Shown piece after piece: positions 1 to 64,000 of a stretch of DNA of 64,000 bases (positions are counted from its first letter, which is position 1; every line of letters begins with the position of its first letter). The notes under the pieces are model-generated. The model made no database searches and had not been told where the DNA came from. It saw nothing but the letters and a program-made list of their open reading frames with translations. Origin of the DNA: Cyanobacteria bacterium J06639_14. Lineage in GTDB: Bacteria > Cyanobacteriota > Cyanobacteriia > Phormidesmidales > Phormidesmidaceae. The translations under genes and the position numbers were made by a program. The DNA lies in assembly GCA_039818605.1 (NCBI GenBank), contig JBCBTQ010000002.1, forward strand, positions 13,047 to 77,046, written 5' to 3'.

Positions 1-75
1 TCTCGTTCGTCTGAACAGCTGTTCAGGTGGTAATGATTCTCAGTATCATGGAAGTATCCTTGAGCCGATGACCTG

Positions 76-465
76 ATGTCCGACCCTGATTCTGCAAAGC
101 AGTCGATAGCAAACACCGACGCCCCTGTCTGTGAAGCCTCCCTAGTGCATCTGGACAGTGTGCGGCAGGTGCAATCGCAGGTGCTAGAAACGGAGCAGGC
201 GCAGCGGATGGCGGAATTTTTCAGTGCCCTTTCTGACCCCCACCGGCTGAAGCTACTGTCGGCCCTGGCTCAGCAGGCACTGTGTGTCTGTGATTTGGCG
301 GCGGCGGTAAAAATGGGAGAATCGGCGGTATCCCATCAGTTGCGGGTGCTGAGAGCCCAGCGCCTGGTTAAGTATCGCCGTCAAGGGCGTAACGTCTATT
401 ACAGCCTGGCTGACGACCACATCATCACTCTCTACCGCGAGGTCGCCGAGCACCTGAATGAATAG
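76..465 (+). CDS. ArsR/SmtB-family metal-sensing transcriptional repressor
   Basis: 129-aa ORF. Winged-HTH signature LCVCDLAAAV...SHQLRVLR (alpha3 Cys pair plus recognition helix). C-terminal DDHIITLYREVAEHLNE resembles the SmtB alpha5 Zn site (D,H...H,E). Confidence 0.85.
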   Translation: MSDPDSAKQSIANTDAPVCEASLVHLDSVRQVQSQVLETEQAQRMAEFFSALSDPHRLKLLSALAQQALCVCDLAAAVKMGESAVSHQLRVLRAQRLVKYRRQGRNVYYSLADDHIITLYREVAEHLNE

Positions 466-650
466 CGATCGCTTGAGTTAGAGCAATTCATTTCCAGAAC
501 AACGATCCATGACGCTGGCGCAACGCTCCAAACCATGAAAAGAGAGCAACTGCCAGGTGGAATGTCACTAAATTAAGGCTTAACTAATCGAGCAACCTAT
601 CTTCTGATCACCCCAGAACAACAGGCATCAATTGTGACACAACAACAAAG

Positions 651-675
651 CCAGGGTAAGTTACCTTATCCCTGG
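651..675 (-). terminator. Candidate intrinsic terminator downstream of hli
   Basis: Inverted repeat ccagggtaag/cttatccctgg. On the minus strand it is followed by CTTTGTTGTTG. It lies 45 nt past the hli stop. Confidence 0.35.
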
Positions 676-719
676 CCAAATCTAGCTTTCGTGAGTGACA
701 CGATTGATGTCACAGAGCC

Positions 720-863
720 CTACATCAAACCGATTTGAGACAGAATACCCTGCCCGGTCAGAAACTCAGTAGCCACTCCGATTACGAAGCCCAGCATGGC
801 CAGACGACCATTCCAGGTTTCAGCAAAGTCAACGAAGCCGAACTTACTTTCTTGGTTTTCCAT
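720..863 (-). CDS. hli: High-light-inducible protein (HLIP / one-helix CAB-like protein)
   Basis: Hand translation gives 47 aa: MENQESKFGFVDFAETWNGRLAMLGFVIGVATEFLTGQGILSQIGLM. It carries the chlorophyll-binding E..NGR.AM.GF motif of HLIPs. Absent from the ORF track (<60 aa). Confidence 0.85.
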   Translation of the reverse strand: MENQESKFGFVDFAETWNGRLAMLGFVIGVATEFLTGQGILSQIGLM

Positions 864-967
864 GATGAATCCCTCTAGTTGCTAAAAGCGTAAATACTGC
901 AATCAATCTTTATAAATCTTAATGTAAGTTTTCTAGATTGCCCAGTCGTACACACTACATTTTTGAA

Positions 968-1156
968 TTAGACCGCTGCTTCACAGGCCGTTTGGCGACC
1001 TCTGGAGAACGAATTGCCTCCGGTTGAAAATGCTCTGTCCATGGAAATGATGCCCCTCAGCCTGACTCCACGAAAATTTCGTTCTCCGGCTTGATAGCGC
1101 TGCAAAAGTTCTTCGGCTGTCATGGGGCTCAAGCCTCCATTCTTAGGGGTAGACAT
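968..1156 (-). pseudogene. Possible N-terminal remnant of a pentapeptide-repeat protein
   Basis: The 62-aa ORF starts with MTAEELLQRYQAGERNFRGVRLRG, a typical leader of cyanobacterial pentapeptide-repeat proteins. It then loses the repeat pattern and terminates. Confidence 0.3.
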
Positions 1157-1299
1157 TAAAGCAAAGCGGCCAACCCGATCCTCGTTTTAATTTCATAGGA
1201 GAATAGCAAACCCCAACCGATTACAACATCCGCATGGGGGGCATAAAGGATACGCAAAAGCCCCGGCATTCGTCACTGAGGCTTGCTAAGCCTTGAGCA

Positions 1300-2660
<1,361 letters not shown>

Positions 2661-2674
2661 GTCAAGAGCAGTCA

Positions 2675-3103
2675 ATGGGTTGGATGATTTCCTTGACTTT
2701 CAAGATAATCGCTTCTCCCACCGTGACGGATCTGCGTTCATTCTTTCAGGCCATTGGGGAACGTTTTCCCATTTTGCAAAAGCTGTTTGGGGTGGGGTGG
2801 AAAGTGACCCTGACGGAAGTGCTCATCGAAATTCCGTTCCTCATCCTAGAATCATCGTTTCTCATGCGATTTCTGTTTGGCATAACGCTGGGATTGACCC
2901 TCTGGCAATACTTCGTTGTTGCCGCTGCACTCCATCTGCTGATTGAATGTGGGCGTTGGGCCTTTGCACGGTTTGTCAGCAAGTCTGACGACTATCAGTT
3001 TTGGCAGCACGAACTGGAACTGTTACAAATTCTGCGTGGCTGGCTCCATCAGCGCCGAAAGACGTGGCGTAACCTGGGATTGATTGATTCAGAGGAGCAA
3101 TAA
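2675..3103 (+). CDS. Hypothetical membrane protein
   Basis: 142-aa ORF with two or three hydrophobic segments. No recognisable motif. Confidence 0.4.
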   Translation: MGWMISLTFKIIASPTVTDLRSFFQAIGERFPILQKLFGVGWKVTLTEVLIEIPFLILESSFLMRFLFGITLGLTLWQYFVVAAALHLLIECGRWAFARFVSKSDDYQFWQHELELLQILRGWLHQRRKTWRNLGLIDSEEQ

Positions 3104-3447
3104 ATGATTGGTGCAACCTTCCGGTTCTGATTGGGGGTTAGCTGGCTCCGCCCAGAGTCCTTGCATGCGTCCTTGAAGGTGATTAGTCAGTACAAAACCC
3201 CTTAGCAAGAGATTGCCCAGAATGCTTGTAGGAGGGCGATCGCAGTGATAGGTTATCGGCTGGCAGTGGCTCCGCAGGCGGCGTTAGGGCAAGCACCAGA
3301 CCTCCGAGCTTCCAAAACCTTGGAGGTCTAAGGGGAGCGATCGCCCATGGCAGAATAAAGGAACCGATAGAGGACAGCCCTCAACATGGAAATGACCACC
3401 CGACAAGGTATTTTGGGCGATCGCCAACGCCCTTTTGGGAGAACGCC

Positions 3448-3996
3448 ATGACCCTCACCGTTGAAGACCTCAAACGATTCCAGCACCAACATCCTGACTA
3501 CCGCCTCGAACTCGTCGATGGAGCCATCATTGTCATGAGTCCATCTGGTTTTGCATCCGATGAAATCGCCGCTGAGATTGTTGCCCAACTGCGAAACTGG
3601 GTACGACCCCGCAAGCTCGGGCGCGTTACTGCTTCTAGCGCAGGCTTCAAACTGCCAAACGCTGGTGAAGATGTTCGCGCTCCGGATGCCTCCTTTGTCA
3701 AAGCCGAACGCCTCAAACGCACCACCGAAGACTACGCCAACCTCGTCCCCGACCTGATCTTTGAAGTCCGCTCCAAAACCGACGACCTCGATGCTCTGCG
3801 TGCCAAAATCCGACAGTTTCTGGCACTGGGTACCACCGTCGGTGCCCTGGTAGACTATCGTACCCAAACCATCGAAGTCTTGCGCCACCAAACAGATCCC
3901 GTGATTCTCAGCAATGGCGATCGCTTCACCGTCCCTGACCTCCTCCCTGGCTGGGAAATGGAGGTTTCTAGCATCTGGGCACCCGAATTCGACTAA
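3448..3996 (+). CDS. Uma2-family (DUF820) putative restriction-endonuclease-like protein
   Basis: Contains YRLELVDGAIIVMSP...PDASFV...PDLIFEVRSKTD...KIRQFLALGTTVGALVD, the PD-(D/E)xK layout typical of cyanobacterial Uma2 proteins. Confidence 0.8.
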   Translation: MTLTVEDLKRFQHQHPDYRLELVDGAIIVMSPSGFASDEIAAEIVAQLRNWVRPRKLGRVTASSAGFKLPNAGEDVRAPDASFVKAERLKRTTEDYANLVPDLIFEVRSKTDDLDALRAKIRQFLALGTTVGALVDYRTQTIEVLRHQTDPVILSNGDRFTVPDLLPGWEMEVSSIWAPEFD

Positions 3997-4199
3997 TTCT
4001 CGCCACCGTGCTATTAAAGCCACCCTGGGCGACTCCAACGACTTGTCGCCCAGGGTGGCTATCTGTAAGCACAAAGGTTATCATCCGCCGCTCAACAAGG
4101 TTATCCGCCGCCGCTCAACTTAGTCGTTATAGCGATAGATGCGCCAAGGCTACGCAGTTGCAGAGTCAATTATTTCGCTGTAATATCTGAGCAGGTTTT

Positions 4200-4235
4200 C
4201 ATATGTTCAAGCATATGTTCAGTCATATGTTCAAT
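4200..4235 (+). repeat. Three tandem 12-bp repeats (CATATGTTCANN) directly upstream of the ATPase start
   Basis: The units are catatgttcaag, catatgttcagt and catatgttcaat, at 4200-4211, 4212-4223 and 4224-4235. Each holds a CATATG palindrome plus TGTTCA, the half-site found in ArsR/SmtB 12-2-12 operators. Confidence 0.9.
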
Positions 4236-4255
4236 GGTTCTTCGGAGCGGTTCCC

Positions 4256-6196
4256 ATGTCTGCCCCCCATTCCCACGGTCACTGCTGCGGTCACGATCAC
4301 GGACATAGCCATGATCACGGTTCAGAAGCGTTTGACCTGCGCCGAGAGCTAACACCGATCACGATTTCGGCGGTACTTTTCCTGGTCGGCTTCATTTTCA
4401 ATCAGCCCCTGCACAACACCCCCTTCGCCATCGCCGAATACGCCGTCCTGATTCCCGCGTATCTCATCAGCGGCTGGACGGTGTTGACCACGGCTGGCCG
4501 CAACATTCTGCGGGGGCGCATCTTTGACGAGAATTTCTTGATGACGATCGCTACCCTGGGGGCGATCGCGATTCAGGAACTCCCGGAAGCCGTTGGGGTA
4601 ATGCTGTTCTTCCAGATTGGTGAGCTGTTCCAGGGCTATGCCGTGGGGCGATCGCGCCGCTCCATTAAGGCGCTGCTGGCGGTACGCCCTGATACGGCCA
4701 ATCTGCAAGTGAACGGTGAGGTCAAAACCGTTTCACCTGAGTCCGTCAGCGTTGGCGACACCATTTTGGTGCGTCCCGGCGAAAAGGTACCTCTGGACGG
4801 TGAAGTTGTGTCAGGTCGGTCCCTGGTGGATACATCGGCGCTGACCGGGGAGTCCGTGCCGCGATCGGTTGATGTCGGAGAATCGGTACTCGCGGGCATG
4901 ATCAACCAGTCGGGTGGGCTAACGGTGCGGGTCACCAAGCCCTTCAGCGAATCTTCGATCGCCAAAATTCTAGAACTGGTGGAAAATGCCAGCAGCCAGA
5001 AGGCCGACACCGAAAAATTCATTACCCGCTTTGCTCGCTACTACACCCCAGTCGTCGTCTTGCTGTCTCTAGCGGTGGCAATTGTACCGCCGCTATTGCT
5101 AGCAGGGTCAACCCAGGCCGAGTGGACCTATCGAGCGCTCGTGCTCTTGGTGATTTCCTGCCCTTGCGGTCTGGTGATCAGCATTCCGTTGGGCTACTTT
5201 GGCGGCGTCGGCGGTGCCGCTCGGCGTGGCATTCTCGTCAAAGGGTCCGTGTTTCTGGATGCCCTGACCCAGGTCAAAACCGTTGTTTTTGATAAAACCG
5301 GCACCCTCACCCAGGGCAACTTTCAGGTGTCGGAAGTCGTCACCCATAACGGTCTGAGTCAGGCGCAACTGCTAGAACTGGCCGCCCATGCCGGATCTCA
5401 GTCCAACCATCCAGTGGCCCAGTCGATTCGGCAAGCCTATGGACAGGCGGTCAACCCCGCTGCCATAGAGGCTTACGAAGAAATCTCCGGCCACGGTATT
5501 CGAGCCAGGGTGAAGGGGCGCACCGTTCTCACCGGCAATGATCGGCTCCTGCATCGAGAAGCGATTCCCCATGATGTTTGCGTGGTCGATGGTACCGTGG
5601 CTCACCTGGCCGTGGATGGTGAATATAGCGGACGCATCCTGATTGCAGATGAACTCAAGGAAGATGCGGCGGACGCGATTCGCCTGCTGCACCAGCAGGG
5701 CATTCAAACGGCGATGCTGACGGGTGATAGTCAATCGGTGGCCGATCGCATCGCCCAAACCCTCAGGCTTGACCAGTACCGTGCAGACCTGCTGCCGGAA
5801 GGTAAAGTCGAGGCGCTGGAGGCGTTTTTGCAACAGGCCAGCCGCACCCAAAGCAAAGTGGCCTATGTGGGTGATGGTATCAACGACGCTCCCGTGATTG
5901 CCCGAGCCGATGTGGGCATCGCGATGGGAGGGCTCGGTTCTGATGCCGCCATCGAAACGGCTGATGTGGTGATCATGACTGATGCTCCCACCAAGGTGGT
6001 TGAGGCGATTGCGATCGCCCACCGCACCCGTCGTATCGTGTGGCAAAACATCATTTTGGCAATGGCGGTCAAAGGCATCTTTATTGCCCTCGGCGCGATC
6101 GGCATTGTCACACTTTGGGAAGCGGTGTTTGCCGATGTGGGGGTCGCCCTGTTAGCCATTCTCAACGCCAGTCGAATTTTACTCGACAGAAAATAA
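4256..6196 (+). CDS. P1B-type heavy-metal-translocating ATPase (Zn/Cd/Pb-type by motif), His-rich N-terminus
   Basis: N-terminal HSHGHCCGHDHGHSHDHG. TM6 motif SCPCGLVIS (CPC). DKTGTLT phosphorylation site, SNHP motif, GDGINDAP hinge, and C-terminal ADVG...N..R. Confidence 0.9.
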   Translation: MSAPHSHGHCCGHDHGHSHDHGSEAFDLRRELTPITISAVLFLVGFIFNQPLHNTPFAIAEYAVLIPAYLISGWTVLTTAGRNILRGRIFDENFLMTIATLGAIAIQELPEAVGVMLFFQIGELFQGYAVGRSRRSIKALLAVRPDTANLQVNGEVKTVSPESVSVGDTILVRPGEKVPLDGEVVSGRSLVDTSALTGESVPRSVDVGESVLAGMINQSGGLTVRVTKPFSESSIAKILELVENASSQKADTEKFITRFARYYTPVVVLLSLAVAIVPPLLLAGSTQAEWTYRALVLLVISCPCGLVISIPLGYFGGVGGAARRGILVKGSVFLDALTQVKTVVFDKTGTLTQGNFQVSEVVTHNGLSQAQLLELAAHAGSQSNHPVAQSIRQAYGQAVNPAAIEAYEEISGHGIRARVKGRTVLTGNDRLLHREAIPHDVCVVDGTVAHLAVDGEYSGRILIADELKEDAADAIRLLHQQGIQTAMLTGDSQSVADRIAQTLRLDQYRADLLPEGKVEALEAFLQQASRTQSKVAYVGDGINDAPVIARADVGIAMGGLGSDAAIETADVVIMTDAPTKVVEAIAIAHRTRRIVWQNIILAMAVKGIFIALGAIGIVTLWEAVFADVGVALLAILNASRILLDRK

Positions 6197-6348
6197 CCAC
6201 CAGCGCCAAGGTTTGAAGCTTGAGATGCCTCAGACGCTCACTCAACCCGCCACACCGAACTACAAAATTACGACCAGCGGTGAATGAGCACTTCCGTCCT
6301 GCACACCAGAATTGACCGTGTCGATGATTCAAGCCATTAAAAACACGG

Positions 6349-7422
6349 TTAAAAATCATCCCATCCTTCCAGGCTGGAGGACATGACGTAGCTGGTGACG
6401 CTAGCTTCAAAGAAATTGGCCTTCGTGTTGGCCTCCTTTTTAGTGTCCGAGAACCGCTCCAGGTGGCTATAGGGGCTCTTGCGATATTTCGACTCGGTGT
6501 AGATGGGGTCTAGCCCGATCGCCCGCAGCCGCTGGTTGGCCAGGTATTTGGTGTATTGCTCGGTGCTGGCCGGGGTAATGCCCAAAATGTCGTCGCCGAT
6601 GATGTGATTGGCCCAGGTGCATTCGTGGTCTACGGCCTGGGCAAACATGGCGTAGATCTGGTCGCGGCTGTGGGGGAATATCGCCATCGCCTCGGGCAGC
6701 AGCTTTTGGTAAAGACGCACATGGGACAGCTCATCCCGGTTGATCATGCGAAAAATGTCGGCACTGCCTGCCATCAACATGCGGGAGGCCAGGTTATAGA
6801 AGAAGATGAACCCGTTGTAGAAGTACAGGCTTTCCAGCAGGTAGTCGGCCAGGAGCGAAATGAAGTAGTTCTCCGCGGTGGGGCGATCGACGTATTGCTG
6901 GTAGAGCCCGGCGATGAACTCACAGCGCTGCTTCAGTACCGCATCGTTGCGCCAGAACTCGTAAACAGCAGTGCGGCGATCGCTGGGAATTACCGTTTCG
7001 ATAATGTACTGGTAAGACTGGTTGTGCATGGCCTCCTGGGAGATTTGCTCCGCTAGGCACAGGGAGACTTCCGGTGCGGTGACACAGTTTTTGATGTGGG
7101 GCACATTGCAGGTTTGCACCGAATCCAAAAAGGTCAGGTAGCTGAGAATGCCGTCGAAAGCGCGGCGCTCGGCAGCGGTGAGATTGGCGTAGTCGGTAAC
7201 ATCCTGGGTGATGTCGATTTTTTCGGGAACCCAGAAGTTTTCGCGCATCTGGCGATAGAGGCCGACGGCCCAGCCATAGCGCACATCGTTGAGCTGCATC
7301 AGGTTAGTGGTTTCCCCAAACCAGATAGTACGATCGCCCGTGGCGTCATTGCCATCGGGATTGAACACGGGGTTAGTGGGCATGGGGGAAGCAGCAGCAG
7401 CATGGGAAAAAGCAGCGACCAT
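6349..7422 (-). CDS. nrdB: Class I ribonucleotide reductase beta subunit
   Basis: 357 aa. Di-iron/tyrosyl ferritin-like motifs (FLDSVQT..., EAMHNQSYQYI, RDELSHV). Lies immediately downstream of nrdA on the same strand. Confidence 0.9.
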   Translation of the reverse strand: MVAAFSHAAAASPMPTNPVFNPDGNDATGDRTIWFGETTNLMQLNDVRYGWAVGLYRQMRENFWVPEKIDITQDVTDYANLTAAERRAFDGILSYLTFLDSVQTCNVPHIKNCVTAPEVSLCLAEQISQEAMHNQSYQYIIETVIPSDRRTAVYEFWRNDAVLKQRCEFIAGLYQQYVDRPTAENYFISLLADYLLESLYFYNGFIFFYNLASRMLMAGSADIFRMINRDELSHVRLYQKLLPEAMAIFPHSRDQIYAMFAQAVDHECTWANHIIGDDILGITPASTEQYTKYLANQRLRAIGLDPIYTESKYRKSPYSHLERFSDTKKEANTKANFFEASVTSYVMSSSLEGWDDF

Positions 7423-7507
7423 AGGGGTGTCCTTAAAATAATTGAAGGGTTAAAAAATTGGATAGGGGCGCAGTCCCTGCGCCCTCTCGAAGTGGGTATC
7501 TACGCCA

Positions 7508-9778
7508 TCAATTCGCACAGGCGACACAGCCGTCATGACCCTCTTTAAAGCTGTCTTTTTGCACCGTGCGAACGTAGTAGACCGCTTTACACCCCAGTTC
7601 CCAGGCGAGTACCAGAGTCTCAAAGATGTCCTTCGCGGTGAGACAGCGCTCGGGTTCGTCGAGGTAGTAGATCCCAGCATTCAGGTTAAACAGGAGTTCC
7701 ATCGAAATGCCGGTATCAATCCACTGCTGCATCGTGGCGATCGCCTGAATCACTACCCGCTGGTCGAGGGTTTTATTTTCGGCATAAAACCACAGATGGT
7801 CACGGATGTAGGGCGGTGCAATGGGCACCGAACCCCTAGCCCATTTTTCGTAGAAGAACTTGCTGTACACCGGCAGTACGCTAGCGCTGCAGCCCTGCAC
7901 CAGGGAGGATGAGGTGTTGGGGGCGATCGCCGTAATGTGAGAATTGCGAATGCCGTACTGCCGGATATCCCGCGACAACTGTACCCATCGCTGGGGCTCG
8001 CGGGCATGTTGTTCAAACCACTCCACCGGCTTAGCCCCGACCAGGTGCCCTTTGCTCCACTCGCTCCCCTCAAAGGCGGGATAGGCCCCTCGCCCTTTTG
8101 CCAGTTCCATCGACGCGGCGGTGCAGTAGTAGCCGATATCCTCAAACAGGTCGCTGATGGCCTGCCGATCTTTGTAGGAACAGTGCCGTTTCGCCAGCCA
8201 GTCGGCCAGACCCATGCAGCCCACCCCAATAGTGCGGTACTTAGCATTATGGGTGGCGCTGGCGGCAAAGGGCGGGGTAGTCAGGTCAATGGTGTTGTCT
8301 AAGATGCGCACAGCGGTAGCGCAAACGTCGGCCCGTTCGTCATCCTCCAGATTGGCCAGGTTGAGGCTGACCAGGTTGCAGGTGTGGGCTTCTGCCCCCG
8401 GCTTGACGTTCGACCAGCTTTCCTGACAGAGGTTGCCGCCGGGAATGTAGCCTGCATGGGGGTTGGGGTTGGCCCGATTAGCGGTGTCTTTGAACCACAG
8501 GTAGGGCATCCCCGTTTCCAACTGAGCCCGCATAATCTGTTTGAACAGCGATCGCGCATTGACCCGTTTGTACAGGGTGAGGGTGTCCTCCAGAGCCGCT
8601 TCGATCTGCTGGTAGGCTCGGTCAAAGGCTTCACCCCACAGTTCCGCCAGCTCAATTCCTAGTCGGGTCCGCACTTCGTAAGGGTCAACCAAGGTCCAGT
8701 CCTGGTTTTGCTGCACCCGTTTCATAAACTCGTCGCTGACTACCAGTTGGGGAAACACATCATAGGCTTTGCGGCGCTGGTCGCCATTTTCCGTTTGCAT
8801 TTCCAGAAATTCGGGCAGGTCCAGGTGCCAGATGTCCAGGCTAACGGTGATAGCTCCGGCCCGGCGTCCCCCCTGGTTCACCGCGATCGCCGTATCGTTC
8901 AGCAGCTTTACCCAGGGCACCACCCCGCCCGAGGCATTGGGCTTGCCCATCACCCAACTGCCCGTCGCCCGAATGCGGGAGAGGTTCACCCCGACGCCAC
9001 CGCCATTCTTGGAAATTCGAGCCGCATCGTGAATGCCGTCAAAAATGCTTTCCAGGTTGTCATCCATTGCCGTAATGAAACAGCTGGCCAACGATCCGCC
9101 AGGAACCCTCAAGTTAGCCAGAATCGGTGTAGCCAGGGAGATTTTGCGTCGGGCAATGGCTTCATAAAACCGTCTGGCCTGAACCAGGCGCTCCTCGGGC
9201 GCTTCCCCAGAGGCCAGCAGCAGGGCACAGGTGAGAAAGGCTTCCTGGGGCAGCTCATTCGGCAGCAAATACCGCTGCGTTAGCAGTACCGCCCCGGCAT
9301 AGTCATAGTCGGCATCCCAGTCGGGGTTAATCCAGCGATTAGCTTCTTCCAGCTCTGCGGCAGAATAGAGCGATAGACGAGAATCGTATTCCCCTTCCAA
9401 CACCTTGGCCTGCACGGCGCGGCCATAACCGCCGTACTGGTATCCCCGCTGCACCCGAATATCTTTCCACAAACTCCAGATATGCAACCGACCGGCCACA
9501 TAGCGCCAGTCGGGGGCTTCAGGGCTGCATAGTTCCAGGGCACAGCTGATCAAATTTTCCTGGATTTCGCGGGTGGTAATGCCGGGGCGCAGGCGAGTCT
9601 TCAGACTGGCCTCCAGTTCGATGGCGTTTGCGGCCAGATCGCGGCAGGCCCAGTCCACCACGGTGCGAATTTTCCCGATATTCAGGGGAGCCGCAGACCC
9701 ATCCCGGCGAATGACTTGAATAGAGGCGGTTTCGGCAGCAGCCCTCGCTACAGGGCGAGATTGAGAAGAGAGTGGCAT
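7508..9778 (-). CDS. nrdA: Class I ribonucleotide reductase alpha subunit
   Basis: ATP-cone-like N-terminus (IQVIRRDGSAAPLNIGKI), catalytic region (NLCQE, SSSLVQGCSAS), C-terminal GCVACAN pair. Start set to the ATG at 9778 (MPLSSQ...) inside track ORF 7508..9856. Confidence 0.9.
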   Translation of the reverse strand: MPLSSQSRPVARAAAETASIQVIRRDGSAAPLNIGKIRTVVDWACRDLAANAIELEASLKTRLRPGITTREIQENLISCALELCSPEAPDWRYVAGRLHIWSLWKDIRVQRGYQYGGYGRAVQAKVLEGEYDSRLSLYSAAELEEANRWINPDWDADYDYAGAVLLTQRYLLPNELPQEAFLTCALLLASGEAPEERLVQARRFYEAIARRKISLATPILANLRVPGGSLASCFITAMDDNLESIFDGIHDAARISKNGGGVGVNLSRIRATGSWVMGKPNASGGVVPWVKLLNDTAIAVNQGGRRAGAITVSLDIWHLDLPEFLEMQTENGDQRRKAYDVFPQLVVSDEFMKRVQQNQDWTLVDPYEVRTRLGIELAELWGEAFDRAYQQIEAALEDTLTLYKRVNARSLFKQIMRAQLETGMPYLWFKDTANRANPNPHAGYIPGGNLCQESWSNVKPGAEAHTCNLVSLNLANLEDDERADVCATAVRILDNTIDLTTPPFAASATHNAKYRTIGVGCMGLADWLAKRHCSYKDRQAISDLFEDIGYYCTAASMELAKGRGAYPAFEGSEWSKGHLVGAKPVEWFEQHAREPQRWVQLSRDIRQYGIRNSHITAIAPNTSSSLVQGCSASVLPVYSKFFYEKWARGSVPIAPPYIRDHLWFYAENKTLDQRVVIQAIATMQQWIDTGISMELLFNLNAGIYYLDEPERCLTAKDIFETLVLAWELGCKAVYYVRTVQKDSFKEGHDGCVACAN

Positions 9779-10347
9779 AGTTATTGCAGAAAGAAACAGC
9801 AACGAGCAGGAAGGGCAGCGATCTCCCCTCAGCGATAAACGTTCCTGGAAGATCACGGCTCTCCGTGACGCTTTCCCAGGTGATAAAAAATTGATTGAAT
9901 GCCCAGGCAGCCCTCAGGCCGACCCCTGGTTCATAAACGAGCGGGTCGTGCGACATACCAAATCAGCCCGACCAACTGGAGAGCCTGCCCAGCCTCAATC
10001 TGCTGCCGCGATCCGGTGACGCTCCCCAAGCTACCGCCCGCACCGCTACAGATAGTATCCGTAACGTTATGACAGCACCATAAATATTTCAATAAGTACA
10101 AATACTCATCTCTAATTGGAGGCGTCCGGCATCGTTCAAAGCTTTATGGTTCTGAGAGCTGGATCCCTTTCCTGTCAGCCAACTCCATCCGCAGGTGGTT
10201 GGGTGTGAGGACTTTTGCCGAAGCAGTATGGCTGCCATCGCGGAAATCTATTGCCCCTATTGAGTCAAAACTTAGTTGATCGCGCTTCATTGCCTTGCGT
10301 TAATTTTCTGGCTCAATTCCCCTCAAGTCATGCTAGATTCCAAACTA

Positions 10348-10530
10348 CATCGGTTCCAGAGGGGAGCAGCCTCTGGAGGAAATGGGGAAAGTGCAGTGCA
10401 AATCTGCCGCTGTCCCGCAGCTGTAAGCCGATTTTGGGGTTTAGATTTTGGATTTTAGATTCGAGCGCAACTCAATCGCAAATCTAAAATCGGTAATCCA
10501 AAATTGAGTAAGTCAGAATGCCCGCCGATG
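10348..10530 (+). promoter_or_regulatory. Cobalamin (B12) riboswitch aptamer
   Basis: P1 pairing catcgg (10348-53) with ccgatg (10525-30). Conserved core GGGGAAagtgcaGTGCAAATCTGCCGCTGTCCCGCAGCTGTAAGC (10383-10428). B12 box AGTCAGAATGCCCGCC (10511-26). Located 5' of metE, a classic B12-riboswitch target. Confidence 0.8.
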
Positions 10531-10891
10531 ACTGTTCATGTTCTTCAACATCTGCGAGGTACGGATGATGACTGTTTTTGCTTTTTATCGATCGCGAAGG
10601 TGTCGTTTTAGGAGTCTCCCCACGCAGCTCCAATGATTGAGGGCGGCGGTGACTCAGGCGTTACTACCGAATCATTAATTGCCATCGCGTGCCCCAGATT
10701 GCCGCTAGCGGTGCCGTTTTGTGACGGCGCTGTAATGTCCGGTATTCCCCAGCTCTGGTGAGCGATCGCACGCCTACTTGGTTGCTGAAGCCTCATCCGG
10801 CGCGGCATTTTGCTGTGCTGATGAGTCACTTTCCCAAGCCAGCAGCCTTCTGCCTTCAGAACACAACTCATCATTTCAGGACGACACATTT

Positions 10892-13141
10892 ATGACGATT
10901 CAAACTATGACCTCCGGCTATGCCCGCATGGGCAAACGTCGGGAAGATAAAAAAGCACTGGAAGCCTACTGGAGCGGCAATGCCGATGCCGACACGATGC
11001 TGTCTACCGTGCGCGACATTGAAGCCCACGGCTGGAAGACCCAACTGGCCGCTGGTATCGACCATATCGGTGTAGGCGACCAGACCCTCTACGACCAGGT
11101 GCTGGATTGGGCCGTTCGCCTGGGGCTGATTCCGCCCCGATTTCAGGACCTGACCGGACTGGATTGCTACTTTGCGATGGCTCGTGGCAAAGACGGCATC
11201 CCGGCGCTGGAGATGACCAAATGGTTCGACACCAACTACCACTATCTGGTGCCCGAAATTGACGCGGATGCGGCTCCGCAGGCTGACTTTGGAGACTTTC
11301 TGGAGACGGTGACGAGATCGCAGTCTCTGCTGGGCGATCGAGCCACCCCAGTCATCCTCAGTCCCGTAACACTGCTGAGTCTGAGTCGGCAAACGGGCGA
11401 CCTGGATGCCGATCTGGCGAAGCTGCTGCCGCTGTATGTCGAGCTATTGCAACAGCTCAAAGCCTTGAACGTGAAAGAGGTACAGCTGCACGACCCGATT
11501 CTGGTGACGAGCAGCGCCAGCAGTCTGCAATCTCAGGTAGAAAAAACTTACTCAGCCCTGGCGGGCGTGGGTGTGCCGATTCAACTGGTGACCTACTTTG
11601 ACGACCTGGGTGACACCTATGGCTGGGTGACGCGACTGCCTGTAGCAGGCATCAGCCTGGACTTTACGCGGGGCAGGAATCTAGAGCTCGTGAAAGCGCA
11701 CGGCTTCCCGGCAGATAAAACCCTGGGGGCGGGCGTTGTGGATGGTCGCAATGTCTGGAAGATTCGCCCTGAAGCGGTTCAGGCGACACTGAACGAACTT
11801 AAGAAAATTGTCCCCAACCTGCGGGTGCAGCCCTCCGCCTCGCTGCAATTCGTGCCCCACGATGCAATGCTGGAAACCCAGTTGCCCGAAGCCCTGCGTA
11901 ACGTCCTCAGCTTTGCCGAGCAAAAGCTGGAGGAAGTGGTCTTCCTGGCACGGACGCTGAACGGGGAAGACACGACTGCTCAGCAAACTCGGATGACAGA
12001 GCAATGGCAAGCGTTTGAGCAATTCAATCCGCCCCATCCGGAAGTGCGGCAGGCATTGGAGAAGCTGACGGTGCAGGATTTTGAGCGATCGCTCTCCTAC
12101 TCCCGGCGAATTGACCAGCAGGTGAAGCTGCCGCCCCTGCCCACCACCACCATCGGCTCCTTCCCCCAAACCAGGGACGTGCGGCAGTTGCGGGTGAAGT
12201 ACAAAAAAGGCGATATTTCCCAAACCGAGTATCAGCAGCAGATTGACGCCCACATCGCCGAGTGCATCAAACTGCAGGAAGATATCGGCCTGGATGTGCT
12301 GGTGCATGGGGAGTTTGAGCGCACCGACATGGTGGAATACTTCGGCCAGCAACTGGAGGGTTTCGCCTTTACCGTCCACGGCTGGGTACAGAGTTACGGT
12401 AGCCGCTGTGTGCGTCCGCCCATCATCTACGGCGATGTGTCGCGCCCCCAACCGATGACGGTTCGGGAGTTCCAGGTGGCGCAATCCCTGACGGACAAGC
12501 CGGTGAAAGGCATGGTCACCGCTCCGATTACGATTCTCAACTGGTCTTTCCCCCGCGCCGACATTTCCCGTCGTGACCAGGCATTCCAAATTGCCCTGGC
12601 CCTGCGGCAGGAAATCGCCGCCCTGGAAGCCGCTGGCGCACAGATTATTCAGGTAGATGAACCGGCCCTGCGGGAGGGGTTACCCCTGAAGGTGGAACGC
12701 TGGAGCGACTACCTTTCCTGGGCGGTAGATGCCTTTCGGTTGGCGACGGCGGTGGCCCAGCCCCAAACGCAAATTCACACCCACATGTGCTACTGCGAGT
12801 TCGGCGACATCATTCAGGATATCGAGCGCCTGGATGCCGACGTGATTTCCATCGAAAACAGCCGCAGCGGCAACCGCACCCTGCAGGAGGTAACCGAGGG
12901 GGGCTATTCTCACCAGATTGGCAATGGGGTGTATGACATCCACAGTCCGGTGGTGCCCACTCAGGAACAGCTGGTGCAGCAGCTGCAGGCTGGGCTCGCT
13001 AACCTCCCCACCCAGCAAATCTGGGTCAACCCCGACTGTGGCCTCAAGACTCGCCGATGGGAAGAAGTGGTGCCCTCCCTCAAAGCCATGGTGGCCGCAG
13101 CGCAGCAAGTGCGGGAGGACATTCATGCGACTTCCCGTTGA
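10892..13141 (+). CDS. metE: Cobalamin-independent methionine synthase
   Basis: N-terminus MTIQTMTSGYARMGKRREDKKALEAYWSGN parallels E. coli MetE [27 protein letters not shown]. C-terminal Zn site motifs (HMCYCEF, NPDCGLKTR). Start at the ATG at 10892 within track ORF 10778..13141. Confidence 0.95.
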   Translation: MTIQTMTSGYARMGKRREDKKALEAYWSGNADADTMLSTVRDIEAHGWKTQLAAGIDHIGVGDQTLYDQVLDWAVRLGLIPPRFQDLTGLDCYFAMARGKDGIPALEMTKWFDTNYHYLVPEIDADAAPQADFGDFLETVTRSQSLLGDRATPVILSPVTLLSLSRQTGDLDADLAKLLPLYVELLQQLKALNVKEVQLHDPILVTSSASSLQSQVEKTYSALAGVGVPIQLVTYFDDLGDTYGWVTRLPVAGISLDFTRGRNLELVKAHGFPADKTLGAGVVDGRNVWKIRPEAVQATLNELKKIVPNLRVQPSASLQFVPHDAMLETQLPEALRNVLSFAEQKLEEVVFLARTLNGEDTTAQQTRMTEQWQAFEQFNPPHPEVRQALEKLTVQDFERSLSYSRRIDQQVKLPPLPTTTIGSFPQTRDVRQLRVKYKKGDISQTEYQQQIDAHIAECIKLQEDIGLDVLVHGEFERTDMVEYFGQQLEGFAFTVHGWVQSYGSRCVRPPIIYGDVSRPQPMTVREFQVAQSLTDKPVKGMVTAPITILNWSFPRADISRRDQAFQIALALRQEIAALEAAGAQIIQVDEPALREGLPLKVERWSDYLSWAVDAFRLATAVAQPQTQIHTHMCYCEFGDIIQDIERLDADVISIENSRSGNRTLQEVTEGGYSHQIGNGVYDIHSPVVPTQEQLVQQLQAGLANLPTQQIWVNPDCGLKTRRWEEVVPSLKAMVAAAQQVREDIHATSR

Positions 13142-13589
13142 TGTCTGGCAGGGCTGCTCGGGGTACTGGCAGACGGCCTTTATGCGAGAAAATCTGCTGC
13201 CCCTGGGGCATGCCGCGTGGCAAGGCTACCAGACTCAGGGGCGAGGGCTGGTGGTCTGTGACGTGGAGGTGGTCGCAGCCACGTCGGTGGATTGGAGCGG
13301 TGATGTGGTGAAATACCAGACTCGCTACATCACCGCAGTAGCCGTGCCCGATTATCTCGAAGCGCATGGCTTGCAGGCCAGTGATCGAGATCGCCTGGTA
13401 AATGCTGTGCAGACTTACTGTCCCGAGCAGGAAATGCTGACAGCGATCGGCCAAGCCGGATCAATCGAAATCAACTGGCTGCAAAATCTGGAGATCGCTC
13501 CCCCTGACTGCCATCGCCAAGTCTGCAATCGCTGGGACGAGTTCGCGCTGAAATCGAGTGACCGGGGGAGGCGCGACGATGATAGCTAG
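13125..13589 (+). CDS. Conserved hypothetical protein, paralog A of the next gene
   Basis: The ATG at 13125 overlaps the metE stop by 17 nt. Shares W.xAF..NLLPL...AW.G....RG..VC ... Y.PE ... NL.IAPP ... W.EF.L with the following ORF. Confidence 0.6.
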   Translation: MRLPVDVWQGCSGYWQTAFMRENLLPLGHAAWQGYQTQGRGLVVCDVEVVAATSVDWSGDVVKYQTRYITAVAVPDYLEAHGLQASDRDRLVNAVQTYCPEQEMLTAIGQAGSIEINWLQNLEIAPPDCHRQVCNRWDEFALKSSDRGRRDDDS

Positions 13590-14061
13590 CGCTGACTGGC
13601 AATTCGCCTTTGTCGCCACCAATTTGCTGCCCCTGGCCTACAACGCCTGGTGTGGCTTTCTATCCGGGGAGCGAGGAGCGATGGTGTGCAGCCTCAGTGC
13701 TCCCAAACTGGGCATGACCGGAGAAAGTTTTGAGGTCCATTACGTGCCTAGATCGCGGCTGGCCCCCTTCCTCAATGCGTGGCTAGCTGCCCCCGACACG
13801 GTGATTCTGAACCATCACCACATCAACGGGCACATCTTACAAGCGGTCGATGGTTACAATCCCGAAACCGACGCCATTTTACTGCTGGAGTCCGGCGATC
13901 TCGCCTCGTTCCTCTACCTGCGGAACCTGCCGATCGCCCCGCCGCAGGGCTACGAAATTGTCTGCCAAGGCTGGGAAGAGTTTCACCTTAATTCAACCGC
14001 TTTTGAGAACATGCGATTGTTTCAAATCGATTTACCCACGCTCAATCGGAGGCCTGGATGA
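13579..14061 (+). CDS. Conserved hypothetical protein, paralog B
   Basis: ATG at 13579 preceded by GGGGGAGG; overlaps paralog A by 11 nt. The stop overlaps the next start (ATGA). Same motif set as paralog A. Confidence 0.6.
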   Translation: MIASADWQFAFVATNLLPLAYNAWCGFLSGERGAMVCSLSAPKLGMTGESFEVHYVPRSRLAPFLNAWLAAPDTVILNHHHINGHILQAVDGYNPETDAILLLESGDLASFLYLRNLPIAPPQGYEIVCQGWEEFHLNSTAFENMRLFQIDLPTLNRRPG

Positions 14062-14438
14062 CCCCAACGACATTATTTGTTTGCTCACTCTGTCGGTTTT
14101 CGGCTCAGGAACGCAGTCGAGATGGCATTGCCGGTGGACAACATTTGATCAATCAGCTTCAACAAGCCCTGGCTGAACGAGATTTGCAAACGACGGTTCA
14201 CCTGGAGCCATTGCGCTGTATGGCCGGGTGTCAACAACCCTGCAATGTCTCACTGGCGGCACCGGGTAAGCTGACCTTCATTCTCAGTAACGTCAGTCCC
14301 GACAACGGGGCCGCCACGGTTGCGGAGTTTTGCCAGCAATACACCGACAGCGCTAGCGGTCGCGTGCCCTATGGCGATCGCGCTGCTGAAATCCGCCAAG
14401 CCACCGCCTTCGTCCTCCCCCCACTTCCCTCATCCTGA
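14058..14438 (+). CDS. DUF1636-family metal-binding (thioredoxin-like ferredoxin-type) protein
   Basis: Contains TLFVCSLCRF...GGQHLINQL...LEPLRCMAGCQQPCNVSL, the Cys pattern of DUF1636 proteins that commonly neighbour cobW. Confidence 0.7.
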   Translation: MTPTTLFVCSLCRFSAQERSRDGIAGGQHLINQLQQALAERDLQTTVHLEPLRCMAGCQQPCNVSLAAPGKLTFILSNVSPDNGAATVAEFCQQYTDSASGRVPYGDRAAEIRQATAFVLPPLPSS

Positions 14439-14454
14439 TCGCACGACCACGATC

Positions 14455-14482
14455 GTAGGGGCGTACGGCGGTGCGCCCCTAC
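14455..14482 (+). other. GC-rich 9-bp-stem hairpin without U-tract between DUF1636 gene and cobW
   Basis: gtaggggcg-tacggcggtg-cgcccctac, followed by a C-rich tract. Confidence 0.5.
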
Positions 14483-14521
14483 CCCCCATCCACCCACTTA
14501 CCCACCTACCCCCATAGAACT

Positions 14522-15589
14522 ATGCATAAAATTCCCGTTACGGTCATCACTGGCTTTCTCGGCTCCGGTAAAACCACGCTGGTGCGGCACCTGCTGCAAA
14601 ACAACCAGGGACGCCGCATCGCTGTACTCGTTAATGAGTTTGGCGAAGTGGGTATTGATGGCGACATTCTCAAATCTTGTCAGGTCTGCGATGACGACGA
14701 CACAGTGAACGGCACCGCCAATACCAACATCGTGGAACTGGCCAATGGTTGCCTCTGCTGCACCGTCCAGGAAGAGTTTTTGCCCACGATGCAAGAATTG
14801 CTGAAGCGGCGCGACGATATCGACTGCATTGTGATTGAAACGTCGGGACTGGCGCTACCCAAGCCATTGGTGCAGGCGTTTCGCTGGCCCGAGATTCGGA
14901 CCGGAGCCACGGTGGATGGGGTGGTGACGGTGGTAGATGGCGATGCGCTGGCCCAGGGGCACATCGTCGGCGACCTGGAAGCGCTAGAAGCCCAGCGGCA
15001 GGCCGACGACAGTCTGGAGCACGAAACGCCGATTGAGGAACTGTTTGAAGATCAGCTCGCCTGCGCCGATCTGGTGCTGCTGACCAAGACCGATTTGATG
15101 GCTGAGGCGGAGCGCGATCGCGTGCAAACCTGGCTGCAGTCCCAATCCCCCGCTGGCATCAAAGTCTTGCCCTGCCACCAGGGCGAAGTTCACCCCAAAG
15201 TGCTGCTCGGCTTCAACGCCGCTGTGGAGGACAACCTCGACAGTCGCCCCAGCCATCACGACCACGAAGCAGAGCACGAGCACGATGACGATATCAACTC
15301 CGTCTGCATCGAGCTAGAGCAGCCCTTCGATCCCAAAGATCTGGTGCAGCGGTTACAAGCCCTGGTGCAACAGCAAGAAATCTATCGGATTAAAGGCTTT
15401 GTCGCGGTGCCCAACAAAGCTATGCGCCTAGTGCTACAAGGCGTTGGCCAGCGGTTCGACCACTTCTACGATCGCCCCTGGCAAACCGACGAACCCCGCC
15501 ACACTCGTCTGGTGTTCATCGGTCATGGTCTCGATCAGGCCAGCATTCGGCAGCAAGTTGCAGCCGCAATAGAGCCTCTGGCCATTTGA
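14522..15589 (+). CDS. cobW: CobW/COG0523-family metallochaperone GTPase
   Basis: Contains [11 protein letters not shown]-loop, GCLCCT metal motif, and a His/Asp-rich stretch [14 protein letters not shown]. Start at the ATG at 14522 (MHKIPVTV). Confidence 0.85.
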
Positions 15590-15626
15590 CCAACCGTTTC
15601 GGATTCATGCTTTCAGGAGTTTAATC

Positions 15627-16382
15627 ATGCAACAAAACCATCGAAGATTACACCTGGCTGCGATGGCTGGGCTCAGCCTCTATCTGATTGTGGCCGCCGC
15701 TGCCCCAGCCCAGGCCATGCACATTATGGAGGGCTTTCTGCCCGTCGGTTGGGCGGTGTTCTGGTGGATTGTATCCCTACCATTTTTTATCTGGGGCTTG
15801 CGATCTCTCACCCAAATCACCCGCGAGAACCCCGAACTCAAGCTCCTCCTGGCCCTGGCGGGAGCCTTTAGCTTCGTGCTCTCCGCTCTCAAAATCCCCT
15901 CCGTCACTGGGAGCTGTTCCCACCCCACCGGCACTGGGTTAGGCGCAGTCCTTTTCGGTCCTCAAGTAATGACCGTCCTCGGCAGCCTGGTGCTGATCTT
16001 TCAGGCCGTATTGCTGGCCCACGGTGGCTTGACGACCCTCGGGGCGAATGTGTTCTCGATGGCGATCGTCGGTCCCTGGGTTGCCTACGGTATCTATCGC
16101 GGGGTCGCCAGCAGCAGCAGACAGCGCTTTGCTGTGTTCCTGGCCGCTGCCCTAGGTAGCCTGGTGACCTACGTAGTGACCTCTATTCAACTGGCTCTAG
16201 CCTTCCCCGCCGCCAGCGGTGGCATCCTCGCGGCCTTCCTTAAATTTGCCGGAATCTTCGCCCTCACCCAACTGCCTCTCTCCATTAGCGAAGGGCTGCT
16301 CACGGTGCTGGTCTGGAACTGGCTGCAATCCTATGCTACAGAAGAACTGAAGACGTTGGAAGTTTTGAAGGCAGGAGTTTAA
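15627..16382 (+). CDS. cbiM: Cobalt ECF-type transporter substrate component CbiM
   Basis: MHIMEGFLP (the metal-coordinating N-terminus of CbiM/NikM) follows an AxA signal-peptide-like leader (...AAAPAQA|MHIMEG). Translation could alternatively start at the ATG at 15717. Confidence 0.9.
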
Positions 16383-16446
16383 GTTTTAGATTTTTGGTGT
16401 TGCCTCGAACCCGAATACCTCAAACCCCATACCCCAAAAAAGATCC

Positions 16447-16749
16447 ATGCAAACTCAACAAAAACAAGGCAACTGGCTGATCGTGTTTACGGTCATCGCG
16501 TTGGCGGTGCTGCCCCTGATTTTCGTCAGCGGTGAATATGGTGGTGCCGATGGCGAGGCCGAGGAGGCTATCACGGAAATTCAGCCGGATTACGAACCCT
16601 GGTTTGGCGGCGTTTTTGAGCCCCCCAGTGGCGAAATTGAAAGTCTCCTGTTCGTTTCTCAAGCCGCCATTGGCGCTGGAATTATTGGCTATGTCATTGG
16701 CCTCTATCGAGGACGGACTGAGCGGCAACAGTCGGGTAAAGAGCAATGA
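16447..16749 (+). CDS. cbiN: Cobalt transport protein CbiN
   Basis: 100 aa with two TM helices and the motifs GADGEAEE...YEPWF...GEIESLLF..QAAIGAGIIGY. Confidence 0.9.
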   Translation: MQTQQKQGNWLIVFTVIALAVLPLIFVSGEYGGADGEAEEAITEIQPDYEPWFGGVFEPPSGEIESLLFVSQAAIGAGIIGYVIGLYRGRTERQQSGKEQ

Positions 16750-17318
16750 ATCCCTCAACAATGCTAGAAACCCCCTGGCAGTGGGGCAGCCGATCGCTGT
16801 ATGACAGTCGGCTCTGGTACTACGGTTTGCTCGCAGCGGGCAGCATTAGCAATGTCCTGTACTACTGCACGGTGCCGCTGGTGGGCATTGGCGTGCTGGC
16901 GGGGACAACGCTGCCCCGGCGGCGAGCATTGACGGTGCTGCTAACAATGTGGTTTGTTAATCAGCTCCTGGGATTCACCGTGCGGGGCTATCCCTACACA
17001 GTCAGCACTTTCGCCTGGGGCGGTGTCATGCTGCTGGGGGCCATCCTGGCGGTGTTGCTGGCCTCCCTCCGTCCGGCATTTCACCACACCCTACTCCGTC
17101 ATGGACTGTGGTTGACACTGTCCCTACTGCTCGGGTTTTGCTTGTACGAGTTGGTGATCTGGCTGGGGGGCTTGGCCTTGGGTGGCGTCCACGGGTTCAC
17201 GCTATCGGTGCTGGCAGAAATTTCATTGGGAAATGCCCTCTGGGGCGGTGGACTGGCAGCCGTTCATTGGGGCTTGGTGCAGCGCTGGATGCGGTTGAAG
17301 AATGCACCATCAGATTGA
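16746..17318 (+). CDS. Unknown polytopic membrane protein embedded in the cbi operon
   Basis: 190 aa with about 5-6 hydrophobic helices. Its start overlaps the cbiN stop (ATGA) and its end overlaps the cbiQ start by 17 nt. Confidence 0.6.
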   Translation: MNPSTMLETPWQWGSRSLYDSRLWYYGLLAAGSISNVLYYCTVPLVGIGVLAGTTLPRRRALTVLLTMWFVNQLLGFTVRGYPYTVSTFAWGGVMLLGAILAVLLASLRPAFHHTLLRHGLWLTLSLLLGFCLYELVIWLGGLALGGVHGFTLSVLAEISLGNALWGGGLAAVHWGLVQRWMRLKNAPSD

Positions 17319-18108
17319 TTCCCTGGCCCATACCAACCGTTTACGATGTCTGCCACCGACTCACAAATTGGGGTTTGCGGCAACGCTGTTTATTCTGGGA
17401 TATGCCGCGCCGCCGCTGGCTCAGGCCGCGATCGCCCTCTGGTTATCCCTCTGGATTGTCGGCTATGCCCAAATTCCAGCCACTATCTATGCCCGATTGC
17501 TGCTATTACCCATCAGCTTTTGGCTGATGAGCGTTCCAGCCTTGCTCCTGGGCTTTGGACTGGGGCAAAATCTGGGCAGTTTTCAAGCAGACGTCTGGCG
17601 CGGCTGGGCGGCTGGCCCGGTCTACATTTACCTGAGCCGTCAAGGATGGCAGCAGGCCAGCGCGGTGCTGATGCGCGCGATCGCCCTCACCTCCTGTCTG
17701 TACTTCATATTGCTCACGGTGCCCTTCGTCGAAATTCTGCGGGTGTTGCGTCAATTGCGGTGTCCGAGCCTGATGATTGAACTGCTGGCGCTGATGTACC
17801 GCTTCATCTTTATGCTGGCGACAACCGCTACTGAACTGGCCACAGCGCAGCGATCGCGGGGTGGCTACCTGACCTGGCGCAGACGATTACGCAGCCTGAG
17901 CATTATCGTCAGCCAACTCATGGTTCGCACCCTGGAAAACTACCGAGAACTATCTCTCGGCCTGCAATCGCGCGGCTTCACTGGCGAATTGCGCGTCTGG
18001 CATCACCATCGTCACCAACCCAGTTGGCGCTACGGCATCGAAGCAATCGCCGGATGTATGGTCTTAACCCTCATCACCGTCATACACCATTCCCCCAAAT
18101 GGCATTGA
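17302..18108 (+). CDS. cbiQ: ECF transporter transmembrane (T) component CbiQ
   Basis: 268-aa polytopic protein with the CbiQ-like ...ATELATAQRSRG... (A-R-G coupling region), in the canonical position before cbiO. Confidence 0.85.
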   Translation: MHHQIDSLAHTNRLRCLPPTHKLGFAATLFILGYAAPPLAQAAIALWLSLWIVGYAQIPATIYARLLLLPISFWLMSVPALLLGFGLGQNLGSFQADVWRGWAAGPVYIYLSRQGWQQASAVLMRAIALTSCLYFILLTVPFVEILRVLRQLRCPSLMIELLALMYRFIFMLATTATELATAQRSRGGYLTWRRRLRSLSIIVSQLMVRTLENYRELSLGLQSRGFTGELRVWHHHRHQPSWRYGIEAIAGCMVLTLITVIHHSPKWH

Positions 18109-18147
18109 CCCAACCACCTATCCACCCTGCCACCCTCCACCCGCCCC

Positions 18148-18960
18148 ATGCCCATTGCCTTTAAACAGGTCACCTACACTTACCCCTGTAGCCAACACCC
18201 TGCCGTTCAAGACCTGACGGTCACGATTCCCCCCGGTCGCCGCTGTGCCCTGATTGGTCGCAATGGCTGCGGCAAAAGCACGCTGCTGCGGTTGGCGGAT
18301 GGGTTGTTTCGGCCCGATCGCGGGCAGATTTACTGGCAAGGACAGCCTTTGAACTATCGTGCGCAGGCGTTGCGATCGCTCCGTCAGCAGGTGGGTCTAG
18401 TCTTTCAAGATCCGGAACAGCAACTCGTTGCCACCACGGTCGAGGAAGATTTGTCCTATGGTTTGTGCAATCTGGGTTTGCCCGATGCTGAAGTCGCGAA
18501 CCGCGTCCAGCTGGCTCTTCAGGAATTCGATTTGCGGGAATTAGCCGACACCTCGATCAACCACCTGAGCTTGGGGCAGAAGAAACGAGTGGCGATCGCG
18601 GATGTGATGGTCCTTCGCCCCCAACTCCTGCTGATGGACGAACCGACGGCCTACCTTGATCCGGCGCAAACGCGCACCCTCTTTCAATCGCTAGAACGCA
18701 TTCACGCGGCGGGTACAACCATCGTCATTGCCACCCACGATTTGGAGTTTGTCTATGCTTGGGCAGATTGGCTCATGGTGATGGACCAGGGACGAATTGT
18801 GCTGGTGGGCACTGCCCAAGAAGTCTTTGCAAACCGCACGGTACTCCACGCACTCGGCCTCGGCCTACCCCTCGTGATCGATATCATGGCTGAACTGCCA
18901 GGCTCTAAAACTGACTTGGGACGGATGCATGAGATGCTGCGCAAACGATTTATTTCCTGA
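18148..18960 (+). CDS. cbiO: ECF transporter ATPase CbiO
   Basis: Walker A GRNGCGKSTL, ABC signature LSLGQKKRVAIA, Walker B LLLMDEPTAYLD. Confidence 0.9.
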   Translation: MPIAFKQVTYTYPCSQHPAVQDLTVTIPPGRRCALIGRNGCGKSTLLRLADGLFRPDRGQIYWQGQPLNYRAQALRSLRQQVGLVFQDPEQQLVATTVEEDLSYGLCNLGLPDAEVANRVQLALQEFDLRELADTSINHLSLGQKKRVAIADVMVLRPQLLLMDEPTAYLDPAQTRTLFQSLERIHAAGTTIVIATHDLEFVYAWADWLMVMDQGRIVLVGTAQEVFANRTVLHALGLGLPLVIDIMAELPGSKTDLGRMHEMLRKRFIS

Positions 18961-19261
18961 ATAATACCGGTTTTAGAAACCAAGGGGGCTGCATATGCGG
19001 TATCGATGACACGCAACCCCATTTGAGTAGACTACAAGCAAATTTTCTGACATCCCTTAACGGAAGCTCTGTTACGATTTCGACTTTATGTACTTATGGA
19101 GGACGATGTATCCTGCCTTTGGGTGATCGACTAAAGTTATGTATTAAGAGAGCGGTTGAGTGTATCCCTGTTGTGAAAGGAGATCGGAGAACTTCTCCCA
19201 ATGTACCCCTAAAGATTCTCAGGTCAGTTGTGACCATTACTGAGCAAATTCAAAGTAAATT

Positions 19262-22200
19262 TTACAACTCCGGACCCGCTTTAGCCTTGGCTTGCGAAAG
19301 ACAAGCCATATCCTTTGCCATCGTAACTGCGGCTTTATCCGATAAGGGTGTTCCCCTGACAACGTCTCGGGCAACCTCTGTGATACGACTGAGATAACCC
19401 CCTGGTCTTCCGAGCTGTTTTGCAGTCAAATGCCACTGCCAAAGCTGGTTCATTTCGGCGTTATTTGCAATCGGTTGGAATGTGTTCGCAGAGTCTTTTG
19501 CATATATCAACCGTTCATTCCAGTCCTTGCCATGCTTGGGCATCAATCGTTCTACCCCTGGTAGCTGCTCTGCGATGCGCCAAGCCATCAGCGTCCCCGC
19601 TTGATCAGCATCAAAAGCCGCGAATACTCGTCCACCCTCCTGAAGAACAGATTTCAGTGCGTCAATGGGCACTCCACCAGAACCGTCTGTAGACAGATAA
19701 ATGGTCACCCCTGGCTGAGGGTGGTTTCCTTTATCCAGTACAGCCAACGACATCGCATCAATGGGAGACTCCGTGAGGAAGACTCGCTGGACTGGGCCGT
19801 GACCTGTGCCAATCCAGAACCATCCCTGATTCCTGACCGACCCCGGAGCCAGTCCGTGATAATGATTGTCTTCGCCCCAAGTGCCCCGCAAACTGGCCCC
19901 GGTCACGTCTCCTCTTGTCCAGGTATTCTTCTTTAGACCATGTCGGACAAAGACGGCATTTTGATGATCATCGGCATAGACCAATCCCTTTTCATGCAGC
20001 CGATCCACCAATGTTGCTGGGAGCTTGCGAGTCTCCACCAAGTACTCCCGCACCGCATCCCACCTTTGCTCATTGGTAGCTGGCATTGCGAGCGATTTTG
20101 GCTCTCGTTCCTCAAGGTGCTGATACGTGCTGACATGACTTGGAAGATATGAAAGGTCTTGACCTGACAGCCACTCCACAGCGGCTTTGAACTCGACAGC
20201 TTGAACATGCATCACTAGGTCGATCGCGCCCCGTCCACCCTGATCCGCTAACCAATCCATGAACAGTGGACCACTGATACTGATGATGTGGTCACCATCA
20301 CGCCACTTGTGCTTGTCATAGCGATCGAGTTCCAGTCCCAGATTCGCGGCCACTATTTCCAAGCCAATGCCGCGCACCTCATCGGCAACATCTTGAAGAG
20401 AGGGCTGTGGCAACGGTTGCTGAGATGGTACTCTCACCGTTTTGGGTGTTGGTGTCGTCGGAATTGAATTTTGAGTTGAATCCTGCCAAGTCGGCTCATT
20501 TCCCAAATGATCACAATGCCCATTTTGAGGGGAAGAACTGAACTGATCGGCGTCGAAGAGACTCTGTACTTGAAACTCAGGCGCTTCGGTTTCTCTCTTA
20601 GCCGTCGTCTGGGCGGACTCTGGTTGCAAGGTTGGAGTGGGTGCGTCCTCGATTGCGATTTGATCTGCTTGCTGAACATGAACGGTGATTGCTCCATTGA
20701 TGTCTGCGATCGCCACCTCACTGACCTGCCTCAACGATTCCAAATACTTCTCCAAACTTTTCACTGGGAAACCGGCTGCCGGTATCCTCTCAGCATCCGG
20801 AGCCGTAGATGTCTGGCTGGTGAGAATCAGATCAAGGGTTTGGGCTAGCTGTTTAGCATCGTCAAAGAAGGTTTCGTAGAAGCGGCGATCGCTTGTTTGC
20901 ACTAGCACAAGTGCCTCAGGGTACTGGTCTTTGACTGCCAAATATTGTTGGACATCGGTGGGGAACGCCTGCCGCTCACCCCCAACTCGCTCACCTGATG
21001 GCGGCCCATCTGCTGCTGTAACCTTCTCTTCCTCCTGAGATTGATCTACGTGTGGCCTGGCAGCTTCAGCAAACCCCTGATGGTTGATGTTGCGGGCAAA
21101 GAGGCGAGCAAAACCTCGGTCACAACTGCGAAACTCTCCCCCGAAGGACTGCACAGCGGTTTCTCTCAGGGTTAGATAGCCGCCCTCAGCAATACCGAAC
21201 ACCATCTCGGTGTCGATGAACATGTCGCCGTTCTGGGTCAGGTAATGGGTGAGGTAGAGTTGGTCGCCGTGACGCTCTACCACTAGGGGAATGTAGGGCT
21301 CGTTCTCAATGCGTCGGTGGAAGTCGTCGCCCTGCAAGACCACTTCAGCCAGTCCGGCAGTGTGCAGAAACTTGGCCACTTGTTTCTCAGCACCACCAGT
21401 CTGTTCCTTCAGGGGAGCAATGCGCTGAGCATTCTGGGACAAATTCGGTTGTGGAATGGGATTCTCAAGGTGGGGCTGTGGGGGAGCCGGAGCGTTTGCT
21501 GTGGTCTCTACTTCTATCTTCTGAGCCGATCTGATGTCCTGGTCGGATTCATCCTGATCTTTAACCTGTGCAGGCTCCTCGGATACCTCCACAAACAGAC
21601 TCTCCAACTGCTCACGGGTTTGCGGTGTCGGTTCCGGTACATAGGGTACATAGTCACCCTGTGCCGCAAAGGTGTTGGTCTCCACCAGCTCCAAAGTCGG
21701 CAGTGCTTCATCCAAATAAGCTCGCGCCTGATCCTTGAAATCGAAGGCTGCTAGGGTAAGTTTCTTCTCCTGCATCACCACTGCAAGCACCGGGTCGATG
21801 CGATCGGCGGTCACCACCGCCTCCATCCGATCACTCACCGAATAAAAGTCGGATCCCACCGCCGCCAGAATGTCCTGATCCAGAAAATACTGCCCGCCCA
21901 CGCTGGTGGCCTTGGGCGTCTGCAACACAAATCCGTGGGTCTGACTGCCTCCGAGCCGCGCTGCTGCCTGGGTCTTAATTACCAGAGACTCATCCAGGGT
22001 CTTCACCACCCCCTTGTTGCCAGTGACTTCTGTCAGAAACGCCTTCACCTGATAAGGTTCGCGGAAGGCGACGGGTTCGGCCCGCAGGGACTCCTCAATG
22101 TCAAAGCCCGCAGGCATCATCAGTCCCTGGCGAATGCGCCCTTGATGGTCGGTATAGTTAAGGAACTGACCACGTGGATATTTCTCGAAGGCTCGCAGCA

Positions 22201-25200
22201 GATTGCCGGTGAAGATTTGCGCCTCCCGTCGCTGCTGGGCTTGCTTGTGGTCAAAGGCGGCGTAAATATCCATGCCGTCCCAGTTCGTCGCCTGGGGCAA
22301 GAGACTCACGGAATTGTCTTTATCGGTGTTGACTTTGGAGAGGGGAAAAGTGATCTGGCGAGAATGGTTGTCGGTGAGCACCTGGAGCCGCCAGTTAGTC
22401 GGGGCAGCGGGACTGCCCTGCCGCCCCCTTTGCCAGACATTGGCCACCACCCCATAGACGATGTGGCTCTGCTCCGAAACAAGCTGCACTGGAGTGCCAG
22501 GGAGAAACTCGGTCAGGATGTCGGTAATCTGGTCGAGTTGACTCGCAAGGCGATCGCTCAATTTGCCTCGGGCCTCCGGAGTTTTCTTCGTCAGCATCGT
22601 GCGGCGACGATAGTCCTGCAACTGCTGCTGGAGATCTTGCAAGGTGGCCTCTGTCTTTTGTGCTGCTAGAGCCTGCACCTGATCGAAGTCGTGGTCAGCG
22701 ACGGCTTTAATGGCTGCCATCCCCAGCACCTCTCGTACCGTATTCATTACCTGCAACTGGGTCAGGGGCTTCACCGGAATCTTGGCATCCATCACTTCGA
22801 GGTACACCGGGCCAGTGAACTCATTGCGAATACCGCTGTCGTCGGGAATCACCTCCATACGAGCAATCGTCCGGGCATCGAGATCCAACTGTTCCGCTGA
22901 CAAGACGTTTTCGCCCATCGCCTGCTTCTGTGCAATCAGGTCTTGGGTCTCGGACTCAATTAGGCTGTAGAGGGCCTCCTGCTCTTCGATAGGCAGCAGG
23001 GGAATCCGCCCGGTTACTCGGCTAATCAACTCGATGTCGGAACTGCCCTGAAGATTTTCGGCAGGATAGGCCAGTCGCGCTTGCAGTTCCGGGTCATCCT
23101 CCAAAATCTCCTGCACCACGGCTTCTCCGTAGATATTCATGAAGTCCACCACGTTGGTGACGGACAGATCCGAATCGCGAGACGCGGTGGTATTGGCGTT
23201 GAGGGAGGCCATCTTTTTGGCCAGCAAAGCTCCCAGCCGCTTCTCCGCAGGCAGATCGGACATCAGCAGCGTGAAGCGCGGTTCGACTACCTGACCAAAG
23301 CGGTTAGCTCGTCCCAGCATCTGCATCACCTGGTTAATGTCTCGCTCGGCCTGGGCCACAATCATGTGGCGGGGCCGCTGGTCGGCAAACTTCTCGGACG
23401 CATGGAGACTGATGCCGGTGGAACCAGAACGGTTCAGAATCACCACATCCAGTTGTCCATGATTGAAGCGATTGACCACTTCGATCTTGCCCTGAGGTTT
23501 CGTTTCCTGGCTGGAGCGGCGACCATAGGACATCGGGCGATCTCCCCCATACTCCACAATGTTTTTGCGGCCCGTGACTTCATCGACGGTGTAGCCTTTC
23601 TGGTGCAGTCGCCATTTGATGTAGTCAATGGAACTGAGGGGCACCTGGGATAGGTCGGTGTCGGCAATCAGCTCTCGGGCGGCATCGTAGGCGGCCACGC
23701 CATCCGCCCCGAGTTCCTCATCCGTCAGGCGGCGGCGAGTCTGCAGACCCTCAAAGTCTTTCAGCACCACATCGCGCGATCGTTCCAGGTAGCGTCCCAA
23801 AACATCGCCAAAGGAAATGTCGAGTTCATTCCCTGGTTCTAAGCCATTATCTTTGGCGTACCAGTCGATAAAAGTATCCATTGTCGAGGCCACGGCAATC
23901 AGAGGCTTTTCTCCGTTTTGCAAAGCTTGAATCGCCGACTGCACAGTGGCTTCGGCTTTCTGACACAGCAACCCCTGGTCGATAGCGTTGTGCATCAGGG
24001 AAGTAAAGTTGGTGGAATGCACCCCCACCTGTCCCACGGCATTGTCCAGACCCAACTGCTTGGCTTGTTGCTTTAGGTCCTTTCGCAGGTCGGTCAAGGC
24101 CGCCACTTTGGCCCGGTCAAAGGCATCCACCGACCGCATGATGGCGGAAATGCCGTCCGCTACTTCCCGATCCACCGGCACCACCTGAGCCAAAAAGGAG
24201 ATGTTTTCAAAAGACCGCTCCCGGCGCAGCAGTTGACCCGAGGCGACAAACTTGGTGGCCATCATCTGCTGCAGGGGAATGCCCCCGGCCTGAAGACTCC
24301 GCTCCAGGCTGCCCAGACTGGAAACGGCCTGCATGGCATCACTGCGACGGGCATAGAGATCCATTACGGCTGGGTCTTTGGTCGCGGTCGCGCTCATGAA
24401 CACCGCCCCAGCACAGTGGTCGATTAGCTCTCGCACAAACTCTGACCGATTAGGCGGCCCGCTGGTTTTCCAGGACGGGGATTGTCCGGTACTGCCACCG
24501 GCCTCATGGGATTCATCGAAGACAAAGATGGTTCTGGGGGCCAAGGCACGAAAGAACTGGCGACGCAGGGGTTCCTTATTCTTGATGGTTTGCAGTTGAC
24601 TATAGGTGGTGAAGATGGCTCCGTAGTCTTGTCCCAACTCCCCTTGCTGCACCAGGCGACGCATCTCGGTTTCCTGCTCGCTGCCGCTCCCCGTTTTGAG
24701 GACGCGACCGTCATCCAGGCGTAAGGTCAGGTTGTTATTGGTCAGAAAGGGAGTGAACCCTGGTTTGCCGATATCCGCCAGGTCATTGATCATGGCGTTG
24801 TACAGGTCAGGTTGGCGGGTGACAAAGATGGGGATATACCCCTGCCGCCGCGCATCAATTAGATTAGCGGCCCCAAATCGTCCCTTGCCATTGCCCGTCT
24901 GGTCACCGTTGAGGAAAATCTTGCCGCGATCTCGTTGGTCAAAGGCTAGCGCTAAAGAGTCGATCTGCTCGGCGTAGAGCACCTGCCACATCGCTGCTTT
25001 GGAGTCATAGCCTAACCGCTGACTGACAAACTCATCAATGTTTCCATGCGTTTGCTCTACCCGCTGCAGGGCGACCTGAGCAGCGGCGGCCATGTTCGCC
25101 GGAATCAGTGTCCTCGGTGACGTGCCCTGACTGCGAGGAACATAGGGAATGTTGTGGACTTGAGTCTCAATTTTGGGAGCGGGTTCTGGGGTAACCACAG

Positions 25201-26692
25201 GCAGTGGCCTCAACTCATCTCGGCGGTCAGATAACTCAGCCAGGTTTCCAGGGTCATCTCCTCGTCGTGTTCCGCCTGCCACGCCTCCTGGATCTCGCTC
25301 GGGAGTTGTACGCGGATCGGGAAGCTCCAGCCGTTCTGCAGGTCGAAGCGGGTTCTCAGGGTTTCGTTGTGATGAACGAGGGTCTCGCTCCAGTCTTCGG
25401 CCCATTCCAACCGGGGGCGCAGTTCCTGAGTGCCGGGGAGATGCAGCAGCGGCGGCATCTGCTGAGAATAGAGAATCTGCAGGGCTTGAGCGAGGCGGTG
25501 AGCGGTCTCTGGCTGGGTCTCCCCGGTTGCGCTCATCCAGGTGCGAATCATCCACTGCACCCGCAGACTCATCAGGTGCTCGTAGAGCGCTTCGCTCAGG
25601 TGCGTCAAACTGGGAGGCACCCGTACCAGGAATAAGCCCTGATCGCCTGTTGTCTGCGGTTTCCAGATCAGGCTGTAGGTCTCGTAGTCCTGGTAGGTGG
25701 GGGGATGGGTGATGTAATCTTTCATCGGGAATCAGTTCCTTGAGTTCAGCAAAGGACTTGTAAATCGGTGGGACAACCGCTGCCGGTAAGGGGAGTTCTG
25801 ATTGCCCTCGTCCGGCAATCACCATGACATCGATGGGGAAGCCAGCACCTTGCTTGCGATACAGGTCACCCGAAATGGAAAAGTGCTGGATGACGCGGTA
25901 CTGCTGATAAAGCGGATAGAAGAATCCCCGGCTTTCGAGGGTGTTGTACAGGTCGGAGCGCCGGTTCTCCGCCTCTCCCAGCTTGCCGCCCATGATGAGT
26001 ACCGCGCGGCCATTTTCTTTCATCGCCTTGAGCGCCTGGAAGGCAATCGCCTGATCAATCTGCGTTGTGCCTCGTCGATTACCTGGCAAGGTGAATCTAC
26101 GACGCTGCCCCTGTTCATCTCGCACGGCACCAAAGGGGGGATTGGCGATGACGACATCATGCTGCTGGTCGGGTTGATACTCGCTGGCATCGAACTGAGT
26201 GACGGAGTAGCCCTGAGCCCGCAGATCAGCCGCGCGATCTGGATTGAGTTCATTGACGGTGACCTTAGCCGGATCCGTTCCCAGCAGCAATGCGCTATGT
26301 CCGGCAGTCGGTTCATAGACAGTGGTATTGGGATTAATTCCCGCCAGAGTCGAAGCTAAAAAGGCGATAGGGATGGGGGTGCTGTACGCCTGTTGCAGAA
26401 CGCTGGTGGAGGAGCGGACATTCAGGGCCGGTTGGCGATCGTGCAACTCTACTAGCCGATCATAGGTGTCGTGAGTGGTCGCTGCAGTTTGGAGAATCGC
26501 CTGAGCGCTTCTCACCACGCCAGCTTCAACTGCTTCATCCACTTGCTTAGCCAGCACCGTACCCGGAAGCACCGGTTCACTCAACACATCAGCCGCGTGT
26601 TTGCGGGCCTGGGTGATCGTGGCAAAGCTTTCCCCGGCCTCAAAGTGACGGGCAAAGAATTCCACCAGTTCCGGCTGATGCGCCATCCCCAT
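19262..26692 (-). CDS. Polyvalent conjugative-element protein: N6-adenine DNA MTase + strawberry-notch/SNF2-like helicase + MutS-domain-I-like + DUF3991/Toprim
   Basis: MTase motifs EPTAGHSALL and NPPF (~26132-26143). Helicase motifs VFDESHEAGG (~24500-24523) and GRANRFGQ (~23293-23316). MutS_I-like QQYLAVKDQYPEALVLVQTSDRRFYETFFDDAKQLAQTLDLILTS...IPAAGFP (~20700-20955). C-terminal Toprim-like VFLTESPIDAMSLAVL...YLSTDGSGG...AFDADQAG (~19400-20100). Confidence 0.85.
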   Translation of the reverse strand: MGMAHQPELVEFFARHFEAGESFATITQARKHAADVLSEPVLPGTVLAKQVDEAVEAGVVRSAQAILQTAATTHDTYDRLVELHDRQPALNVRSSTSVLQQAYSTPIPIAFLASTLAGINPNTTVYEPTAGHSALLLGTDPAKVTVNELNPDRAADLRAQGYSVTQFDASEYQPDQQHDVVIANPPFGAVRDEQGQRRRFTLPGNRRGTTQIDQAIAFQALKAMKENGRAVLIMGGKLGEAENRRSDLYNTLESRGFFYPLYQQYRVIQHFSISGDLYRKQGAGFPIDVMVIAGRGQSELPLPAAVVPPIYKSFAELKELIPDERLHHPSPHLPGLRDLQPDLETADNRRSGLIPGTGASQFDAPERSALRAPDESAGAVDDSHLDERNRGDPARDRSPPRSSPADSLFSADAAAAASPRHSGTAPPVGMGRRLERDPRSSQRNPENPLRPAERLELPDPRTTPERDPGGVAGGTRRGDDPGNLAELSDRRDELRPLPVVTPEPAPKIETQVHNIPYVPRSQGTSPRTLIPANMAAAAQVALQRVEQTHGNIDEFVSQRLGYDSKAAMWQVLYAEQIDSLALAFDQRDRGKIFLNGDQTGNGKGRFGAANLIDARRQGYIPIFVTRQPDLYNAMINDLADIGKPGFTPFLTNNNLTLRLDDGRVLKTGSGSEQETEMRRLVQQGELGQDYGAIFTTYSQLQTIKNKEPLRRQFFRALAPRTIFVFDESHEAGGSTGQSPSWKTSGPPNRSEFVRELIDHCAGAVFMSATATKDPAVMDLYARRSDAMQAVSSLGSLERSLQAGGIPLQQMMATKFVASGQLLRRERSFENISFLAQVVPVDREVADGISAIMRSVDAFDRAKVAALTDLRKDLKQQAKQLGLDNAVGQVGVHSTNFTSLMHNAIDQGLLCQKAEATVQSAIQALQNGEKPLIAVASTMDTFIDWYAKDNGLEPGNELDISFGDVLGRYLERSRDVVLKDFEGLQTRRRLTDEELGADGVAAYDAARELIADTDLSQVPLSSIDYIKWRLHQKGYTVDEVTGRKNIVEYGGDRPMSYGRRSSQETKPQGKIEVVNRFNHGQLDVVILNRSGSTGISLHASEKFADQRPRHMIVAQAERDINQVMQMLGRANRFGQVVEPRFTLLMSDLPAEKRLGALLAKKMASLNANTTASRDSDLSVTNVVDFMNIYGEAVVQEILEDDPELQARLAYPAENLQGSSDIELISRVTGRIPLLPIEEQEALYSLIESETQDLIAQKQAMGENVLSAEQLDLDARTIARMEVIPDDSGIRNEFTGPVYLEVMDAKIPVKPLTQLQVMNTVREVLGMAAIKAVADHDFDQVQALAAQKTEATLQDLQQQLQDYRRRTMLTKKTPEARGKLSDRLASQLDQITDILTEFLPGTPVQLVSEQSHIVYGVVANVWQRGRQGSPAAPTNWRLQVLTDNHSRQITFPLSKVNTDKDNSVSLLPQATNWDGMDIYAAFDHKQAQQRREAQIFTGNLLRAFEKYPRGQFLNYTDHQGRIRQGLMMPAGFDIEESLRAEPVAFREPYQVKAFLTEVTGNKGVVKTLDESLVIKTQAAARLGGSQTHGFVLQTPKATSVGGQYFLDQDILAAVGSDFYSVSDRMEAVVTADRIDPVLAVVMQEKKLTLAAFDFKDQARAYLDEALPTLELVETNTFAAQGDYVPYVPEPTPQTREQLESLFVEVSEEPAQVKDQDESDQDIRSAQKIEVETTANAPAPPQPHLENPIPQPNLSQNAQRIAPLKEQTGGAEKQVAKFLHTAGLAEVVLQGDDFHRRIENEPYIPLVVERHGDQLYLTHYLTQNGDMFIDTEMVFGIAEGGYLTLRETAVQSFGGEFRSCDRGFARLFARNINHQGFAEAARPHVDQSQEEEKVTAADGPPSGERVGGERQAFPTDVQQYLAVKDQYPEALVLVQTSDRRFYETFFDDAKQLAQTLDLILTSQTSTAPDAERIPAAGFPVKSLEKYLESLRQVSEVAIADINGAITVHVQQADQIAIEDAPTPTLQPESAQTTAKRETEAPEFQVQSLFDADQFSSSPQNGHCDHLGNEPTWQDSTQNSIPTTPTPKTVRVPSQQPLPQPSLQDVADEVRGIGLEIVAANLGLELDRYDKHKWRDGDHIISISGPLFMDWLADQGGRGAIDLVMHVQAVEFKAAVEWLSGQDLSYLPSHVSTYQHLEEREPKSLAMPATNEQRWDAVREYLVETRKLPATLVDRLHEKGLVYADDHQNAVFVRHGLKKNTWTRGDVTGASLRGTWGEDNHYHGLAPGSVRNQGWFWIGTGHGPVQRVFLTESPIDAMSLAVLDKGNHPQPGVTIYLSTDGSGGVPIDALKSVLQEGGRVFAAFDADQAGTLMAWRIAEQLPGVERLMPKHGKDWNERLIYAKDSANTFQPIANNAEMNQLWQWHLTAKQLGRPGGYLSRITEVARDVVRGTPLSDKAAVTMAKDMACLSQAKAKAGPEL
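25210..25725 (-). CDS. 171-codon ORF nested out of frame (+1) in the MTase-helicase linker of the polyvalent gene
   Basis: ATG at 25725 with an in-frame TGA 9 nt upstream and AAGGAA 11 nt upstream. Sequence looks globular (MKDYITHPPTYQDYETYSLIWKPQ...). Third-position G/C enrichment sits in this frame, not in the host frame. Confidence 0.45.
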   Translation of the reverse strand: MKDYITHPPTYQDYETYSLIWKPQTTGDQGLFLVRVPPSLTHLSEALYEHLMSLRVQWMIRTWMSATGETQPETAHRLAQALQILYSQQMPPLLHLPGTQELRPRLEWAEDWSETLVHHNETLRTRFDLQNGWSFPIRVQLPSEIQEAWQAEHDEEMTLETWLSYLTAEMS

Positions 26693-26695
26693 TCC

Positions 26696-28225
26696 CTACT
26701 CACCCACCGCGAGTTCCAGGGGCGGATGGCGTTGCCTTGGATTGATCGGGGTCACCGTCGCAGGAGCGTGCAGCTTCAAGTCCTGGCTGAGTTCTCGGTC
26801 GATGAACCGAAAGTAGGTGATGTCCTTGGGCGTCAACTCCGACTTGATTTTACCGTTGTCGATGCTGAGGATGATGCCCCGCTCAGCCGCCTGAAGCTTG
26901 AGGCTATGGGGTGTTTCCTCAATGCGATACTGACTGCCGCCCTGAAAGATGCGCTTACCCTGGACGTTGGGCCGACTACCGGTGACATCCAAGAGTTTGC
27001 GAGCCGTTTTGGCCAGGGCTAGGGCCGTTAAGTCACGGGTCAATCCCCGATCGCCTGCCGGAGCCAGGTTGCCAAGCTGCCGCGATCGCATCGGCGGTTC
27101 CGAAGAAATTCCGTCCAGCCCTTGAATTTGAATCTGCTGACGTGCTTTCAGGAAATCCGCTTCCTGAGACGCAACCATCTCGTTTTTGAGGATGTCCAGC
27201 CTCCAGCGCGTCTTGCGGAACATCATCAGTTCTGTCCCTTCGCGATCGGTGAGGATAACCATGTGACCTTTCGCGCTGAGGGTATATTTCTCAGCGATAT
27301 ACAGGCCTCTGCCAGGGCTGTAGGCGGTGCCAAATTTCTGTAGTAAGTCCACAGCCGTGGAGGCAACCTGACGACTACGAATCTTGGCGGCAATGGCCAC
27401 GACCTTATCGGTCAGCTGCTGGGACGATCGCCGCATGACGCGAGTGGTCTGCTGCATCCATTTCCGGGTTGCAGTTTCCACAACCTGCTGGTTCTGGCGA
27501 TCTAAGACGTCGAGGATGGAAACGACGTTAGGGGATTGCAGCTTCAGCGGTTGAGCCGCCAATGGCTGCTGATCGGGGATGGCAGGTTCAGGTGTCGTTA
27601 TGGACGAAGGCACTACCGACTCTGGTAAACGAGAAGGCGTTTCGTGCTCTTTGGTTTCAGGCTGTTCAAGGACTTCTGGAGAAATGTCTGCTGTTGAGAT
27701 CGGACTTTGATCACCCTCTAGAGCTGAATCTTCCTGTTGATTGGCACTGCTAGGGTGCAGTTGGTTCACCTCTACAGCCCCTTTGCTAAGGCGATAGACC
27801 AACTCATCCCCGGCTTTGATATTGACCGTCCCTTTGACATCTGAGGTAACTGCACCCTCGGTTTGTGATGGTGCATCCAACGCCGCTTGCAACAGCTTCA
27901 GCTTGTTGAGACTGAGCTTGTCGATGGGGTCTTTATCGGCATAGCCTTCCCGGTAGACGATTTCGCGACCCAGTTTGATTTCAATGGGTTCCGGAGTGTC
28001 TTGTGGCAATTCGTCTAATCCGTCCCATTGTTCATCCGTCTGGGCTTCTGCTTTCTCCCGCTTTCGGGCAGCCTGGAGGCGATCGCGCAGCATCTGGATA
28101 AAGGCTTGCACGGCCTCAGCAGTGGATTGAGCCGTCACAGCGGCGATTTCGCTAGAGGCGAGGGTGGTGTGGGCATAGTCCTGCTCAATTTGTTTGGCTT
28201 CGCCCGGATTTACAACGGCTTGCAT
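26696..28225 (-). CDS. Hypothetical conjugative-element protein (509 aa)
   Basis: Long ORF in the operon; its stop is 3 nt from the polyvalent gene start. Acidic/Pro-rich central linker. No motif recognised. Confidence 0.6.
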   Translation of the reverse strand: MQAVVNPGEAKQIEQDYAHTTLASSEIAAVTAQSTAEAVQAFIQMLRDRLQAARKREKAEAQTDEQWDGLDELPQDTPEPIEIKLGREIVYREGYADKDPIDKLSLNKLKLLQAALDAPSQTEGAVTSDVKGTVNIKAGDELVYRLSKGAVEVNQLHPSSANQQEDSALEGDQSPISTADISPEVLEQPETKEHETPSRLPESVVPSSITTPEPAIPDQQPLAAQPLKLQSPNVVSILDVLDRQNQQVVETATRKWMQQTTRVMRRSSQQLTDKVVAIAAKIRSRQVASTAVDLLQKFGTAYSPGRGLYIAEKYTLSAKGHMVILTDREGTELMMFRKTRWRLDILKNEMVASQEADFLKARQQIQIQGLDGISSEPPMRSRQLGNLAPAGDRGLTRDLTALALAKTARKLLDVTGSRPNVQGKRIFQGGSQYRIEETPHSLKLQAAERGIILSIDNGKIKSELTPKDITYFRFIDRELSQDLKLHAPATVTPINPRQRHPPLELAVGE

Positions 28226-28611
28226 GGTCTTTCCTCCATTGCTTTTAGGGTTTCGAGATTAAGTTGCGGGACAGCTGGCAGACGGTTAATCACTTCCCGC
28301 CCTTGTACGGAGAAATAGGCGGTTTCACCATCCACCAACCACTCGACCAGTTCCGGCTGATAGTCAGCGGCAACGGGCGGGCATTGATAGGTCATTTGGC
28401 CGTCCTGCCATTCCACGACAGTGACGTCATCAAACAGGACGCTGACTTCGCGAGGCACATAGTCCTCGGCCAATCGGGGCTGATCGAATACCGGAAGTAA
28501 CTCAGCCGCGATTTCGGGATGTTCCAGCAATGCTGCCAGCGTTTCAGCGGGGAGCTTGTCTCCCAAGGCTTGAAGTAGCATGGGTTCGGAATTTTGAAGA
28601 TGGGATGTCAC
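28210..28611 (-). CDS. Hypothetical protein (133 aa)
   Basis: In-operon ORF that overlaps the downstream gene by 16 nt. No motif recognised. Confidence 0.5.
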   Translation of the reverse strand: MTSHLQNSEPMLLQALGDKLPAETLAALLEHPEIAAELLPVFDQPRLAEDYVPREVSVLFDDVTVVEWQDGQMTYQCPPVAADYQPELVEWLVDGETAYFSVQGREVINRLPAVPQLNLETLKAMEERPCKPL

Positions 28612-28621
28612 AAAGCACCTC

Positions 28622-30352
28622 CTAAAGCAAACTGCCGTATTTGTCGATTAGATCAGCGGGGTCAGGATAGGCGGAATTAACGGGGGCAGGGGGTTCCGGC
28701 AGCATCGCTTCCACCAGCTGCCGTCGTCGCTCCAGGTCTTGCGTGGTAGGGACTCGTTGGGGACTGCGCTGCATTAGACGCGCTTGAATCTTGGTCCAGA
28801 GCGCTTCACTGGCCGCTGTTGCTTGCAGATCCGCCTTCGGAATCTTGATGGTCTGCCGAATGGGGATGGCGGCTTCTCCTTTGGAGATAAAGCCCGGATT
28901 GATCAGGACGCACTTTCCTTGGGGCAGCCGGAGAAACTGGCTCGGTTCAAACAGCTTGCGAGTGCGTTCCTGCTCAGAAATCGTAGTGCTGGATTTGCCG
29001 CCCCCGCGATTACGAGATTTCTGCTTGTAGCGGATCTCTTCATCCCCGAGAAAGTCAGAGAACATGCGAGCCGCTTCGTATTCCTGGGGATTGAAGATGG
29101 CTTTGGTCGCACAGGCTCCCAAGATGGCCCTTGCCAGCTCCCGCCCGTAGGTTTTCTCTAACTGCACCAGATTTTGAAAACCCAGGATGACCGACAGTCC
29201 ATCCTCTCGGTTTTCGTTCAGCCACTGCACCAGGGTCGGCAGATACAGCGTCGGCAACTCGTCGATCGCGACAATTAGCGGGTCTTGCCGTCGCTTGGCG
29301 ACATTGCGAGTGACAATCATATGGAGGACAGTCGCCACCAAGGGACCAACCACGTCCCGTCGTTCTCGATCCATTCCAAAAATCAGCAGTTGCTTCCCGC
29401 TTAATTCCAGAGGGATGGACGTGCGACCACAGAAGCTGCCCAGGACACCTTCCTTCATGAAGCGGGTAAAGGTTTCGCTGGCACTGCCGACGATGCCGCT
29501 AGCGGTTTTCTCCGCATCTTTCACCCCAATTAGCTGATTGAACGAGACGCGAATCCAACTGTTCATGTTCTTGGCTGCGGCGATGCGGTTCCCCAAGTTC
29601 GTCAACCCCAGCACCGCCTGAGCGGTCATGATATCGGGATACTCGGTAGACTTTGCCAGCATTAACAGCGCTTCGGTAAGCTGATCACCAGCAGCGGCAA
29701 AGAAGCCATCTTCATTGCTCTGGGTCATCAGCCGAAAGTTCTTGTTCAGCACCGTGGCAATCTGCCGGGCCATCTCCGCATCGGACTCGCTGCGGAGGAA
29801 ATCGATAGGGTTACACACGCCGGACTCAGGAAAACCGGGAGCCAAGACATGGACCTGGTAGCCCAACTTAGCCGCATAGGCCGCGTGGCGAGCACTCTGA
29901 GTCGGATATTTGAAGTCGTACAAAGCGACCGGCAATCCCTGCTCCAGCGCAGACCGGATCAGCGGGTCGATGACACTGAAAGTCTTGCCAGAACCCGGCC
30001 CACCACAGACCGCAACGCCCCGCTGTAGGTCCGGCAGGTAAATCGACCGGGCATCTTTGGGGCGCTTGGGTTTGCCGATGTAGAGCGACACGGCATTATG
30101 CTGACGGGCAGTCAGTTGTTTCACAGCTCGCTTACGCGCCGCTCCTTTTTCTTTAGCGCTGCCGAAGCGACTGGTGGCCAGCTTGCCTTTCTTACGATCG
30201 CCCCACAGCGCCAAGCCCCCCACCAGCAGCAAACAGCCCAACAAAACTAGACCATTGCGGGACTGGAGGGAGGAAGCCAGTTGGGAAAGAGACTCATTGG
30301 TAGCCGAATCAGCCTGGGCCAACGTTGGAGGTTGTTCTGTAAAGGTCTTCAT
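28622..30352 (-). CDS. Type IV secretion coupling protein (VirD4/TraG/TraD family)
   Basis: N-terminal TM segment, Walker A CGGPGSGKTFS, Walker B LIVAIDELPTL. Confidence 0.9.
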   Translation of the reverse strand: MKTFTEQPPTLAQADSATNESLSQLASSLQSRNGLVLLGCLLLVGGLALWGDRKKGKLATSRFGSAKEKGAARKRAVKQLTARQHNAVSLYIGKPKRPKDARSIYLPDLQRGVAVCGGPGSGKTFSVIDPLIRSALEQGLPVALYDFKYPTQSARHAAYAAKLGYQVHVLAPGFPESGVCNPIDFLRSESDAEMARQIATVLNKNFRLMTQSNEDGFFAAAGDQLTEALLMLAKSTEYPDIMTAQAVLGLTNLGNRIAAAKNMNSWIRVSFNQLIGVKDAEKTASGIVGSASETFTRFMKEGVLGSFCGRTSIPLELSGKQLLIFGMDRERRDVVGPLVATVLHMIVTRNVAKRRQDPLIVAIDELPTLYLPTLVQWLNENREDGLSVILGFQNLVQLEKTYGRELARAILGACATKAIFNPQEYEAARMFSDFLGDEEIRYKQKSRNRGGGKSSTTISEQERTRKLFEPSQFLRLPQGKCVLINPGFISKGEAAIPIRQTIKIPKADLQATAASEALWTKIQARLMQRSPQRVPTTQDLERRRQLVEAMLPEPPAPVNSAYPDPADLIDKYGSLL

Positions 30353-30885
30353 GGCAGTACCTCGTAGCTCTCGGGCGGTAGCTCAATGCCCAACTGCTCC
30401 AGCGCCCAAATGTGTTCGGGCGGAAATTCGCTGCGGGTCCCTTCCGGAGCGCCTGTGAGATAGTCCGTCAGCTGCTGTTGATACGTCTCCTGACCACCTT
30501 GCTCCTGAAGAACACGGGTGTAACGCTGGAGCGCTAACTCCCGTGCCAGTTGGAGGGGAATGTAGTGGCTGAGCACCGGATCGTCTTCTGGCAAGAGCGA
30601 TCGGCAGGTTTCTTCAGGAGCCAAGTAAATCAGGACCTCCTGATAGACGTCCTCATCACCCTCCGTCCAGATGGTGCCAATTAGGTGATAATTGCCGGTC
30701 TCGGTGTCAACGACGCCCCAGACCTTGGCGCTTTGGGTTGATGGCGGCAGGCAAGTTTGGACGGTGGCGGGAATGTCGTCTGAGGCTCGCACCAGATTCA
30801 GACTGACCGATGCAATCAGGCTGATCAGCAGGATCAAGATCCCGAGGAGTGGGAGCAATAGGGTGCGATTTCGTCTCATAATCAC
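30349..30885 (-). CDS. Hypothetical protein with N-terminal TM/signal anchor
   Basis: 178-aa ORF whose stop overlaps the T4CP start (ATGA). Confidence 0.55.
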   Translation of the reverse strand: MIMRRNRTLLLPLLGILILLISLIASVSLNLVRASDDIPATVQTCLPPSTQSAKVWGVVDTETGNYHLIGTIWTEGDEDVYQEVLIYLAPEETCRSLLPEDDPVLSHYIPLQLARELALQRYTRVLQEQGGQETYQQQLTDYLTGAPEGTRSEFPPEHIWALEQLGIELPPESYEVLP

Positions 30886-30891
30886 TGGCCC

Positions 30892-32601
30892 TCAACTGAG
30901 ATAGTTCATGGGATTCTGGGGCTGGCCATTCTGGCGAATCTCAAAGTGGAGATGCGGCCCCGTCGAGCTGCCGCTGCTATTAGCTCGCCCCACCGGATCG
31001 CCCTGGGCAATGATGTCGCCCTGCCGGACGAAAAAGCCCTGCAGGTGGGCGTAGTAGGTCTCCGATCCATTGCCGTGGTCAATGATGACGAGCCTGCCGT
31101 AGCCGCTAGTTAGAGAACCGCTGATGCCCGCGAAGGTGACCTGACCGCCATCGGCAGCGCGGATGATCGTGCCATTGGGCGTGCCCAAGTCCGTCCCGGC
31201 GTGGAGACGGCGATCGCCATGAATGGGGTGGGTGCGATAGCCAAAACTGCTGGTGATGGGATATCCCGGTGCCGGATTGATGAAGCCACCGGTAGCAATG
31301 CCAGGAGAGCTTGAAGTTCTAGCAACCGGCGTTGGAGCGGGGCTAGGCTCGCCGGTCTCAGGATCAATTCCTTTCGCCGCAGCTACTTCAGCAGAATCAG
31401 TGGTTGAAAGACCTTCCTTGATTTGCCCTAGGAACACCATCCCTTCCTCTTGGATAGGCAGCCAGGGAATGGGACCGATGAAGTAAGGCGTACAGCCCAA
31501 GTCCACAAAGGCATTGCGGACACACATGCGAAAGTAGAGTCCCGTTTCAGCGGTACCAGTAGCCTCATCGGTTTCCAGCACCGCGACCTTGAAGGCATTG
31601 CCAAAGGGGTGACGGCCCGTAGGCTCTAAACCACCGTTAGCCGAAGCTAATGTGCCTCGCCCCCCTTGAACTTGCTGATACTTGCCGGAAATCCACTGAG
31701 TGCCTTCCACTAATTCCGGTTGAGCCATTTCCAAATGGGCGCAATCAATCTGACAGGGAACGTTGAATCCTTCGACGTAGCTGCCGCTGATGGTGTTTGT
31801 CCGATCGCCCTCCGCCGAACCAAAGACTACATCCACCATCCCCACAACTACACCCTGCTCCACAATGGGATTGGGAAAATTGGCAAAGGGCACATCGGCT
31901 AGTCCAGGAATCTGGTCGATGACCGATTGCTGCCAGTCTTGAAAGGTTTCTAGGGGGGCATCGATCAGGCCTGGAATGGCGCTCAAATCGTACTGCTCCA
32001 AATTAATTTCCCCCAAGCTGAGTTCTGCCCAGACTTCGTTTTGAACCACCTCAGCAATCGTCTGGGGAACTTCAAGTTGGCCCTGGAGCAGATCGGCGAT
32101 CGGCGGCACGGCTGGGACGGGTAGATCGGCGAGATCCGGAATGGCTTGCACCAAATCCGCGATCGTCTGCCAGCCGACCAGCGCCAAATCGGCGAGCCTG
32201 AGCGCTTCCCAATCCAGACCGACGACAGCCCCAATGTCGGCCAGCGAAAATCGCTGTAGTTGAAAGCTGTCCTGGAAATCGCCCAGCAGCAGGTATTCAT
32301 CGGCAGTCTGTTCGGCTTGCCAAAGGCGAGAGGGATCGTAACCCAGCTGCCGAATGAGATCAGTCGGGGCTTCAAATGAGCCTGATTCCAAAATCTCGGG
32401 GAGCGATCGCAACGTAATTTGCGCCCAGTTAGGTTTGATGCCCAGCATCTGATCCTGAATGACCGGGACGGGCGAACCCGGCTGAGTGCTGGAGTGAGCG
32501 GGCGCAAGGGGCCAAAGATGTAGGGCGATCGCGAAAACAAAGACAAGCAGCCCTATCACAGACCACCCGAGGCGTCTGCGCCTAAAAATCGATGAGTTCA
32601 T
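30892..32601 (-). CDS. Secreted M23-family peptidoglycan endopeptidase (T4SS-associated cell-wall hydrolase)
   Basis: C-terminal HAGTDLGTPNGTIIRAADGG...YYAHL...GSSTGPHLHFEIR (HxxxD / HxH M23 motifs). N-terminal signal anchor. Confidence 0.85.
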   Translation of the reverse strand: MNSSIFRRRRLGWSVIGLLVFVFAIALHLWPLAPAHSSTQPGSPVPVIQDQMLGIKPNWAQITLRSLPEILESGSFEAPTDLIRQLGYDPSRLWQAEQTADEYLLLGDFQDSFQLQRFSLADIGAVVGLDWEALRLADLALVGWQTIADLVQAIPDLADLPVPAVPPIADLLQGQLEVPQTIAEVVQNEVWAELSLGEINLEQYDLSAIPGLIDAPLETFQDWQQSVIDQIPGLADVPFANFPNPIVEQGVVVGMVDVVFGSAEGDRTNTISGSYVEGFNVPCQIDCAHLEMAQPELVEGTQWISGKYQQVQGGRGTLASANGGLEPTGRHPFGNAFKVAVLETDEATGTAETGLYFRMCVRNAFVDLGCTPYFIGPIPWLPIQEEGMVFLGQIKEGLSTTDSAEVAAAKGIDPETGEPSPAPTPVARTSSSPGIATGGFINPAPGYPITSSFGYRTHPIHGDRRLHAGTDLGTPNGTIIRAADGGQVTFAGISGSLTSGYGRLVIIDHGNGSETYYAHLQGFFVRQGDIIAQGDPVGRANSSGSSTGPHLHFEIRQNGQPQNPMNYLS

Positions 32602-32622
32602 GGCCTTAACCAGAATGAAGGA

Positions 32623-33348
32623 CTAACGGTCAGTCGAAGTCAGCGGCGGATCATCGCGAGCCCTAGCTCCCCACTCTGCGAGTTGAGTAATCAGCTCTTG
32701 AGACACTCCGGCCTGTTCCGCCGCCAGCGGCATCTCTAGCCCTTGCTGAGTCATGTCTAGAAAGGTTTGCAGCCGCTGCCACAAATCCTGTTCGGGACGA
32801 ATCAGGTCTCTGGATGCGGCAATTGCTAAGCCCCGACGCACATCACCTGGACCCAACAGCGAATGAATGGGGGACGATGGCTGGACGGCAACGGTGTGGT
32901 AGTCCGGGTCGCCATCGCCAAATTCGATGCGAAATTCGTAGAGGTGACGAACTCCATTTGTCGCCTCGGTAATGACGGTCAGCAAGGTGCCGCTAGCGCT
33001 AGGCAAGTGCCTAAAGTCCAATCCCTGGATTCGCCGCAGGTGAATGACTGAGGGATTGCCGGAAACACAGTCTGATTCAGCAGCGGCAGGACAGAGCGGC
33101 TCATCAAAGTCCAGAGCTACCCGAGCGGGGTCATCGATCCATACCTGCACGATGTGTTCATTCGTGGGCAGGAAGCTGAGATTCGTGCCATAGCCGGTCC
33201 AGAGATGGACAACTGGCGTGACACCAAAGAGCCCTTGAGCCCGATCAGCAGAGATTGCCACCACAGATTGCGCCTGCGCAGTTGGGATGGGCCAGCCGCT
33301 GACAGCGATCGCCCCGATAAATAGCCAGGAAAGGCACTGTCTGTTCAT
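32623..33348 (-). CDS. Secreted hypothetical protein (possible VirB9-like component)
   Basis: Signal peptide ...PIPTAQA|QS. Position is adjacent to the VirB10-like gene. There is no motif-level support. Confidence 0.45.
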   Translation of the reverse strand: MNRQCLSWLFIGAIAVSGWPIPTAQAQSVVAISADRAQGLFGVTPVVHLWTGYGTNLSFLPTNEHIVQVWIDDPARVALDFDEPLCPAAAESDCVSGNPSVIHLRRIQGLDFRHLPSASGTLLTVITEATNGVRHLYEFRIEFGDGDPDYHTVAVQPSSPIHSLLGPGDVRRGLAIAASRDLIRPEQDLWQRLQTFLDMTQQGLEMPLAAEQAGVSQELITQLAEWGARARDDPPLTSTDR

Positions 33349-34847
33349 AGCGTCACCGTTTGATTGATGTACACTTCGACCTCCGTTCCGGGCGGGAGAT
33401 ACCAGATGGTGGGCCGATTGAGAATTTCCTCCAGGGCGGCTTGGTTGCGCTCTGCCATCTGTTCACTCAATTGACCAAAGGCCCCTTCGAGCAGACCAGC
33501 CAGAATGTTAGGGTCTCCAGTTTCTTGGGTGACGGTACTGCCTCCGGCATTGCTAATCACGGAGGAAGATTGGGGACGATTGATCAGCTCAGCGACCCGA
33601 GAGACCCCAGACATTGCCGCCATGTTCAGATCCATCCGAGCGATGTCACTGCCAGAGTCGCCGTACTTTTGGGCAATCAGGGGCGTCCCCTCAAGTCCTC
33701 GCAGTTGGATTGCGCCAATGGGTAGTGCCACCTCATGGCCGTCTCGAATGAGCGAAACGACAGCCAGTTGAGCCAAACCACTCTCATCCACCGAGTCCAC
33801 CTGCACAACCAATGCCGTTTCCACCGGTAACCCAATTGCTTCCTCAGGAGTCAACAAAGGCTCTGTCAGTTTCACTACGAACTGAGGCGTTTCTGTTTCT
33901 GTCGCCGCTGCCCAGATCAAAGGCGTCTCCAAAACCGCTGCGGCTTGAGTGCCTGTGACGAGTGCTGCCGATGATGTTGGCAGGGGGCGTTCCTGCAGAA
34001 TGGCGGCTTCTTCGGCATGGTTGATCGCTGGCCAAGTTGAGGTGGTCGTATTGCGGGCTAGCACCGCTGAGTCAGGAAAAGATAATTGGTCTGTCTGTTG
34101 AAGGAGTGGAGATTCATCCACGTCAGAGGCTGATGTCCCTCGGCGATAGCTACCGATCTGAGACAAAGCCATCCACTGCTCCATCGGATCTCCTTCTGGC
34201 TCAGGGGCCGTTACTGCTGACGATGGCTGGGCGGCGCTGACCCGAGGAGCAAGGGTTGGACGAGAGGTTGGGGCTGAACGCTGCACGACCGGTTGGGGCG
34301 ATCGCGGGGCGGGTCGCGGCGGTGACGAAAATTGTGGTGCTTCCTGAGTTGCGGCAGGCTCTGGCTCTGGTCGAGGGGTAGATTCTTCTTGCGTCAGAGC
34401 TTCCAGTTCCGCTTGCTGTTGTCCCATCGCCAAGTCGGTCAGCAGTTGTCCACGATCGTCTGCCGCAGCTGATTCGTCTGCTGCCACCATCGGCTCGGCA
34501 AAATCGGCTTGCGCCTCCTGTGCTGGCGGTGAATTCTCTCGATTCATAATGCCGCTGGTGAATACCGCCAGCACGCCGATCACCAAGCCCGTTCCCGCCG
34601 CCACCACGCCCAGTTTCGTGAAGGGATTAGCGGCGATCGATCGCCCCGTTTTCTGATCCGTCCCGACCGCAGCCGACTCATCCAGGTCTTCGGGATCTAA
34701 CAGCGGTCCAGAGTCAGGAACATGACCATTGTTAGTCGCTGGCGAAGCCGACTCTGTTTCTGGAGCAGCAGCCTCTTTGTCCGGTAGCTGCAAGCCCACC
34801 AGATCCGCCATTTCCTGTTCATCCCAAAAATTATCGGGGGTACTCAT
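33345..34847 (-). CDS. VirB10/TrbI-like T4SS protein
   Basis: Has an N-terminal TM, a long Pro/Ala/Ser/Glu-rich linker, and a C-terminal beta-rich domain ending ...WYLPPGTEVEVYINQTVTL, typical of TrbI/VirB10. Confidence 0.6.
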   Translation of the reverse strand: MSTPDNFWDEQEMADLVGLQLPDKEAAAPETESASPATNNGHVPDSGPLLDPEDLDESAAVGTDQKTGRSIAANPFTKLGVVAAGTGLVIGVLAVFTSGIMNRENSPPAQEAQADFAEPMVAADESAAADDRGQLLTDLAMGQQQAELEALTQEESTPRPEPEPAATQEAPQFSSPPRPAPRSPQPVVQRSAPTSRPTLAPRVSAAQPSSAVTAPEPEGDPMEQWMALSQIGSYRRGTSASDVDESPLLQQTDQLSFPDSAVLARNTTTSTWPAINHAEEAAILQERPLPTSSAALVTGTQAAAVLETPLIWAAATETETPQFVVKLTEPLLTPEEAIGLPVETALVVQVDSVDESGLAQLAVVSLIRDGHEVALPIGAIQLRGLEGTPLIAQKYGDSGSDIARMDLNMAAMSGVSRVAELINRPQSSSVISNAGGSTVTQETGDPNILAGLLEGAFGQLSEQMAERNQAALEEILNRPTIWYLPPGTEVEVYINQTVTL

Positions 34848-35581
34848 GGCAAGTCCTCGCGATTGAGTTCACGAATGGCATAGATTTGTAGCCCGGCCTG
34901 ACGAATGCCGTAGATGGCCTGCTCCAAAGGCGTTTCACCCTCGGGAACCGCTGGAGCCGTGACGGCTTCCACAAACACTTCGCGGTTAAAGGGAATCGCC
35001 TCTCCCAGGGCATTGGTTTCATCGAAGACGTAGAGGTGCGCGACGACATCTACTTGCCAGCGCCCCTCACCGACCACAACTGGCTCAGAGACATGGTTGA
35101 CCACCATCACCACCTGAGTCGTACCGCTGAAAACGCCTGGCGGTGTCAATTCGGCGACCCGCTTGAGAAAGTCCTGACGGAAGTCTTCTGAGAAGGCAAA
35201 ACTGGCTTGCCAACTGGCGGTGGTCACCTGCCCTTTACCGCGCTCCATCTCTACCGGGAGTCCTGGATCGGGCTGAGGTTGTTGAGCCGCTTCGGCAGTG
35301 GCCGCCGGGAGGCTGCCGCTCCAGTTGAACATCAACACCAACGTGTCGTTGACAAAACGCCGAATGGTTTCTGGGGTACGGTCTTGAGCCTCCATGGCAC
35401 CGACCCGGATGGCCTGACCATCCTGCATCTGCACCAGGGTGGGAGCGGCTTGACGACTCAAGCGGCTGAGGGCACCGGCTTGAACAAATAGGAACACCAG
35501 AATCACCAGCTGGAGTCCCACACTGCCCAAAACAAACAGGGGCAAATAGTTCGTGTTGCGTTTCTCGATTAACTGCACCAT
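34844..35581 (-). CDS. VirB8-like bitopic T4SS protein (tentative)
   Basis: Single N-terminal TM (LPLFVLGSVGLQLVILVFLFV) plus a ~190-aa periplasmic domain. Sits at the VirB8 position in the gene order. Confidence 0.45.
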   Translation of the reverse strand: MVQLIEKRNTNYLPLFVLGSVGLQLVILVFLFVQAGALSRLSRQAAPTLVQMQDGQAIRVGAMEAQDRTPETIRRFVNDTLVLMFNWSGSLPAATAEAAQQPQPDPGLPVEMERGKGQVTTASWQASFAFSEDFRQDFLKRVAELTPPGVFSGTTQVVMVVNHVSEPVVVGEGRWQVDVVAHLYVFDETNALGEAIPFNREVFVEAVTAPAVPEGETPLEQAIYGIRQAGLQIYAIRELNREDLP

Positions 35582-35604
35582 GAGCGGTTTCCTGTCGAGT
35601 ACTA

Positions 35605-36705
35605 TCAGCGGCGCATGCGATACGCGCGGCGGCGAGCGGAGTAACCGGGAGTGCGAGCAATGCCGCCCATCGCGCCAGTTCCGGCAATTACGCCAGCCGC
35701 ACTGGTCAGGGCTCCAAACACTGTCATACCCCCACCAGAAGCCAACGCCAGCGACAAAATGGGAGCGAGCAACCCTAGAAAGAAAGGGGCAATTAGGGGA
35801 TGGGCATCCCCGGCATTCAGCACCGCCAGCGAAACCAGCCCGGAGAGAATGTTGAAACTGAGCTTGGCCACGGCGAGGGAAAAGAAGCCGGTTAACCAGG
35901 CAAACAGCGGTTTCGCCCCTACCGGCAGCAACGACCCACCCACTGCCAGAGGGCCGAGCGTTGCTGTGAGCAGCATGGAGGCTTCAATCAGCCACTGAAA
36001 CGCGATGTGCAACGCCATCAAAATGCCTCGTGTCACGGTCTGAAACCCCGAGCCCATCAGCGCTCCGCCAAACCGTAAACCGGAATCGAGGGGATTGTCT
36101 CCGGCTTGCGCCGCTTCCCAGGCCCGAGACAGCGCATTGGGATTGCCCGTTCTAGCGCGGTAGTCTGCAATGAATTCCCGCGCCTCAATGGCCGCCAGTT
36201 CAATACAGTTCGCCCGCTCCTCTGGATTTTGGAGTTCGTAACACTGGTTGCGTCGCTGGATGATGGTCTGTTCCACAGAGCCTTCCAACACAGCGGTTTG
36301 ATAGGCCTCTTGTAGTTGAATATCGGCAGCCGTGTAGGCCAACACGTCCTGATTGACCTGGTTAATATAGTTGCGAATATCCAGGGTGATCGCCGCCAGC
36401 CGCTCGCCATTGTTGGACAGCAAGATGATCACCAGCAGCGGCCAGATGAAGTCGGCATAGGCCCGTTGACTGTCCCCTTCCACCATTTGCCGGGTCCACT
36501 GGGTCAGGAAAAACAGCAGGGTCGCCACGGCAAAGAGGACGCCGACTCGCGCTAAGGCAAAATAAAGTCCCCCTTGCAGGACGCTATCCCACAGCTGATT
36601 CCAACTCTCGGCCACCGCTTCCGACGCGATTTGCCCGCCTTCAATGATGTCGGCGGTGTCGCGCGGCACTTGAGCGATCGGGAGAGAGAACCAAAGTGAA
36701 AGCAT
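35605..36705 (-). CDS. VirB6/TrbL-like polytopic T4SS membrane protein (tentative)
   Basis: 366 aa with at least 6 hydrophobic helices. Call rests on operon position. Confidence 0.5.
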   Translation of the reverse strand: MLSLWFSLPIAQVPRDTADIIEGGQIASEAVAESWNQLWDSVLQGGLYFALARVGVLFAVATLLFFLTQWTRQMVEGDSQRAYADFIWPLLVIILLSNNGERLAAITLDIRNYINQVNQDVLAYTAADIQLQEAYQTAVLEGSVEQTIIQRRNQCYELQNPEERANCIELAAIEAREFIADYRARTGNPNALSRAWEAAQAGDNPLDSGLRFGGALMGSGFQTVTRGILMALHIAFQWLIEASMLLTATLGPLAVGGSLLPVGAKPLFAWLTGFFSLAVAKLSFNILSGLVSLAVLNAGDAHPLIAPFFLGLLAPILSLALASGGGMTVFGALTSAAGVIAGTGAMGGIARTPGYSARRRAYRMRR

Positions 36706-36745
36706 GGCGAGAGAAATTTAAATTGACGTCATGACGAACTGACGA

Positions 36746-37468
36746 CTAGAACAAGCGGGCTTGACTGCTAATTTGCAGCGTGTCCAGGGCACTACCCAGC
36801 TCCTGAAGGCGGCGAGCACGGGCTTCTTGATCCAGGTTTTGCGAAATGTTGGTCAGGTTGAGATTGGTCAGCTGCGTATCCTGCCGCGACTGCAACAGTT
36901 CCGACTGCACCGCGCCCAAGACTTCTGACTGCCGAGCATTTTGCTGCGCCATCGCCTTGATGGCATCCTGGGTGGAGACCGCTACCTGGGCCGAATCCGC
37001 GTGCTGCTGCACCTGACCGATGGTGTTTTCCATCCAGGTGATTTTGTCGCGGGTCGCAGTTTGGCCTGACTGACTTAACACCGCATCCACTTGAGCGCGG
37101 GTGAGCTGGCGGTCGATTTCATTCGCGGTTTCAGCAGCTGCTTGAACCGTATCGGACTGGGCCAAGTCCCCGGTCAAAGTGGCGGCCAGTTCTGTCGCAA
37201 TGTCAGAGCGGACGAGATTAGGGTCAACCAGGCCCAGATCGCCCACCGCATTGTGGATCACCCCATCCAGCTCACCGGGGAGAGCATCCATCACACCCGT
37301 AATGGTTTGTTCGACGTAGGCTCTCACCTCCTCGAAGGCTTGGCGAAAGATGCCAAAGATGTCGTTAAACGTCGTATCGACTTGGGATGCTGCTGCCGGT
37401 TTGACCGGAGCAATCAGCAACGTGGTGGCCAGAATCGGGATCAAGGCAAAGCGCAGTTTCGGGGTCAT
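36746..37468 (-). CDS. Secreted alpha-helical protein (VirB5-like position)
   Basis: Signal peptide ...KPAAA|SQ, Q/A/L-rich helical sequence, and a stop just after the virB4-like gene. Confidence 0.45.
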   Translation of the reverse strand: MTPKLRFALIPILATTLLIAPVKPAAASQVDTTFNDIFGIFRQAFEEVRAYVEQTITGVMDALPGELDGVIHNAVGDLGLVDPNLVRSDIATELAATLTGDLAQSDTVQAAAETANEIDRQLTRAQVDAVLSQSGQTATRDKITWMENTIGQVQQHADSAQVAVSTQDAIKAMAQQNARQSEVLGAVQSELLQSRQDTQLTNLNLTNISQNLDQEARARRLQELGSALDTLQISSQARLF

Positions 37469-40278
37469 CGGGAACCTCCAGAATGAAGGGAGTTAAACGG
37501 GGCGATCGGGACTTCGGGATGGGGATTGCGTTCAGCAAACCAGCGCTCCGTGATGACTGACAGCGGCTCGCCGGATTGAATCGACTGCACCAGTAGCCGC
37601 GCAAATTCAGCGAGGCCGGTAAATTCATCGGGGGCATGGCGCAGCACCAGATCTCGGGTGGCTTGCTCATCCGGGTTATTCGCGACTGCCGCCAGCTGGG
37701 CAAAGGCGGGATAGTAGCGGCAGTAGGTGTAGATGCCGTTATTGTCCAAGAGCCACTGGCTGTAGATGCCTTCCCGTTTGGGAAAGAAGCTGTCGCTGGC
37801 GTTGCGACTGATGATGGCGGGCGGATACTTGAGAATGCGCTCAAAACTATCGACGGCTGTCGGTTGAACCCGACCAATCAGGCGCGTCGTCAGATTCTGA
37901 AAGATCTTGGCGCTGGCCGGTGATTTGTGGACGGTATCGGGATCTTGCGCCGAGATAATCACCCGAATCCCGGCTTTCGCACCGTTGGCGCAGAGCCTAC
38001 CAATCAGTGCGCCGATTTCGTCAAACTCAAACAGAATCGGGGCTTCATCGATGAAGAAGACCGAGGCGGGAGCTTCCAAAGCCCGCCGTAAAGCGGCGGC
38101 ATAGGCTGAAAGCGCCAGCACCGCTGCATCTTCCTCATTTGCCAAATTACGCAGCGCAAAGACCAGCAGTTGCGCATCCGTTGGGAAACTAGAGGGGGCT
38201 GAAATGGCTCGCCCGACGCGGCTGGAAAGCCAGAACCGGAGGCGTAGCTCAATCATGTTCAAGGCCGCTTCGATGTTGCCGCCGACCTGCTGCAAATCAA
38301 GCTGCTCCGGCGTGCAGAACGCGAGGAAATCAGCCAGCGTGGGGATTCGCTCCCAAGCGTCAGAACCTAAGCGGCCTGACATGGCTGCCAGATAGCGCTG
38401 CTGAATCTGACTATCGCCAAAGAAAGCATTGAGCGCCAGCACTAGGATGGAGCGAATGGTCTGGGTCATGACCGACTCGCTCGCCCCCGAGCCGACGATC
38501 ATTGTCAGCAGCGCCGATTCGAGGAACGATTGGAAGTCTTGCAGTCGCTCTTTCTGCTCGTCGCCCGGCAGGTGTCGCAAGTCAGGCAGCTCAAACAGGT
38601 TGTTGGACTCACGGGAGATGTCAAAGTAGGCTCCACCGACCAGCTGGGTGTAGTCCGTGAAGGTGGAAGAGCCATCAGGTTTCGGGAAGTCCAAGGCGAC
38701 GACGGGAAAGCGATGGGCCAAAGCCTGAGTGAGGATGCCGGAGACCAGCACCGATTTCCCGGCGCGGGTCGTGGCGAACAGCCCCAGGTTCTTGTGCTGG
38801 GTAAATAAATCCAGGTGAATGGGGCTGCCGCCTTCTTCCGCAATCAGCTCAAAGCCTTGGGTATCACAGGGCTGGGTGAGGACTAAGGGCATCAGCCCCG
38901 GTACTTCTCCCGTCAGATAGAGCTGCCTGCGGTTAAAGGGGCTGGCCATCAAGGCATCCCAAACAATCGGCAGCGTCTGGAGCCAGACCTTCCAGGCATA
39001 ATCTTGCTCTCGCTCCACCCAAGCGGGACGGCGAAAGCAGCTTTGCAGATACCGGCAGGCTTCATCCAACTGCTCCAGACTGGGGCGATGAATCAGGAAC
39101 ACCACAGCGTTGTGGATGGGCATGGCACCTTCGAAGAGTTCTTCCTGAGCTTCAATAGAGCGCTTCATCTTCAGCTCTGCGGCCACATCCACGGAATTCC
39201 CCTCTTCCGCCAGGGTGGCCGTCAGATTAGACTGCTTCAGCATTCGCTGGACGGTAGTCTTCACCAACGTTTCGTTGGCGCGGGTTAGCTGACAGAAGAT
39301 CTCGGTATCCGCCACGGTTTCTCTGGACAGGACTTCCCAGAGGTAACGCAGTTGAGCAAACTCACTGACCCAACCGCCTGGTTTTTCTAAAAAGGTGAGG
39401 GGAGCCACATACTGACCGTTGACCTTGGCCCAGGATTTGCCCGCCGTGGGAACCCCGGCTCGGGTGAGCAGGGTCGTGCTGTGGATTTCAGAGTTGACTT
39501 GTTCGTGTAACCCGTGGCCATCCAAAACAATCAGTTGGGGAATCGGAATCGGCTCGCTCTGATTAAACCTCTGCCACAGCAATGTCCATAAATTTGCTTC
39601 ACCCAAGGGTTTTACCGATAGTCCCATCTTGTTGGAAAGCACCTGCTCCCACAGCAGAAAGCCATCGGTAAAGGCTTTGGTGATGACCGTTTGCAGACGT
39701 TGGTTCTTAGCCTGTTGCAGTTCTCCCGTAAACGACTTCCACAGCGTTTCCCCCCGACCGATCAGCTTTTCAATCAGGTCTTGGGCTCCCTCAGAGCCAC
39801 TTTGTACGGTGTAGGTGACATAGAGCCTGAGAAACTTGGGTTTCCGCAAACCTTGCTGAGTGAGCTGCTGAATGCGGGCGCGATCGCTGGTGAGCAAAAA
39901 CTTCAGGGCATGGCTGGGGGCCAGATCTGTCAATTGAGCCAGGTCGTGCTGGCGATCTCGATCAGATGAAAACGAGCCCAGATGAAGCGTCAACCGTTCA
40001 CCGGCTGGGAGATCCTTCAACCCCGATTCCAGTTGACTAAAAATGGTCTCAACTTGTTCGTCGGTCAGCGTGTTGTGAATGCCTTTGCAGTCAAAGCCAA
40101 AGACGAAGCACAAATGCTCTCGGTTCTGCCCCTTCGTGAGCACATAAGCTCCGATCCGTCGCCCCCGCAATTCGACCCGCAGCATAGCGGCAAAGTTGAG
40201 GGCATCTTCAAAAGGGGTCAGGGTGCCGACGAATTGGCCGCCGAGCTTGAGGCGGTGTTTGCCGATTTTCTGTTTCAT
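37465..40278 (-). CDS. VirB4/TrbE-family T4SS ATPase
   Basis: 937 aa with Walker A ATTRAGKS and Walker B VFFIDEAPILF. Confidence 0.9.
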   Translation of the reverse strand: MKQKIGKHRLKLGGQFVGTLTPFEDALNFAAMLRVELRGRRIGAYVLTKGQNREHLCFVFGFDCKGIHNTLTDEQVETIFSQLESGLKDLPAGERLTLHLGSFSSDRDRQHDLAQLTDLAPSHALKFLLTSDRARIQQLTQQGLRKPKFLRLYVTYTVQSGSEGAQDLIEKLIGRGETLWKSFTGELQQAKNQRLQTVITKAFTDGFLLWEQVLSNKMGLSVKPLGEANLWTLLWQRFNQSEPIPIPQLIVLDGHGLHEQVNSEIHSTTLLTRAGVPTAGKSWAKVNGQYVAPLTFLEKPGGWVSEFAQLRYLWEVLSRETVADTEIFCQLTRANETLVKTTVQRMLKQSNLTATLAEEGNSVDVAAELKMKRSIEAQEELFEGAMPIHNAVVFLIHRPSLEQLDEACRYLQSCFRRPAWVEREQDYAWKVWLQTLPIVWDALMASPFNRRQLYLTGEVPGLMPLVLTQPCDTQGFELIAEEGGSPIHLDLFTQHKNLGLFATTRAGKSVLVSGILTQALAHRFPVVALDFPKPDGSSTFTDYTQLVGGAYFDISRESNNLFELPDLRHLPGDEQKERLQDFQSFLESALLTMIVGSGASESVMTQTIRSILVLALNAFFGDSQIQQRYLAAMSGRLGSDAWERIPTLADFLAFCTPEQLDLQQVGGNIEAALNMIELRLRFWLSSRVGRAISAPSSFPTDAQLLVFALRNLANEEDAAVLALSAYAAALRRALEAPASVFFIDEAPILFEFDEIGALIGRLCANGAKAGIRVIISAQDPDTVHKSPASAKIFQNLTTRLIGRVQPTAVDSFERILKYPPAIISRNASDSFFPKREGIYSQWLLDNNGIYTYCRYYPAFAQLAAVANNPDEQATRDLVLRHAPDEFTGLAEFARLLVQSIQSGEPLSVITERWFAERNPHPEVPIAPFNSLHSGGSR

Positions 40279-40561
40279 GGTAGATAAATCTCAGATATCG
40301 GGCATAGCCGCGACTCCAGGTGGGAGTCGGCACGAATTTGGCCGTGAACTTCCAGCTTTGTCCCCCGGTGAGAATCCACCAGGTAGACATGCCCCAAGCG
40401 GCGATGAAGCCAATCGAAATCCAGCTCAGGTTGAACCCGCGACCTACCAGGTATGACACGCCGGTAATGCAGAACCACGGGATGATCTGGTCAGCAGGAA
40501 TGGGGCCTAAACGGGGTTGGGCTCCCAGAATGGCGTTAACCGGACGAAATTGAGAAGGCAT
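40208..40561 (-). CDS. VirB3-like small membrane protein (tentative)
   Basis: 117 aa with two hydrophobic helices, immediately upstream of and overlapping the virB4-like gene. Confidence 0.4.
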   Translation of the reverse strand: MPSQFRPVNAILGAQPRLGPIPADQIIPWFCITGVSYLVGRGFNLSWISIGFIAAWGMSTWWILTGGQSWKFTAKFVPTPTWSRGYARYLRFIYHETENRQTPPQARRPIRRHPDPF

Positions 40562-40631
40562 AAATCGCTCAAGGGGGCTGAAAGAACAGGTGGTAGTTGC
40601 ACCCTCGATCTGATTAATGAAACAACCGGAA

Positions 40632-41213
40632 TTAGCCGGTGATGAGCGTCGTCAAGATGTCACCAGCGGTGACGGCGATGATGATAATGAGCGGTGTGCG
40701 GGCGATCGTTTGCCAATCCTCATCTTGGCGAGCGCCATTGATAACGCGCACCAAAGAGATGCCCACATAGAGCAGGAAAAGACCTCGCAGAACGTTGAAG
40801 ACTAGCGGAATCGCCTCTCCCGTTGCAGCGCCAAAATTGGTCTGCATCCAGGTTTCAGCCCCGCCAAAGAATTGTGCTTGGGCAGGAAAGGCGAGTACAG
40901 TCAACAGCGACAGCAAACTCACCCCTATGGCTATAACCGTTTGGCTGCCAACTATCCGGCACCTGGCAGCTTTGGCAGGGACACCATCTCTACCCGTAAC
41001 TTCTTGCTGCCAGATCAGACCCAAGCAGCTACCGGTAATTACGAGTAAGAGCACGGCTGGGCCATGAAGTACAAAATTTGTACCCATGCAGCCCACCATG
41101 ATCGCAGCCAGTAGCGAGCATGGCAGTTGACCAAAAGAATGAGTGATTTGGGCTACAAAATCGAACCGATAAACCAGATTTCCTGCGCGTACTTTTGAGT
41201 GCTGACTGATCAT
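40632..41213 (-). CDS. VirB2/TrbC-type pilin candidate with long leader
   Basis: An AxA site ...AFPAQA|QFFGG is followed by a ~95-aa segment with two hydrophobic helices. It is the first gene of the T4SS operon. Confidence 0.45.
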   Translation of the reverse strand: MISQHSKVRAGNLVYRFDFVAQITHSFGQLPCSLLAAIMVGCMGTNFVLHGPAVLLLVITGSCLGLIWQQEVTGRDGVPAKAARCRIVGSQTVIAIGVSLLSLLTVLAFPAQAQFFGGAETWMQTNFGAATGEAIPLVFNVLRGLFLLYVGISLVRVINGARQDEDWQTIARTPLIIIIAVTAGDILTTLITG

Positions 41214-41716
41214 TTCAGTCTCCTTAAATCAGTTCAGACTGTCTTGACTCGCGTGTTCAAAAATTAGCTCTAGGCGTGACTCAACTTCTAGAAAGATTTG
41301 ATCACTATAACAACGAATTCCGGGAATCGAAATAATCGCCCTCTCTTTTTGAGGACATCCGTCGATACCTAAAAGGCTAGCTAAAATCCTCAAATTCGTG
41401 ACTAAACCTGTAACGATGCGTGATTTCAATCAAGTGCTTGAGCATCTCAGAAAGAATACCGAGAGTTCTTATTACGCTAATACATCACTGGAAAAATGAA
41501 TAGAATAAATTGATACTTTCAATCACCTAAAGCGCAAATAAGTAGCACTAAAATTTCTGGACATTTTCCGTGATATCGATCACACAAATAATTCAGAGAA
41601 TATCCGACGTGGAGTCTTGGATAAGTTCTTCTTTAGTCTCAAATACTCAACTTAAATACGTCCTCAAAGGCCCATAGTAATGAGTCATCACAACGGCACA
41701 TATAGACTCTATCATA

Positions 41717-41741
41717 TATTGACGTCAAGACGTATTGACGT
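41717..41741 (+). promoter_or_regulatory. Repeated TATTGACGT motif / TTGACGTCAA palindrome upstream of parA
   Basis: tattgacgt occurs at 41717-41725 and 41733-41741. The perfect 10-bp palindrome ttgacgtcaa is at 41719-41728. The site lies ~100 nt upstream of the parA ATG. Confidence 0.4.
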
Positions 41742-41841
41742 TGTTGCGTTAAATAGCTTTAATGGCGACAGATTCCCTTGTTTGGTGAAGACGCCCAGCC
41801 TTTCAGAAAGTTCTGGGTTTAGTTATCGGGAGCGATCGCCC

Positions 41842-42606
41842 ATGAAGACTTTGAGCTGCTTGTCGCTCTCGGGAGGACAAGGGAAAACGTCGATCTCGCT
41901 ATTGCTAGGCCGACTATTGGCGCAGCAGGGACGGCGGGTATTGATGGTGGATGCCGATCCGCAGGCAAATCTGACGTTTTATTTAGGCCATGACGTGCAG
42001 CCGGATGCCCCGACGTTGCTGGAAGTGTTGAAGCGACAGGTAGAGACGGCAGCGGGCATTTATCCCCTGGCTTACGAGAATTTGTATCTGCTGCCTGCCG
42101 ATGAGGGCCTACATCAGGCCCAAGAGTATCTGGCCACCAGCGGCATGGGAGCGTTGGCGCTGCGCTACAGCTTAGAGGCCGTGAGTGAGCTGTTTGATGT
42201 TTGCCTGATCGATTCACCGCCCCAGCGCACTCAGATTTGTCTATCGGTGGTGGGAGCATCGGACTGGGTGTTGATTCCGGCGGAGGCCTCGACGAAGGGT
42301 GTCAATTCGCTGCTGCGCAGTCTGGAGCTGTTGGAGGAGATGCGACGCATCCGCGCGTTTACGGGACAGGTGCTGGGGGTGCTACCGTTTCGCGATAAGT
42401 GGTTTGGCCGATCTCAAGCAACGGATAGCCGCGAGGCCATAGCTGCCATGTGGCAGGTGGCAGGAGAGATTCGGGTGCTGCCGTCGATTTTGGAGAGTGA
42501 GCGCTACAAGCAAGCGATTCGGCAGGGGCGGTTATTGGCAGAGTTGGGGTATGGGGAGCTGGAATTGCCGCTGCGGCAGGTGATTGAGATCTTGGAGCAG
42601 GTGTAG
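41842..42606 (+). CDS. parA: ParA/Soj-family partition ATPase
   Basis: Deviant Walker A SLSGGQGKTS, and VLMVDADPQANLT. Start at the ATG at 41842 (MKTLSCL) inside track ORF 41680..42606. Confidence 0.9.
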   Translation: MKTLSCLSLSGGQGKTSISLLLGRLLAQQGRRVLMVDADPQANLTFYLGHDVQPDAPTLLEVLKRQVETAAGIYPLAYENLYLLPADEGLHQAQEYLATSGMGALALRYSLEAVSELFDVCLIDSPPQRTQICLSVVGASDWVLIPAEASTKGVNSLLRSLELLEEMRRIRAFTGQVLGVLPFRDKWFGRSQATDSREAIAAMWQVAGEIRVLPSILESERYKQAIRQGRLLAELGYGELELPLRQVIEILEQV

Positions 42607-42609
42607 GCC

Positions 42610-43053
42610 ATGAATGAAGATGCGCTACAGAGACTGATGCAACAGCAGCGCCCGACCGTACCGCCACGATCTGACGGACTGGAGGAGACGTCCCGTGTGA
42701 AGTCTCGTCAACCGGATGCAGATGCAGCTGTGACATCAAGATACAGTGACTCTGATGAGTCGGCGGGTGTTGACGTCAGCATGTCTATGAGTCAGGGTGA
42801 AGGGTTGGATCTGCCCCAGTTGGTGCGTACGACGACGCGCTTAGAAGCGGATATTGATAAAGCGCTACGGCATCTCTGCATGGATGAGAAGATCACTAAG
42901 GAGGTATGGTTTGAGGCGGCGTATCAGTATCTCGCGGAACATCCCAAGGCGATGAAGGTGGTGAATGGTATTGCGAAGGAGCGATATCAACGGCGGAAGC
43001 GGGCGGCGGATTTAAGGAAGTTGGAGACGATGCAGAAGCGGTTGAAGGGATAA
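42610..43053 (+). CDS. Putative centromere-binding partner (ribbon-helix-helix-like C-terminus)
   Basis: 147 aa, starting 4 nt after parA. The C-terminal TTRLEADIDKALRHLCMDEKITKEVWFEAAYQYL resembles a ParG/CopG RHH. Confidence 0.45.
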   Translation: MNEDALQRLMQQQRPTVPPRSDGLEETSRVKSRQPDADAAVTSRYSDSDESAGVDVSMSMSQGEGLDLPQLVRTTTRLEADIDKALRHLCMDEKITKEVWFEAAYQYLAEHPKAMKVVNGIAKERYQRRKRAADLRKLETMQKRLKG

Positions 43054-43432
43054 AAAGTGCGAAACCTGCATACTGAAAGGATTTAGCGCACACTACAATT
43101 GCATTTTCCAATGACAGGGGTTGGGCTCGTGCCCGAGCAGGAAGAGGTGTTTAGTCTGTTGAGGCGCAATAAGTAATCAGGTTAAACCTTACAAGGATAA
43201 GGAAAAGGCCCGAAGCCCTTGCTCGTCCTGTATTTGCTTTACCCCTCAAAATAATAGTTACGATGTACTGGTCTTAGTAGTTATAATGTACTGGACTCTA
43301 GAGCTCGACTTCGAATAGATACATGAGCGTAGATCAAGGCGTTATTTCTAGTGCTCATGCTTGAATAGCTGCAAAACCTCTGGGGATTGTAAAGATAGCT
43401 CTCTCTGAAACGATAGGAATTTTCAGTAGCAC

Positions 43433-44536
43433 ATGCCAACTGTCACTTTTTACCCAACCGGAAATGCCGACACCTGTCTTATCGGACTCGATAATGGGCG
43501 GAAAATTGTTTTTGACTATGCCAACACTTACGACCCAAGCCAGGAGAGCAAATATATTGATCTTGAGAAAGAAATTCGTCAAGCAAGCGGAAGACAGCAA
43601 AAAGTTGATGTCCTTGCCATTTCACATTTAGATAAAGATCACTATAAAGGTGCATCAACGCTTTTTGAGTTAGAGCACGCCAAGTGTTACCAGGGTGACG
43701 ATCGAATCAAAATTGACACGCTATGGGTTCCAGCCGCAGCAATCCTGGAGGAAGGTATCACTGAGGAAGGACGGATTCTTCGTTCAGAAGCCCGTTACCG
43801 CCTAAAACAAGGGAAAGGCATCCGTGTGTTTTCACGCCCTGATGCGCTCGAAGACTGGCTAATAGATAACGGCACAAGTCTTTCAGCGCGACGACAACTC
43901 ATCACAGATGCTGGTGAGATAGCACCTGAATTTACTCTTGTAAGAGATGGTATAGAATTTTTCGTTCACTCTCCCTTCGCTGAGAGAGCTGAAGACGGAG
44001 GATTGATCGTGCGCAACGACAGTGCCCTTTTCATGCAGGCAACATTCGACGTTCTAGGACGCAAAACCCGACTAATCCTCTCAGCCGACTGTCCATGGGA
44101 AATACTGGAAGGGATTATTCATGTTACTAAGGCTCACAATAATGAGGAGCGCTTGCAATGGGATATCAATAATATTCCACATCACTGTTCTTATCTCTCT
44201 CTGGCAGAAGACAAGGGGGAGAGAAAAACTATTCCCTCTGAAGATATTCAGTGGCTCTATGAAGAGCAAGGTGAGCGACATGGACTACTCATTTCAACTA
44301 GCGACCTAATTCCAGCAGAAGATACAAAACAGCCTCCACATAGACAGGCTGCGGCTTACTACGAGGATGCAGCAACAAAAATCGGTGGTGAATTTCTAGT
44401 CACTATGAAGGAACCATCTCCTCATGCGCCGAAGCCAATGATCATTGAGATTACAGGCCGTGGCCATAAATATAAAAAATCATTCGTGGCTCCTGCTATT
44501 GCAACCTCAACACAGAAACCTCCGAGAGCTGGATGA
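43433..44536 (+). CDS. Metallo-beta-lactamase-fold hydrolase, ComEC-like motif pattern
   Basis: Ordered motifs as in ComEC/Rec2 MBL domains: TGNADTCLI; VDVLAISHLDKDH; FFVHSPF; RNDSALF; LILSADCP; NIPHHCSYLS. The C-terminus ends ...STQKPPRAG. Confidence 0.75.
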   Translation: MPTVTFYPTGNADTCLIGLDNGRKIVFDYANTYDPSQESKYIDLEKEIRQASGRQQKVDVLAISHLDKDHYKGASTLFELEHAKCYQGDDRIKIDTLWVPAAAILEEGITEEGRILRSEARYRLKQGKGIRVFSRPDALEDWLIDNGTSLSARRQLITDAGEIAPEFTLVRDGIEFFVHSPFAERAEDGGLIVRNDSALFMQATFDVLGRKTRLILSADCPWEILEGIIHVTKAHNNEERLQWDINNIPHHCSYLSLAEDKGERKTIPSEDIQWLYEEQGERHGLLISTSDLIPAEDTKQPPHRQAAAYYEDAATKIGGEFLVTMKEPSPHAPKPMIIEITGRGHKYKKSFVAPAIATSTQKPPRAG

Positions 44537-46803
44537 ACACACAAAAGCCTACTGGTGAAATAGTTTCTCCAGAAGAATTGCGTGCCCCATACGCAAAGTC
44601 AGCCGTCAACTATATAAGCCACAACTTTACACCTTACATAAGGCTCATCGAATGTCGTGCGACTGATCATCTAGATGTCCTTGTAGTGGAGATAGATGTC
44701 GAGTTGTATCAGGATCGTCTTATTGACATCCAGCCAACAGAAATCATCGAAATATTATTTGGTGTTGATGCAGATACACTGCCAATATTTCGACCTCTGA
44801 GGACAGACTTTCCGATTGATACCCTACATGTCATGGTTGGGATAGCTGATCGTAGACCGTCCCTTTGTCTATGGGACATACCTTTTGAAGAGCTAAGATC
44901 ACGCTTTACTCCTTATCTGATGTTTGCCCGTTTGAAAGAGTGGCTTGAACAGTCAGTCGACGGAACATTACATGCTGCTGATCAACCGCTAGAACCAGTG
45001 CTCATCAGCAGTGGTGTTCAAATCATTATTCCATTTGATGCTGCCAGATCTCAGGATAGATACGTTGCTATTGGTAGTGCTGAGTTAGATGGAGAAATTG
45101 CTCTTCACTTTGTCAGACAAAGTCAAATATCTGAGGAAGCTTCATTACAACATGTACTTGTGGCTTTTAGGACACCAGAACTTACCCACCGAGCTGTTCA
45201 CTATGCACCGACTAATTTAGAAGAACTCAGATTATTCCTAGAGGACATTGATTTTGACATTCGATCAGCACTAAAAAGCTGGATAAGTCAAGTGCAACAG
45301 GAGAGCGGTTTGCTTGACTCTATTCCAGTCATCTTGCTGGAATTGCCCAAAAAACGGACAGAAGATTCCCCAGTTGAATCAACTGAATATTGGGGGTTCA
45401 TGGTTGGAGAAAAGAAAGTTCGCGCATTGGGTGAAGCCTTAGGAGCCTTTATTGATGCTTCAGCGTATGGGATAGAGGCTCCTGCAATTCTACTTAACTC
45501 TAATGAAGAGTATCAAAGTTTAGAAGCTTTTGAAATACTTGCTGTAAATGTCAATCCTGAAATTAGAAAAGACTTTCTAGCGAGCTTATCTGGATATAAA
45601 TTTGGTGAGCGGTTATCACTAGTAGCGATTGGTGCGGGTGCAGTTGGTTCGAAAATTATAGAAATAGCAGCACGCTGTGGTTTTGGAGAGTGGACTGTTG
45701 TTGATAAAGATGTCTTTTTGCCACACAATGCAGTCCGTCATGTACTTGGCAACTGGTCTATTGCTGAGCACAAAGCAGAAAGCCTTAAAGAATTTATCAA
45801 TTGCCTAGTACCTGGTTGTCCAGTTACTAAATCTATTGTTTTAGATATCAAAAATCCTGGGAAACGACAGGAGGTACTTGATCATGCTCTCGACGCAGCC
45901 GATTTGATCCTAGATATGTCTGCATCCGTGGCAGTAGCGAGACAAATTTGTGAACACACTACAAACAAACGGCGAGCTTCTTTATTTTTGAATCCAAGTG
46001 GTCGAGACATCGTCTTTCTTCTAGAAAATGCTGATAGGTCAATCACTTTGTGGGACTTAGAAGGTGCATACTATAGGAGTGTGGCAAGCAACGCTTTTCT
46101 GCAAGGCCATTTAAATGATGAAACGGCTCCTACACGTTATGGAAATGGTTGTCGTGATGTGACGGCACGCATCAGTGCTGATCAAATTGCGACCCTATCC
46201 GGTATCGGGCTCCGGCAACTTATTCAGCATCAGCAATTCGACACCGGTGTTGCGGCAATTTGGCATTCTGACTTACATACAGGCGAGATCAAAAAAATAT
46301 CTGTGCCTGTTGCTCCGGGCATTACTAGCAAGATTGGACAGTGGCGCATTCGTTGGAATTTATCGTTAATACACCATCTAGCACGGGAAAGAAAAGAAAA
46401 TCTCCCCAATGAAACAGGGGGAATATTACTGGGTCTAGTGGATCTAGAGCACCAAATGATCGTGGTAGTCGATAGCCAGCCAGCCCCCGCAGATAGTGTA
46501 AAACGACCCCATTTCTTCGAGCGCGGTACAACTGGCTTGGCAGATACACTCGATATCATTGCAAAAAAGACAGTAGGTCAGCTCAGATATCTCGGTGAAT
46601 GGCATTCACATCCTGATGGTGTAATGGCATACCCTAGCCAGGATGATGAAGCAGTTTTCGGGCATCTAGAAGCATGTTTAGCTGGTAGCAGCGAGCCTTA
46701 TCTTATGACTATTGTCGGCCAAGACGAAATCTTCACACGTTTGGGATATGACGGTGACAATGATGAAACAAGTTTAGCTTTGCAGGAACTACACTTGTCA
46801 TAA
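44533..46803 (+). CDS. Fused E2-like / E1 (ThiF-MoeB) / JAB-JAMM protein (Cap2+Cap3-like single chain)
   Basis: E2-like LHVMVGIADRRPSLCLWDIP (Cys112). E1 Rossmann VAIGAGAVGSKIIE...VVDKD...HNAVRH (aa ~360-560). JAB motifs ETGGILLG and EWHSHPDGVMAYPSQDD (aa ~605-735). The start overlaps the MBL stop (ATGA). Confidence 0.8.
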   Translation: MNTQKPTGEIVSPEELRAPYAKSAVNYISHNFTPYIRLIECRATDHLDVLVVEIDVELYQDRLIDIQPTEIIEILFGVDADTLPIFRPLRTDFPIDTLHVMVGIADRRPSLCLWDIPFEELRSRFTPYLMFARLKEWLEQSVDGTLHAADQPLEPVLISSGVQIIIPFDAARSQDRYVAIGSAELDGEIALHFVRQSQISEEASLQHVLVAFRTPELTHRAVHYAPTNLEELRLFLEDIDFDIRSALKSWISQVQQESGLLDSIPVILLELPKKRTEDSPVESTEYWGFMVGEKKVRALGEALGAFIDASAYGIEAPAILLNSNEEYQSLEAFEILAVNVNPEIRKDFLASLSGYKFGERLSLVAIGAGAVGSKIIEIAARCGFGEWTVVDKDVFLPHNAVRHVLGNWSIAEHKAESLKEFINCLVPGCPVTKSIVLDIKNPGKRQEVLDHALDAADLILDMSASVAVARQICEHTTNKRRASLFLNPSGRDIVFLLENADRSITLWDLEGAYYRSVASNAFLQGHLNDETAPTRYGNGCRDVTARISADQIATLSGIGLRQLIQHQQFDTGVAAIWHSDLHTGEIKKISVPVAPGITSKIGQWRIRWNLSLIHHLARERKENLPNETGGILLGLVDLEHQMIVVVDSQPAPADSVKRPHFFERGTTGLADTLDIIAKKTVGQLRYLGEWHSHPDGVMAYPSQDDEAVFGHLEACLAGSSEPYLMTIVGQDEIFTRLGYDGDNDETSLALQELHLS

Positions 46804-46817
46804 GGAAAGTAACAGCT

Positions 46818-47534
46818 ATGAATTTACCAGATGCCTATGTCCTCCGGGCAAGAGTAGCACCCGTCGTTATTATCAGCCTGCCCTTTCTTATAAAGTTTGC
46901 CCATGCTTTGATAAGTAGTAATCAACTTCCAACTATAGTAGCTACCGGTATTATTGGACTTGCGATTATTACGCTGCTCGCTCAACTAGGACGAGATCGA
47001 GGCAAAAAGCTAGAGCCTATGCTTTTTCAAACATGGGGAGGGAAACCAACAACAGCTATATTGCGGCATCGCGACACACGCCTAGATACTGTCACAAAGT
47101 CGAGACTTCATGGCTGGCTAAATCAAAGAATAGATGGATTACATCTTCCTGATGCTTTAGTAGAGCTTGATGATCCTGTAGAAGCAGATAAACAATATGA
47201 TTCAGCTGTTTACTGGCTACGGAGTAAGACGGCAGATAATCAGAGATTCGCACGTTTGCATGAAGAGAATGTTAGCTATGGTTTTCGTCGTAATTTACTT
47301 GGCCTAAAACCATTAGGAATAATATTTTCCATTCTATTGATATTTGCTGATCTTGTCGTAAATCAGCCATTGACTGTGGATAAAACAATTGATTTTCTAT
47401 CTCAGCCATCTATTGCTGTTGCACTTTTTTTGGCAGTATTTCTTATATTCTTTGTGACCGAATCCTGGGTTAGGAATTCGGCTGAAGCTTATGCGTTTGC
47501 TTTGTTTAACACAGTTGAATCACTTTCCTCTTGA
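46818..47534 (+). CDS. Four-helix membrane protein, third gene of the MBL/E2-E1-JAB operon
   Basis: 238 aa. Two hydrophobic helices at the N-terminus and two at the C-terminus flank a ~110-aa charged loop. GGAAAG lies 8 nt upstream of the ATG, 14 nt after the previous stop. Confidence 0.6.
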   Translation: MNLPDAYVLRARVAPVVIISLPFLIKFAHALISSNQLPTIVATGIIGLAIITLLAQLGRDRGKKLEPMLFQTWGGKPTTAILRHRDTRLDTVTKSRLHGWLNQRIDGLHLPDALVELDDPVEADKQYDSAVYWLRSKTADNQRFARLHEENVSYGFRRNLLGLKPLGIIFSILLIFADLVVNQPLTVDKTIDFLSQPSIAVALFLAVFLIFFVTESWVRNSAEAYAFALFNTVESLSS

Positions 47535-47587
47535 GTCAGACAAGTTAATGGCTTATAAAGCTCGGTGTGAATTCTAAAGTGACTTTC

Positions 47588-48190
47588 CTAGTCCTCAGCC
47601 GCCAAAATCTGCTCCACCGTTAACGCCAACTCCGGAAACGTCAGACACGGCACTGCCTCCCCCTCCACATATTCCGCCTTCCGATAAACCCCATCCACCA
47701 GCGTCAGCACAATCACTTTCTTACCCTTTCCGCGCTGACAATACTTCGCTAGAATCTGCCCTCGGTAATCCACAATCCAGAACTCCGGCACCTGCAGTGC
47801 CTCATACTCCTCCTGCTTCTCCACCAGGTCCGTACTCCAGTTTCCAGAGGCAATCTCCACAATCATCCGAGGAACGCTGCGAATCCCCGGTTGCCGATCT
47901 TCCCGTCGCGTTGCAGGCCGGTCAATCACCGCCACATCAGGTCGTCGGCCCCTAGTGTTGTCAATCATCAACGCATTCCGCTTTCGCACCGAGTACCGCA
48001 GCTTCATGCGCCGATACTGCAGTTCAAACATAAATGAGAGGAACTCTAAAATCTCTTCATGCCAATCATCCGGCTCCGGGATGAGCACCAGCCTCCCATC
48101 GACCAGCTCAAATTCATTGAGTTCATTGCCATCCTCAACGTCAATGAACGCTGCAAAACTGAGGTCTCGCGTGACAGCCGGAATCATCAT
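47588..48190 (-). CDS. Uma2-family (DUF820) endonuclease-like protein
   Basis: Contains FELVDGRLVLIPEP...PDVAVIDR...PRMIVEIASG...EYEALQVPEFWIVD. Confidence 0.8.
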   Translation of the reverse strand: MMIPAVTRDLSFAAFIDVEDGNELNEFELVDGRLVLIPEPDDWHEEILEFLSFMFELQYRRMKLRYSVRKRNALMIDNTRGRRPDVAVIDRPATRREDRQPGIRSVPRMIVEIASGNWSTDLVEKQEEYEALQVPEFWIVDYRGQILAKYCQRGKGKKVIVLTLVDGVYRKAEYVEGEAVPCLTFPELALTVEQILAAED

Positions 48191-48346
48191 GGCATTTTCG
48201 ATCAGTCCATAGTGGCGTCAGCCTATCAGCCCATCTGAACACCTGGGCAAATAAAGGGATGACAACATGCCGTCATTCTAGTCCATGCGTTTTAGCCCAT
48301 AATTGCCGCAACTCATCAAGGGTTGTATTTTGGGTCGGCGCTTTCA

Positions 48347-48909
48347 GTAGACACAGTAGACAGCGGTAGACGCTCGGTAGACACCTGATCTACTGCCCAA
48401 ATCCTTTGCCTATAGGCTTTTCAAGCATTTCGGTAGACAAGTAGACAGGTTTTAACTCTGGAGAGTCTGTAAAAAGTGTCTACTTGTCTACCGTTTCCCT
48501 ACAACCCATAACCGTCAATACTTTCAGCGGTAGACACCCTGTCTACCGTTGCCGCAGATCTGTCTACCGCGTCTACCGTGGCTCGCCACTGCAACCGATT
48601 CCCCACCCCAGACGTCTCCCCATATCCCATTGCCTCCAACTCTCGAAAGTGAGATCGAATCACCTCCGCACTCGCCTTCCGCAAGCTGCGCTCATAATTG
48701 CGGACATCCTTTGCCCGCAGCCAACCCCGCACCCGCGACAGCTGAATCAGCTTCGTGTAAACCGCCTCTAGCGCTCCGTCTACCGAGTCGCCCTCTGCAT
48801 ACAGCAGCTTCACCTGACCCATAAACCATCGCGCCAGCTTGATCGCTGCCCCCATCGTCTGGGCCGAGATCCGCCCTGCCGGTAGACACCCGTCTACCGC
48901 TCCCTGCAA
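48347..48909. repeat. Iteron-like array of GGTAGACA / TGTCTACC 8-mers (candidate replication origin)
   Basis: At least 15 copies by eye. Direct copies start near 48347, 48356, 48365, 48376, 48432, 48441, 48529 and 48891. Inverted copies start near 48477, 48485, 48540, 48561, 48571, 48778 and 48902. The ~20-bp palindrome cggtagacacc(c/ct)gtctaccg occurs twice (48528-48548, 48890-48909). Confidence 0.8.
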
Positions 48910-50904
48910 ACAGTGCAGAATCAATGCTAGCCGCCCCGTGTAGCCCTGCATCTTTGAGTAAACCGCCTGCAAACCCTGATGCGTTTCCGTCACCCGCAGG
49001 TGATCCAACTGGTCATACCACTCTGCAAACAATGCCTTCGCCTCCGTCGTCAACCGATAACGCTGGGGTGGATAGTCCTCCAACTGCCGGTACAGACCAT
49101 AGAGCCGTTCTGAAAGGTCGTAGCGCACCGTCTGCTTGGGAAACGGGGCAGGCTTTAGGGGCAACAAACACCACAAAAACCGTGCCCACTGCCCATTCGC
49201 GTCAGAAAAATCGCCCATCATTTCCCGCAAAATGTCCGGCTGAATCGTGCCAGTAATGTTGAGGCTGGTGCGAGGAATGCTGATGCGCATCCCGCTAGCC
49301 CGATCCACCTTCAATCCTGAGCCATCAAAGGCTGTCAGCAGCGATTCTTTATCATTGCCCCGACCATTGCGGTACTGGTTCTGCCCCTTGAATAAGCCCG
49401 CCAACTCATCTGGCGTCACCAAAATGCCCCGCTCCGGCTGTTGAGATTGAATGCGAGCGATCGCTTCCCGTGTGGCATCGGAAGTGTGATACTCCCTAGG
49501 CAGCGGTTTCCGAGGCCGCATTCCCCTATCTTCTGCCTTCGCCTGTTCCCAATCCCGCAGGTTCACCTCATACTCCGCAACCGCATACTCATAGTCCTGA
49601 TCGGCTTCTGCCTGCAATTGTGTAAGCGGCCCCAATATCTGTCGCTGAAGGGGGCTCTTTTTACTGCCCGAGGGGGCCACCAATCCCGTAAACAGAATCG
49701 GCGGTACAGAAAACCCCATCCCCGCGTCAATTTCCAATTCCGTCCCTACCCGCAGCAGAGAAGCCGCCACGGGTAGCAGCGTTACCAACATGGCTGCAGG
49801 CGTTGCCCCGATCCAAGCTGCTATGTGCTCCAGCGGTTCTGCCAAATCATGATGCAGATACTCTCCTAACTGCAGCTGGTAATCACCAATCTTCAATAGC
49901 TGCCGGATTTGCGCAGTGCGATCGCCTCGTTCCTCATCCTGTTCCAACTCGGCCTGAATCGGCTTCACCAAACTCCAGATATCTTTAGCGGCTAGCCCCG
50001 ATTCTCGATGCCATTGCAAAACCTGTGCCGCCAAGTCCAGCTCCGAATGCTCTGCGGCCAGATAGCTGCGCAACTGTTCTTTCAAAGCAGGCAAATCCAA
50101 TGATTTGGCCATTACCGGGGAAGACGATCCAAGCTGTCGCCGTTCTCCCACCGCCGCTCGAATCTGCTCAGCCGTTGCGCCCTCCGCAATCCAATCCGCA
50201 ATATCGAAGCCGCCATGCTTGTGCAGGTTTTGCCAACGCAGGCTCTCAGGATAGGGATAGCACCACTGAGCGTTCGGAAAATCCTGGGCAATCTCCTCCA
50301 TGTGGGCAATGCCGACCTGATCGCGATCAGGGCACAGCACCAGGCGAGCCTCCTCCAAGTCTGGGGCATAGTTGCCATAGCTGCGATACTTCTTGGAACC
50401 ACCCAAGGTTGTCGTTGCCGGAATGCCAATATTCCACAACGCATCCGCGCAACCTTCCCCTTCCACCATCCAGATGGATTGGCCTGTGGCTGTCGCTCGC
50501 CTCACTTCCGCATAGCGATAAATCGGCACCTGCTTCCGAACCGCTGGCGTCAGCCCCTTCACCCACCGTTGCCCATCCCAGTGGTACTGAACAAAGAACT
50601 TGGTGCCGCTCCCGCGATCTACCCGCGTCACTTTCACTAGGGGCTGTCCCTGCCGAGTCGGATAGAAGAAGTCCTGCCGCTGCTGGGGACGAGCGGGCTT
50701 CTCTGACTGAACCGATGTCGAGAAATACTGGCCCCAGAGACCATCAGCGGTTGCCCCGCGATAGACGTAGCCCTCAACGCTGGCATCTTGGTCGATATGG
50801 GTGTGACAGAAGACCACCTCATCATTCCAGCGGCAATCTGGGTCCTTGGTGCGATCGCAAATCGGGCAGGGCCGATTTCGCCCCGAGTAAACGTACTGTG
50901 TCAT
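48499..50904 (-). CDS. Primase-helicase type replication protein (Zn-ribbon + Toprim-like + DUF3987-like P-loop)
   Basis: N-terminal CPICDRTKDPDCRW...FCHTH. Toprim-like EGEGCADAL...LCPDRDQVG. P-loop GLVAPSGSKKSPL. The C-terminal tail is encoded by the iteron copies (TVDAVDRSAATVDRVST). Confidence 0.75.
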   Translation of the reverse strand: MTQYVYSGRNRPCPICDRTKDPDCRWNDEVVFCHTHIDQDASVEGYVYRGATADGLWGQYFSTSVQSEKPARPQQRQDFFYPTRQGQPLVKVTRVDRGSGTKFFVQYHWDGQRWVKGLTPAVRKQVPIYRYAEVRRATATGQSIWMVEGEGCADALWNIGIPATTTLGGSKKYRSYGNYAPDLEEARLVLCPDRDQVGIAHMEEIAQDFPNAQWCYPYPESLRWQNLHKHGGFDIADWIAEGATAEQIRAAVGERRQLGSSSPVMAKSLDLPALKEQLRSYLAAEHSELDLAAQVLQWHRESGLAAKDIWSLVKPIQAELEQDEERGDRTAQIRQLLKIGDYQLQLGEYLHHDLAEPLEHIAAWIGATPAAMLVTLLPVAASLLRVGTELEIDAGMGFSVPPILFTGLVAPSGSKKSPLQRQILGPLTQLQAEADQDYEYAVAEYEVNLRDWEQAKAEDRGMRPRKPLPREYHTSDATREAIARIQSQQPERGILVTPDELAGLFKGQNQYRNGRGNDKESLLTAFDGSGLKVDRASGMRISIPRTSLNITGTIQPDILREMMGDFSDANGQWARFLWCLLPLKPAPFPKQTVRYDLSERLYGLYRQLEDYPPQRYRLTTEAKALFAEWYDQLDHLRVTETHQGLQAVYSKMQGYTGRLALILHCLQGAVDGCLPAGRISAQTMGAAIKLARWFMGQVKLLYAEGDSVDGALEAVYTKLIQLSRVRGWLRAKDVRNYERSLRKASAEVIRSHFRELEAMGYGETSGVGNRLQWRATVDAVDRSAATVDRVSTAESIDGYGL

Positions 50905-51121
50905 TATCAGCTCCTGATTCCAGAAGCTGGGTCATCAACATTAAGTCGCTGATTCTTAGTAAAGCCATGACCAAAGTCGCATCATGTCGTAGACATTTCC
51001 AGCAACTTTGCTATAGTTGAAAACACAAGTTTTACTAGCAGGGCGATCTCTGAAGCGGTTCTGTCAAACCCCTTCAAATTATTGATTAACCCAGCTTAAA
51101 AGACAAAAAACAAAAGTGATG

Positions 51122-51149
51122 CACCCTGACACTTCAATCGTTAGGGTGT
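51122..51149 (-). terminator. Hairpin with flanking A/T runs between xis-like gene and rep
   Basis: caccctgac-acttcaatc-gttagggtg. It is followed by TTTTTT on the plus strand and by ...CTTTTGTTTTTTG on the minus strand. A second hairpin, ctcttctga/tcagaagag, lies at 51159-51189. Confidence 0.4.
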
Positions 51150-51240
51150 ATTTTTTCACTCTTCTGATGCTGTCATCTCTTCAGAAGAGCCTTCAATTTA
51201 GTGATGCGTTTTCAGGAAAGAATTTGTTTTTTTGATATTC

Positions 51241-51513
51241 CTAACGTCGCTTTGAAGAGACTCGCGATGGCTTCCTTTGATTGCTCAGCAAACTGGCTTG
51301 GTATATTTCGATGGCTCGCTGATGAGCTGCTGGATCATGGCGATTATGCAGCCAATCTTGAATTAGTTCCAAGTTGTAGCGAGTGCAACGACTATTGACC
51401 CGCACCCAATGAATGCCCTCGACCAGCAGTCCCTGCAAGCGATATCGTTTCAGGGTCGAGTCGCTGAGCTTGAGACAATGAATGGCTTCCTGCTTGCTGA
51501 CGAATTGAACCAT
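51241..51513 (-). CDS. Excisionase/AlpA-like helix-turn-helix DNA-binding protein
   Basis: 90 aa. FVSKQEAIHCLKLSDSTLKRYRLQGLLVEGIHWVRV resembles MerR-type Xis/AlpA HTH proteins. Confidence 0.65.
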   Translation of the reverse strand: MVQFVSKQEAIHCLKLSDSTLKRYRLQGLLVEGIHWVRVNSRCTRYNLELIQDWLHNRHDPAAHQRAIEIYQASLLSNQRKPSRVSSKRR

Positions 51514-51730
51514 GATTCATCTTTCTCCGCCGATATCGTGTAGGCCAAATCTCGTGAGGAGATAGACCCAGTTTGCTGGCAATAACCTGCTCGATTCGGC
51601 GCGATCGCTGCCGCGTCAAGGCATGGGAAACTGCAGAGGGGCCGATGTTGAGTTCTTCGGCGATGCTGGCAAGAGTCCATCCCTGCTTCCGCAGAGCTGC
51701 TTTAATGTCTTCTACATGCATAGAATTCAA
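51392..51730 (-). CDS. Ner/Nlp-family HTH regulator (Cro-like side of the switch)
   Basis: MHVEDIKAALRKQGWTLASIAEELNIGPSAVSHALTRQRSRRIEQVIASKLGLSPHEIWPTRY closely follows the Mu Ner / Nlp pattern. The 3' ~120 nt overlaps the xis-like ORF, so the true C-terminus is uncertain. Confidence 0.7.
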   Translation of the reverse strand: MNSMHVEDIKAALRKQGWTLASIAEELNIGPSAVSHALTRQRSRRIEQVIASKLGLSPHEIWPTRYRRRKMNHGSIRQQAGSHSLSQAQRLDPETISLAGTAGRGHSLGAGQ

Positions 51731-51813
51731 GCTCCATCACGATATCGATGAGGCTAGCAATTTATATATTGCATGTCAAGAGTTATAATTTGCGAACTGG
51801 ATTACTTATCTCT

Positions 51814-52443
51814 ATGGAAGAACTCTCCGCAGACGCTGAACAGAACGATCAAGCTCAATTAGATAAGTTTTCAGACCGTCTCAAACAGGCCGTCGGGGAT
51901 AACAGCATTCGAGGGTTTGCTCGTGAGTGCGGGTTTTCTGATACGGTCCTACGCCAGTATCTCAACGGCCAAAGTGAACCAACTCGCCCAGCTCTGCTTG
52001 CTATAGCACGCACAGCAAATGTCAGTGTAGAGTGGTTGGCTGTGGGTCAAAGTGCTTCCAGAGGGGAAACGCTAACTGAAAGATATATTTATAAGGAACC
52101 ACTGGCATTTGAGACAAGTTGGCTGCAGACAGAATTTCCTAATTTCATAGACAACCTGCTCATAGCGCAAGTTCCCGACGACAGCATGGAACCCACACTT
52201 AAGGTCGGTGCTTGTATCCTGGTGAATACCCATGACCGTGATTGGAATACCATCACGCACGGCGTTTATCTGCTCAAATTAGATGACCAGATTTTAGTCA
52301 AGCGACTTCAATACATGCCTGAAAGAAGGCTCAAACTGATGAGTGACCATCCCGCTTATGAAGCCTTTTCTATCGCTTTAGCAGACAGGCCCAAGAGTCT
52401 GAGCCTGATGGGGAAAGTGGTCTGGTGTGGGCAGAAGTTATAG
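51814..52443 (+). CDS. CI/LexA-like repressor (XRE HTH + S24 peptidase)
   Basis: HTH FARECGFSDTVLRQYLNGQSEPTRPALLAIARTANVSVEWL. S24 catalytic Ser in VPDDSMEPTL and Lys in ILVKRLQ. Divergent from the Ner-like gene. Start at the ATG at 51814. Confidence 0.85.
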   Translation: MEELSADAEQNDQAQLDKFSDRLKQAVGDNSIRGFARECGFSDTVLRQYLNGQSEPTRPALLAIARTANVSVEWLAVGQSASRGETLTERYIYKEPLAFETSWLQTEFPNFIDNLLIAQVPDDSMEPTLKVGACILVNTHDRDWNTITHGVYLLKLDDQILVKRLQYMPERRLKLMSDHPAYEAFSIALADRPKSLSLMGKVVWCGQKL

Positions 52444-52468
52444 TGCGTAGCTCAAACGAAACCAAATT

Positions 52469-53590
52469 CTATGAAATCTCGGGCAATCGAGGGCGGCTAT
52501 TGACGCTGCCTGCATAATTTTCATAGAGCGTTTGGACATCATGTCCGGTCAACTGGGCAACTTCTACAGGATTCATTCCCTGAGCTAATGCGTGGGATAT
52601 TAGTGTGTGTCGAGTGTTATAAGGTTTGCGATAGTCGATATCCAATTTAGTTAAAACCTTTTTCCAAGCTCGGTTGCGGAAATTATGGTCATCAATAGCT
52701 CCCCCTTTTGGTGCGGGAAAAACTAAACTATCTACTGCTGGATTGTCCTGGCGTCTTATTGCCAGCATTGTCTGGAGACGAGACGTCAAAGTAATAGTCC
52801 TTGCTTTATTCGTTTTTGTGGCCCGATGTACCCCTCGACTAATAGATTCACCAATCCAGACCGTAGAGCAGTCATCAGATATATGTCTCCAGCGAAGCCC
52901 AATTGCTTCGCCCGTTCGACACCCCGTACCAAATAAAAACTCAACATAGTCGGCGTAGCGGTAGTAGTAGCGATCCGCTCTGAAGCCTTGAATAATAGCG
53001 TGGACTTCCTCTCTACTAAAGGGTTTAGGCATTTGCTTGGGGGGAACTTTAAGTCGCCCAGGCAATTCTATCCACGGATTCTTCTCCGTAAACTCTTGCG
53101 TAAGTGCCCAATTCCAACAAGCTCTTAGTTCTTCAATACGTCTCTTGCGCTGGCCAGAAGATAAATCTTGGGTGGATAACCAGTCAGCAAATTTCTCAGC
53201 TTTGCTAACGTCAACTTCGGATACCCAATCACTCTCAAAAAATCGGGTGATGTAGCCGAGGGTAGCTCTGTATTTCTCCATCGTCTTATCTGAGACACTT
53301 TTAGCTTTGTATTCACAAAACTTTCCAAATAGAGTGGCTACACCAATTTGGGCAATCTGTGTTGAAGTGCGAGGCTTATATTTCTTGAGAGTTGAGTCAA
53401 AATTCCCAGAAATCACGTCTAGCTGAATCTGACTAGCTTTTTGCTGAGCAACGGTACGATTCACCTTGGAATCAGGGAGTCCGATGGATAAAGTGTAGCG
53501 CTCGCCACCATGTCTCCATCTCAAACGCAAACGTTCCTGAAATACTTCTACTGAGACGGTTCCTTTAGCAGATCTGTTGGTAGTCGCCAT
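52469..53590 (-). CDS. int: Tyrosine recombinase / phage-type integrase
   Basis: 373 aa. SAM-like N-domain, catalytic-domain motifs (...TGCRTGEAIGLRW..., HTLISHALAQG, ...LYENY). Lies 150 nt from the tRNA-Thr 3' end. Confidence 0.9.
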   Translation of the reverse strand: MATTNRSAKGTVSVEVFQERLRLRWRHGGERYTLSIGLPDSKVNRTVAQQKASQIQLDVISGNFDSTLKKYKPRTSTQIAQIGVATLFGKFCEYKAKSVSDKTMEKYRATLGYITRFFESDWVSEVDVSKAEKFADWLSTQDLSSGQRKRRIEELRACWNWALTQEFTEKNPWIELPGRLKVPPKQMPKPFSREEVHAIIQGFRADRYYYRYADYVEFLFGTGCRTGEAIGLRWRHISDDCSTVWIGESISRGVHRATKTNKARTITLTSRLQTMLAIRRQDNPAVDSLVFPAPKGGAIDDHNFRNRAWKKVLTKLDIDYRKPYNTRHTLISHALAQGMNPVEVAQLTGHDVQTLYENYAGSVNSRPRLPEIS

Positions 53591-53739
53591 GAGTCGATCT
53601 CCATACCCATTTCATACCCAAATGCTAGCTAAAGTGCCTAAAAATGACCCAACTTTGGGTATTGAGATTCACCTAAACTACATGTCCAACAAAGGCTTGG
53701 AACGGATGAAACCTTTTTCAGGCAATGCTTTGAGCTTAA

Positions 53740-53811
53740 AGCCCATGATGAGAATTGAACTCATGACCTCACCCTTACCAAGGGTGTGCTCTACCACTGA
53801 GCCACATGGGC
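53740..53811 (-). tRNA. tRNA-Thr (anticodon GGT)
   Basis: The reverse complement folds as a cloverleaf: GCCCATG TG GCTC AGTGGTA GAGC A CACCC TTGGTAA GGGTG AGGTC ATGAG TTCAATT CTCAT CATGGGC T. Confidence 0.9.
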
Positions 53812-53817
53812 AAAACG

Positions 53818-53902
53818 TGGTGGGCCGAGCTGGATTCGAACCAGCGTAGGCATAGCCAGCGGATTTACAGTCCGCCCCCATTAACCACTCGGGCACCGAC
53901 CC
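53818..53902 (-). tRNA. tRNA-Tyr (anticodon GTA), long variable arm, encoded CCA
   Basis: Reverse complement is GGGTCGGTGCCCGAGTGGTTAATGGGGGCGGACTGTAAATCCGCTGGCTATGCCTACGCTGGTTCGAATCCAGCTCGGCCCACCA. The acceptor stem pairs, and the anticodon loop is CTGTAAA. Confidence 0.9.
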
Positions 53903-54237
53903 GCCCATCCACGGATATTGATGTTAGCACAAAATTGCTTCCAACTTAAGGACTTTATCCCCAAGACTTCGGCAATTTTTACGCTCGCCTGAACGATGTT
54001 CAATTCATTCAAGATTTGCGATTCATGGCAGTTACGCCCTGGATTAACAGAACGAGTCCACTGCCGAGAATCAACAGCGCGATCGCAGCTAAAGCGCCAT
54101 CTAACCAGATTGAATTTTCCATCCTAAACCACACCCGCTTTGAAAACTTGAGCTTTTAGCTTAACGAAAACTATAGATCTAAATGTAGTCAAGGGTTATA
54201 CCGCTAGAACGGGTCAAATTAGGCTGATACGTACGGC

Positions 54238-55215
54238 TTATTCATAACGTTCGTAAGCAGCGACAATGCGCTGCACTAAAGGATGGCGAACGACATCTGC
54301 CTTAGTCAGTTGGCAAAACGCAATCCCTTCAACATTGGCCAAAATTTTCTGCGCGGCTCCAAGCCCAGATTGCTGATGGCTGGGCAAATCAGTTTGGGTG
54401 ACATCTCCAGTCACCGCCATACGAGATTTGAAACCCAGTCGGGTCAATACCATTTTCATTTGGGCTGGGGTTGTATTTTGAGCTTCATCGAGAATCACGA
54501 AGGCATTATTTAAGGTGCGGCCTCGCATATAGGCTAGGGGTGCAATCTCGATAATGCCGCGCTCCATTAACCCAGGAATTTTTTCTGGATCTAAGAGTTC
54601 ATGTAGGGCATCGTAGAGTGGTCTGAGGTAAGGATTAACCTTTTGTTGTAGATCGCCCGGCAGAAAACCCAGCTTTTCCCCTGCCTCTACAGCAGGGCGG
54701 GTCAAAATCAGACGCTCATACTCATTATTGAGTAAGGCTTGCACCGCAACCATCGCCGCCAAGAATGTTTTGCCTGTCCCAGCAGGGCCAGCACAAAAAA
54801 CAAGATCATATTTGCGTAAGGCACTAATGTATTGTTTTTGGCGAAAGGTTTTAGCGCGAATAGTTTCGCCCCGTCGGGTACGGGCTACCGAGTCGCCATA
54901 AAGACTTTGCAGGTCTTCAACGCGCTGAGTATCAACAGCTTGAGACGCGGTCATAATATCTGCGGCGGTAATATTATGGCCTTGACTCCAGAGGGGCTCT
55001 AACGCTTTGACAAGCTGTTTAGATCGTTGAATCTGAGTATCGGTGCCAGAAAACAAAAGGGCTTGGCCCCGCAACGCGACCAAAGCCCCAGTTTTCTGTG
55101 CTATCAACTTAAGATTTTCGTCTTTGTGACCTGCGATCGCGATCGCGCTTTCAGCACTTGGCAGATCCAAGGTCACTGCATTTCCCATGGCAGCAGCATC
55201 AGAAAAAGCCATCAA
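54238..55215 (-). CDS. phoH: PhoH-family ATPase
   Basis: Walker A GPAGTGKTFLA, Walker B FVILDEAQN, PhoH-type C-terminus. Confidence 0.9.
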   Translation of the reverse strand: MMAFSDAAAMGNAVTLDLPSAESAIAIAGHKDENLKLIAQKTGALVALRGQALLFSGTDTQIQRSKQLVKALEPLWSQGHNITAADIMTASQAVDTQRVEDLQSLYGDSVARTRRGETIRAKTFRQKQYISALRKYDLVFCAGPAGTGKTFLAAMVAVQALLNNEYERLILTRPAVEAGEKLGFLPGDLQQKVNPYLRPLYDALHELLDPEKIPGLMERGIIEIAPLAYMRGRTLNNAFVILDEAQNTTPAQMKMVLTRLGFKSRMAVTGDVTQTDLPSHQQSGLGAAQKILANVEGIAFCQLTKADVVRHPLVQRIVAAYERYE

Positions 55216-55625
55216 TCCCCATTTGAGCGGCGGATCGGGCGGGGGGAACGGCGAGGTTTTGAAGCGGGCGATCGTGGCCTTCTATCGCGATCGCCGTCAT
55301 CTCGATCCAGAGCCGTATTCTCACCATAAACATTCATCCGCACTTGAATCTCTGATAAGCTGCCTACCGCCTCAACAACCTTGCGAATAGCCTGGATATT
55401 ACGGCCGCCACGACCAAAAACACGCCCACGATCCTCACCTTCAAAGGCAACTCGGATCAACATACGAGACCCGTGAGATAGCTTTTCACAGTCGATGCTG
55501 AGCGCTTCACGAGATTCCAAGAAGGGCTCAACTAAAAACCGGACGAGCGCTTCAAAGTCGGGCAAAGAGGAAGATTCTAAGGTAGAAGATGCGTCAGGAT
55601 TGGGCACGGAGTTGCTCGAAGACAT
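55212..55625 (-). CDS. KH-domain RNA-binding protein (UPF0109-like)
   Basis: Contains [30 protein letters not shown] (the GxxG KH motif) and is in the conserved position after rpsP. The start is uncertain: the track ORF extends to 55673, overlapping rpsP. Confidence 0.65.
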
Positions 55626-55848
55626 TCGCTTTCTCCAGAATGTGCTTGACAGTTTGAGTCGGTTGAGCGCCATCTTTGAGACGCTTCAAAATTGCAGGCA
55701 CTTCTAGACGGGTCTCATCCGTACGGGGATTGTAAAAGCCAAGCTCTTCAAGAGGACGACCATCACGGCGATCGCGACTATCCATTGCCACAATCCGATA
55801 GCTCACTTCCCGCTTCTTTCCGTAGCGCTTTAATCTCAGCTTAATCAT
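55594..55848 (-). CDS. rpsP: 30S ribosomal protein S16
   Basis: [41 protein letters not shown] is canonical S16. Start at the ATG at 55848. Confidence 0.9.
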
Positions 55849-56046
55849 AATCTCCGGCAACTAATCCTTTGGGCAGTAATGACTTAACTCGTTAGACACT
55901 AGTCTCATTGTGAGCCTTGGGAGTTCCACACATGACTGACCATAACCAGGCAGCAAACACATGCATGGAACAAACCACAGAGTCTATAAGCTTACCATAA
56001 AATCAAGGATTTGCGCATCCATTTTATCCTCAACCTTAGACCAGGT

Positions 56047-56178
56047 TTAGTCTTCATGCTCCTCAAACGGATCCGTTAGGGTTTTAGCTGGAGGGCCAAA
56101 AGCTGTGTACAAGGCGAATCCGGTCACGCCTAGCAAGACTGTACCGACGGAAATGATAAGAACTGTTGCAGGTTCCAT
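56047..56178 (-). CDS. psbN: Photosystem II protein PsbN
   Basis: Hand translation gives 43 aa: [43 protein letters not shown]. Divergent from psbH, as in cyanobacteria and plastids. Not in the ORF track. Confidence 0.9.
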
Positions 56179-56253
56179 AGGATTTATGAGTGAATTGATT
56201 CCTTAAACCCTATAATATTACAGAATATTAAAGTGGTTTATGGCAGGTTAACC

Positions 56254-56457
56254 ATGGCACAACAGACTCGGTTGGGAAATCTCTTAAGGCCCCTCAACTC
56301 TGAGTACGGTAAAGTTACCCCAGGTTGGGGCACCACGCCACTCATGGGCGTTTTTATGCTTCTGTTCTTAGTCTTCCTTTTGATTATTCTTCAGCTTTAC
56401 AACTCTTCTTTGTTGCTTGAGAGTGTCGATGTGGATTGGACAAGCCTGGGTATCTAG
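56254..56457 (+). CDS. psbH: Photosystem II reaction-centre protein H
   Basis: [52 protein letters not shown]. Start at the ATG at 56254. Confidence 0.9.
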
Positions 56458-56480
56458 TCTGGGCTGAGTTTGAATGCTTT

Positions 56481-56531
56481 GGGCTGAGTCGGTATCGCCA
56501 ATTGTGCAGATATCGACTCAGCCCATTTGTT
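56481..56531 (+). terminator. Intrinsic terminator after psbH
   Basis: gggctgagtcggtatc...gatatcgactcagccc forms a long stem, followed by ATTTGTT. Confidence 0.65.
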
Positions 56532-56640
56532 ATGGCAATTGTCTATAGCGGCAATCTTTGGTGTCGTGCCACAGGTTAATGCGGTACTTTAGGCTGTAGA
56601 AGATCAATAATTTACGTAAGCGATCGCAGGAGAAGTCCCC

Positions 56641-57024
56641 ATGAACGTCTTTGGTATTGGCCTTCCTGAAATGGCCTTGATCTTTATTGTGGCGCTGCTG
56701 GTCTTTGGCCCGAAGAAGTTGCCTGAGATTGGGCGGAGCCTAGGCAAGGCAATTCGGGGCTTCCAAGATGCATCGAAGGAATTTGAGAACGAATTCAAGA
56801 AAGAAGCTGAGCGCATCGAAAAATCTGTGGCTCAGCCCATGAAAGCTTCTCTGGAAACCCCAGAGAACAAGGTGCTAGCACCCCAAACCGAAGCAACAAC
56901 TGCTGAAATGCCTGAAGCGGCTACCGATGCCGCTGCTGACACCGAGCAAACAGACGCATCGGCGGTATCAGACAAACCAGCTGAGGAAAACGCAGCTATC
57001 GAAGAACCCTCTAAAACTGCTTAG
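56641..57024 (+). CDS. tatA: Twin-arginine translocase subunit TatA/E
   Basis: MNVFGIGLPEMALIFIVALLVFGPKKLPEIGRSLGKAIRGFQ, followed by an acidic/Ala-rich tail. Confidence 0.9.
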   Translation: MNVFGIGLPEMALIFIVALLVFGPKKLPEIGRSLGKAIRGFQDASKEFENEFKKEAERIEKSVAQPMKASLETPENKVLAPQTEATTAEMPEAATDAAADTEQTDASAVSDKPAEENAAIEEPSKTA

Positions 57025-57076
57025 CCACAAAACTGCTTAGCCATAAAACTGTTGAGTCACAAAACCGTTTAGTCGG
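57013..57076 (+). repeat. Four tandem 16-bp repeats spanning the tatA stop codon
   Basis: The units are aaaactgcttagccac, aaaactgcttagccat, aaaactgttgagtcac and aaaaccgtttagtcgg. Confidence 0.85.
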
Positions 57077-57127
57077 CAGTTAATCAAGCGAGCGCAGCTA
57101 GTAGGGTATGGAGCCAAGGACTGAACC

Positions 57128-57760
57128 ATGACCCAGACCGATACGTCCCAGGCAACGCCACCACGCTATCCAAAACTGATTGTGGGGTTGGGTAATCCTG
57201 GCAATCAGTATGATCGAACGCGTCACAACGTGGGATTTGACGTGGTAGATCGATTGGCCTATCGCTGGCAGGGGACTTTGCCTGAACACAAACGATTCAA
57301 AGGCAAGTATGGCGAGATCAGAGTCGCGGGGCAGAAAATCGGTTTACTCAAGCCCTTGACCTTTATGAACCGTTCTGGTCAATCCGTGCGTGCGGTGGTG
57401 GATTGGTACAAACTGTCACCCAATGACGTGATGGTAGTTTACGACGACATGGATTTACCTGTGGGCAAATTACGGTTGCGCTTGGCTGGATCTGCCGGCG
57501 GACACAATGGCATGAAGTCGATCATTGCCCACATTGGCACCCAGGACTTTCCACGCTTGCGCTTGGGGATCGGAGCCACTGAAAAAGCAGGCGATCGCGA
57601 TGGTGCCGTCGTTTCCCATGTCTTGGGCCGCTTTGCCCCTGGGGAAGCTGAGCAAATCAAGGAAGTGGTTGAACTCTCTGCAGATGCCGTTGAACGTAGC
57701 CTCAAAGATGGTGTAGAGAAGGCAATGAGTCTCTTCAACGGGCGCACAGTGGCAATTTAA
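57128..57760 (+). CDS. pth: Peptidyl-tRNA hydrolase
   Basis: Contains LIVGLGNPGNQYDRTRHNVGF...MNRSGQSV...HNGMKSI. Confidence 0.9.
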   Translation: MTQTDTSQATPPRYPKLIVGLGNPGNQYDRTRHNVGFDVVDRLAYRWQGTLPEHKRFKGKYGEIRVAGQKIGLLKPLTFMNRSGQSVRAVVDWYKLSPNDVMVVYDDMDLPVGKLRLRLAGSAGGHNGMKSIIAHIGTQDFPRLRLGIGATEKAGDRDGAVVSHVLGRFAPGEAEQIKEVVELSADAVERSLKDGVEKAMSLFNGRTVAI

Positions 57761-57761
57761 T

Positions 57762-58634
57762 TTATCTGAGAAAAAACTGGAGCAACCCTTGGGCAGTGGC
57801 TTCCGGTTGTTCTTCGGGTAAAAAGTGCCCGCAGGGCAGGGAGAAGCCCTGGACGTTTGAGGCGCGATCGCGCCAGGTTTGTAGCACATCATAGTTGCGT
57901 TCCATTACGCCCTGATTTCCCCAAAGCACTAGCAACGGACACTGGATGCGTTGACTAATATCGGCTTCGTCATGGTCAAGATCGATTGAGGCGGCAGCGC
58001 GGTAATCTTCACAGGTAGCGTGAATAGTGGCGGGATCGCTAAAACAGCGGTTATAGGCTGCGATCGCAGCTTCTGAAAACGCACGGCTGTCAGCACTCCA
58101 ACGATCGAGTTTTGTGCGCAAGTAATAGGCTGGGTCATGGCCAATAAGGGTTTCAGGAAACGGTGCGGGTTGAATCAAGAAAAACCAATGTTCATAAGCC
58201 GTTGCCAGGGTTTGATTCAAGGTTTTCAAGATTGTCCGCGTGGGCACAATATCAAGCACTGCTGCTTTGGTCACCCGGTCAGGATGATCCAGCAGCAAGC
58301 GATGCAGGACACGCCCACCACGATCATGTCCTGCAGCCATGAACTCAGTGAACCCCAGCGTATTCATCACTTCAACTTGATCTTGAGCCGTTTTGCGTTT
58401 GCTGTAGGCACGATGGTCTGGCGTCGAGGGCGGCTTGGCACTATCTCCATAGCCCCGTAAATCGGTGCAGATTACCGTAAAGTGCTGGGCTAACGAGGGG
58501 GCAACCCGATGCCACATGACATAGGTTTGCGGATACCCATGAAGCAACAGCAGTGGCGGCCCACTCCCCCCAATTACGGCATGAATCGTAGTCTCACGGG
58601 TGTCGATCTGACGATGTTCAAAGGTCTCAAACAC
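57762..58634 (-). CDS. Alpha/beta hydrolase, haloacetate dehalogenase/epoxide hydrolase-like (Asp nucleophile)
   Basis: HGYPQTYVMWHRV and the nucleophile elbow GHDRGGRV. 290 aa. Confidence 0.8.
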   Translation of the reverse strand: MFETFEHRQIDTRETTIHAVIGGSGPPLLLLHGYPQTYVMWHRVAPSLAQHFTVICTDLRGYGDSAKPPSTPDHRAYSKRKTAQDQVEVMNTLGFTEFMAAGHDRGGRVLHRLLLDHPDRVTKAAVLDIVPTRTILKTLNQTLATAYEHWFFLIQPAPFPETLIGHDPAYYLRTKLDRWSADSRAFSEAAIAAYNRCFSDPATIHATCEDYRAAASIDLDHDEADISQRIQCPLLVLWGNQGVMERNYDVLQTWRDRASNVQGFSLPCGHFLPEEQPEATAQGLLQFFLR

Positions 58635-58722
58635 CTAAACCACCTCCGAGTTGAAAACTTGATTGGGGGCATAGGGCATTACGCCCCTACAGGGAAACTA
58701 TAAATCTGGAAGTGGCCAAGGT

Positions 58723-61377
58723 TTAATCTAGATTTTCGTTGACCGGGAAGCGATCGATCAGGTCACGGGCTTGCCGCGCCGCACTACGCAGCGCCTGTGG
58801 TAGATGGGGCACGTGGGGAATTTGAGACAAGAAATCTAACGTGCGTCGTAGCACTCGCACCACATCGCCTTCATCGAGACTTGTGTTGCTACAAAGCTCG
58901 GGCCAGTCGACTTGGAATGCCCATTGCTCAACCAACGAAACCAGCTCGTACTCCAGCCAGACAGGCATTGCAATTTGATGCCGCCGATGCTGTTTGAAAA
59001 TTTCTCGTCGCAAACTACGTAACCCTGCCAGGGCAAATTCAACCTCTGCAGACAGACGATAGCGCGTCCAGCTATCGGGCCGAGCGTTTTCGGTGACCAA
59101 AGCCGCGCAAGCCGCAGCCAGCTGGGGCGGTTCAAGTAAGTCAAATTCCCCAGAGGCCAGGGCTAAGCCCAACCACAATTCATTGTCACCTCGAATCGCA
59201 GCGGCCATCTTACCGAGTGGGGTAGGTTCTGTACTCTCTCTACCCTCTAAGCAGTGGAAGGATTCCAAAATAGTCATCAGCGCCAGAAATTCTTGCCAGT
59301 GCCGTTGAGACAAGGCATTGAGCTTGGCTTGGCGATCGCTCAGTTCTGACTCCATCCGCTGCAACGTCTTTTGGCGCTGGAGCAGGCTGCCAGGGCTTTC
59401 CCACTGCTGGGCTGGGTGATTAGCAATCAGATTCGTGATTGATTGCACCTGTGCTTGCTGATCTGCCACCTCTGGCGCCAGCTCCGCTAGATCGGGTACA
59501 GCAGGCATTTGGTCGACAATCACTTGGGTTTGGTCATTACCCTTACGGCTTTGTCCTGGTTTGAAAGGGAGTTCTGGGGGGAGCACGAGATCATCAACCT
59601 GCGCCATGCGAGGAAAATCAGCGTGGAGTTGCACCACATCTTTCACTGTGGCAACCAGCCAGCGATTTTTGATGCTGAGGCACACCAGGTAAGGGAATTG
59701 CCCAGCCCCAGGTACCTTGGTAACCAACATGGCCGGAAGGGGCTCAGCAACGCGGACGTTTTTGCCTTTGAGGCTTAGCAGTGACCCTGATATAGCAAAG
59801 GTCAGGGCCATGGCGATGTCACCAGAACGGGAGTCTTCAGCCTGCTGCTGCAAAATCTTGAGCAGGCGCTTTTCTTCTTTGAGTCGTTCTCGCTGCTTTT
59901 CATAGTCGGCCAGAACAGCTGGGTCAACTTCAACCAGTTGCTGCTTAATTCGATCGATTTTGTGAACTAGATCCACGATCGCATCTTGTTGTGGTGCCAG
60001 ATGCAGGGTGGCCAGATATTGTCCAAAACTGCGTTCGATCAGATCTTTGGCTTCATCCAGGGTATGGGTTTGCAACAGATTAAGTACCATCCCGTAGCTT
60101 GGCGTAAATTGGCTAACCAATGGGTCAGCTTCAGCAGTCGCCAAATATGCGGCTTCACTAGACCCTTCAAAGGGCGTTTCCACAACCACGACATAACCCT
60201 GATCATCCATGCCCCGCCGTCCAGCCCGCCCCGCCATCTGCAAAAATTCTGAGGCATTGAGTAATCGATGACCCCGGTCAGTCCGTTTCGACAGGCTAGA
60301 AATTACCGTAGTACGGGCGGGCATATTGATCCCCGCGGCTAGGGTTTCCGTAGCAAACACCACTTTAATCAAACCCATCTGGAAAAGTTCTTCTACCAAG
60401 CTTTTCCAAGTCGGTAAGATCCCCGCGTGGTGAGCGGCGATACCTCGATAAAGCGGTTCTACTTGATCAGCCCTAGCGGCTTCGGGGTTCCAGGCTAAAA
60501 AAGTATCAATCTTTTGCTTCAGCAGATCGCTCTCTTCAGGACTAACCAGAGAGATACCCCCCATGTCTTGGACTGCTTTATCACACCGCCGCCGACTAAA
60601 GATAAAGTAAATCGCGGGTAGCATGTCCTTGATTTGGAGCTGACCCACGACAGCATTAACGCTAACGCTGAGCTTCCCTTTGCGTCCTTTTTGACCCTGG
60701 GGTGGTAATCTTCGCTGCCTCAAACGGGGATTGAGTTTCTTCTGGGCATCGTCGAGCAAGGGAAACAAACCTTTGCTGTGGCAGTAGTTAAACTGCAACG
60801 GCACCGGGCGGAAGTCAGAATAAATGCGCTCGGTAGGGCCGTGGACTTTGGCAATCCAGTCGGTCAGCTGCTCACTGTTGGCGATGGTGGCCGATAACGC
60901 AGCGAGCTGCACACTGGGAGGACAGTAGATGATTGATTCTTCCCAGACGGTACCCCGCTGTCGATCATTCATATAGTGGCACTCGTCGAGGACAACCGCT
61001 TCAACCCCTTGCATCGAGGTGCCGACTTCACCAATGGGGGTGCCGTAGAGCATGTTGCGAAAAATCTCGGTGGTCATCACCAGAATTGGCGCATCACGAT
61101 TGATGGAGGTATCTCCAGTCAGCAAGCCCACGCGCTCAAACCCAAACTGGTTGCGGAAATCTCGCAATTTTTGATTCGAGAGGGCCTTGAGTGGGGTAGT
61201 GTAAAACACCCGCCGCTGGTTAGCTAGGGCGCGATGGATAGCATATTCACCAATCAGCGTCTTACCTGATCCGGTGGGGGCGCAAACCACGACCGATTTA
61301 CCCAGGTTCAAGGCCGCGATCGCCTGGTGTTGAAAGTCATCAAGGGGAAAAGGGAATAGCTGTTCTAGAGGCAGCAC
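58723..61377 (-). CDS. Ski2/HelY-like DEAD/DEAH-box superfamily 2 helicase
   Basis: Motif I APTGSGKT, motif II LDECHYM, SAT, and QMAGRAGRRG. Long C-terminal Ski2-type extension. Confidence 0.85.
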   Translation of the reverse strand: MLPLEQLFPFPLDDFQHQAIAALNLGKSVVVCAPTGSGKTLIGEYAIHRALANQRRVFYTTPLKALSNQKLRDFRNQFGFERVGLLTGDTSINRDAPILVMTTEIFRNMLYGTPIGEVGTSMQGVEAVVLDECHYMNDRQRGTVWEESIIYCPPSVQLAALSATIANSEQLTDWIAKVHGPTERIYSDFRPVPLQFNYCHSKGLFPLLDDAQKKLNPRLRQRRLPPQGQKGRKGKLSVSVNAVVGQLQIKDMLPAIYFIFSRRRCDKAVQDMGGISLVSPEESDLLKQKIDTFLAWNPEAARADQVEPLYRGIAAHHAGILPTWKSLVEELFQMGLIKVVFATETLAAGINMPARTTVISSLSKRTDRGHRLLNASEFLQMAGRAGRRGMDDQGYVVVVETPFEGSSEAAYLATAEADPLVSQFTPSYGMVLNLLQTHTLDEAKDLIERSFGQYLATLHLAPQQDAIVDLVHKIDRIKQQLVEVDPAVLADYEKQRERLKEEKRLLKILQQQAEDSRSGDIAMALTFAISGSLLSLKGKNVRVAEPLPAMLVTKVPGAGQFPYLVCLSIKNRWLVATVKDVVQLHADFPRMAQVDDLVLPPELPFKPGQSRKGNDQTQVIVDQMPAVPDLAELAPEVADQQAQVQSITNLIANHPAQQWESPGSLLQRQKTLQRMESELSDRQAKLNALSQRHWQEFLALMTILESFHCLEGRESTEPTPLGKMAAAIRGDNELWLGLALASGEFDLLEPPQLAAACAALVTENARPDSWTRYRLSAEVEFALAGLRSLRREIFKQHRRHQIAMPVWLEYELVSLVEQWAFQVDWPELCSNTSLDEGDVVRVLRRTLDFLSQIPHVPHLPQALRSAARQARDLIDRFPVNENLD

Positions 61378-61472
61378 AAAGATTTAGCCGTGAAGAAATT
61401 ACCTCTTATTGTGCCGGAAGATTCAAAGATGGGGGCTCTGGTCTAAACATGTTGACTGAAGTTCAAGCCAAA

Positions 61473-61501
61473 AGTCTCCTGATAGCAGCTATCAGGAGAC
61501 T
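61473..61501 (-). terminator. Intrinsic (bidirectional-looking) terminator after rpmA
   Basis: agtctcctgatagc/gctatcaggagact is a perfect stem flanked by an A-run and a T-run. Confidence 0.65.
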
Positions 61502-61568
61502 TTTTAATAAGTTCTATCTGCAAGTTCGATCAACGGCCTAAAGAGGCTGCAAAGAACCCTCTAACAGA

Positions 61569-61832
61569 TTAACTAGCAACAGCGGGATACACGCTAATTC
61601 GCTTACCGCTCTTACCACGACGCTCAAAAGTCACGATGCCATCAGCAGTTGCAAACAAGGTATCGTCTCCGCCACGACCCACGTTGACCCCAGGATGAAA
61701 CTTGGTGCCCCGTTGTCGAACCAAGATATTACCTGCTCGCACAGTTTGGCCACCATAACGCTTAACGCCTAATCGTTGGGCGTTTGAGTCGCGTCCGTTG
61801 CGTGTACTTCCGGTTCCTTTCTTGTGAGCCAT
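61569..61832 (-). CDS. rpmA: 50S ribosomal protein L27
   Basis: [29 protein letters not shown] is canonical L27. Confidence 0.95.
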
Positions 61833-61960
61833 TTTGCCCTCTTGCTACCTATGCTTAACTATCGAAATTTAAACTTAATATGGCAATTGTCTTTCTCAAG
61901 ACGTTACACGACTATCAACAGTTGTAGTTGGGTTGAGCTCAACCCAAACGATAGCAATCT

Positions 61961-62386
61961 TTAATCGTCTACAACTTCTGCACTAACGGTGGCAACCGCC
62001 TCTGGCTCGACTGGGTCTGATGCGACCTCGCTGGCTGCACTCGTGCTAGATTCACTCGCAAGCGTTTGACCATTGATAGCGATGGTATCAATCATAATTC
62101 GAGTGAGCTCTTGACGGTGGCCCTGCTTTTTACGCGTTTTTTTCTTGGGCTGCATCTTATAAACGATCACCTTACGCCCTCTCAAGTTACGCATGGCGGT
62201 TGCCGTCACGCTTGCATCTGATATAAAGGGTTGACCAATGGTCACGTCCCCTTCATGTTCAATCAGCAAGACCTTATCTAGGGTAACGCTGTCGTCTTCC
62301 TCAACGCCCAAGCGGTTGACATCGTAAAAACGTCCGGGTTCAACCCAGAGTTGTTTACCTCCGACTTCAACAATTGCGTAAGTCAT
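61961..62386 (-). CDS. rplU: 50S ribosomal protein L21
   Basis: MTYAIVEVGGKQLWVEPGRFYDV is canonical L21. Start at the ATG at 62386 inside track ORF 61961..62458. Confidence 0.9.
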   Translation of the reverse strand: MTYAIVEVGGKQLWVEPGRFYDVNRLGVEEDDSVTLDKVLLIEHEGDVTIGQPFISDASVTATAMRNLRGRKVIVYKMQPKKKTRKKQGHRQELTRIMIDTIAINGQTLASESSTSAASEVASDPVEPEAVATVSAEVVDD

Positions 62387-62576
62387 CCTTGAATATCCCT
62401 CCATGCCGTACAGGTAGCTCTCTGCATACACCAAAGGGGAGAAAGCATTTGAACACAACCTGATCCGAGCAAATAATGAACAGTCTCTAATTATGCTGTA
62501 GCTGTCTAACAGCCGTCAAGTCGTTATGGCTACCGACCTGTGAGAAGATGACCTGTGACCCATTGCTCAACTACCC

Positions 62577-64000
62577 ATGCAACCCATCGACTGGCTCATT
62601 GTGTTGGCCTATCTAGGACTGACCCTGATTTTGGGGTTATATCTGTCTCGCAAGGCGTCGAGCAGCTTGGTGGATTTTTTTGTCTCTGGGCGATCGCTGC
62701 CATGGTGGTTGGCAGGCACAAGTATGGCAGCGACTACTTTCTCCATTGATACCCCCCTCTATATTGCAGGGGTTGTGGGAACACGGGGGATCGCGGGCAA
62801 CTGGGAGTGGTGGAGCTTTGGTGTAGCCCATGTGGTGATGATTTATGTGTTTGCCAGACTATGGCGACGCTCAGAAATCGTCACTGACGCCGAACTGACA
62901 GAGCTCCGCTATGGTGGGCCGACAGCTGCAATATTGCGTGGGGTCAAGGCGTTTTTATTTGCTGTGCCAATTAACTGCATTGGTATTGGCTATGCCATGT
63001 TGGCCATGGTGAAGGTGATTGACGCATTGCAACTCTGGCAAAGTATTGGGATTGAACCCGGTGATGGCCTCAAACTCTGGAGCGTGATTGGCATTAGCGT
63101 GTTGGTACTGGTTTATGCCGGGTTCTCTGGTCTTTGGGGAGTTGTTGCAACAGACTTTTTTCAATTCTTTTTAGCGTTGGTGGGTGCTGTAGTGGTCTCG
63201 ATCGCAGCGGTAAACCACGTCGGGGGTATGGGGGAGTTAGTGCAGCAAGTCCAGCAAATGACTGACCAAGATGTGCTGTCTTTTGTCCCTATTTCAGTGG
63301 GGGGAGCGTCGGGCTGGGTGCGTTGGAGCGAAACAGCTGGCATCACCGCAAGTACCTTTTTAGCCTATATTTTTTTACAGTGGTGGGTTTTCCGACGCAG
63401 CGACGGTGGGGGTGAGTTCATCCAGCGCCTAGCTGCCGCCAAGGATGAAGGTGAAGCTGAAAAAGCTGCCTGGTTTTTCAATATTTTGCACTATGTCATT
63501 CGCACCTGGCCGTGGATTGTGGTGGCGCTCGTGGCGCTCGTGGTGTATCCCAATCTAGAAGATCGGGAACTGGGCTACCCGATGTTGATGCTCGACTTTT
63601 TACCGCCAGTTGTGCTGGGAATTGTGGTGGCCTCTCTGGTGGCAGCATTTATGAGTACCGTATCTACGCTGATTAACTGGGGAGCCTCTTACCTAACCAA
63701 CGATTTATACGGACGATTTATTCGTCCAGAGGCAACCCAAGTTGAATTGGTCACCGCTGGGCGGATCGCGTCGGTCTTGGTAACGATATTAGGGGCGATC
63801 GCGGCTTTCTTTTCGACCAATGTCACTGATGTATTTCGCTTGGTCATCGCCATCGGCACTGGCCCAGGCTTAGTGCTAATTTTGCGGTGGTTTTGGTGGC
63901 GCATCAACGCTGCCGCAGAACTCGCATCGATGGTGGGAGGTTTTCTGATTGGGCTTTTCACCAGCGTCGTGCCACTGCTAACGATCTCCGAATTTGGCCC
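62577..64000 (+). CDS. Sodium:solute symporter family transporter (3' end beyond window)
   Basis: Hand translation from the ATG at 62577: MQPIDWLIVLAYLGLTLILGLYLSRKASSSLVDFFVSGRSLPWWLAGTSMAATTFSIDTPLY... It stays open to the window end. Not listed in the ORF track (no stop in the window). Confidence 0.8.
   Translation, partial: MQPIDWLIVLAYLGLTLILGLYLSRKASSSLVDFFVSGRSLPWWLAGTSMAATTFSIDTPLYIAGVVGTRGIAGNWEWWSFGVAHVVMIYVFARLWRRSEIVTDAELTELRYGGPTAAILRGVKAFLFAVPINCIGIGYAMLAMVKVIDALQLWQSIGIEPGDGLKLWSVIGISVLVLVYAGFSGLWGVVATDFFQFFLALVGAVVVSIAAVNHVGGMGELVQQVQQMTDQDVLSFVPISVGGASGWVRWSETAGITASTFLAYIFLQWWVFRRSDGGGEFIQRLAAAKDEGEAEKAAWFFNILHYVIRTWPWIVVALVALVVYPNLEDRELGYPMLMLDFLPPVVLGIVVASLVAAFMSTVSTLINWGASYLTNDLYGRFIRPEATQVELVTAGRIASVLVTILGAIAAFFSTNVTDVFRLVIAIGTGPGLVLILRWFWWRINAAAELASMVGGFLIGLFTSVVPLLTISEFG

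What the first reader, a model, noticed from the sequence alone, without database searches (positions are those of the whole stretch)
25198..25760. 171-codon ORF carrying the local codon-usage signal, nested +1 inside the linker of the 2476-codon polyvalent gene
The stretch linking the MTase domain to the helicase translates, in the host frame, as R/P/S/D/G-rich low-complexity sequence. Its codons are otherwise uncommon in this gene (11 CGA by my count, plus CTA/AGA/GGA/TCA). The +1 frame on the same strand is a clean 171-codon ORF (ATG 25725, TGA 25210) with a globular-looking sequence. By hand count, 38 of 171 nested-frame codons end in A/T, against 40 of the first 70 host-frame codons in the same stretch. 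The third-position G/C periodicity therefore sits in the nested frame. The nested ATG has an in-frame TGA 9 nt upstream and AAGGAA 11 nt upstream. None of the ~18 T-ending nested codons is followed by AA/AG/GA, and this is exactly what keeps the host frame open. The ORF track shows 4 of 6 frames open here (also 25173..25712 and 25204..25635 on the plus strand). I see three explanations. (a) A genuine overprinted gene, with the host reading through as a disordered linker. (b) An in-frame 171-aa domain disguised by two compensating 1-nt indels, for example in the CCC run (25727-25729) and the TT at 25212-25213. (c) Separate cistrons, since GAGG plus a GTG at 25198 lies just after the nested stop in the host frame.
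Basis: seen in the sequence. Interest (0 to 1): 0.8.

Follow-up and report, generated by a model that had tools for sequence, protein, structure and literature searches.

The report
Conserved gene nested inside polyvalent gene
A 171-codon gene for a well-folded, acidic, uncharacterised protein lies in the +1 frame inside the linker of a giant conjugative-plasmid methylase-helicase-primase gene, and both reading frames have been kept intact across cyanobacteria, which makes it an unusually well-supported, unannotated bacterial gene-within-a-gene.

Summary
The 171-codon +1 ORF (25210-25725, minus strand; "X") carries the coding periodicity. The 2476-codon host frame reads the same DNA as an R/S/P/G/D-rich stretch.

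X recurs at the same place in 46 distinct homologous methylase-helicase genes, down to about 30% identity, across several cyanobacterial orders. These include model strain PCC 7002 (plasmid pAQ6). X is never annotated in the plasmid records.

- **Start signal:** 39 of 40 loci keep an ATG with a Shine-Dalgarno core 5-16 nt upstream.
- **Fold:** a 46-sequence family alignment gives an AlphaFold model with pLDDT 94.6. It matches no known fold or family.
- **Host frame kept open:** 42 of 46 loci have zero host-frame stops, where 5-15 are expected (P about 1e-3 to 1e-9 per locus).
- **Natural control:** two free-standing X homologues carry 9-11 stops in that frame.
- **Synonymous rate:** in X it is about half that of the flanks.

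Best reading: a true dual-coding region. X is made from its own internal start, and the host reads through to tether methylase to helicase. A conserved in-frame ATG/GTG just after X's stop suggests a third product, a methylase-less helicase. Translation and X's function are untested.

The parts
19262..26692 (-). Host polyvalent ORF, 2476 aa: N6-adenine MTase-like N-terminus, Strawberry-notch (AAA_34 + Helicase_C_4) helicase, DUF6908, MutS_I, DUF3991, Toprim primase.
   Evidence: ORF; translation; Pfam hits. It follows T4SS genes on the same strand.
25727..26692 (-). MTase module of the host ORF. It ends in the conserved motif ...PPIYKSFAELKELIPDE.
   Evidence: It aligns with the MTase part of homologues, including Vogesella, which has no insert.
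25736..25741 (-). Shine-Dalgarno-like AAGGAA for gene X. It is encoded by the host Lys-Glu codons of the ELKEL motif and ends 10 nt before the ATG.
   Evidence: An SD core (GGAG/GAGG/AGGA) lies at -16..-5 in 39 of 40 unique loci, against 9.5% background. In every Lys-Glu/Asp-type motif printed the Lys codon is AAG, against 49% AAG in the flanks.
25732..25734 (-). TGA in the X frame, three codons upstream of the X ATG. It closes the X frame upstream.
   Evidence: In other clades the stop sits immediately before the ATG (L009, L014, L028).
25210..25725 (-). Gene X: 171 codons plus TGA, in the +1 frame relative to the host. It encodes an acidic (pI 4.96), Trp-rich, mainly helical globular protein of an uncharacterised family.
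   Evidence: (pLDDT 94.6, pTM 0.90). No Pfam, NCBIfam, PHROG, PADLOC, PDB or BFVD match.
25211..25726 (-). Dual-coded block read in the host frame (172 codons, about aa 323-494): an R/S/P/G/D-rich, hydrophobic-poor linker between MTase and helicase with no stop codon.
   Evidence: Expected host-frame stops 7.1, P(0) = 1e-4. The frame is open in 42 of 46 homologous loci.
25208..25211 (-). GAGG overlapping the X stop codon (T-GAGG), 9 nt upstream of the in-frame GTG. It is a candidate SD for re-initiation.
   Evidence: TGAGG + 9 nt + ATG/GTG is conserved in the whole window clade.
25196..25198 (-). Host-frame GTG (codon 499). It is a candidate internal start for a methylase-less helicase-primase product, 12 nt after the X stop.
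   Evidence: Gene callers use this position as the helicase start in related contigs. A host-frame ATG occupies the equivalent stretch in 34 of 40 loci and only GTG/TTG in 5 of 40.
19262..25195 (-). Helicase-DUF6908-MutS_I-DUF3991-Toprim part of the host ORF. It begins with the conserved ...NIPYVPRSQG motif.

Best explanation
This is a real dual-coding segment. One stretch of mRNA is read in two frames.

(1) Ribosomes that start at the polyvalent gene's ATG (26692) read straight through 25726-25211. They produce a roughly 170-residue hydrophilic, probably disordered tether that keeps the DNA methylase covalently joined to the Strawberry-notch helicase-primase. Insert-less relatives have this fused architecture directly.

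(2) Ribosomes that bind the internal Shine-Dalgarno AAGGAA (25741-25736) start at ATG 25725 in the +1 frame. They make X, a 171-aa acidic, Trp-rich, mostly helical globular protein, which terminates at TGA 25210.

(3) Probably, ribosomes that terminate X, or that initiate de novo, also start at the in-frame GTG 25198 (GAGG 9 nt upstream). This would give a helicase-primase that lacks the methylase.

Shown here: both frames are under selection, the start signals are conserved, and X belongs to a foldable protein family that also exists as free-standing genes.

Inferred: actual translation of each product, disorder of the linker, and the third product.

X's biochemical role is unknown. My best guess is an accessory partner or regulator of the polyvalent protein, or an anti-defence factor used when the conjugative element establishes itself. 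The guess rests only on its obligate co-location, its acidity and the conjugative context.
For: Coding signal and selection on X
- GC periodicity sits in the X frame.
- X-frame dN/dS is 0.2-0.5, while the host-frame 'dN/dS' over the block is 0.7-1.8.
- The family alignment shows invariant R55, W108 and W112 and many conserved aromatics.
- AlphaFold2 rises from pLDDT 42.7 with 8 sequences to 94.6 and pTM 0.90 with 46 sequences. That rise indicates a real co-evolution signal.

Conservation of the arrangement
- There are 48 unique X sequences. 46 lie inside MTase-helicase genes from Leptolyngbya, Acaryochloris, Picosynechococcus PCC 7002/7003/7117, NIES-970, Chroococcidiopsis, Pseudanabaenaceae, Limnothrix, Oculatella and many metagenomes.

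Selection on the host frame
- 42 of 46 loci have 0 host-frame stops, while the third sense frame has 6-19.
- An exact calculation gives 5-15 expected stops and P(0) = 1e-3 to 1e-9 per locus.
- T3 is 0.09-0.17 in X, against 0.19-0.29 in the flanks.
- Natural control: free-standing homologues P0056 and P0041 have 10-11 stops in the equivalent frame over the whole ORF (9-10 from the Met chosen).
- X-frame dS is 0.28-0.97 (median about 0.5) of flank dS in 12 pairs from several clades. Four-fold sites differ at 0.10-0.14 in X against 0.27-0.34 in the flanks in the window clade.

Start signals
- The ATG is conserved at the homologous position in all 24 loci inspected by eye.
- An SD core is present in 39 of 40 loci against 9.5% background.
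- Synonymous Lys/Glu choices preserve the SD.

Fusion is ancestral-like
- Vogesella has the MTase joined to the helicase by a short linker.

Never an in-frame domain
- All credible hits of the exhaustive search are ORFs of about 70-200 aa.
Against: - There is no expression evidence of any kind (no Ribo-seq, proteomics or RNA ends) for X, for the read-through protein or for the GTG-initiated product.
- Four of the 46 loci do have host-frame stops. All are metagenome contigs with at most 6x coverage. In three of them X is damaged too: L040 has invariant Trp changed to Gly, L046 has lost the ATG, and L050 has an in-frame stop. L030=L055 has one clean CTT|GAG stop, so the fusion may be dispensable in some lineages.
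- Synonymous suppression is absent in some pairs (L010-L012 ratio 0.97).
- The loci are phylogenetically related, so the per-locus P values cannot simply be multiplied.
- X has no functional annotation. The suggested accessory or anti-defence role is speculation.
Confidence: 0.78

Rival explanations
1. Three ordinary cistrons (MTase, X, helicase-primase) form the functional unit. The long open host frame across X is tolerated read-through with no function, and the 2476-aa ORF is an annotation illusion.
For: - Metagenome gene callers split the locus in exactly this way.
- SD + ATG for X, and ATG/GTG (often with an SD) just after the X stop, are conserved.
- One lineage (L030=L055) has a host-frame stop with X apparently intact.
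Against: - Zero host-frame stops in 42 of 46 loci, against 5-15 expected, cannot be neutral. Free-standing homologues carry 9-11.
- The T3 depletion and the reduced synonymous rate in X also need a second constraint.
- Related plasmids have the MTase and helicase directly fused.
Confidence: 0.1
2. X is really an in-frame domain of the polyvalent protein, reached by programmed ribosomal frameshifting: +1 into the X frame and back out at its end.
For: - An SD-like element upstream of the frame junction is also a known stimulator of frameshifting (established knowledge: prfB, dnaX).
- The junctions lie in conserved host motifs.
Against: - The X frame is closed 0-2 codons upstream of the ATG in several clades, so there is no room for an upstream shift site.
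- No slippery sequence is conserved at either junction.
- If ribosomes left the host frame, there would be no selection against host-frame stops inside the block.
- X ends in a real stop codon in every locus.
- There is no Rfam element.
Confidence: 0.03
3. Sequencing or assembly artefact: an in-frame 171-aa domain is disguised by two compensating 1-nt indels.
For: Homopolymer runs lie near both junctions in the window (CCC at 25727-25729; TT at 25212-25213).
Against: - The same frame relationship holds in 46 distinct loci from independent projects, including finished plasmids of cultured strains with unrelated junction sequences.
- The domain is never found in frame in 1.84 billion representative proteins.
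Confidence: 0.01
4. The host-frame linker is the only product, and the X ORF is a non-translated by-product of composition (a 'shadow ORF').
For: Four of six frames are open in the window. GC-rich DNA often has long shadow ORFs.
Against: - The antisense ORFs are not conserved (2-15 stops in relatives), whereas X is.
- X shows protein-like conservation.
- X's third codon position is the fastest-evolving.
- X gives a high-confidence co-evolution-driven fold.
- X has free-standing homologues elsewhere in genomes.
Confidence: 0.02

Closest known systems
Rz/Rz1 spanin genes of phage lambda (established knowledge, not tested here)
   Same: A complete gene with its own SD/ATG and stop is embedded in the +1 frame, on the same strand, inside another protein-coding gene. 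Both products are made.
   Different: Rz1 has about 60 codons and encodes a lipoprotein that partners with Rz in lysis. Here the nested gene has 171 codons and encodes a globular cytoplasmic-looking protein. It sits in an inter-domain linker of a 2476-aa conjugative-element protein, and the host-frame reading appears to be a low-complexity tether.
comS embedded out of frame in srfAB (Bacillus subtilis surfactin synthetase) (established knowledge)
   Same: A small regulatory gene is nested out of frame in a giant multi-domain ORF and is co-transcribed with it.
   Different: ComS is a 46-aa peptide with a narrow taxonomic range. X is a 150-175-aa folded domain family that is conserved across cyanobacterial orders and has free-standing paralogues.
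Overprinted genes of small phages and viruses (phiX174 A/B/K and D/E; tombusvirus p22/p19, PMC11044054; review PMC8227390)
   Same: Dual coding, asymmetric constraint between frames, reduced synonymous rate, and a tendency for one product to be disordered.
   Different: Those cases lie in size-constrained viral genomes. This one lies on large plasmids (65-325 kb in the records seen), where compaction pressure is weak. The frame that looks derived here is the host's linker, not the nested gene.
Long overlapping genes reported in bacteria (P. aeruginosa olg1/olg2, PMC8850804; EHEC laoB, PMC5810103)
   Same: Unannotated long ORFs inside annotated bacterial genes, argued to be under purifying selection.
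   Different: Those are antisense, taxonomically young and supported mainly by Ribo-seq. X is sense-strand (+1) and conserved down to about 30% identity. It is supported by comparative genomics and structure prediction, but has no expression data yet.
Polyvalent proteins with the DNA methylase-helicase dyad (Iyer et al. 2017, PMC5512222)
   Same: The host ORF is such a protein: MTase + Strawberry-notch SWI2/SNF2 helicase + primase modules on a conjugative element.
   Different: That survey does not mention overlapping or frameshifted genes within polyvalent ORFs, and it notes a paucity of polyvalent proteins in cyanobacteria.
In-frame internal translation starts giving N-terminally shortened isoforms (e.g. 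RK2 TrfA-44/33, IF2 isoforms; established knowledge)
   Same: The conserved in-frame ATG/GTG with an SD after the X stop could yield a methylase-less helicase-primase.
   Different: Here the internal start is positioned for termination-reinitiation coupling to an out-of-frame nested gene. This is untested.

Membership tests
Same-strand out-of-frame nested (overprinted) protein-coding gene pair | Two ORFs occupy the same DNA in different frames, with one wholly inside the other. | tested here: met
   X at 25210-25725 lies inside 19262-26692, offset +1.
Same-strand out-of-frame nested (overprinted) protein-coding gene pair | The nested product is under purifying, protein-level selection. | tested here: met
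   dN/dS is 0.2-0.5. The third codon position is the most variable. The family has 49 clusters at 50% identity. AF2 gives pLDDT 94.6.
Same-strand out-of-frame nested (overprinted) protein-coding gene pair | The host frame is also under selection across the overlap. | tested here: met
   There are 0 stops in 42 of 46 loci, against 5-15 expected. Free-standing controls have 9-11 stops. X-frame dS is about half the flank dS.
Same-strand out-of-frame nested (overprinted) protein-coding gene pair | The nested gene has independent translation-initiation signals. | tested here: met
   The ATG is conserved, and an SD core is present in 39 of 40 loci against 9.5% background.
Same-strand out-of-frame nested (overprinted) protein-coding gene pair | Both proteins are actually produced. 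| not testable with these tools
   No Ribo-seq or proteomics is available.
Polyvalent protein, MTase-SWI2/SNF2 (Strawberry notch) dyad | An N6-adenine MTase module and a Sno-type helicase lie in one polypeptide on a mobile element. | tested here: met
   Pfam gives AAA_34, Helicase_C_4 and Toprim_2 above their cut-offs. N6_Mtase and Eco57I are weak, but the NPPF motif is visible. T4SS genes are adjacent.
Programmed ribosomal frameshift site | A conserved slippery sequence lies at the frame junction, and the new frame is open upstream of it. | tested here: not met
   No motif is conserved at either junction. The X frame is closed 0-2 codons before the ATG in several clades. No Rfam hit.
Any described protein family for X (Pfam, NCBIfam, PHROGs, PADLOC, PDB, BFVD) | A significant sequence or fold match. 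| tested here: not met
   Searches give only scattered single-member noise. Foldseek's best hits are E > 1 with TM < 0.3.
Acidic anti-restriction / DNA-mimic proteins (ArdA, Ocr-like) | A strongly acidic small protein on a mobile element, with the ArdA/Ocr fold or family signature. | tested here: inconclusive
   Acidity is met (median pI 4.6, net charge -13) and the context is conjugative. There is no fold or sequence similarity to any solved structure. This is a resemblance only.

The most novel reading that the evidence does not exclude
The giant ORF became or stayed fused by reading through a resident, independently translated gene in another frame. The inter-domain 'linker' of the polyvalent protein would then be an overprint laid over gene X, a family that also exists free-standing. 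The locus would be a three-output translational unit: full-length MTase-helicase-primase, X, and a methylase-less helicase-primase re-initiated after X terminates. X would act as a dedicated partner, regulator or anti-defence factor of the conjugative element. A positionally equivalent +1 ORF with the same SD placement, and an ATGA stop/start overlap, in an alphaproteobacterial homologue (Thalassospira) hints that hidden genes in this linker are older and wider than cyanobacteria.
Probability: 0.3. Interest if true: 0.85.

Novelty: new variant of a known kind. Interest (0 to 1): 0.72.

Why it matters
Long sense-strand overlapping genes in cellular organisms are rare and often disputed, and annotation pipelines forbid them. 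In the plasmid records examined, X is never annotated; the whole locus is one 'strawberry notch' CDS. This includes the model strain PCC 7002.

This case offers several things:
- A comparative-genomic demonstration with a built-in negative control: free-standing paralogues that lack the stop avoidance.
- A new, confidently folded protein family with no known relatives.
- A concrete example of a 'disordered linker' whose sequence is largely dictated by another gene.
- Direct testability in a genetically tractable cyanobacterium, because single-nucleotide changes can silence one frame without altering the other.

It also warns that low-complexity linkers in polyvalent and other giant mobile-element proteins may hide genes.

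Tried and rejected
- **AlphaFold2 with 8 close sequences** gave pLDDT 42.7. This was uninformative and was superseded by the 46-sequence run.
- **Foldseek against PDB and BFVD** gave nothing. The top hits (sigma-factor region 2, E = 2-4, TM about 0.2) were rejected as noise.
- **Pfam, NCBIfam, PHROGs, PADLOC and PDB-sequence searches of the family** gave nothing.
I repeated it with A1.
- **Homology of the Thalassospira +1 ORF to X** was not detectable: hhalign probability 1.2%, no plasmid relatives and no relatives in the protein database.
- **Literature searches** found no description of this nested gene. The PCC 7002 proteogenomics paper does not mention pAQ6.
- **Antisense ORFs 25173..25712 and 25204..25635** were rejected as genes, because those frames have 2-15 stops in close relatives.
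- **Testing for selection on host-frame hydrophilicity by synonymous resampling** was considered and dropped. Host codon positions 2 and 3 are fixed by X's amino acids, so the test has almost no power.
- **Rfam scan of the block** gave nothing.
- **Which frame is older** was not resolved. The GC3 signal only shows which frame is more constrained.
Full report
**1. What is in the window.**

On the minus strand, a 2476-codon ORF (19262-26692) encodes a polyvalent protein. Its modules are:
- an N6-adenine-methylase-like N-terminus (weak Pfam hits; NPPF motif visible);
- a Strawberry-notch helicase (AAA_34, Helicase_C_4);
- DUF6908, MutS_I and DUF3991;
- a Toprim primase.

It directly follows type IV secretion genes on the same strand: a coupling protein at 28622-30352, an M23 peptidase at 30892-32601 and a TrbI homologue at 33345-34847. 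The element is therefore a conjugative plasmid or ICE. The nearest relatives are Leptolyngbyaceae-like cyanobacteria.

Between the methylase and the helicase, a 171-codon ORF (ATG 25725 to TGA 25210, here called X) lies in the +1 frame.

**2.

- 38 of 171 X codons end in A/T.
- 40 of the first 70 host codons end in A/T.
- There are 12 CGA codons in the host frame, against 2.2 expected.
- 19 X codons end in T, and none precedes one of the 38 codons that begin with AA, AG or GA.

Along the 7.4-kb gene the host-frame GC1/GC2/GC3 profile is about 0.65/0.42/0.66. Only in this block does it become about 0.78/0.66/0.42, which is the normal profile read in the X frame. In the host frame the block is 58% R/S/P/G/D and 13% hydrophobic. 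X itself has an ordinary globular composition.

**3. It is not an artefact, and X is never an in-frame domain.**

A search with X found seven protein clusters at 64-88% identity, all stand-alone ORFs of 170-173 aa. On their contigs the host frame is nevertheless uninterrupted and continuous with the methylase upstream and the helicase downstream.

Finished cyanobacterial plasmids carry the same gene annotated as a single CDS:
- Leptolyngbya NIES-3755;
- Acaryochloris marina S15 (two copies);
- Picosynechococcus PCC 7117, PCC 7003 and PCC 7002 (pAQ6);
- Synechococcus NIES-970;
- Chroococcidiopsis CCNUC1.

Each has a linker of about 190-210 aa, rich in R, S, D and G. Each also has, in the +1 frame, an ORF of 146-173 codons (counted from the conserved Met) whose product matches X. 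The six plasmid records other than Chroococcidiopsis give tblastn identities of 33-40% to X, and the Chroococcidiopsis copy was detected only by the family HMM, E = 2e-21.

Scans of GTDB genomes and JGI metagenomes and targeted look-ups added more loci.

An exhaustive profile search of 1.84 billion representative proteins found 49 clusters. All credible hits are ORFs of about 70-200 aa, and X is never part of a large protein. Together these results eliminate the compensating-indel idea.

**4. X encodes a real protein.**

- The 46-member alignment has invariant R55, W108 and W112 and a pattern of conserved aromatic and hydrophobic positions.
- X-frame dN/dS is 0.2-0.5, and the X third position evolves fastest. 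The host-frame 'dN/dS' over the block is 0.7-1.8, as expected if X is the more constrained reading.
- AlphaFold2 gave pLDDT 42.7 with eight close sequences but 94.6 (pTM 0.90) with the diverse alignment. That is the behaviour of a real co-evolving fold: six helices plus short strands.
- The family is consistently acidic (median pI 4.6, net charge -13) and Trp-rich.
- It matches nothing in Pfam, NCBIfam, PHROGs, PADLOC, PDB sequences, PDB folds or BFVD.

**5. The host frame is kept open by selection.**

A host-frame stop arises whenever an X codon ending in T precedes an X codon starting with AA, AG or GA. I made an exact calculation from each locus's X amino-acid sequence and the codon usage of its own flanks.
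- It predicts 5-15 host-frame stops per locus, with a probability of zero between about 1e-3 and 1e-9.
- Of 46 distinct nested loci, 42 have none, while the third sense frame has 6-19.
- T at X third positions is depleted: 0.09-0.17, against 0.19-0.29 in the flanks.

Two distant X homologues serve as a natural control. P0056 and P0041 are free-standing chromosomal genes with an N-terminal extension of 30-40 aa, next to ECF sigma, transketolase and similar genes. They were found by the window-clade profile at E = 1e-9 to 1e-14 for that subgroup. They carry 10-11 stops in the equivalent frame over the whole ORF (9-10 counted from the Met chosen), as expected.

The X-frame synonymous rate is also depressed relative to the flanking methylase and helicase codons. 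The dS ratio is 0.28-0.97, median about 0.5, over the 12 of 15 pairs with a defined flank dS. Four-fold sites differ at 0.10-0.14 against 0.27-0.34 in the window clade. This points to some constraint on the host-frame residues beyond stop avoidance.

The four exceptions are all metagenome contigs with at most 6x coverage:
- In three, X is damaged too: invariant Trp changed to Gly, ATG lost, or an in-frame stop.
- One (L030 = L055) has a single clean CTT|GAG stop.

**6. Start signals.**

In 39 of 40 unique loci an SD core (GGAG, GAGG or AGGA) lies 5-16 nt upstream of the conserved X ATG, against a 9.5% background. The SD is written into the host's conserved L-K-E-L or L-R-G motif. In every Lys-Glu/Asp-type motif printed the Lys codon there is AAG, although AAG is only 49% of Lys codons in the flanks.

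The X frame is closed 0-2 codons upstream of the ATG in several clades. No slippery motif is conserved, and Rfam finds nothing. Programmed frameshifting is therefore unlikely. It would also remove the need for an open host frame.

Downstream, a host-frame ATG lies between the X stop and the conserved Y-x-P-x-S helicase motif in 34 of 40 loci, in a segment averaging about 24 codons. Five more loci have only GTG/TTG there. An SD core is present in 20 loci.

In the window the arrangement is T-GAGG-N9-GTG (25212-25196). This is the site that gene callers choose as the helicase start in relatives. A separately initiated, methylase-less helicase-primase is therefore plausible, possibly coupled to X termination.

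**7. Evolutionary context.**

A betaproteobacterial homologue (Vogesella) joins the methylase to the helicase through a short linker. The fusion is therefore not peculiar to the X-bearing clade.

An alphaproteobacterial homologue (Thalassospira) has a low-complexity linker of about 130 aa with its own 128-codon +1 ORF. That ORF has AGGAG 10 nt upstream of its ATG, at the homologous host motif. Its TGA overlaps a host-frame ATG (ATGA), and it shows the same shifted periodicity. I could not show homology to X or find relatives.

Three origins remain open:
- a pre-existing X gene was captured;
- X arose de novo in a long linker;
- free-standing copies escaped from the nested position.

The GC3 signal only shows which frame is more constrained, not which is older.

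**8. Verdict.**

This is a conserved, unannotated, sense-strand (+1) nested gene in the linker of a conjugative-element polyvalent protein, with selection demonstrable on both frames.
- Mechanism: internal initiation for X, read-through for the tether, and probable re-initiation for a shorter helicase.
- Basis: inferred from conserved signals, not from expression data.
- X's function is unknown.

I found no description of it in the literature I could search, including the survey that defined polyvalent proteins.

It is a new variant of the known phenomenon of overprinted or nested genes. It is notable for its length, its deep conservation, its natural control and its testability in PCC 7002.

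Noticed in passing
L037:1949-2335 (Thalassospira lucentensis plasmid NZ_CP136683, inside CDS R1T41_RS00085): The alphaproteobacterial homologue of the polyvalent gene has a low-complexity linker of about 130 aa containing its own 128-codon +1 ORF. AGGAG lies 10 nt upstream of the ATG, at the homologous host L-Q-E-I motif. The nested TGA overlaps a host-frame ATG (ATGA), and the GC periodicity is shifted. No homology to X was detectable and no relatives were found.
   Followed up: partly
window 25173..25712 (+) and 25204..25635 (+): Two antisense ORFs (179 and 143 aa) are open across the same block in the window. The corresponding frames have 2-15 stops in close relatives, so they are by-products of composition and not conserved genes.
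   Followed up: yes
L032:5001-5609, L033, L034:2022-2627: Free-standing X homologues of about 200 aa have a conserved basic N-terminal extension (MKQKPLGRRYRPILRMNDLLHPTQQRERM...). They sit in a chromosomal-looking context (ECF sigma/anti-sigma, transketolase, CMAS-type methyltransferase, dynamin-like GTPase). The identical protein is seen on 17 contigs. Its function and its relation to the plasmid copies are unknown.
   Followed up: partly
window 26696-40278 (-): A conjugative transfer (T4SS) gene block lies immediately upstream of the polyvalent gene on the same strand: T4 coupling protein (28622-30352), M23 peptidase (30892-32601), TrbI/VirB10-like (33345-34847) and several ORFs with no Pfam hit, including a 937-aa ORF (37465-40278). 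The 509-aa ORF 26696-28225, also with no Pfam hit, ends 4 nt before the polyvalent ATG.
   Followed up: partly
L031 (CALRTB020000035.1, labelled MAG: Sphingobacterium thalpophilum): A contig binned as a Bacteroidota MAG carries an X copy 99% identical to that of Picosynechococcus PCC 7002 pAQ6. This is probably mis-binning or contamination rather than transfer.
   Followed up: no
L057:2032-3000: In this metagenome contig the host-like frame opens only about 170 codons upstream of X, and the methylase part appears in another frame (separate called genes 1192-1764 and 2032-2571). This may be a frameshifted or split methylase upstream of an intact X and helicase.
   Followed up: no
L039 (Leptolyngbya boryana NIES-2135 plasmid1, CDS NIES2135_62100): A related methylase module (49% identity) sits at about residue 1000-1180 of a different, roughly 3500-aa 'helicase domain protein'. 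No X homologue was detected in the stretch read. This shows that the methylase module occurs in other polyvalent architectures in cyanobacteria.
   Followed up: no
window 20453-20692 (-), host aa about 2001-2080: A second low-complexity linker (P/T/Q/S-rich) shows a marginal dip in GC3 (0.45, against 0.46 for GC2) but contains no long alternative-frame ORF. It is probably just a relaxed linker.
   Followed up: partly

What the first reader, a model, noticed from the sequence alone, without database searches (positions are those of the whole stretch)
44437..44536. MBL protein ends in an extended tail terminating in Gly (…STQKPPRAG*), translationally coupled to the E1: possible conjugation substrate
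In type II CBASS, the E1-E2 protein Cap2 adenylates and conjugates the C-terminus of the CD-NTase, and the JAB protein Cap3 reverses this. Here no Ubl is encoded. The upstream MBL enzyme ends in a low-complexity Ala/Ser/Thr/Pro/Lys tail (KKSFVAPAIATSTQKPPRAG) with a terminal glycine. Its stop codon overlaps the start of the E2-E1-JAB gene. A reasonable inference is that the MBL hydrolase itself is the Ubl-equivalent, primed or inactivated by C-terminal conjugation.
Basis: inference. Interest (0 to 1): 0.7.

Follow-up and report, generated by a model that had tools for sequence, protein, structure and literature searches.

The report
6A-MBL defence enzyme's conjugation tail
The hydrolase gene ends in a floppy tail with a near-invariant Pro-Arg-Ala-Gly end, which almost certainly lets the neighbouring ubiquitin-type enzyme attach the hydrolase to other proteins; but this operon belongs to the already named anti-phage system 6A-MBL.

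Summary
ORF 43433..44536 (367 aa, MBL fold) ends ...STQKPPRAG*, and its TGA overlaps the ATG (44533) of a 756-aa E2-E1-JAB protein.

The tail is not chance. In 77 distinct homologous loci, 72 end in P-R-A-G and the other 5 in x-R-[VI]-G. The 14 residues before the motif are variable and predicted disordered. All synonymous codons occur, so the constraint acts on the protein. About 44% of loci carry 1-6 extra residues after the Gly, like Ubl precursors.

68 of 69 loci with enough downstream sequence encode E2-E1-JAB directly after the MBL. No conserved Ubl ORF exists.

Relatives without the tail provide a natural control. They carry an AGS_C domain instead, or sit next to an E2-only protein, and they lack the E2-E1-JAB protein.

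It is not new. Both proteins pass NCBIfam equivalog models for the "6A-MBL" system (Iyer 2006 operon 6a; van den Berg 2024). Ye et al. 2024 already state that MBL pathways conjugate their enzymes.

I also found a usual third gene, either a patatin or a 4-TM protein (here 46818..47534). It is probably the effector.

The parts
43433..44536 (+). Gene for the 6A-MBL system MBL-fold enzyme (367 aa), the predicted conjugation substrate.
   Evidence: NCBIfam NF058524 6A-MBL_enzyme scores 363 bits against a cutoff of 220. The AF2 model has pLDDT 90.8. The best Foldseek hit is the ComEC MBL domain 9ic4, E 4e-12. There are 3830 homologues.
43625..43642 (+). MBL metal-binding motif H65-L-D67-K-D69-H70, an HxDxDH variant of HxHxDH.
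   Evidence: H65, D67, D69 and H70 are invariant in A1. So are D219, H250, H251 and H303. The enzyme is therefore expected to be catalytically competent.
44486..44533 (+). Disordered C-terminal tail, residues 352-367 (VAPAIATSTQKPPRAG).
   Evidence: pLDDT is below 50 for residues 352-363 and 365-367. Residues 350-363 are variable across homologues.
44522..44533 (+). Conserved terminal motif P364-R365-A366-G367. Gly367 is the predicted site of adenylation and thioester formation.
   Evidence: R, A and G are invariant and P is at 98% in A1. PRAG occurs in 72 of 77 distinct loci, using all 6 Arg codons and all 4 Pro, Ala and Gly codons.
44533..46803 (+). Gene for the E2-E1-JAB fusion (a Cap2/Cap3-like 'cap2_3' protein, 756 aa). 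Its ATG overlaps the MBL stop codon.
   Evidence: NCBIfam NF058523 6A-MBL_cap2_3 scores 579 bits against a cutoff of 320. Pfam finds Prok-E2_A, ThiF and Prok-JAB. The best PDB sequence hits are Cap2 entries 7tsx, 7tsq and 7to3. Residues conserved at 95% or more are C112, G367xGAxGS, D461, C540, E627, H691-S-H693, S702 and D705.
44683..45033 (+). E2-like domain (residues 51-167), with conserved Cys112 encoded at 44866..44868.
   Evidence: Pfam Prok-E2_A, E 2.9e-17. C112 is conserved at 95% or more across 50 homologues.
45610..46158 (+). E1 adenylation domain (residues about 360-542). It includes the nucleotide-binding loop G367-S373 and conserved Cys540.
   Evidence: Pfam ThiF, E 2.7e-13. The Cap2 match covers residues 363-478. 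Conserved residues are listed.
46366..46698 (+). JAB/JAMM isopeptidase domain (residues 612-722). The motif is intact: E627 ... H691-S-H693-P ... S702-x-x-D705.
   Evidence: Pfam Prok-JAB, E 1.2e-11. NCBIfam Cap3 matches residues 623-734. Conservation is shown.
46818..47534 (+). Third gene, encoding a 238-aa protein with four predicted TM segments, 14 nt after the cap2_3 stop. It is probably the membrane effector of the operon.
   Evidence: Homologues sit directly downstream of cap2_3 in 13 of 47 distinct loci. A patatin occupies the same slot in 19 of 47. It has no Pfam, NCBIfam or PADLOC hit.

Best explanation
This is a cyanobacterial, mobile-element-borne copy of the known anti-phage system 6A-MBL. 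In architecture it is a type II CBASS in which an MBL-fold hydrolase takes the place of the CD-NTase.

The MBL enzyme is a compact globule (residues 1-351) carrying a 16-residue flexible tail that ends in P-R-A-G.

The following steps are inferred, not shown:
- The E1 domain of the neighbouring E2-E1-JAB protein adenylates the carboxylate of Gly367.
- The enzyme is passed as a thioester to the E1 cysteine (probably C540) and then to the E2 cysteine (C112).
- It is then ligated to lysines of unknown targets, which primes or raises MBL activity during infection.
- The JAB domain reverses the conjugates. In the roughly 45% of homologues that have 1-9 residues after the Gly, JAB first trims the precursor to expose the Gly.
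- The downstream 4-TM protein (a patatin phospholipase in other members) is the likely cell-killing effector.

Shown here: the anatomy, the conservation, the co-occurrence and the intact catalytic residues. Inferred: the chemistry, the direction of regulation and the effector role.
For: Family membership: both proteins pass the NCBIfam equivalog models 6A-MBL_enzyme and 6A-MBL_cap2_3.

The tail:
- It is predicted disordered.
- PRAG is invariant while the linker before it is variable.
- 72 of 77 distinct loci have PRAG, and the other 5 have xR[VI]G.
- All synonymous codons are used, so selection acts on the peptide and not on the ribosome-binding site.
- 34 of 77 loci have 1-6 residues after the Gly, as in Ubl precursors. 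Among proteins the figure is 168 of 389.

Pairing: E2-E1-JAB lies directly downstream in 68 of 69 loci. The junction overlaps or has a gap of 11 nt or less in 63 of 64 loci.

Catalytic residues: the E2 Cys, the E1 nucleotide loop and Cys, and the JAMM motif are all conserved at 95% or more.

No conserved Ubl ORF is present.

Natural control: three independent MBL lineages without PRAG carry an AGS_C domain and have no E2-E1-JAB protein. Fisher's exact test gives p = 7e-5. E2-only partners go with different tails.

Precedent: Cap2 conjugates cGAS through its C-terminal Gly or Ala, and Cap3 cleaves after that residue (PMC10097602). Ye et al. state the same for MBL pathways.
Against: No biochemical evidence was obtained here, and the primary 6A-MBL paper (van den Berg 2024) could not be read.

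No complex model of the tail in the E1 pocket was possible with the tools.

In type II CBASS only the last residue is conserved. Here a four-residue motif is conserved, so recognition may differ; for example, the Arg may be read by JAB rather than by E1.

The conjugation targets and the MBL substrate are unknown.

A few divergent family members have no recognisable [RK]xG motif.
Confidence: 0.8

Rival explanations
1. The PRAG tail is a non-covalent docking or JAB-recognition element, acting as an autoinhibitory tether or a processing signal. The MBL is never transferred to targets, and the E1 and E2 domains act on something else or only on each other.
For: A four-residue motif that includes Arg is more than type II CBASS needs, where only the terminal Gly or Ala is conserved. 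The post-Gly extensions show that a peptidase step matters.
Against: The E2 Cys112, the E1 Cys540 and the adenylation loop are all conserved at 95% or more alongside JAB. No other candidate substrate is encoded in 77 loci. A terminal Gly on a flexible tail is the hallmark of an E1 substrate.
Confidence: 0.1
2. The conserved end of the gene reflects nucleotide-level constraint, namely a ribosome-binding site or translational coupling for the overlapping downstream gene. It is not a protein motif.
For: The two genes overlap as GGATGA, and a purine-rich GAGAG lies 6 nt upstream of the ATG. The junction is tight across the family.
Against: All 6 Arg codons and all 4 Pro, Ala and Gly codons are used at the motif. 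The motif lies 0-18 nt from the stop codon, depending on the length of the extension. The same motif occurs where the genes do not overlap.
Confidence: 0.02
3. The MBL is the target of the conjugation machinery, or is unrelated to it. The species actually activated is a Ubl, or a small molecule, encoded elsewhere in the genome.
For: Other bacterial systems (Bil, Bub) use dedicated Ubls.
Against: The operon travels as a self-contained unit on plasmids and islands in many phyla without any Ubl. Tail type co-varies with partner type.
Confidence: 0.04
4. The tail is an unrelated signal, such as a degron or a localisation or secretion motif, that happens to be conserved.
For: It is a short, disordered C-terminal motif.
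Against: The tail is strictly coupled to the presence of E2-E1-JAB and is lost in AGS_C-type relatives (Fisher p = 7e-5). Variable residues after the Gly are tolerated, which is unusual for a C-terminal degron.
Confidence: 0.04

Closest known systems
6A-MBL anti-phage system (operon type '6a' of Iyer, Burroughs and Aravind 2006; named and tested by van den Berg et al. 2024; NCBIfam NF058524 and NF058523)
   Same: It has the same two core genes in the same order: a specialised MBL followed by an E2-E1-JAB triple-module protein. Both pass the curated equivalog cut-offs. The operon description matches.
   Different: The host is a cyanobacterium and the carrier is a mobile element. A third, 4-TM gene follows the core pair, and the NCBIfam, PADLOC and Pfam libraries searched here hold no model that matches it. 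The NCBIfam enzyme model stops at residue 344 and so does not include the tail.
Type II CBASS (CD-NTase + Cap2 E1-E2 + Cap3 JAB + effector)
   Same: It has an E2-E1 adenylating and conjugating enzyme related to Cap2 (best PDB hits) and a Cap3-like JAB domain. The substrate enzyme has a flexible tail ending in Gly and no Ubl fold. Patatin or TM proteins sit in the effector slot. CapH/CapP-like HTH plus M78 regulators lie upstream in some loci.
   Different: The conjugated enzyme is an MBL hydrolase, not a nucleotidyltransferase. E2, E1 and JAB are fused in one chain. The conserved motif is four residues (P-R-A-G), whereas in CBASS only the last residue is conserved. Nearly half of the family has residues after the Gly. 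No signalling molecule is known.
E2-only CBASS (Yan et al., bioRxiv 10.1101/2022.05.25.493364)
   Same: Some relatives of this MBL pair with a stand-alone CBASS-type E2. One clade of these has a Gly followed by a short conserved peptide (KPSG-LWAEI). This resembles cGAS Gly406-Glu407, where the E2 removes the residue after the Gly.
   Different: The window operon is not of this type, because it has the full E2-E1-JAB protein.
Eukaryotic and bacterial Ubl precursors (ubiquitin, Bil Ubl, BubAB)
   Same: They share a C-terminal Gly exposed by a peptidase that removes a short variable extension. The Gly is activated by an E1 and passed to an E2.
   Different: There is no beta-grasp fold and only a single Gly. 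The modifier is itself a 40-kDa enzyme.

Membership tests
6A-MBL anti-phage system | An MBL-fold protein of the specialised 6A-MBL family. | tested here: met
   NF058524 equivalog, 363 bits against a cutoff of 220, E 1.3e-108. The HxDxDH motif and further His and Asp residues are invariant. The MBL fold is confirmed by AF2 and Foldseek.
6A-MBL anti-phage system | A single polypeptide with E2, E1 and JAB domains in that order. | tested here: met
   NF058523 equivalog, 579 bits against a cutoff of 320. Pfam finds Prok-E2_A at 51-167, ThiF at 360-472 and Prok-JAB at 612-722.
6A-MBL anti-phage system | The two genes are adjacent and co-directional in one operon. | tested here: met
   They share a 4-nt overlap, GGATGA. 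The same arrangement occurs in 68 of 69 homologous loci.
6A-MBL anti-phage system | It protects against phage, with jumbo phage reported for the Pseudomonas aeruginosa system. | not testable with these tools
   This is known only from the literature. The primary paper is not held in the library.
Type II CBASS | A CD-NTase (cGAS/DncV-like nucleotidyltransferase) is the signalling enzyme. | tested here: not met
   The operon contains no CD-NTase. The enzyme in that position has an MBL fold. The system therefore works like type II CBASS but is not a member.
Type II CBASS | A Cap2-like E1-E2 with catalytic cysteines, plus a Cap3-like JAMM peptidase. | tested here: met
   PADLOC CBASS E1-E2 and JAB models match at E 1e-25 and 4e-22. 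Cap2 structures are the best PDB hits. C112, C540 and the JAMM motif are conserved.
Type II CBASS | The substrate enzyme ends in a conserved Gly or Ala only when Cap2 and Cap3 are present. | tested here: met
   The analogous pattern holds for the MBL. The PRAG tail goes with E2-E1-JAB in 68 of 69 loci. AGS_C-type relatives lack both the tail and the partner in 3 of 3 lineages.
Ubl conjugation substrate (functional class) | ATP-dependent adenylation and thioester formation at the C-terminal Gly, followed by an isopeptide bond to a target. | not testable with these tools
   This needs biochemistry. Only the sequence prerequisites are shown here.

The most novel reading that the evidence does not exclude
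The MBL may not be a terminal nuclease effector. It may instead be a true functional replacement of the CD-NTase, that is, a sensor or signal-generating hydrolase that switches on a separate membrane effector (patatin or 4-TM protein). On this reading the MBL family has independently acquired the main regulatory architectures of CBASS: an AGS_C fusion (type I-like), E2-E1-JAB with a P-R-A-G tail (type II-like) and E2-only partners with their own tail types. It would also mean that the four-residue motif and the frequent post-Gly extension make JAB processing an obligatory maturation step, unlike in CBASS. If the MBL produces a messenger by hydrolysis, that would be a new class of immune signal.
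Probability: 0.3. Interest if true: 0.7.

Novelty: new member of a known kind. Interest (0 to 1): 0.4.

Why it matters
The operon is a clean natural case of an enzyme, rather than a Ubl, being used as the modifier in a ubiquitin-like cascade. It extends the cGAS/Cap2 principle to an unrelated fold.

The comparative data give concrete experimental handles:
- Gly367, Arg365 and the post-Gly extensions.
- Cys112 and Cys540.
- The JAMM residues.

The data also point to a usually overlooked third gene, a patatin or TM protein. This recasts the MBL as an upstream component rather than the killer.

For genome annotation, the practical outcome is that the window's three genes can be labelled as a 6A-MBL system with a putative membrane effector.

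Tried and rejected
- Ribosome-binding-site or gene-overlap constraint as the cause of PRAG conservation. Rejected on codon diversity and the variable distance of the motif from the stop codon.
- A hidden Ubl gene. Clustering of all ORFs of 45 aa or more around 77 loci found only patatin, TM, PDC-M48B-type MBL, HTH/M78 and shadow ORFs. An 85-aa upstream ORF occurs only in one closely related group of loci and appears to be a remnant.
- A beta-grasp domain at the C-terminus of the MBL. Rejected: the AF2 model is a single MBL globule whose last two strands (residues 336-348) run straight into the disordered tail.
- Promoter and terminator scans of 42900..47800 gave no more sites than shuffled sequence, so they are uninformative.
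- The Foldseek viral library gave two hits with E below 1e-3, an unnamed protein (F8UBN2, E 1.8e-08, TM about 0.52) and a putative exonuclease; neither clarified function.
- Literature. The primary papers of van den Berg 2024, Ledvina 2023 and Burroughs 2015 are not held. One search with min_terms=2 was swamped by clinical MBL papers.
- A model of the tail docked in the E1 pocket could not be made. The structure tool folds single chains only and accepts only unmodified window or database sequences.
- The genome-contig scan with a single sequence recovered only 5 loci. The metagenome scan with the alignment was needed to get statistics.

Full report
**1. Observation**

The + strand ORF 43433..44536 encodes a 367-aa protein ending ...KKSFVAPAIATSTQKPPRAG. 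Gly367 (GGA, 44531-44533) is followed by TGA (44534-44536). The next ORF, 44533..46803 (756 aa), starts at ATG 44533-44535. The two genes therefore share GGATGA.

The finding's start coordinate (44437) is only approximate. What it describes is present.

The upstream protein has no Pfam hit. Its N-terminus matches the MBL effector modules of PADLOC (RTasMBL, LmuA, Avs1a). The downstream protein is not only an E1: Pfam finds Prok-E2_A (51-167), ThiF (360-472) and Prok-JAB (612-722).

**2. What the two proteins are**

NCBIfam places both above the curated equivalog cut-offs:
- The MBL matches NF058524, 'anti-phage 6A-MBL system MBL-fold protein', at 363 bits (cutoff 220).
- The 756-aa protein matches NF058523, '6A-MBL system cap2_3 protein', at 579 bits (cutoff 320).

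The literature traces the system as follows:
- It is listed as the defence system '6A-MBL', attributed to van den Berg et al. 2024.
- Ye et al. [quoted passage not shown] The primary 6A-MBL paper is not in the library. I could not check how much of the conjugation was demonstrated for the MBL itself.

**3. Structure of the MBL**

AlphaFold2 with a 46-sequence alignment gives mean pLDDT 90.8 and pTM 0.88. Residues 1-351 form one compact domain. Residues 352-367 have pLDDT below 50.

Foldseek against the PDB gives MBL-fold phosphodiesterases and nucleases. The ComEC MBL domain 9ic4 scores E 4e-12, and the phosphorylcholine esterase Pce 1wra scores E 6.5e-10.

The motif H65-x-D67-x-D69-H70 is invariant, as are D219, H250, H251 and H303. 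The enzyme should be active. There is no beta-grasp domain.

**4. The tail across the family**

The family is large: 3830 proteins at E ≤ 1e-3. It spans cyanobacteria, alpha- and gammaproteobacteria, Leptospira, Bacteroidota, Deinococcus and Clostridium plasmids.

*Top homologues.* All 120 contain ...PRAG. 60 end at the Gly and 60 carry 1-5 further, variable residues.

*Alignment A1.* R365, A366 and G367 are invariant and P364 is at 98%. The 14 preceding positions have a top-residue frequency of 0.2-0.6.

*77 distinct genomic and metagenomic loci.*

| Feature | Count |
|---|---|
| PRAG | 72 |
| PRVG | 3 |
| YRVG | 1 |
| SRIG | 1 |
| Gly is the last residue | 43 |
| 1-6 residues follow the Gly | 34 |

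The motif is encoded by all six Arg codons and all four Pro, Ala and Gly codons. Conservation is therefore at the peptide level, not a by-product of the overlapping start or ribosome-binding site.

*All 409 full-length proteins collected.* 389 have [RK]-x-G within the last 16 residues: RAG 334, KAG 17, and the rest RVG, RFG, RSG, RMG and others. 221 of the 389 end at the Gly.

A flexible linker of no fixed sequence, ending in a fixed short motif with a Gly that is either terminal or followed by a disposable peptide, is the signature of a Ubl-type E1 substrate and its precursor form.

**5. Coupling to the E2-E1-JAB protein**

In 68 of the 69 distinct loci with at least 600 nt downstream, the E2-E1-JAB gene follows directly. 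The exception, L076, has a recognisable E1-JAB portion after a 1.1-kb gap.

The junction overlaps in 33 of 64 loci, 17 of them with the 4-nt type seen here. It has a gap of 0-11 nt in 30 loci.

In an alignment of 50 E2-E1-JAB proteins, these residues are conserved at 95% or more (window numbering):
- C112 in the E2 domain.
- G367-x-G-A-x-G-S373, D391, D393, R402, K414 and D461 in the adenylation domain.
- C540.
- The JAMM residues E627, H691-S-H693, S702 and D705.

The best matches among solved structures are Cap2 (7tsx, 7tsq, 7to3).

Clustering of all ORFs of 45 aa or more around the 77 loci shows no conserved small Ubl-like gene.

**6. Natural controls**

*AGS_C-type relatives.* Relatives of about 500 aa lack the tail and carry a C-terminal AGS_C domain instead. 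This is PF18134, the 'adenylyl/guanylyl and SMODS C-terminal sensor domain'. P0152 scores E 3e-40 and P0145 scores E 2e-22. P0271 matches the C-terminus of PADLOC CBASS cyclases at E 4e-50. The loci of three such lineages contain no E2-E1-JAB gene:
- P0271 (L094).
- P0167 (L095-L098).
- P0145 (L099-L100).

Comparing 68 of 69 with 0 of 3 gives Fisher p = 7e-5.

*E2-only relatives.* Other relatives are followed by a stand-alone protein of about 250 aa that matches the CBASS 'E2' models (E 4e-25 and 2.5e-29). Their tails differ:
- One clade ends KP[SK]G-LW[GA][ES][IL].
- Another has no Gly.

The first clade resembles E2-only CBASS. There, a conserved penultimate Gly of cGAS is joined to the E2 after the following residue is removed (bioRxiv 10.1101/2022.05.25.493364).

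Tail type thus co-varies with partner type, as expected if the tail is what the partner acts on.

**7. Comparison with type II CBASS**

Jenson et al. 2023 (PMC10097602) showed the following:
- Cap2 forms a thioester with the C-terminal Gly of cGAS and conjugates it to lysines.
- Only the last residue (Gly or Ala) is conserved, and only in operons with Cap2 and Cap3.
- Cap3 cleaves exactly after that residue.
- Conjugation raises cGAMP output.

The present system shares the logic but differs in four ways:
- The substrate is an MBL hydrolase.
- E2, E1 and JAB are fused in one chain.
- The conserved element is four residues long.
- Post-Gly extensions are common, which implies a maturation role for JAB.

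The operon fails the defining CBASS feature of a CD-NTase. It works like type II CBASS but is not a member. It is a member of 6A-MBL.

**8. The third gene**

Fourteen nucleotides after the cap2_3 stop lies ORF 46818..47534. It encodes a 238-aa protein with four predicted TM segments and has no family hit.

Among 47 distinct PRAG-type loci with at least 1 kb beyond cap2_3, the slot directly downstream is occupied as follows:

| Directly downstream of cap2_3 | Loci |
|---|---|
| Patatin-like phospholipase of about 400 aa, usually overlapping the stop by 8-23 nt | 19 |
| Homologue of the window's TM protein | 13 |
| A second TM family | 1 |
| A patatin or TM gene elsewhere in the locus | 8 |
| Neither | 6 |

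Gluconobacter oxydans pGOX1, one of the genomes in Iyer's 2006 list, has the patatin version annotated.

The AGS_C-type and E2-only loci carry the same kinds of partner: a 245-aa 4-TM protein overlapping the MBL start, or a homologous patatin.

The whole MBL family therefore mirrors CBASS: an enzyme, an optional Ub-like or AGS_C regulator, and a membrane-attacking effector. This favours the MBL being an upstream sensing or signalling enzyme rather than the terminal effector. That is consistent with Ye et al.'s wording 'signaling enzymes'. It remains inference, because no product or signal is known.

**9. Context**

The window is a mobile element. It carries:
- ParA (41680..42606).
- A DUF3987 primase/helicase-like protein (48499..50904, - strand).
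- A Uma2 endonuclease (47588..48190, - strand).
- An HTH plus S24 repressor (51748..52443).

An identical MBL protein is recorded from the MAG 'Cyanobacteria bacterium J06639_14'. The family occurs on 103 PLSDB plasmids.

**10. Verdict**

The novelty is that of a new, cyanobacterial member with a TM effector. The added value lies in the P-R-A-G and precursor-tail statistics, the natural controls, and the recognition of the third-gene effector slot.

Confidence that Gly367 is the E1 substrate is about 0.8. Interest is 0.4.

Noticed in passing
window 46818..47534 (+): A 238-aa protein with four predicted TM segments lies 14 nt after the cap2_3 stop. Its homologues occupy the same slot in 13 of 47 distinct 6A-MBL loci, and a patatin-like phospholipase occupies it in 19 of 47. 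It has no Pfam, NCBIfam or PADLOC model. It is probably the effector of the system.
   Followed up: partly
P0145, P0152, P0167, P0271; loci L094-L100: MBL homologues of about 500 aa replace the PRAG tail with a C-terminal AGS_C domain (PF18134), the sensor domain otherwise fused to CBASS and Pycsar cyclases. Their loci lack E2-E1-JAB but keep a 4-TM or patatin partner. This is a 'type I-like' MBL system.
   Followed up: partly
L102 2125..4761; L104 961..2831: There are E2-only versions: the MBL is followed by a CBASS-type stand-alone E2 of about 250 aa. One clade has the tail ...KPSG-LWAEI, reminiscent of E2-CBASS peptide exchange. Another has no Gly at all (...RRPAQPWSK).
   Followed up: partly
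P0159 (660 aa): An MBL of this family carries a C-terminal extension of about 300 aa in place of the PRAG tail. Pfam found only a SEC-C motif in it (res 600-614), the motif also seen in the stand-alone E2 of L104. By eye, part of the extension resembles an E2-like fold.
   Followed up: no
L021 5603..6439, L022, L036, L037 8446..9543, L057, L077 4161..4973, L091 7678..8496: A second, different MBL-fold gene often lies just downstream of 6A-MBL operons. L037 and L077 match PADLOC PDC-M48B at up to E 8e-87, and L021, L022, L036 and L057 are BLAST homologues of L077. L091 was judged only by eye from an HxDxDH-like motif and was not scanned. Whether this is a neighbouring system or a functional link is unknown.
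   Followed up: no
P0122, P0064, P0030 C-termini: Some homologues have a duplicated terminal motif: ...PRAGRGPSRAG, ...PRAGRAGS and ...PRAGAPRA. This could give alternative processing sites.
   Followed up: no
L010-L013 5452..5790 and 4937..5455 (-); L002-L004 4333..5564 (-): HTH_3 and Peptidase_M78 gene pairs, resembling the CapH/CapP regulators of CBASS, lie divergently upstream of alphaproteobacterial 6A-MBL operons. LexA-like repressors lie upstream of the AGS_C and E2-only versions. The window has no such pair adjacent to the operon.
   Followed up: no
L005 6001..7103: The MBL gene of this alphaproteobacterial MAG locus is split by a frameshift near residue 221. It is either a pseudogene or an assembly error. 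The PRAG end and the downstream E2-E1-JAB gene are intact.
   Followed up: no
window 37465..52443: The operon sits in a mobile-element backbone. This includes ParA (41680..42606), a 937-aa protein without a Pfam hit (37465..40278, - strand), a DUF3987 primase/helicase-like protein (48499..50904, - strand), a Uma2 endonuclease (47588..48190, - strand) and an HTH plus Peptidase_S24 repressor (51748..52443).
   Followed up: partly
NCBIfam NF058524 against window 43433..44536: The curated 6A-MBL_enzyme model ends at residue 344 of the protein. It therefore leaves out the conserved PRAG tail, and annotation pipelines will not flag tail-less or truncated variants.
   Followed up: no
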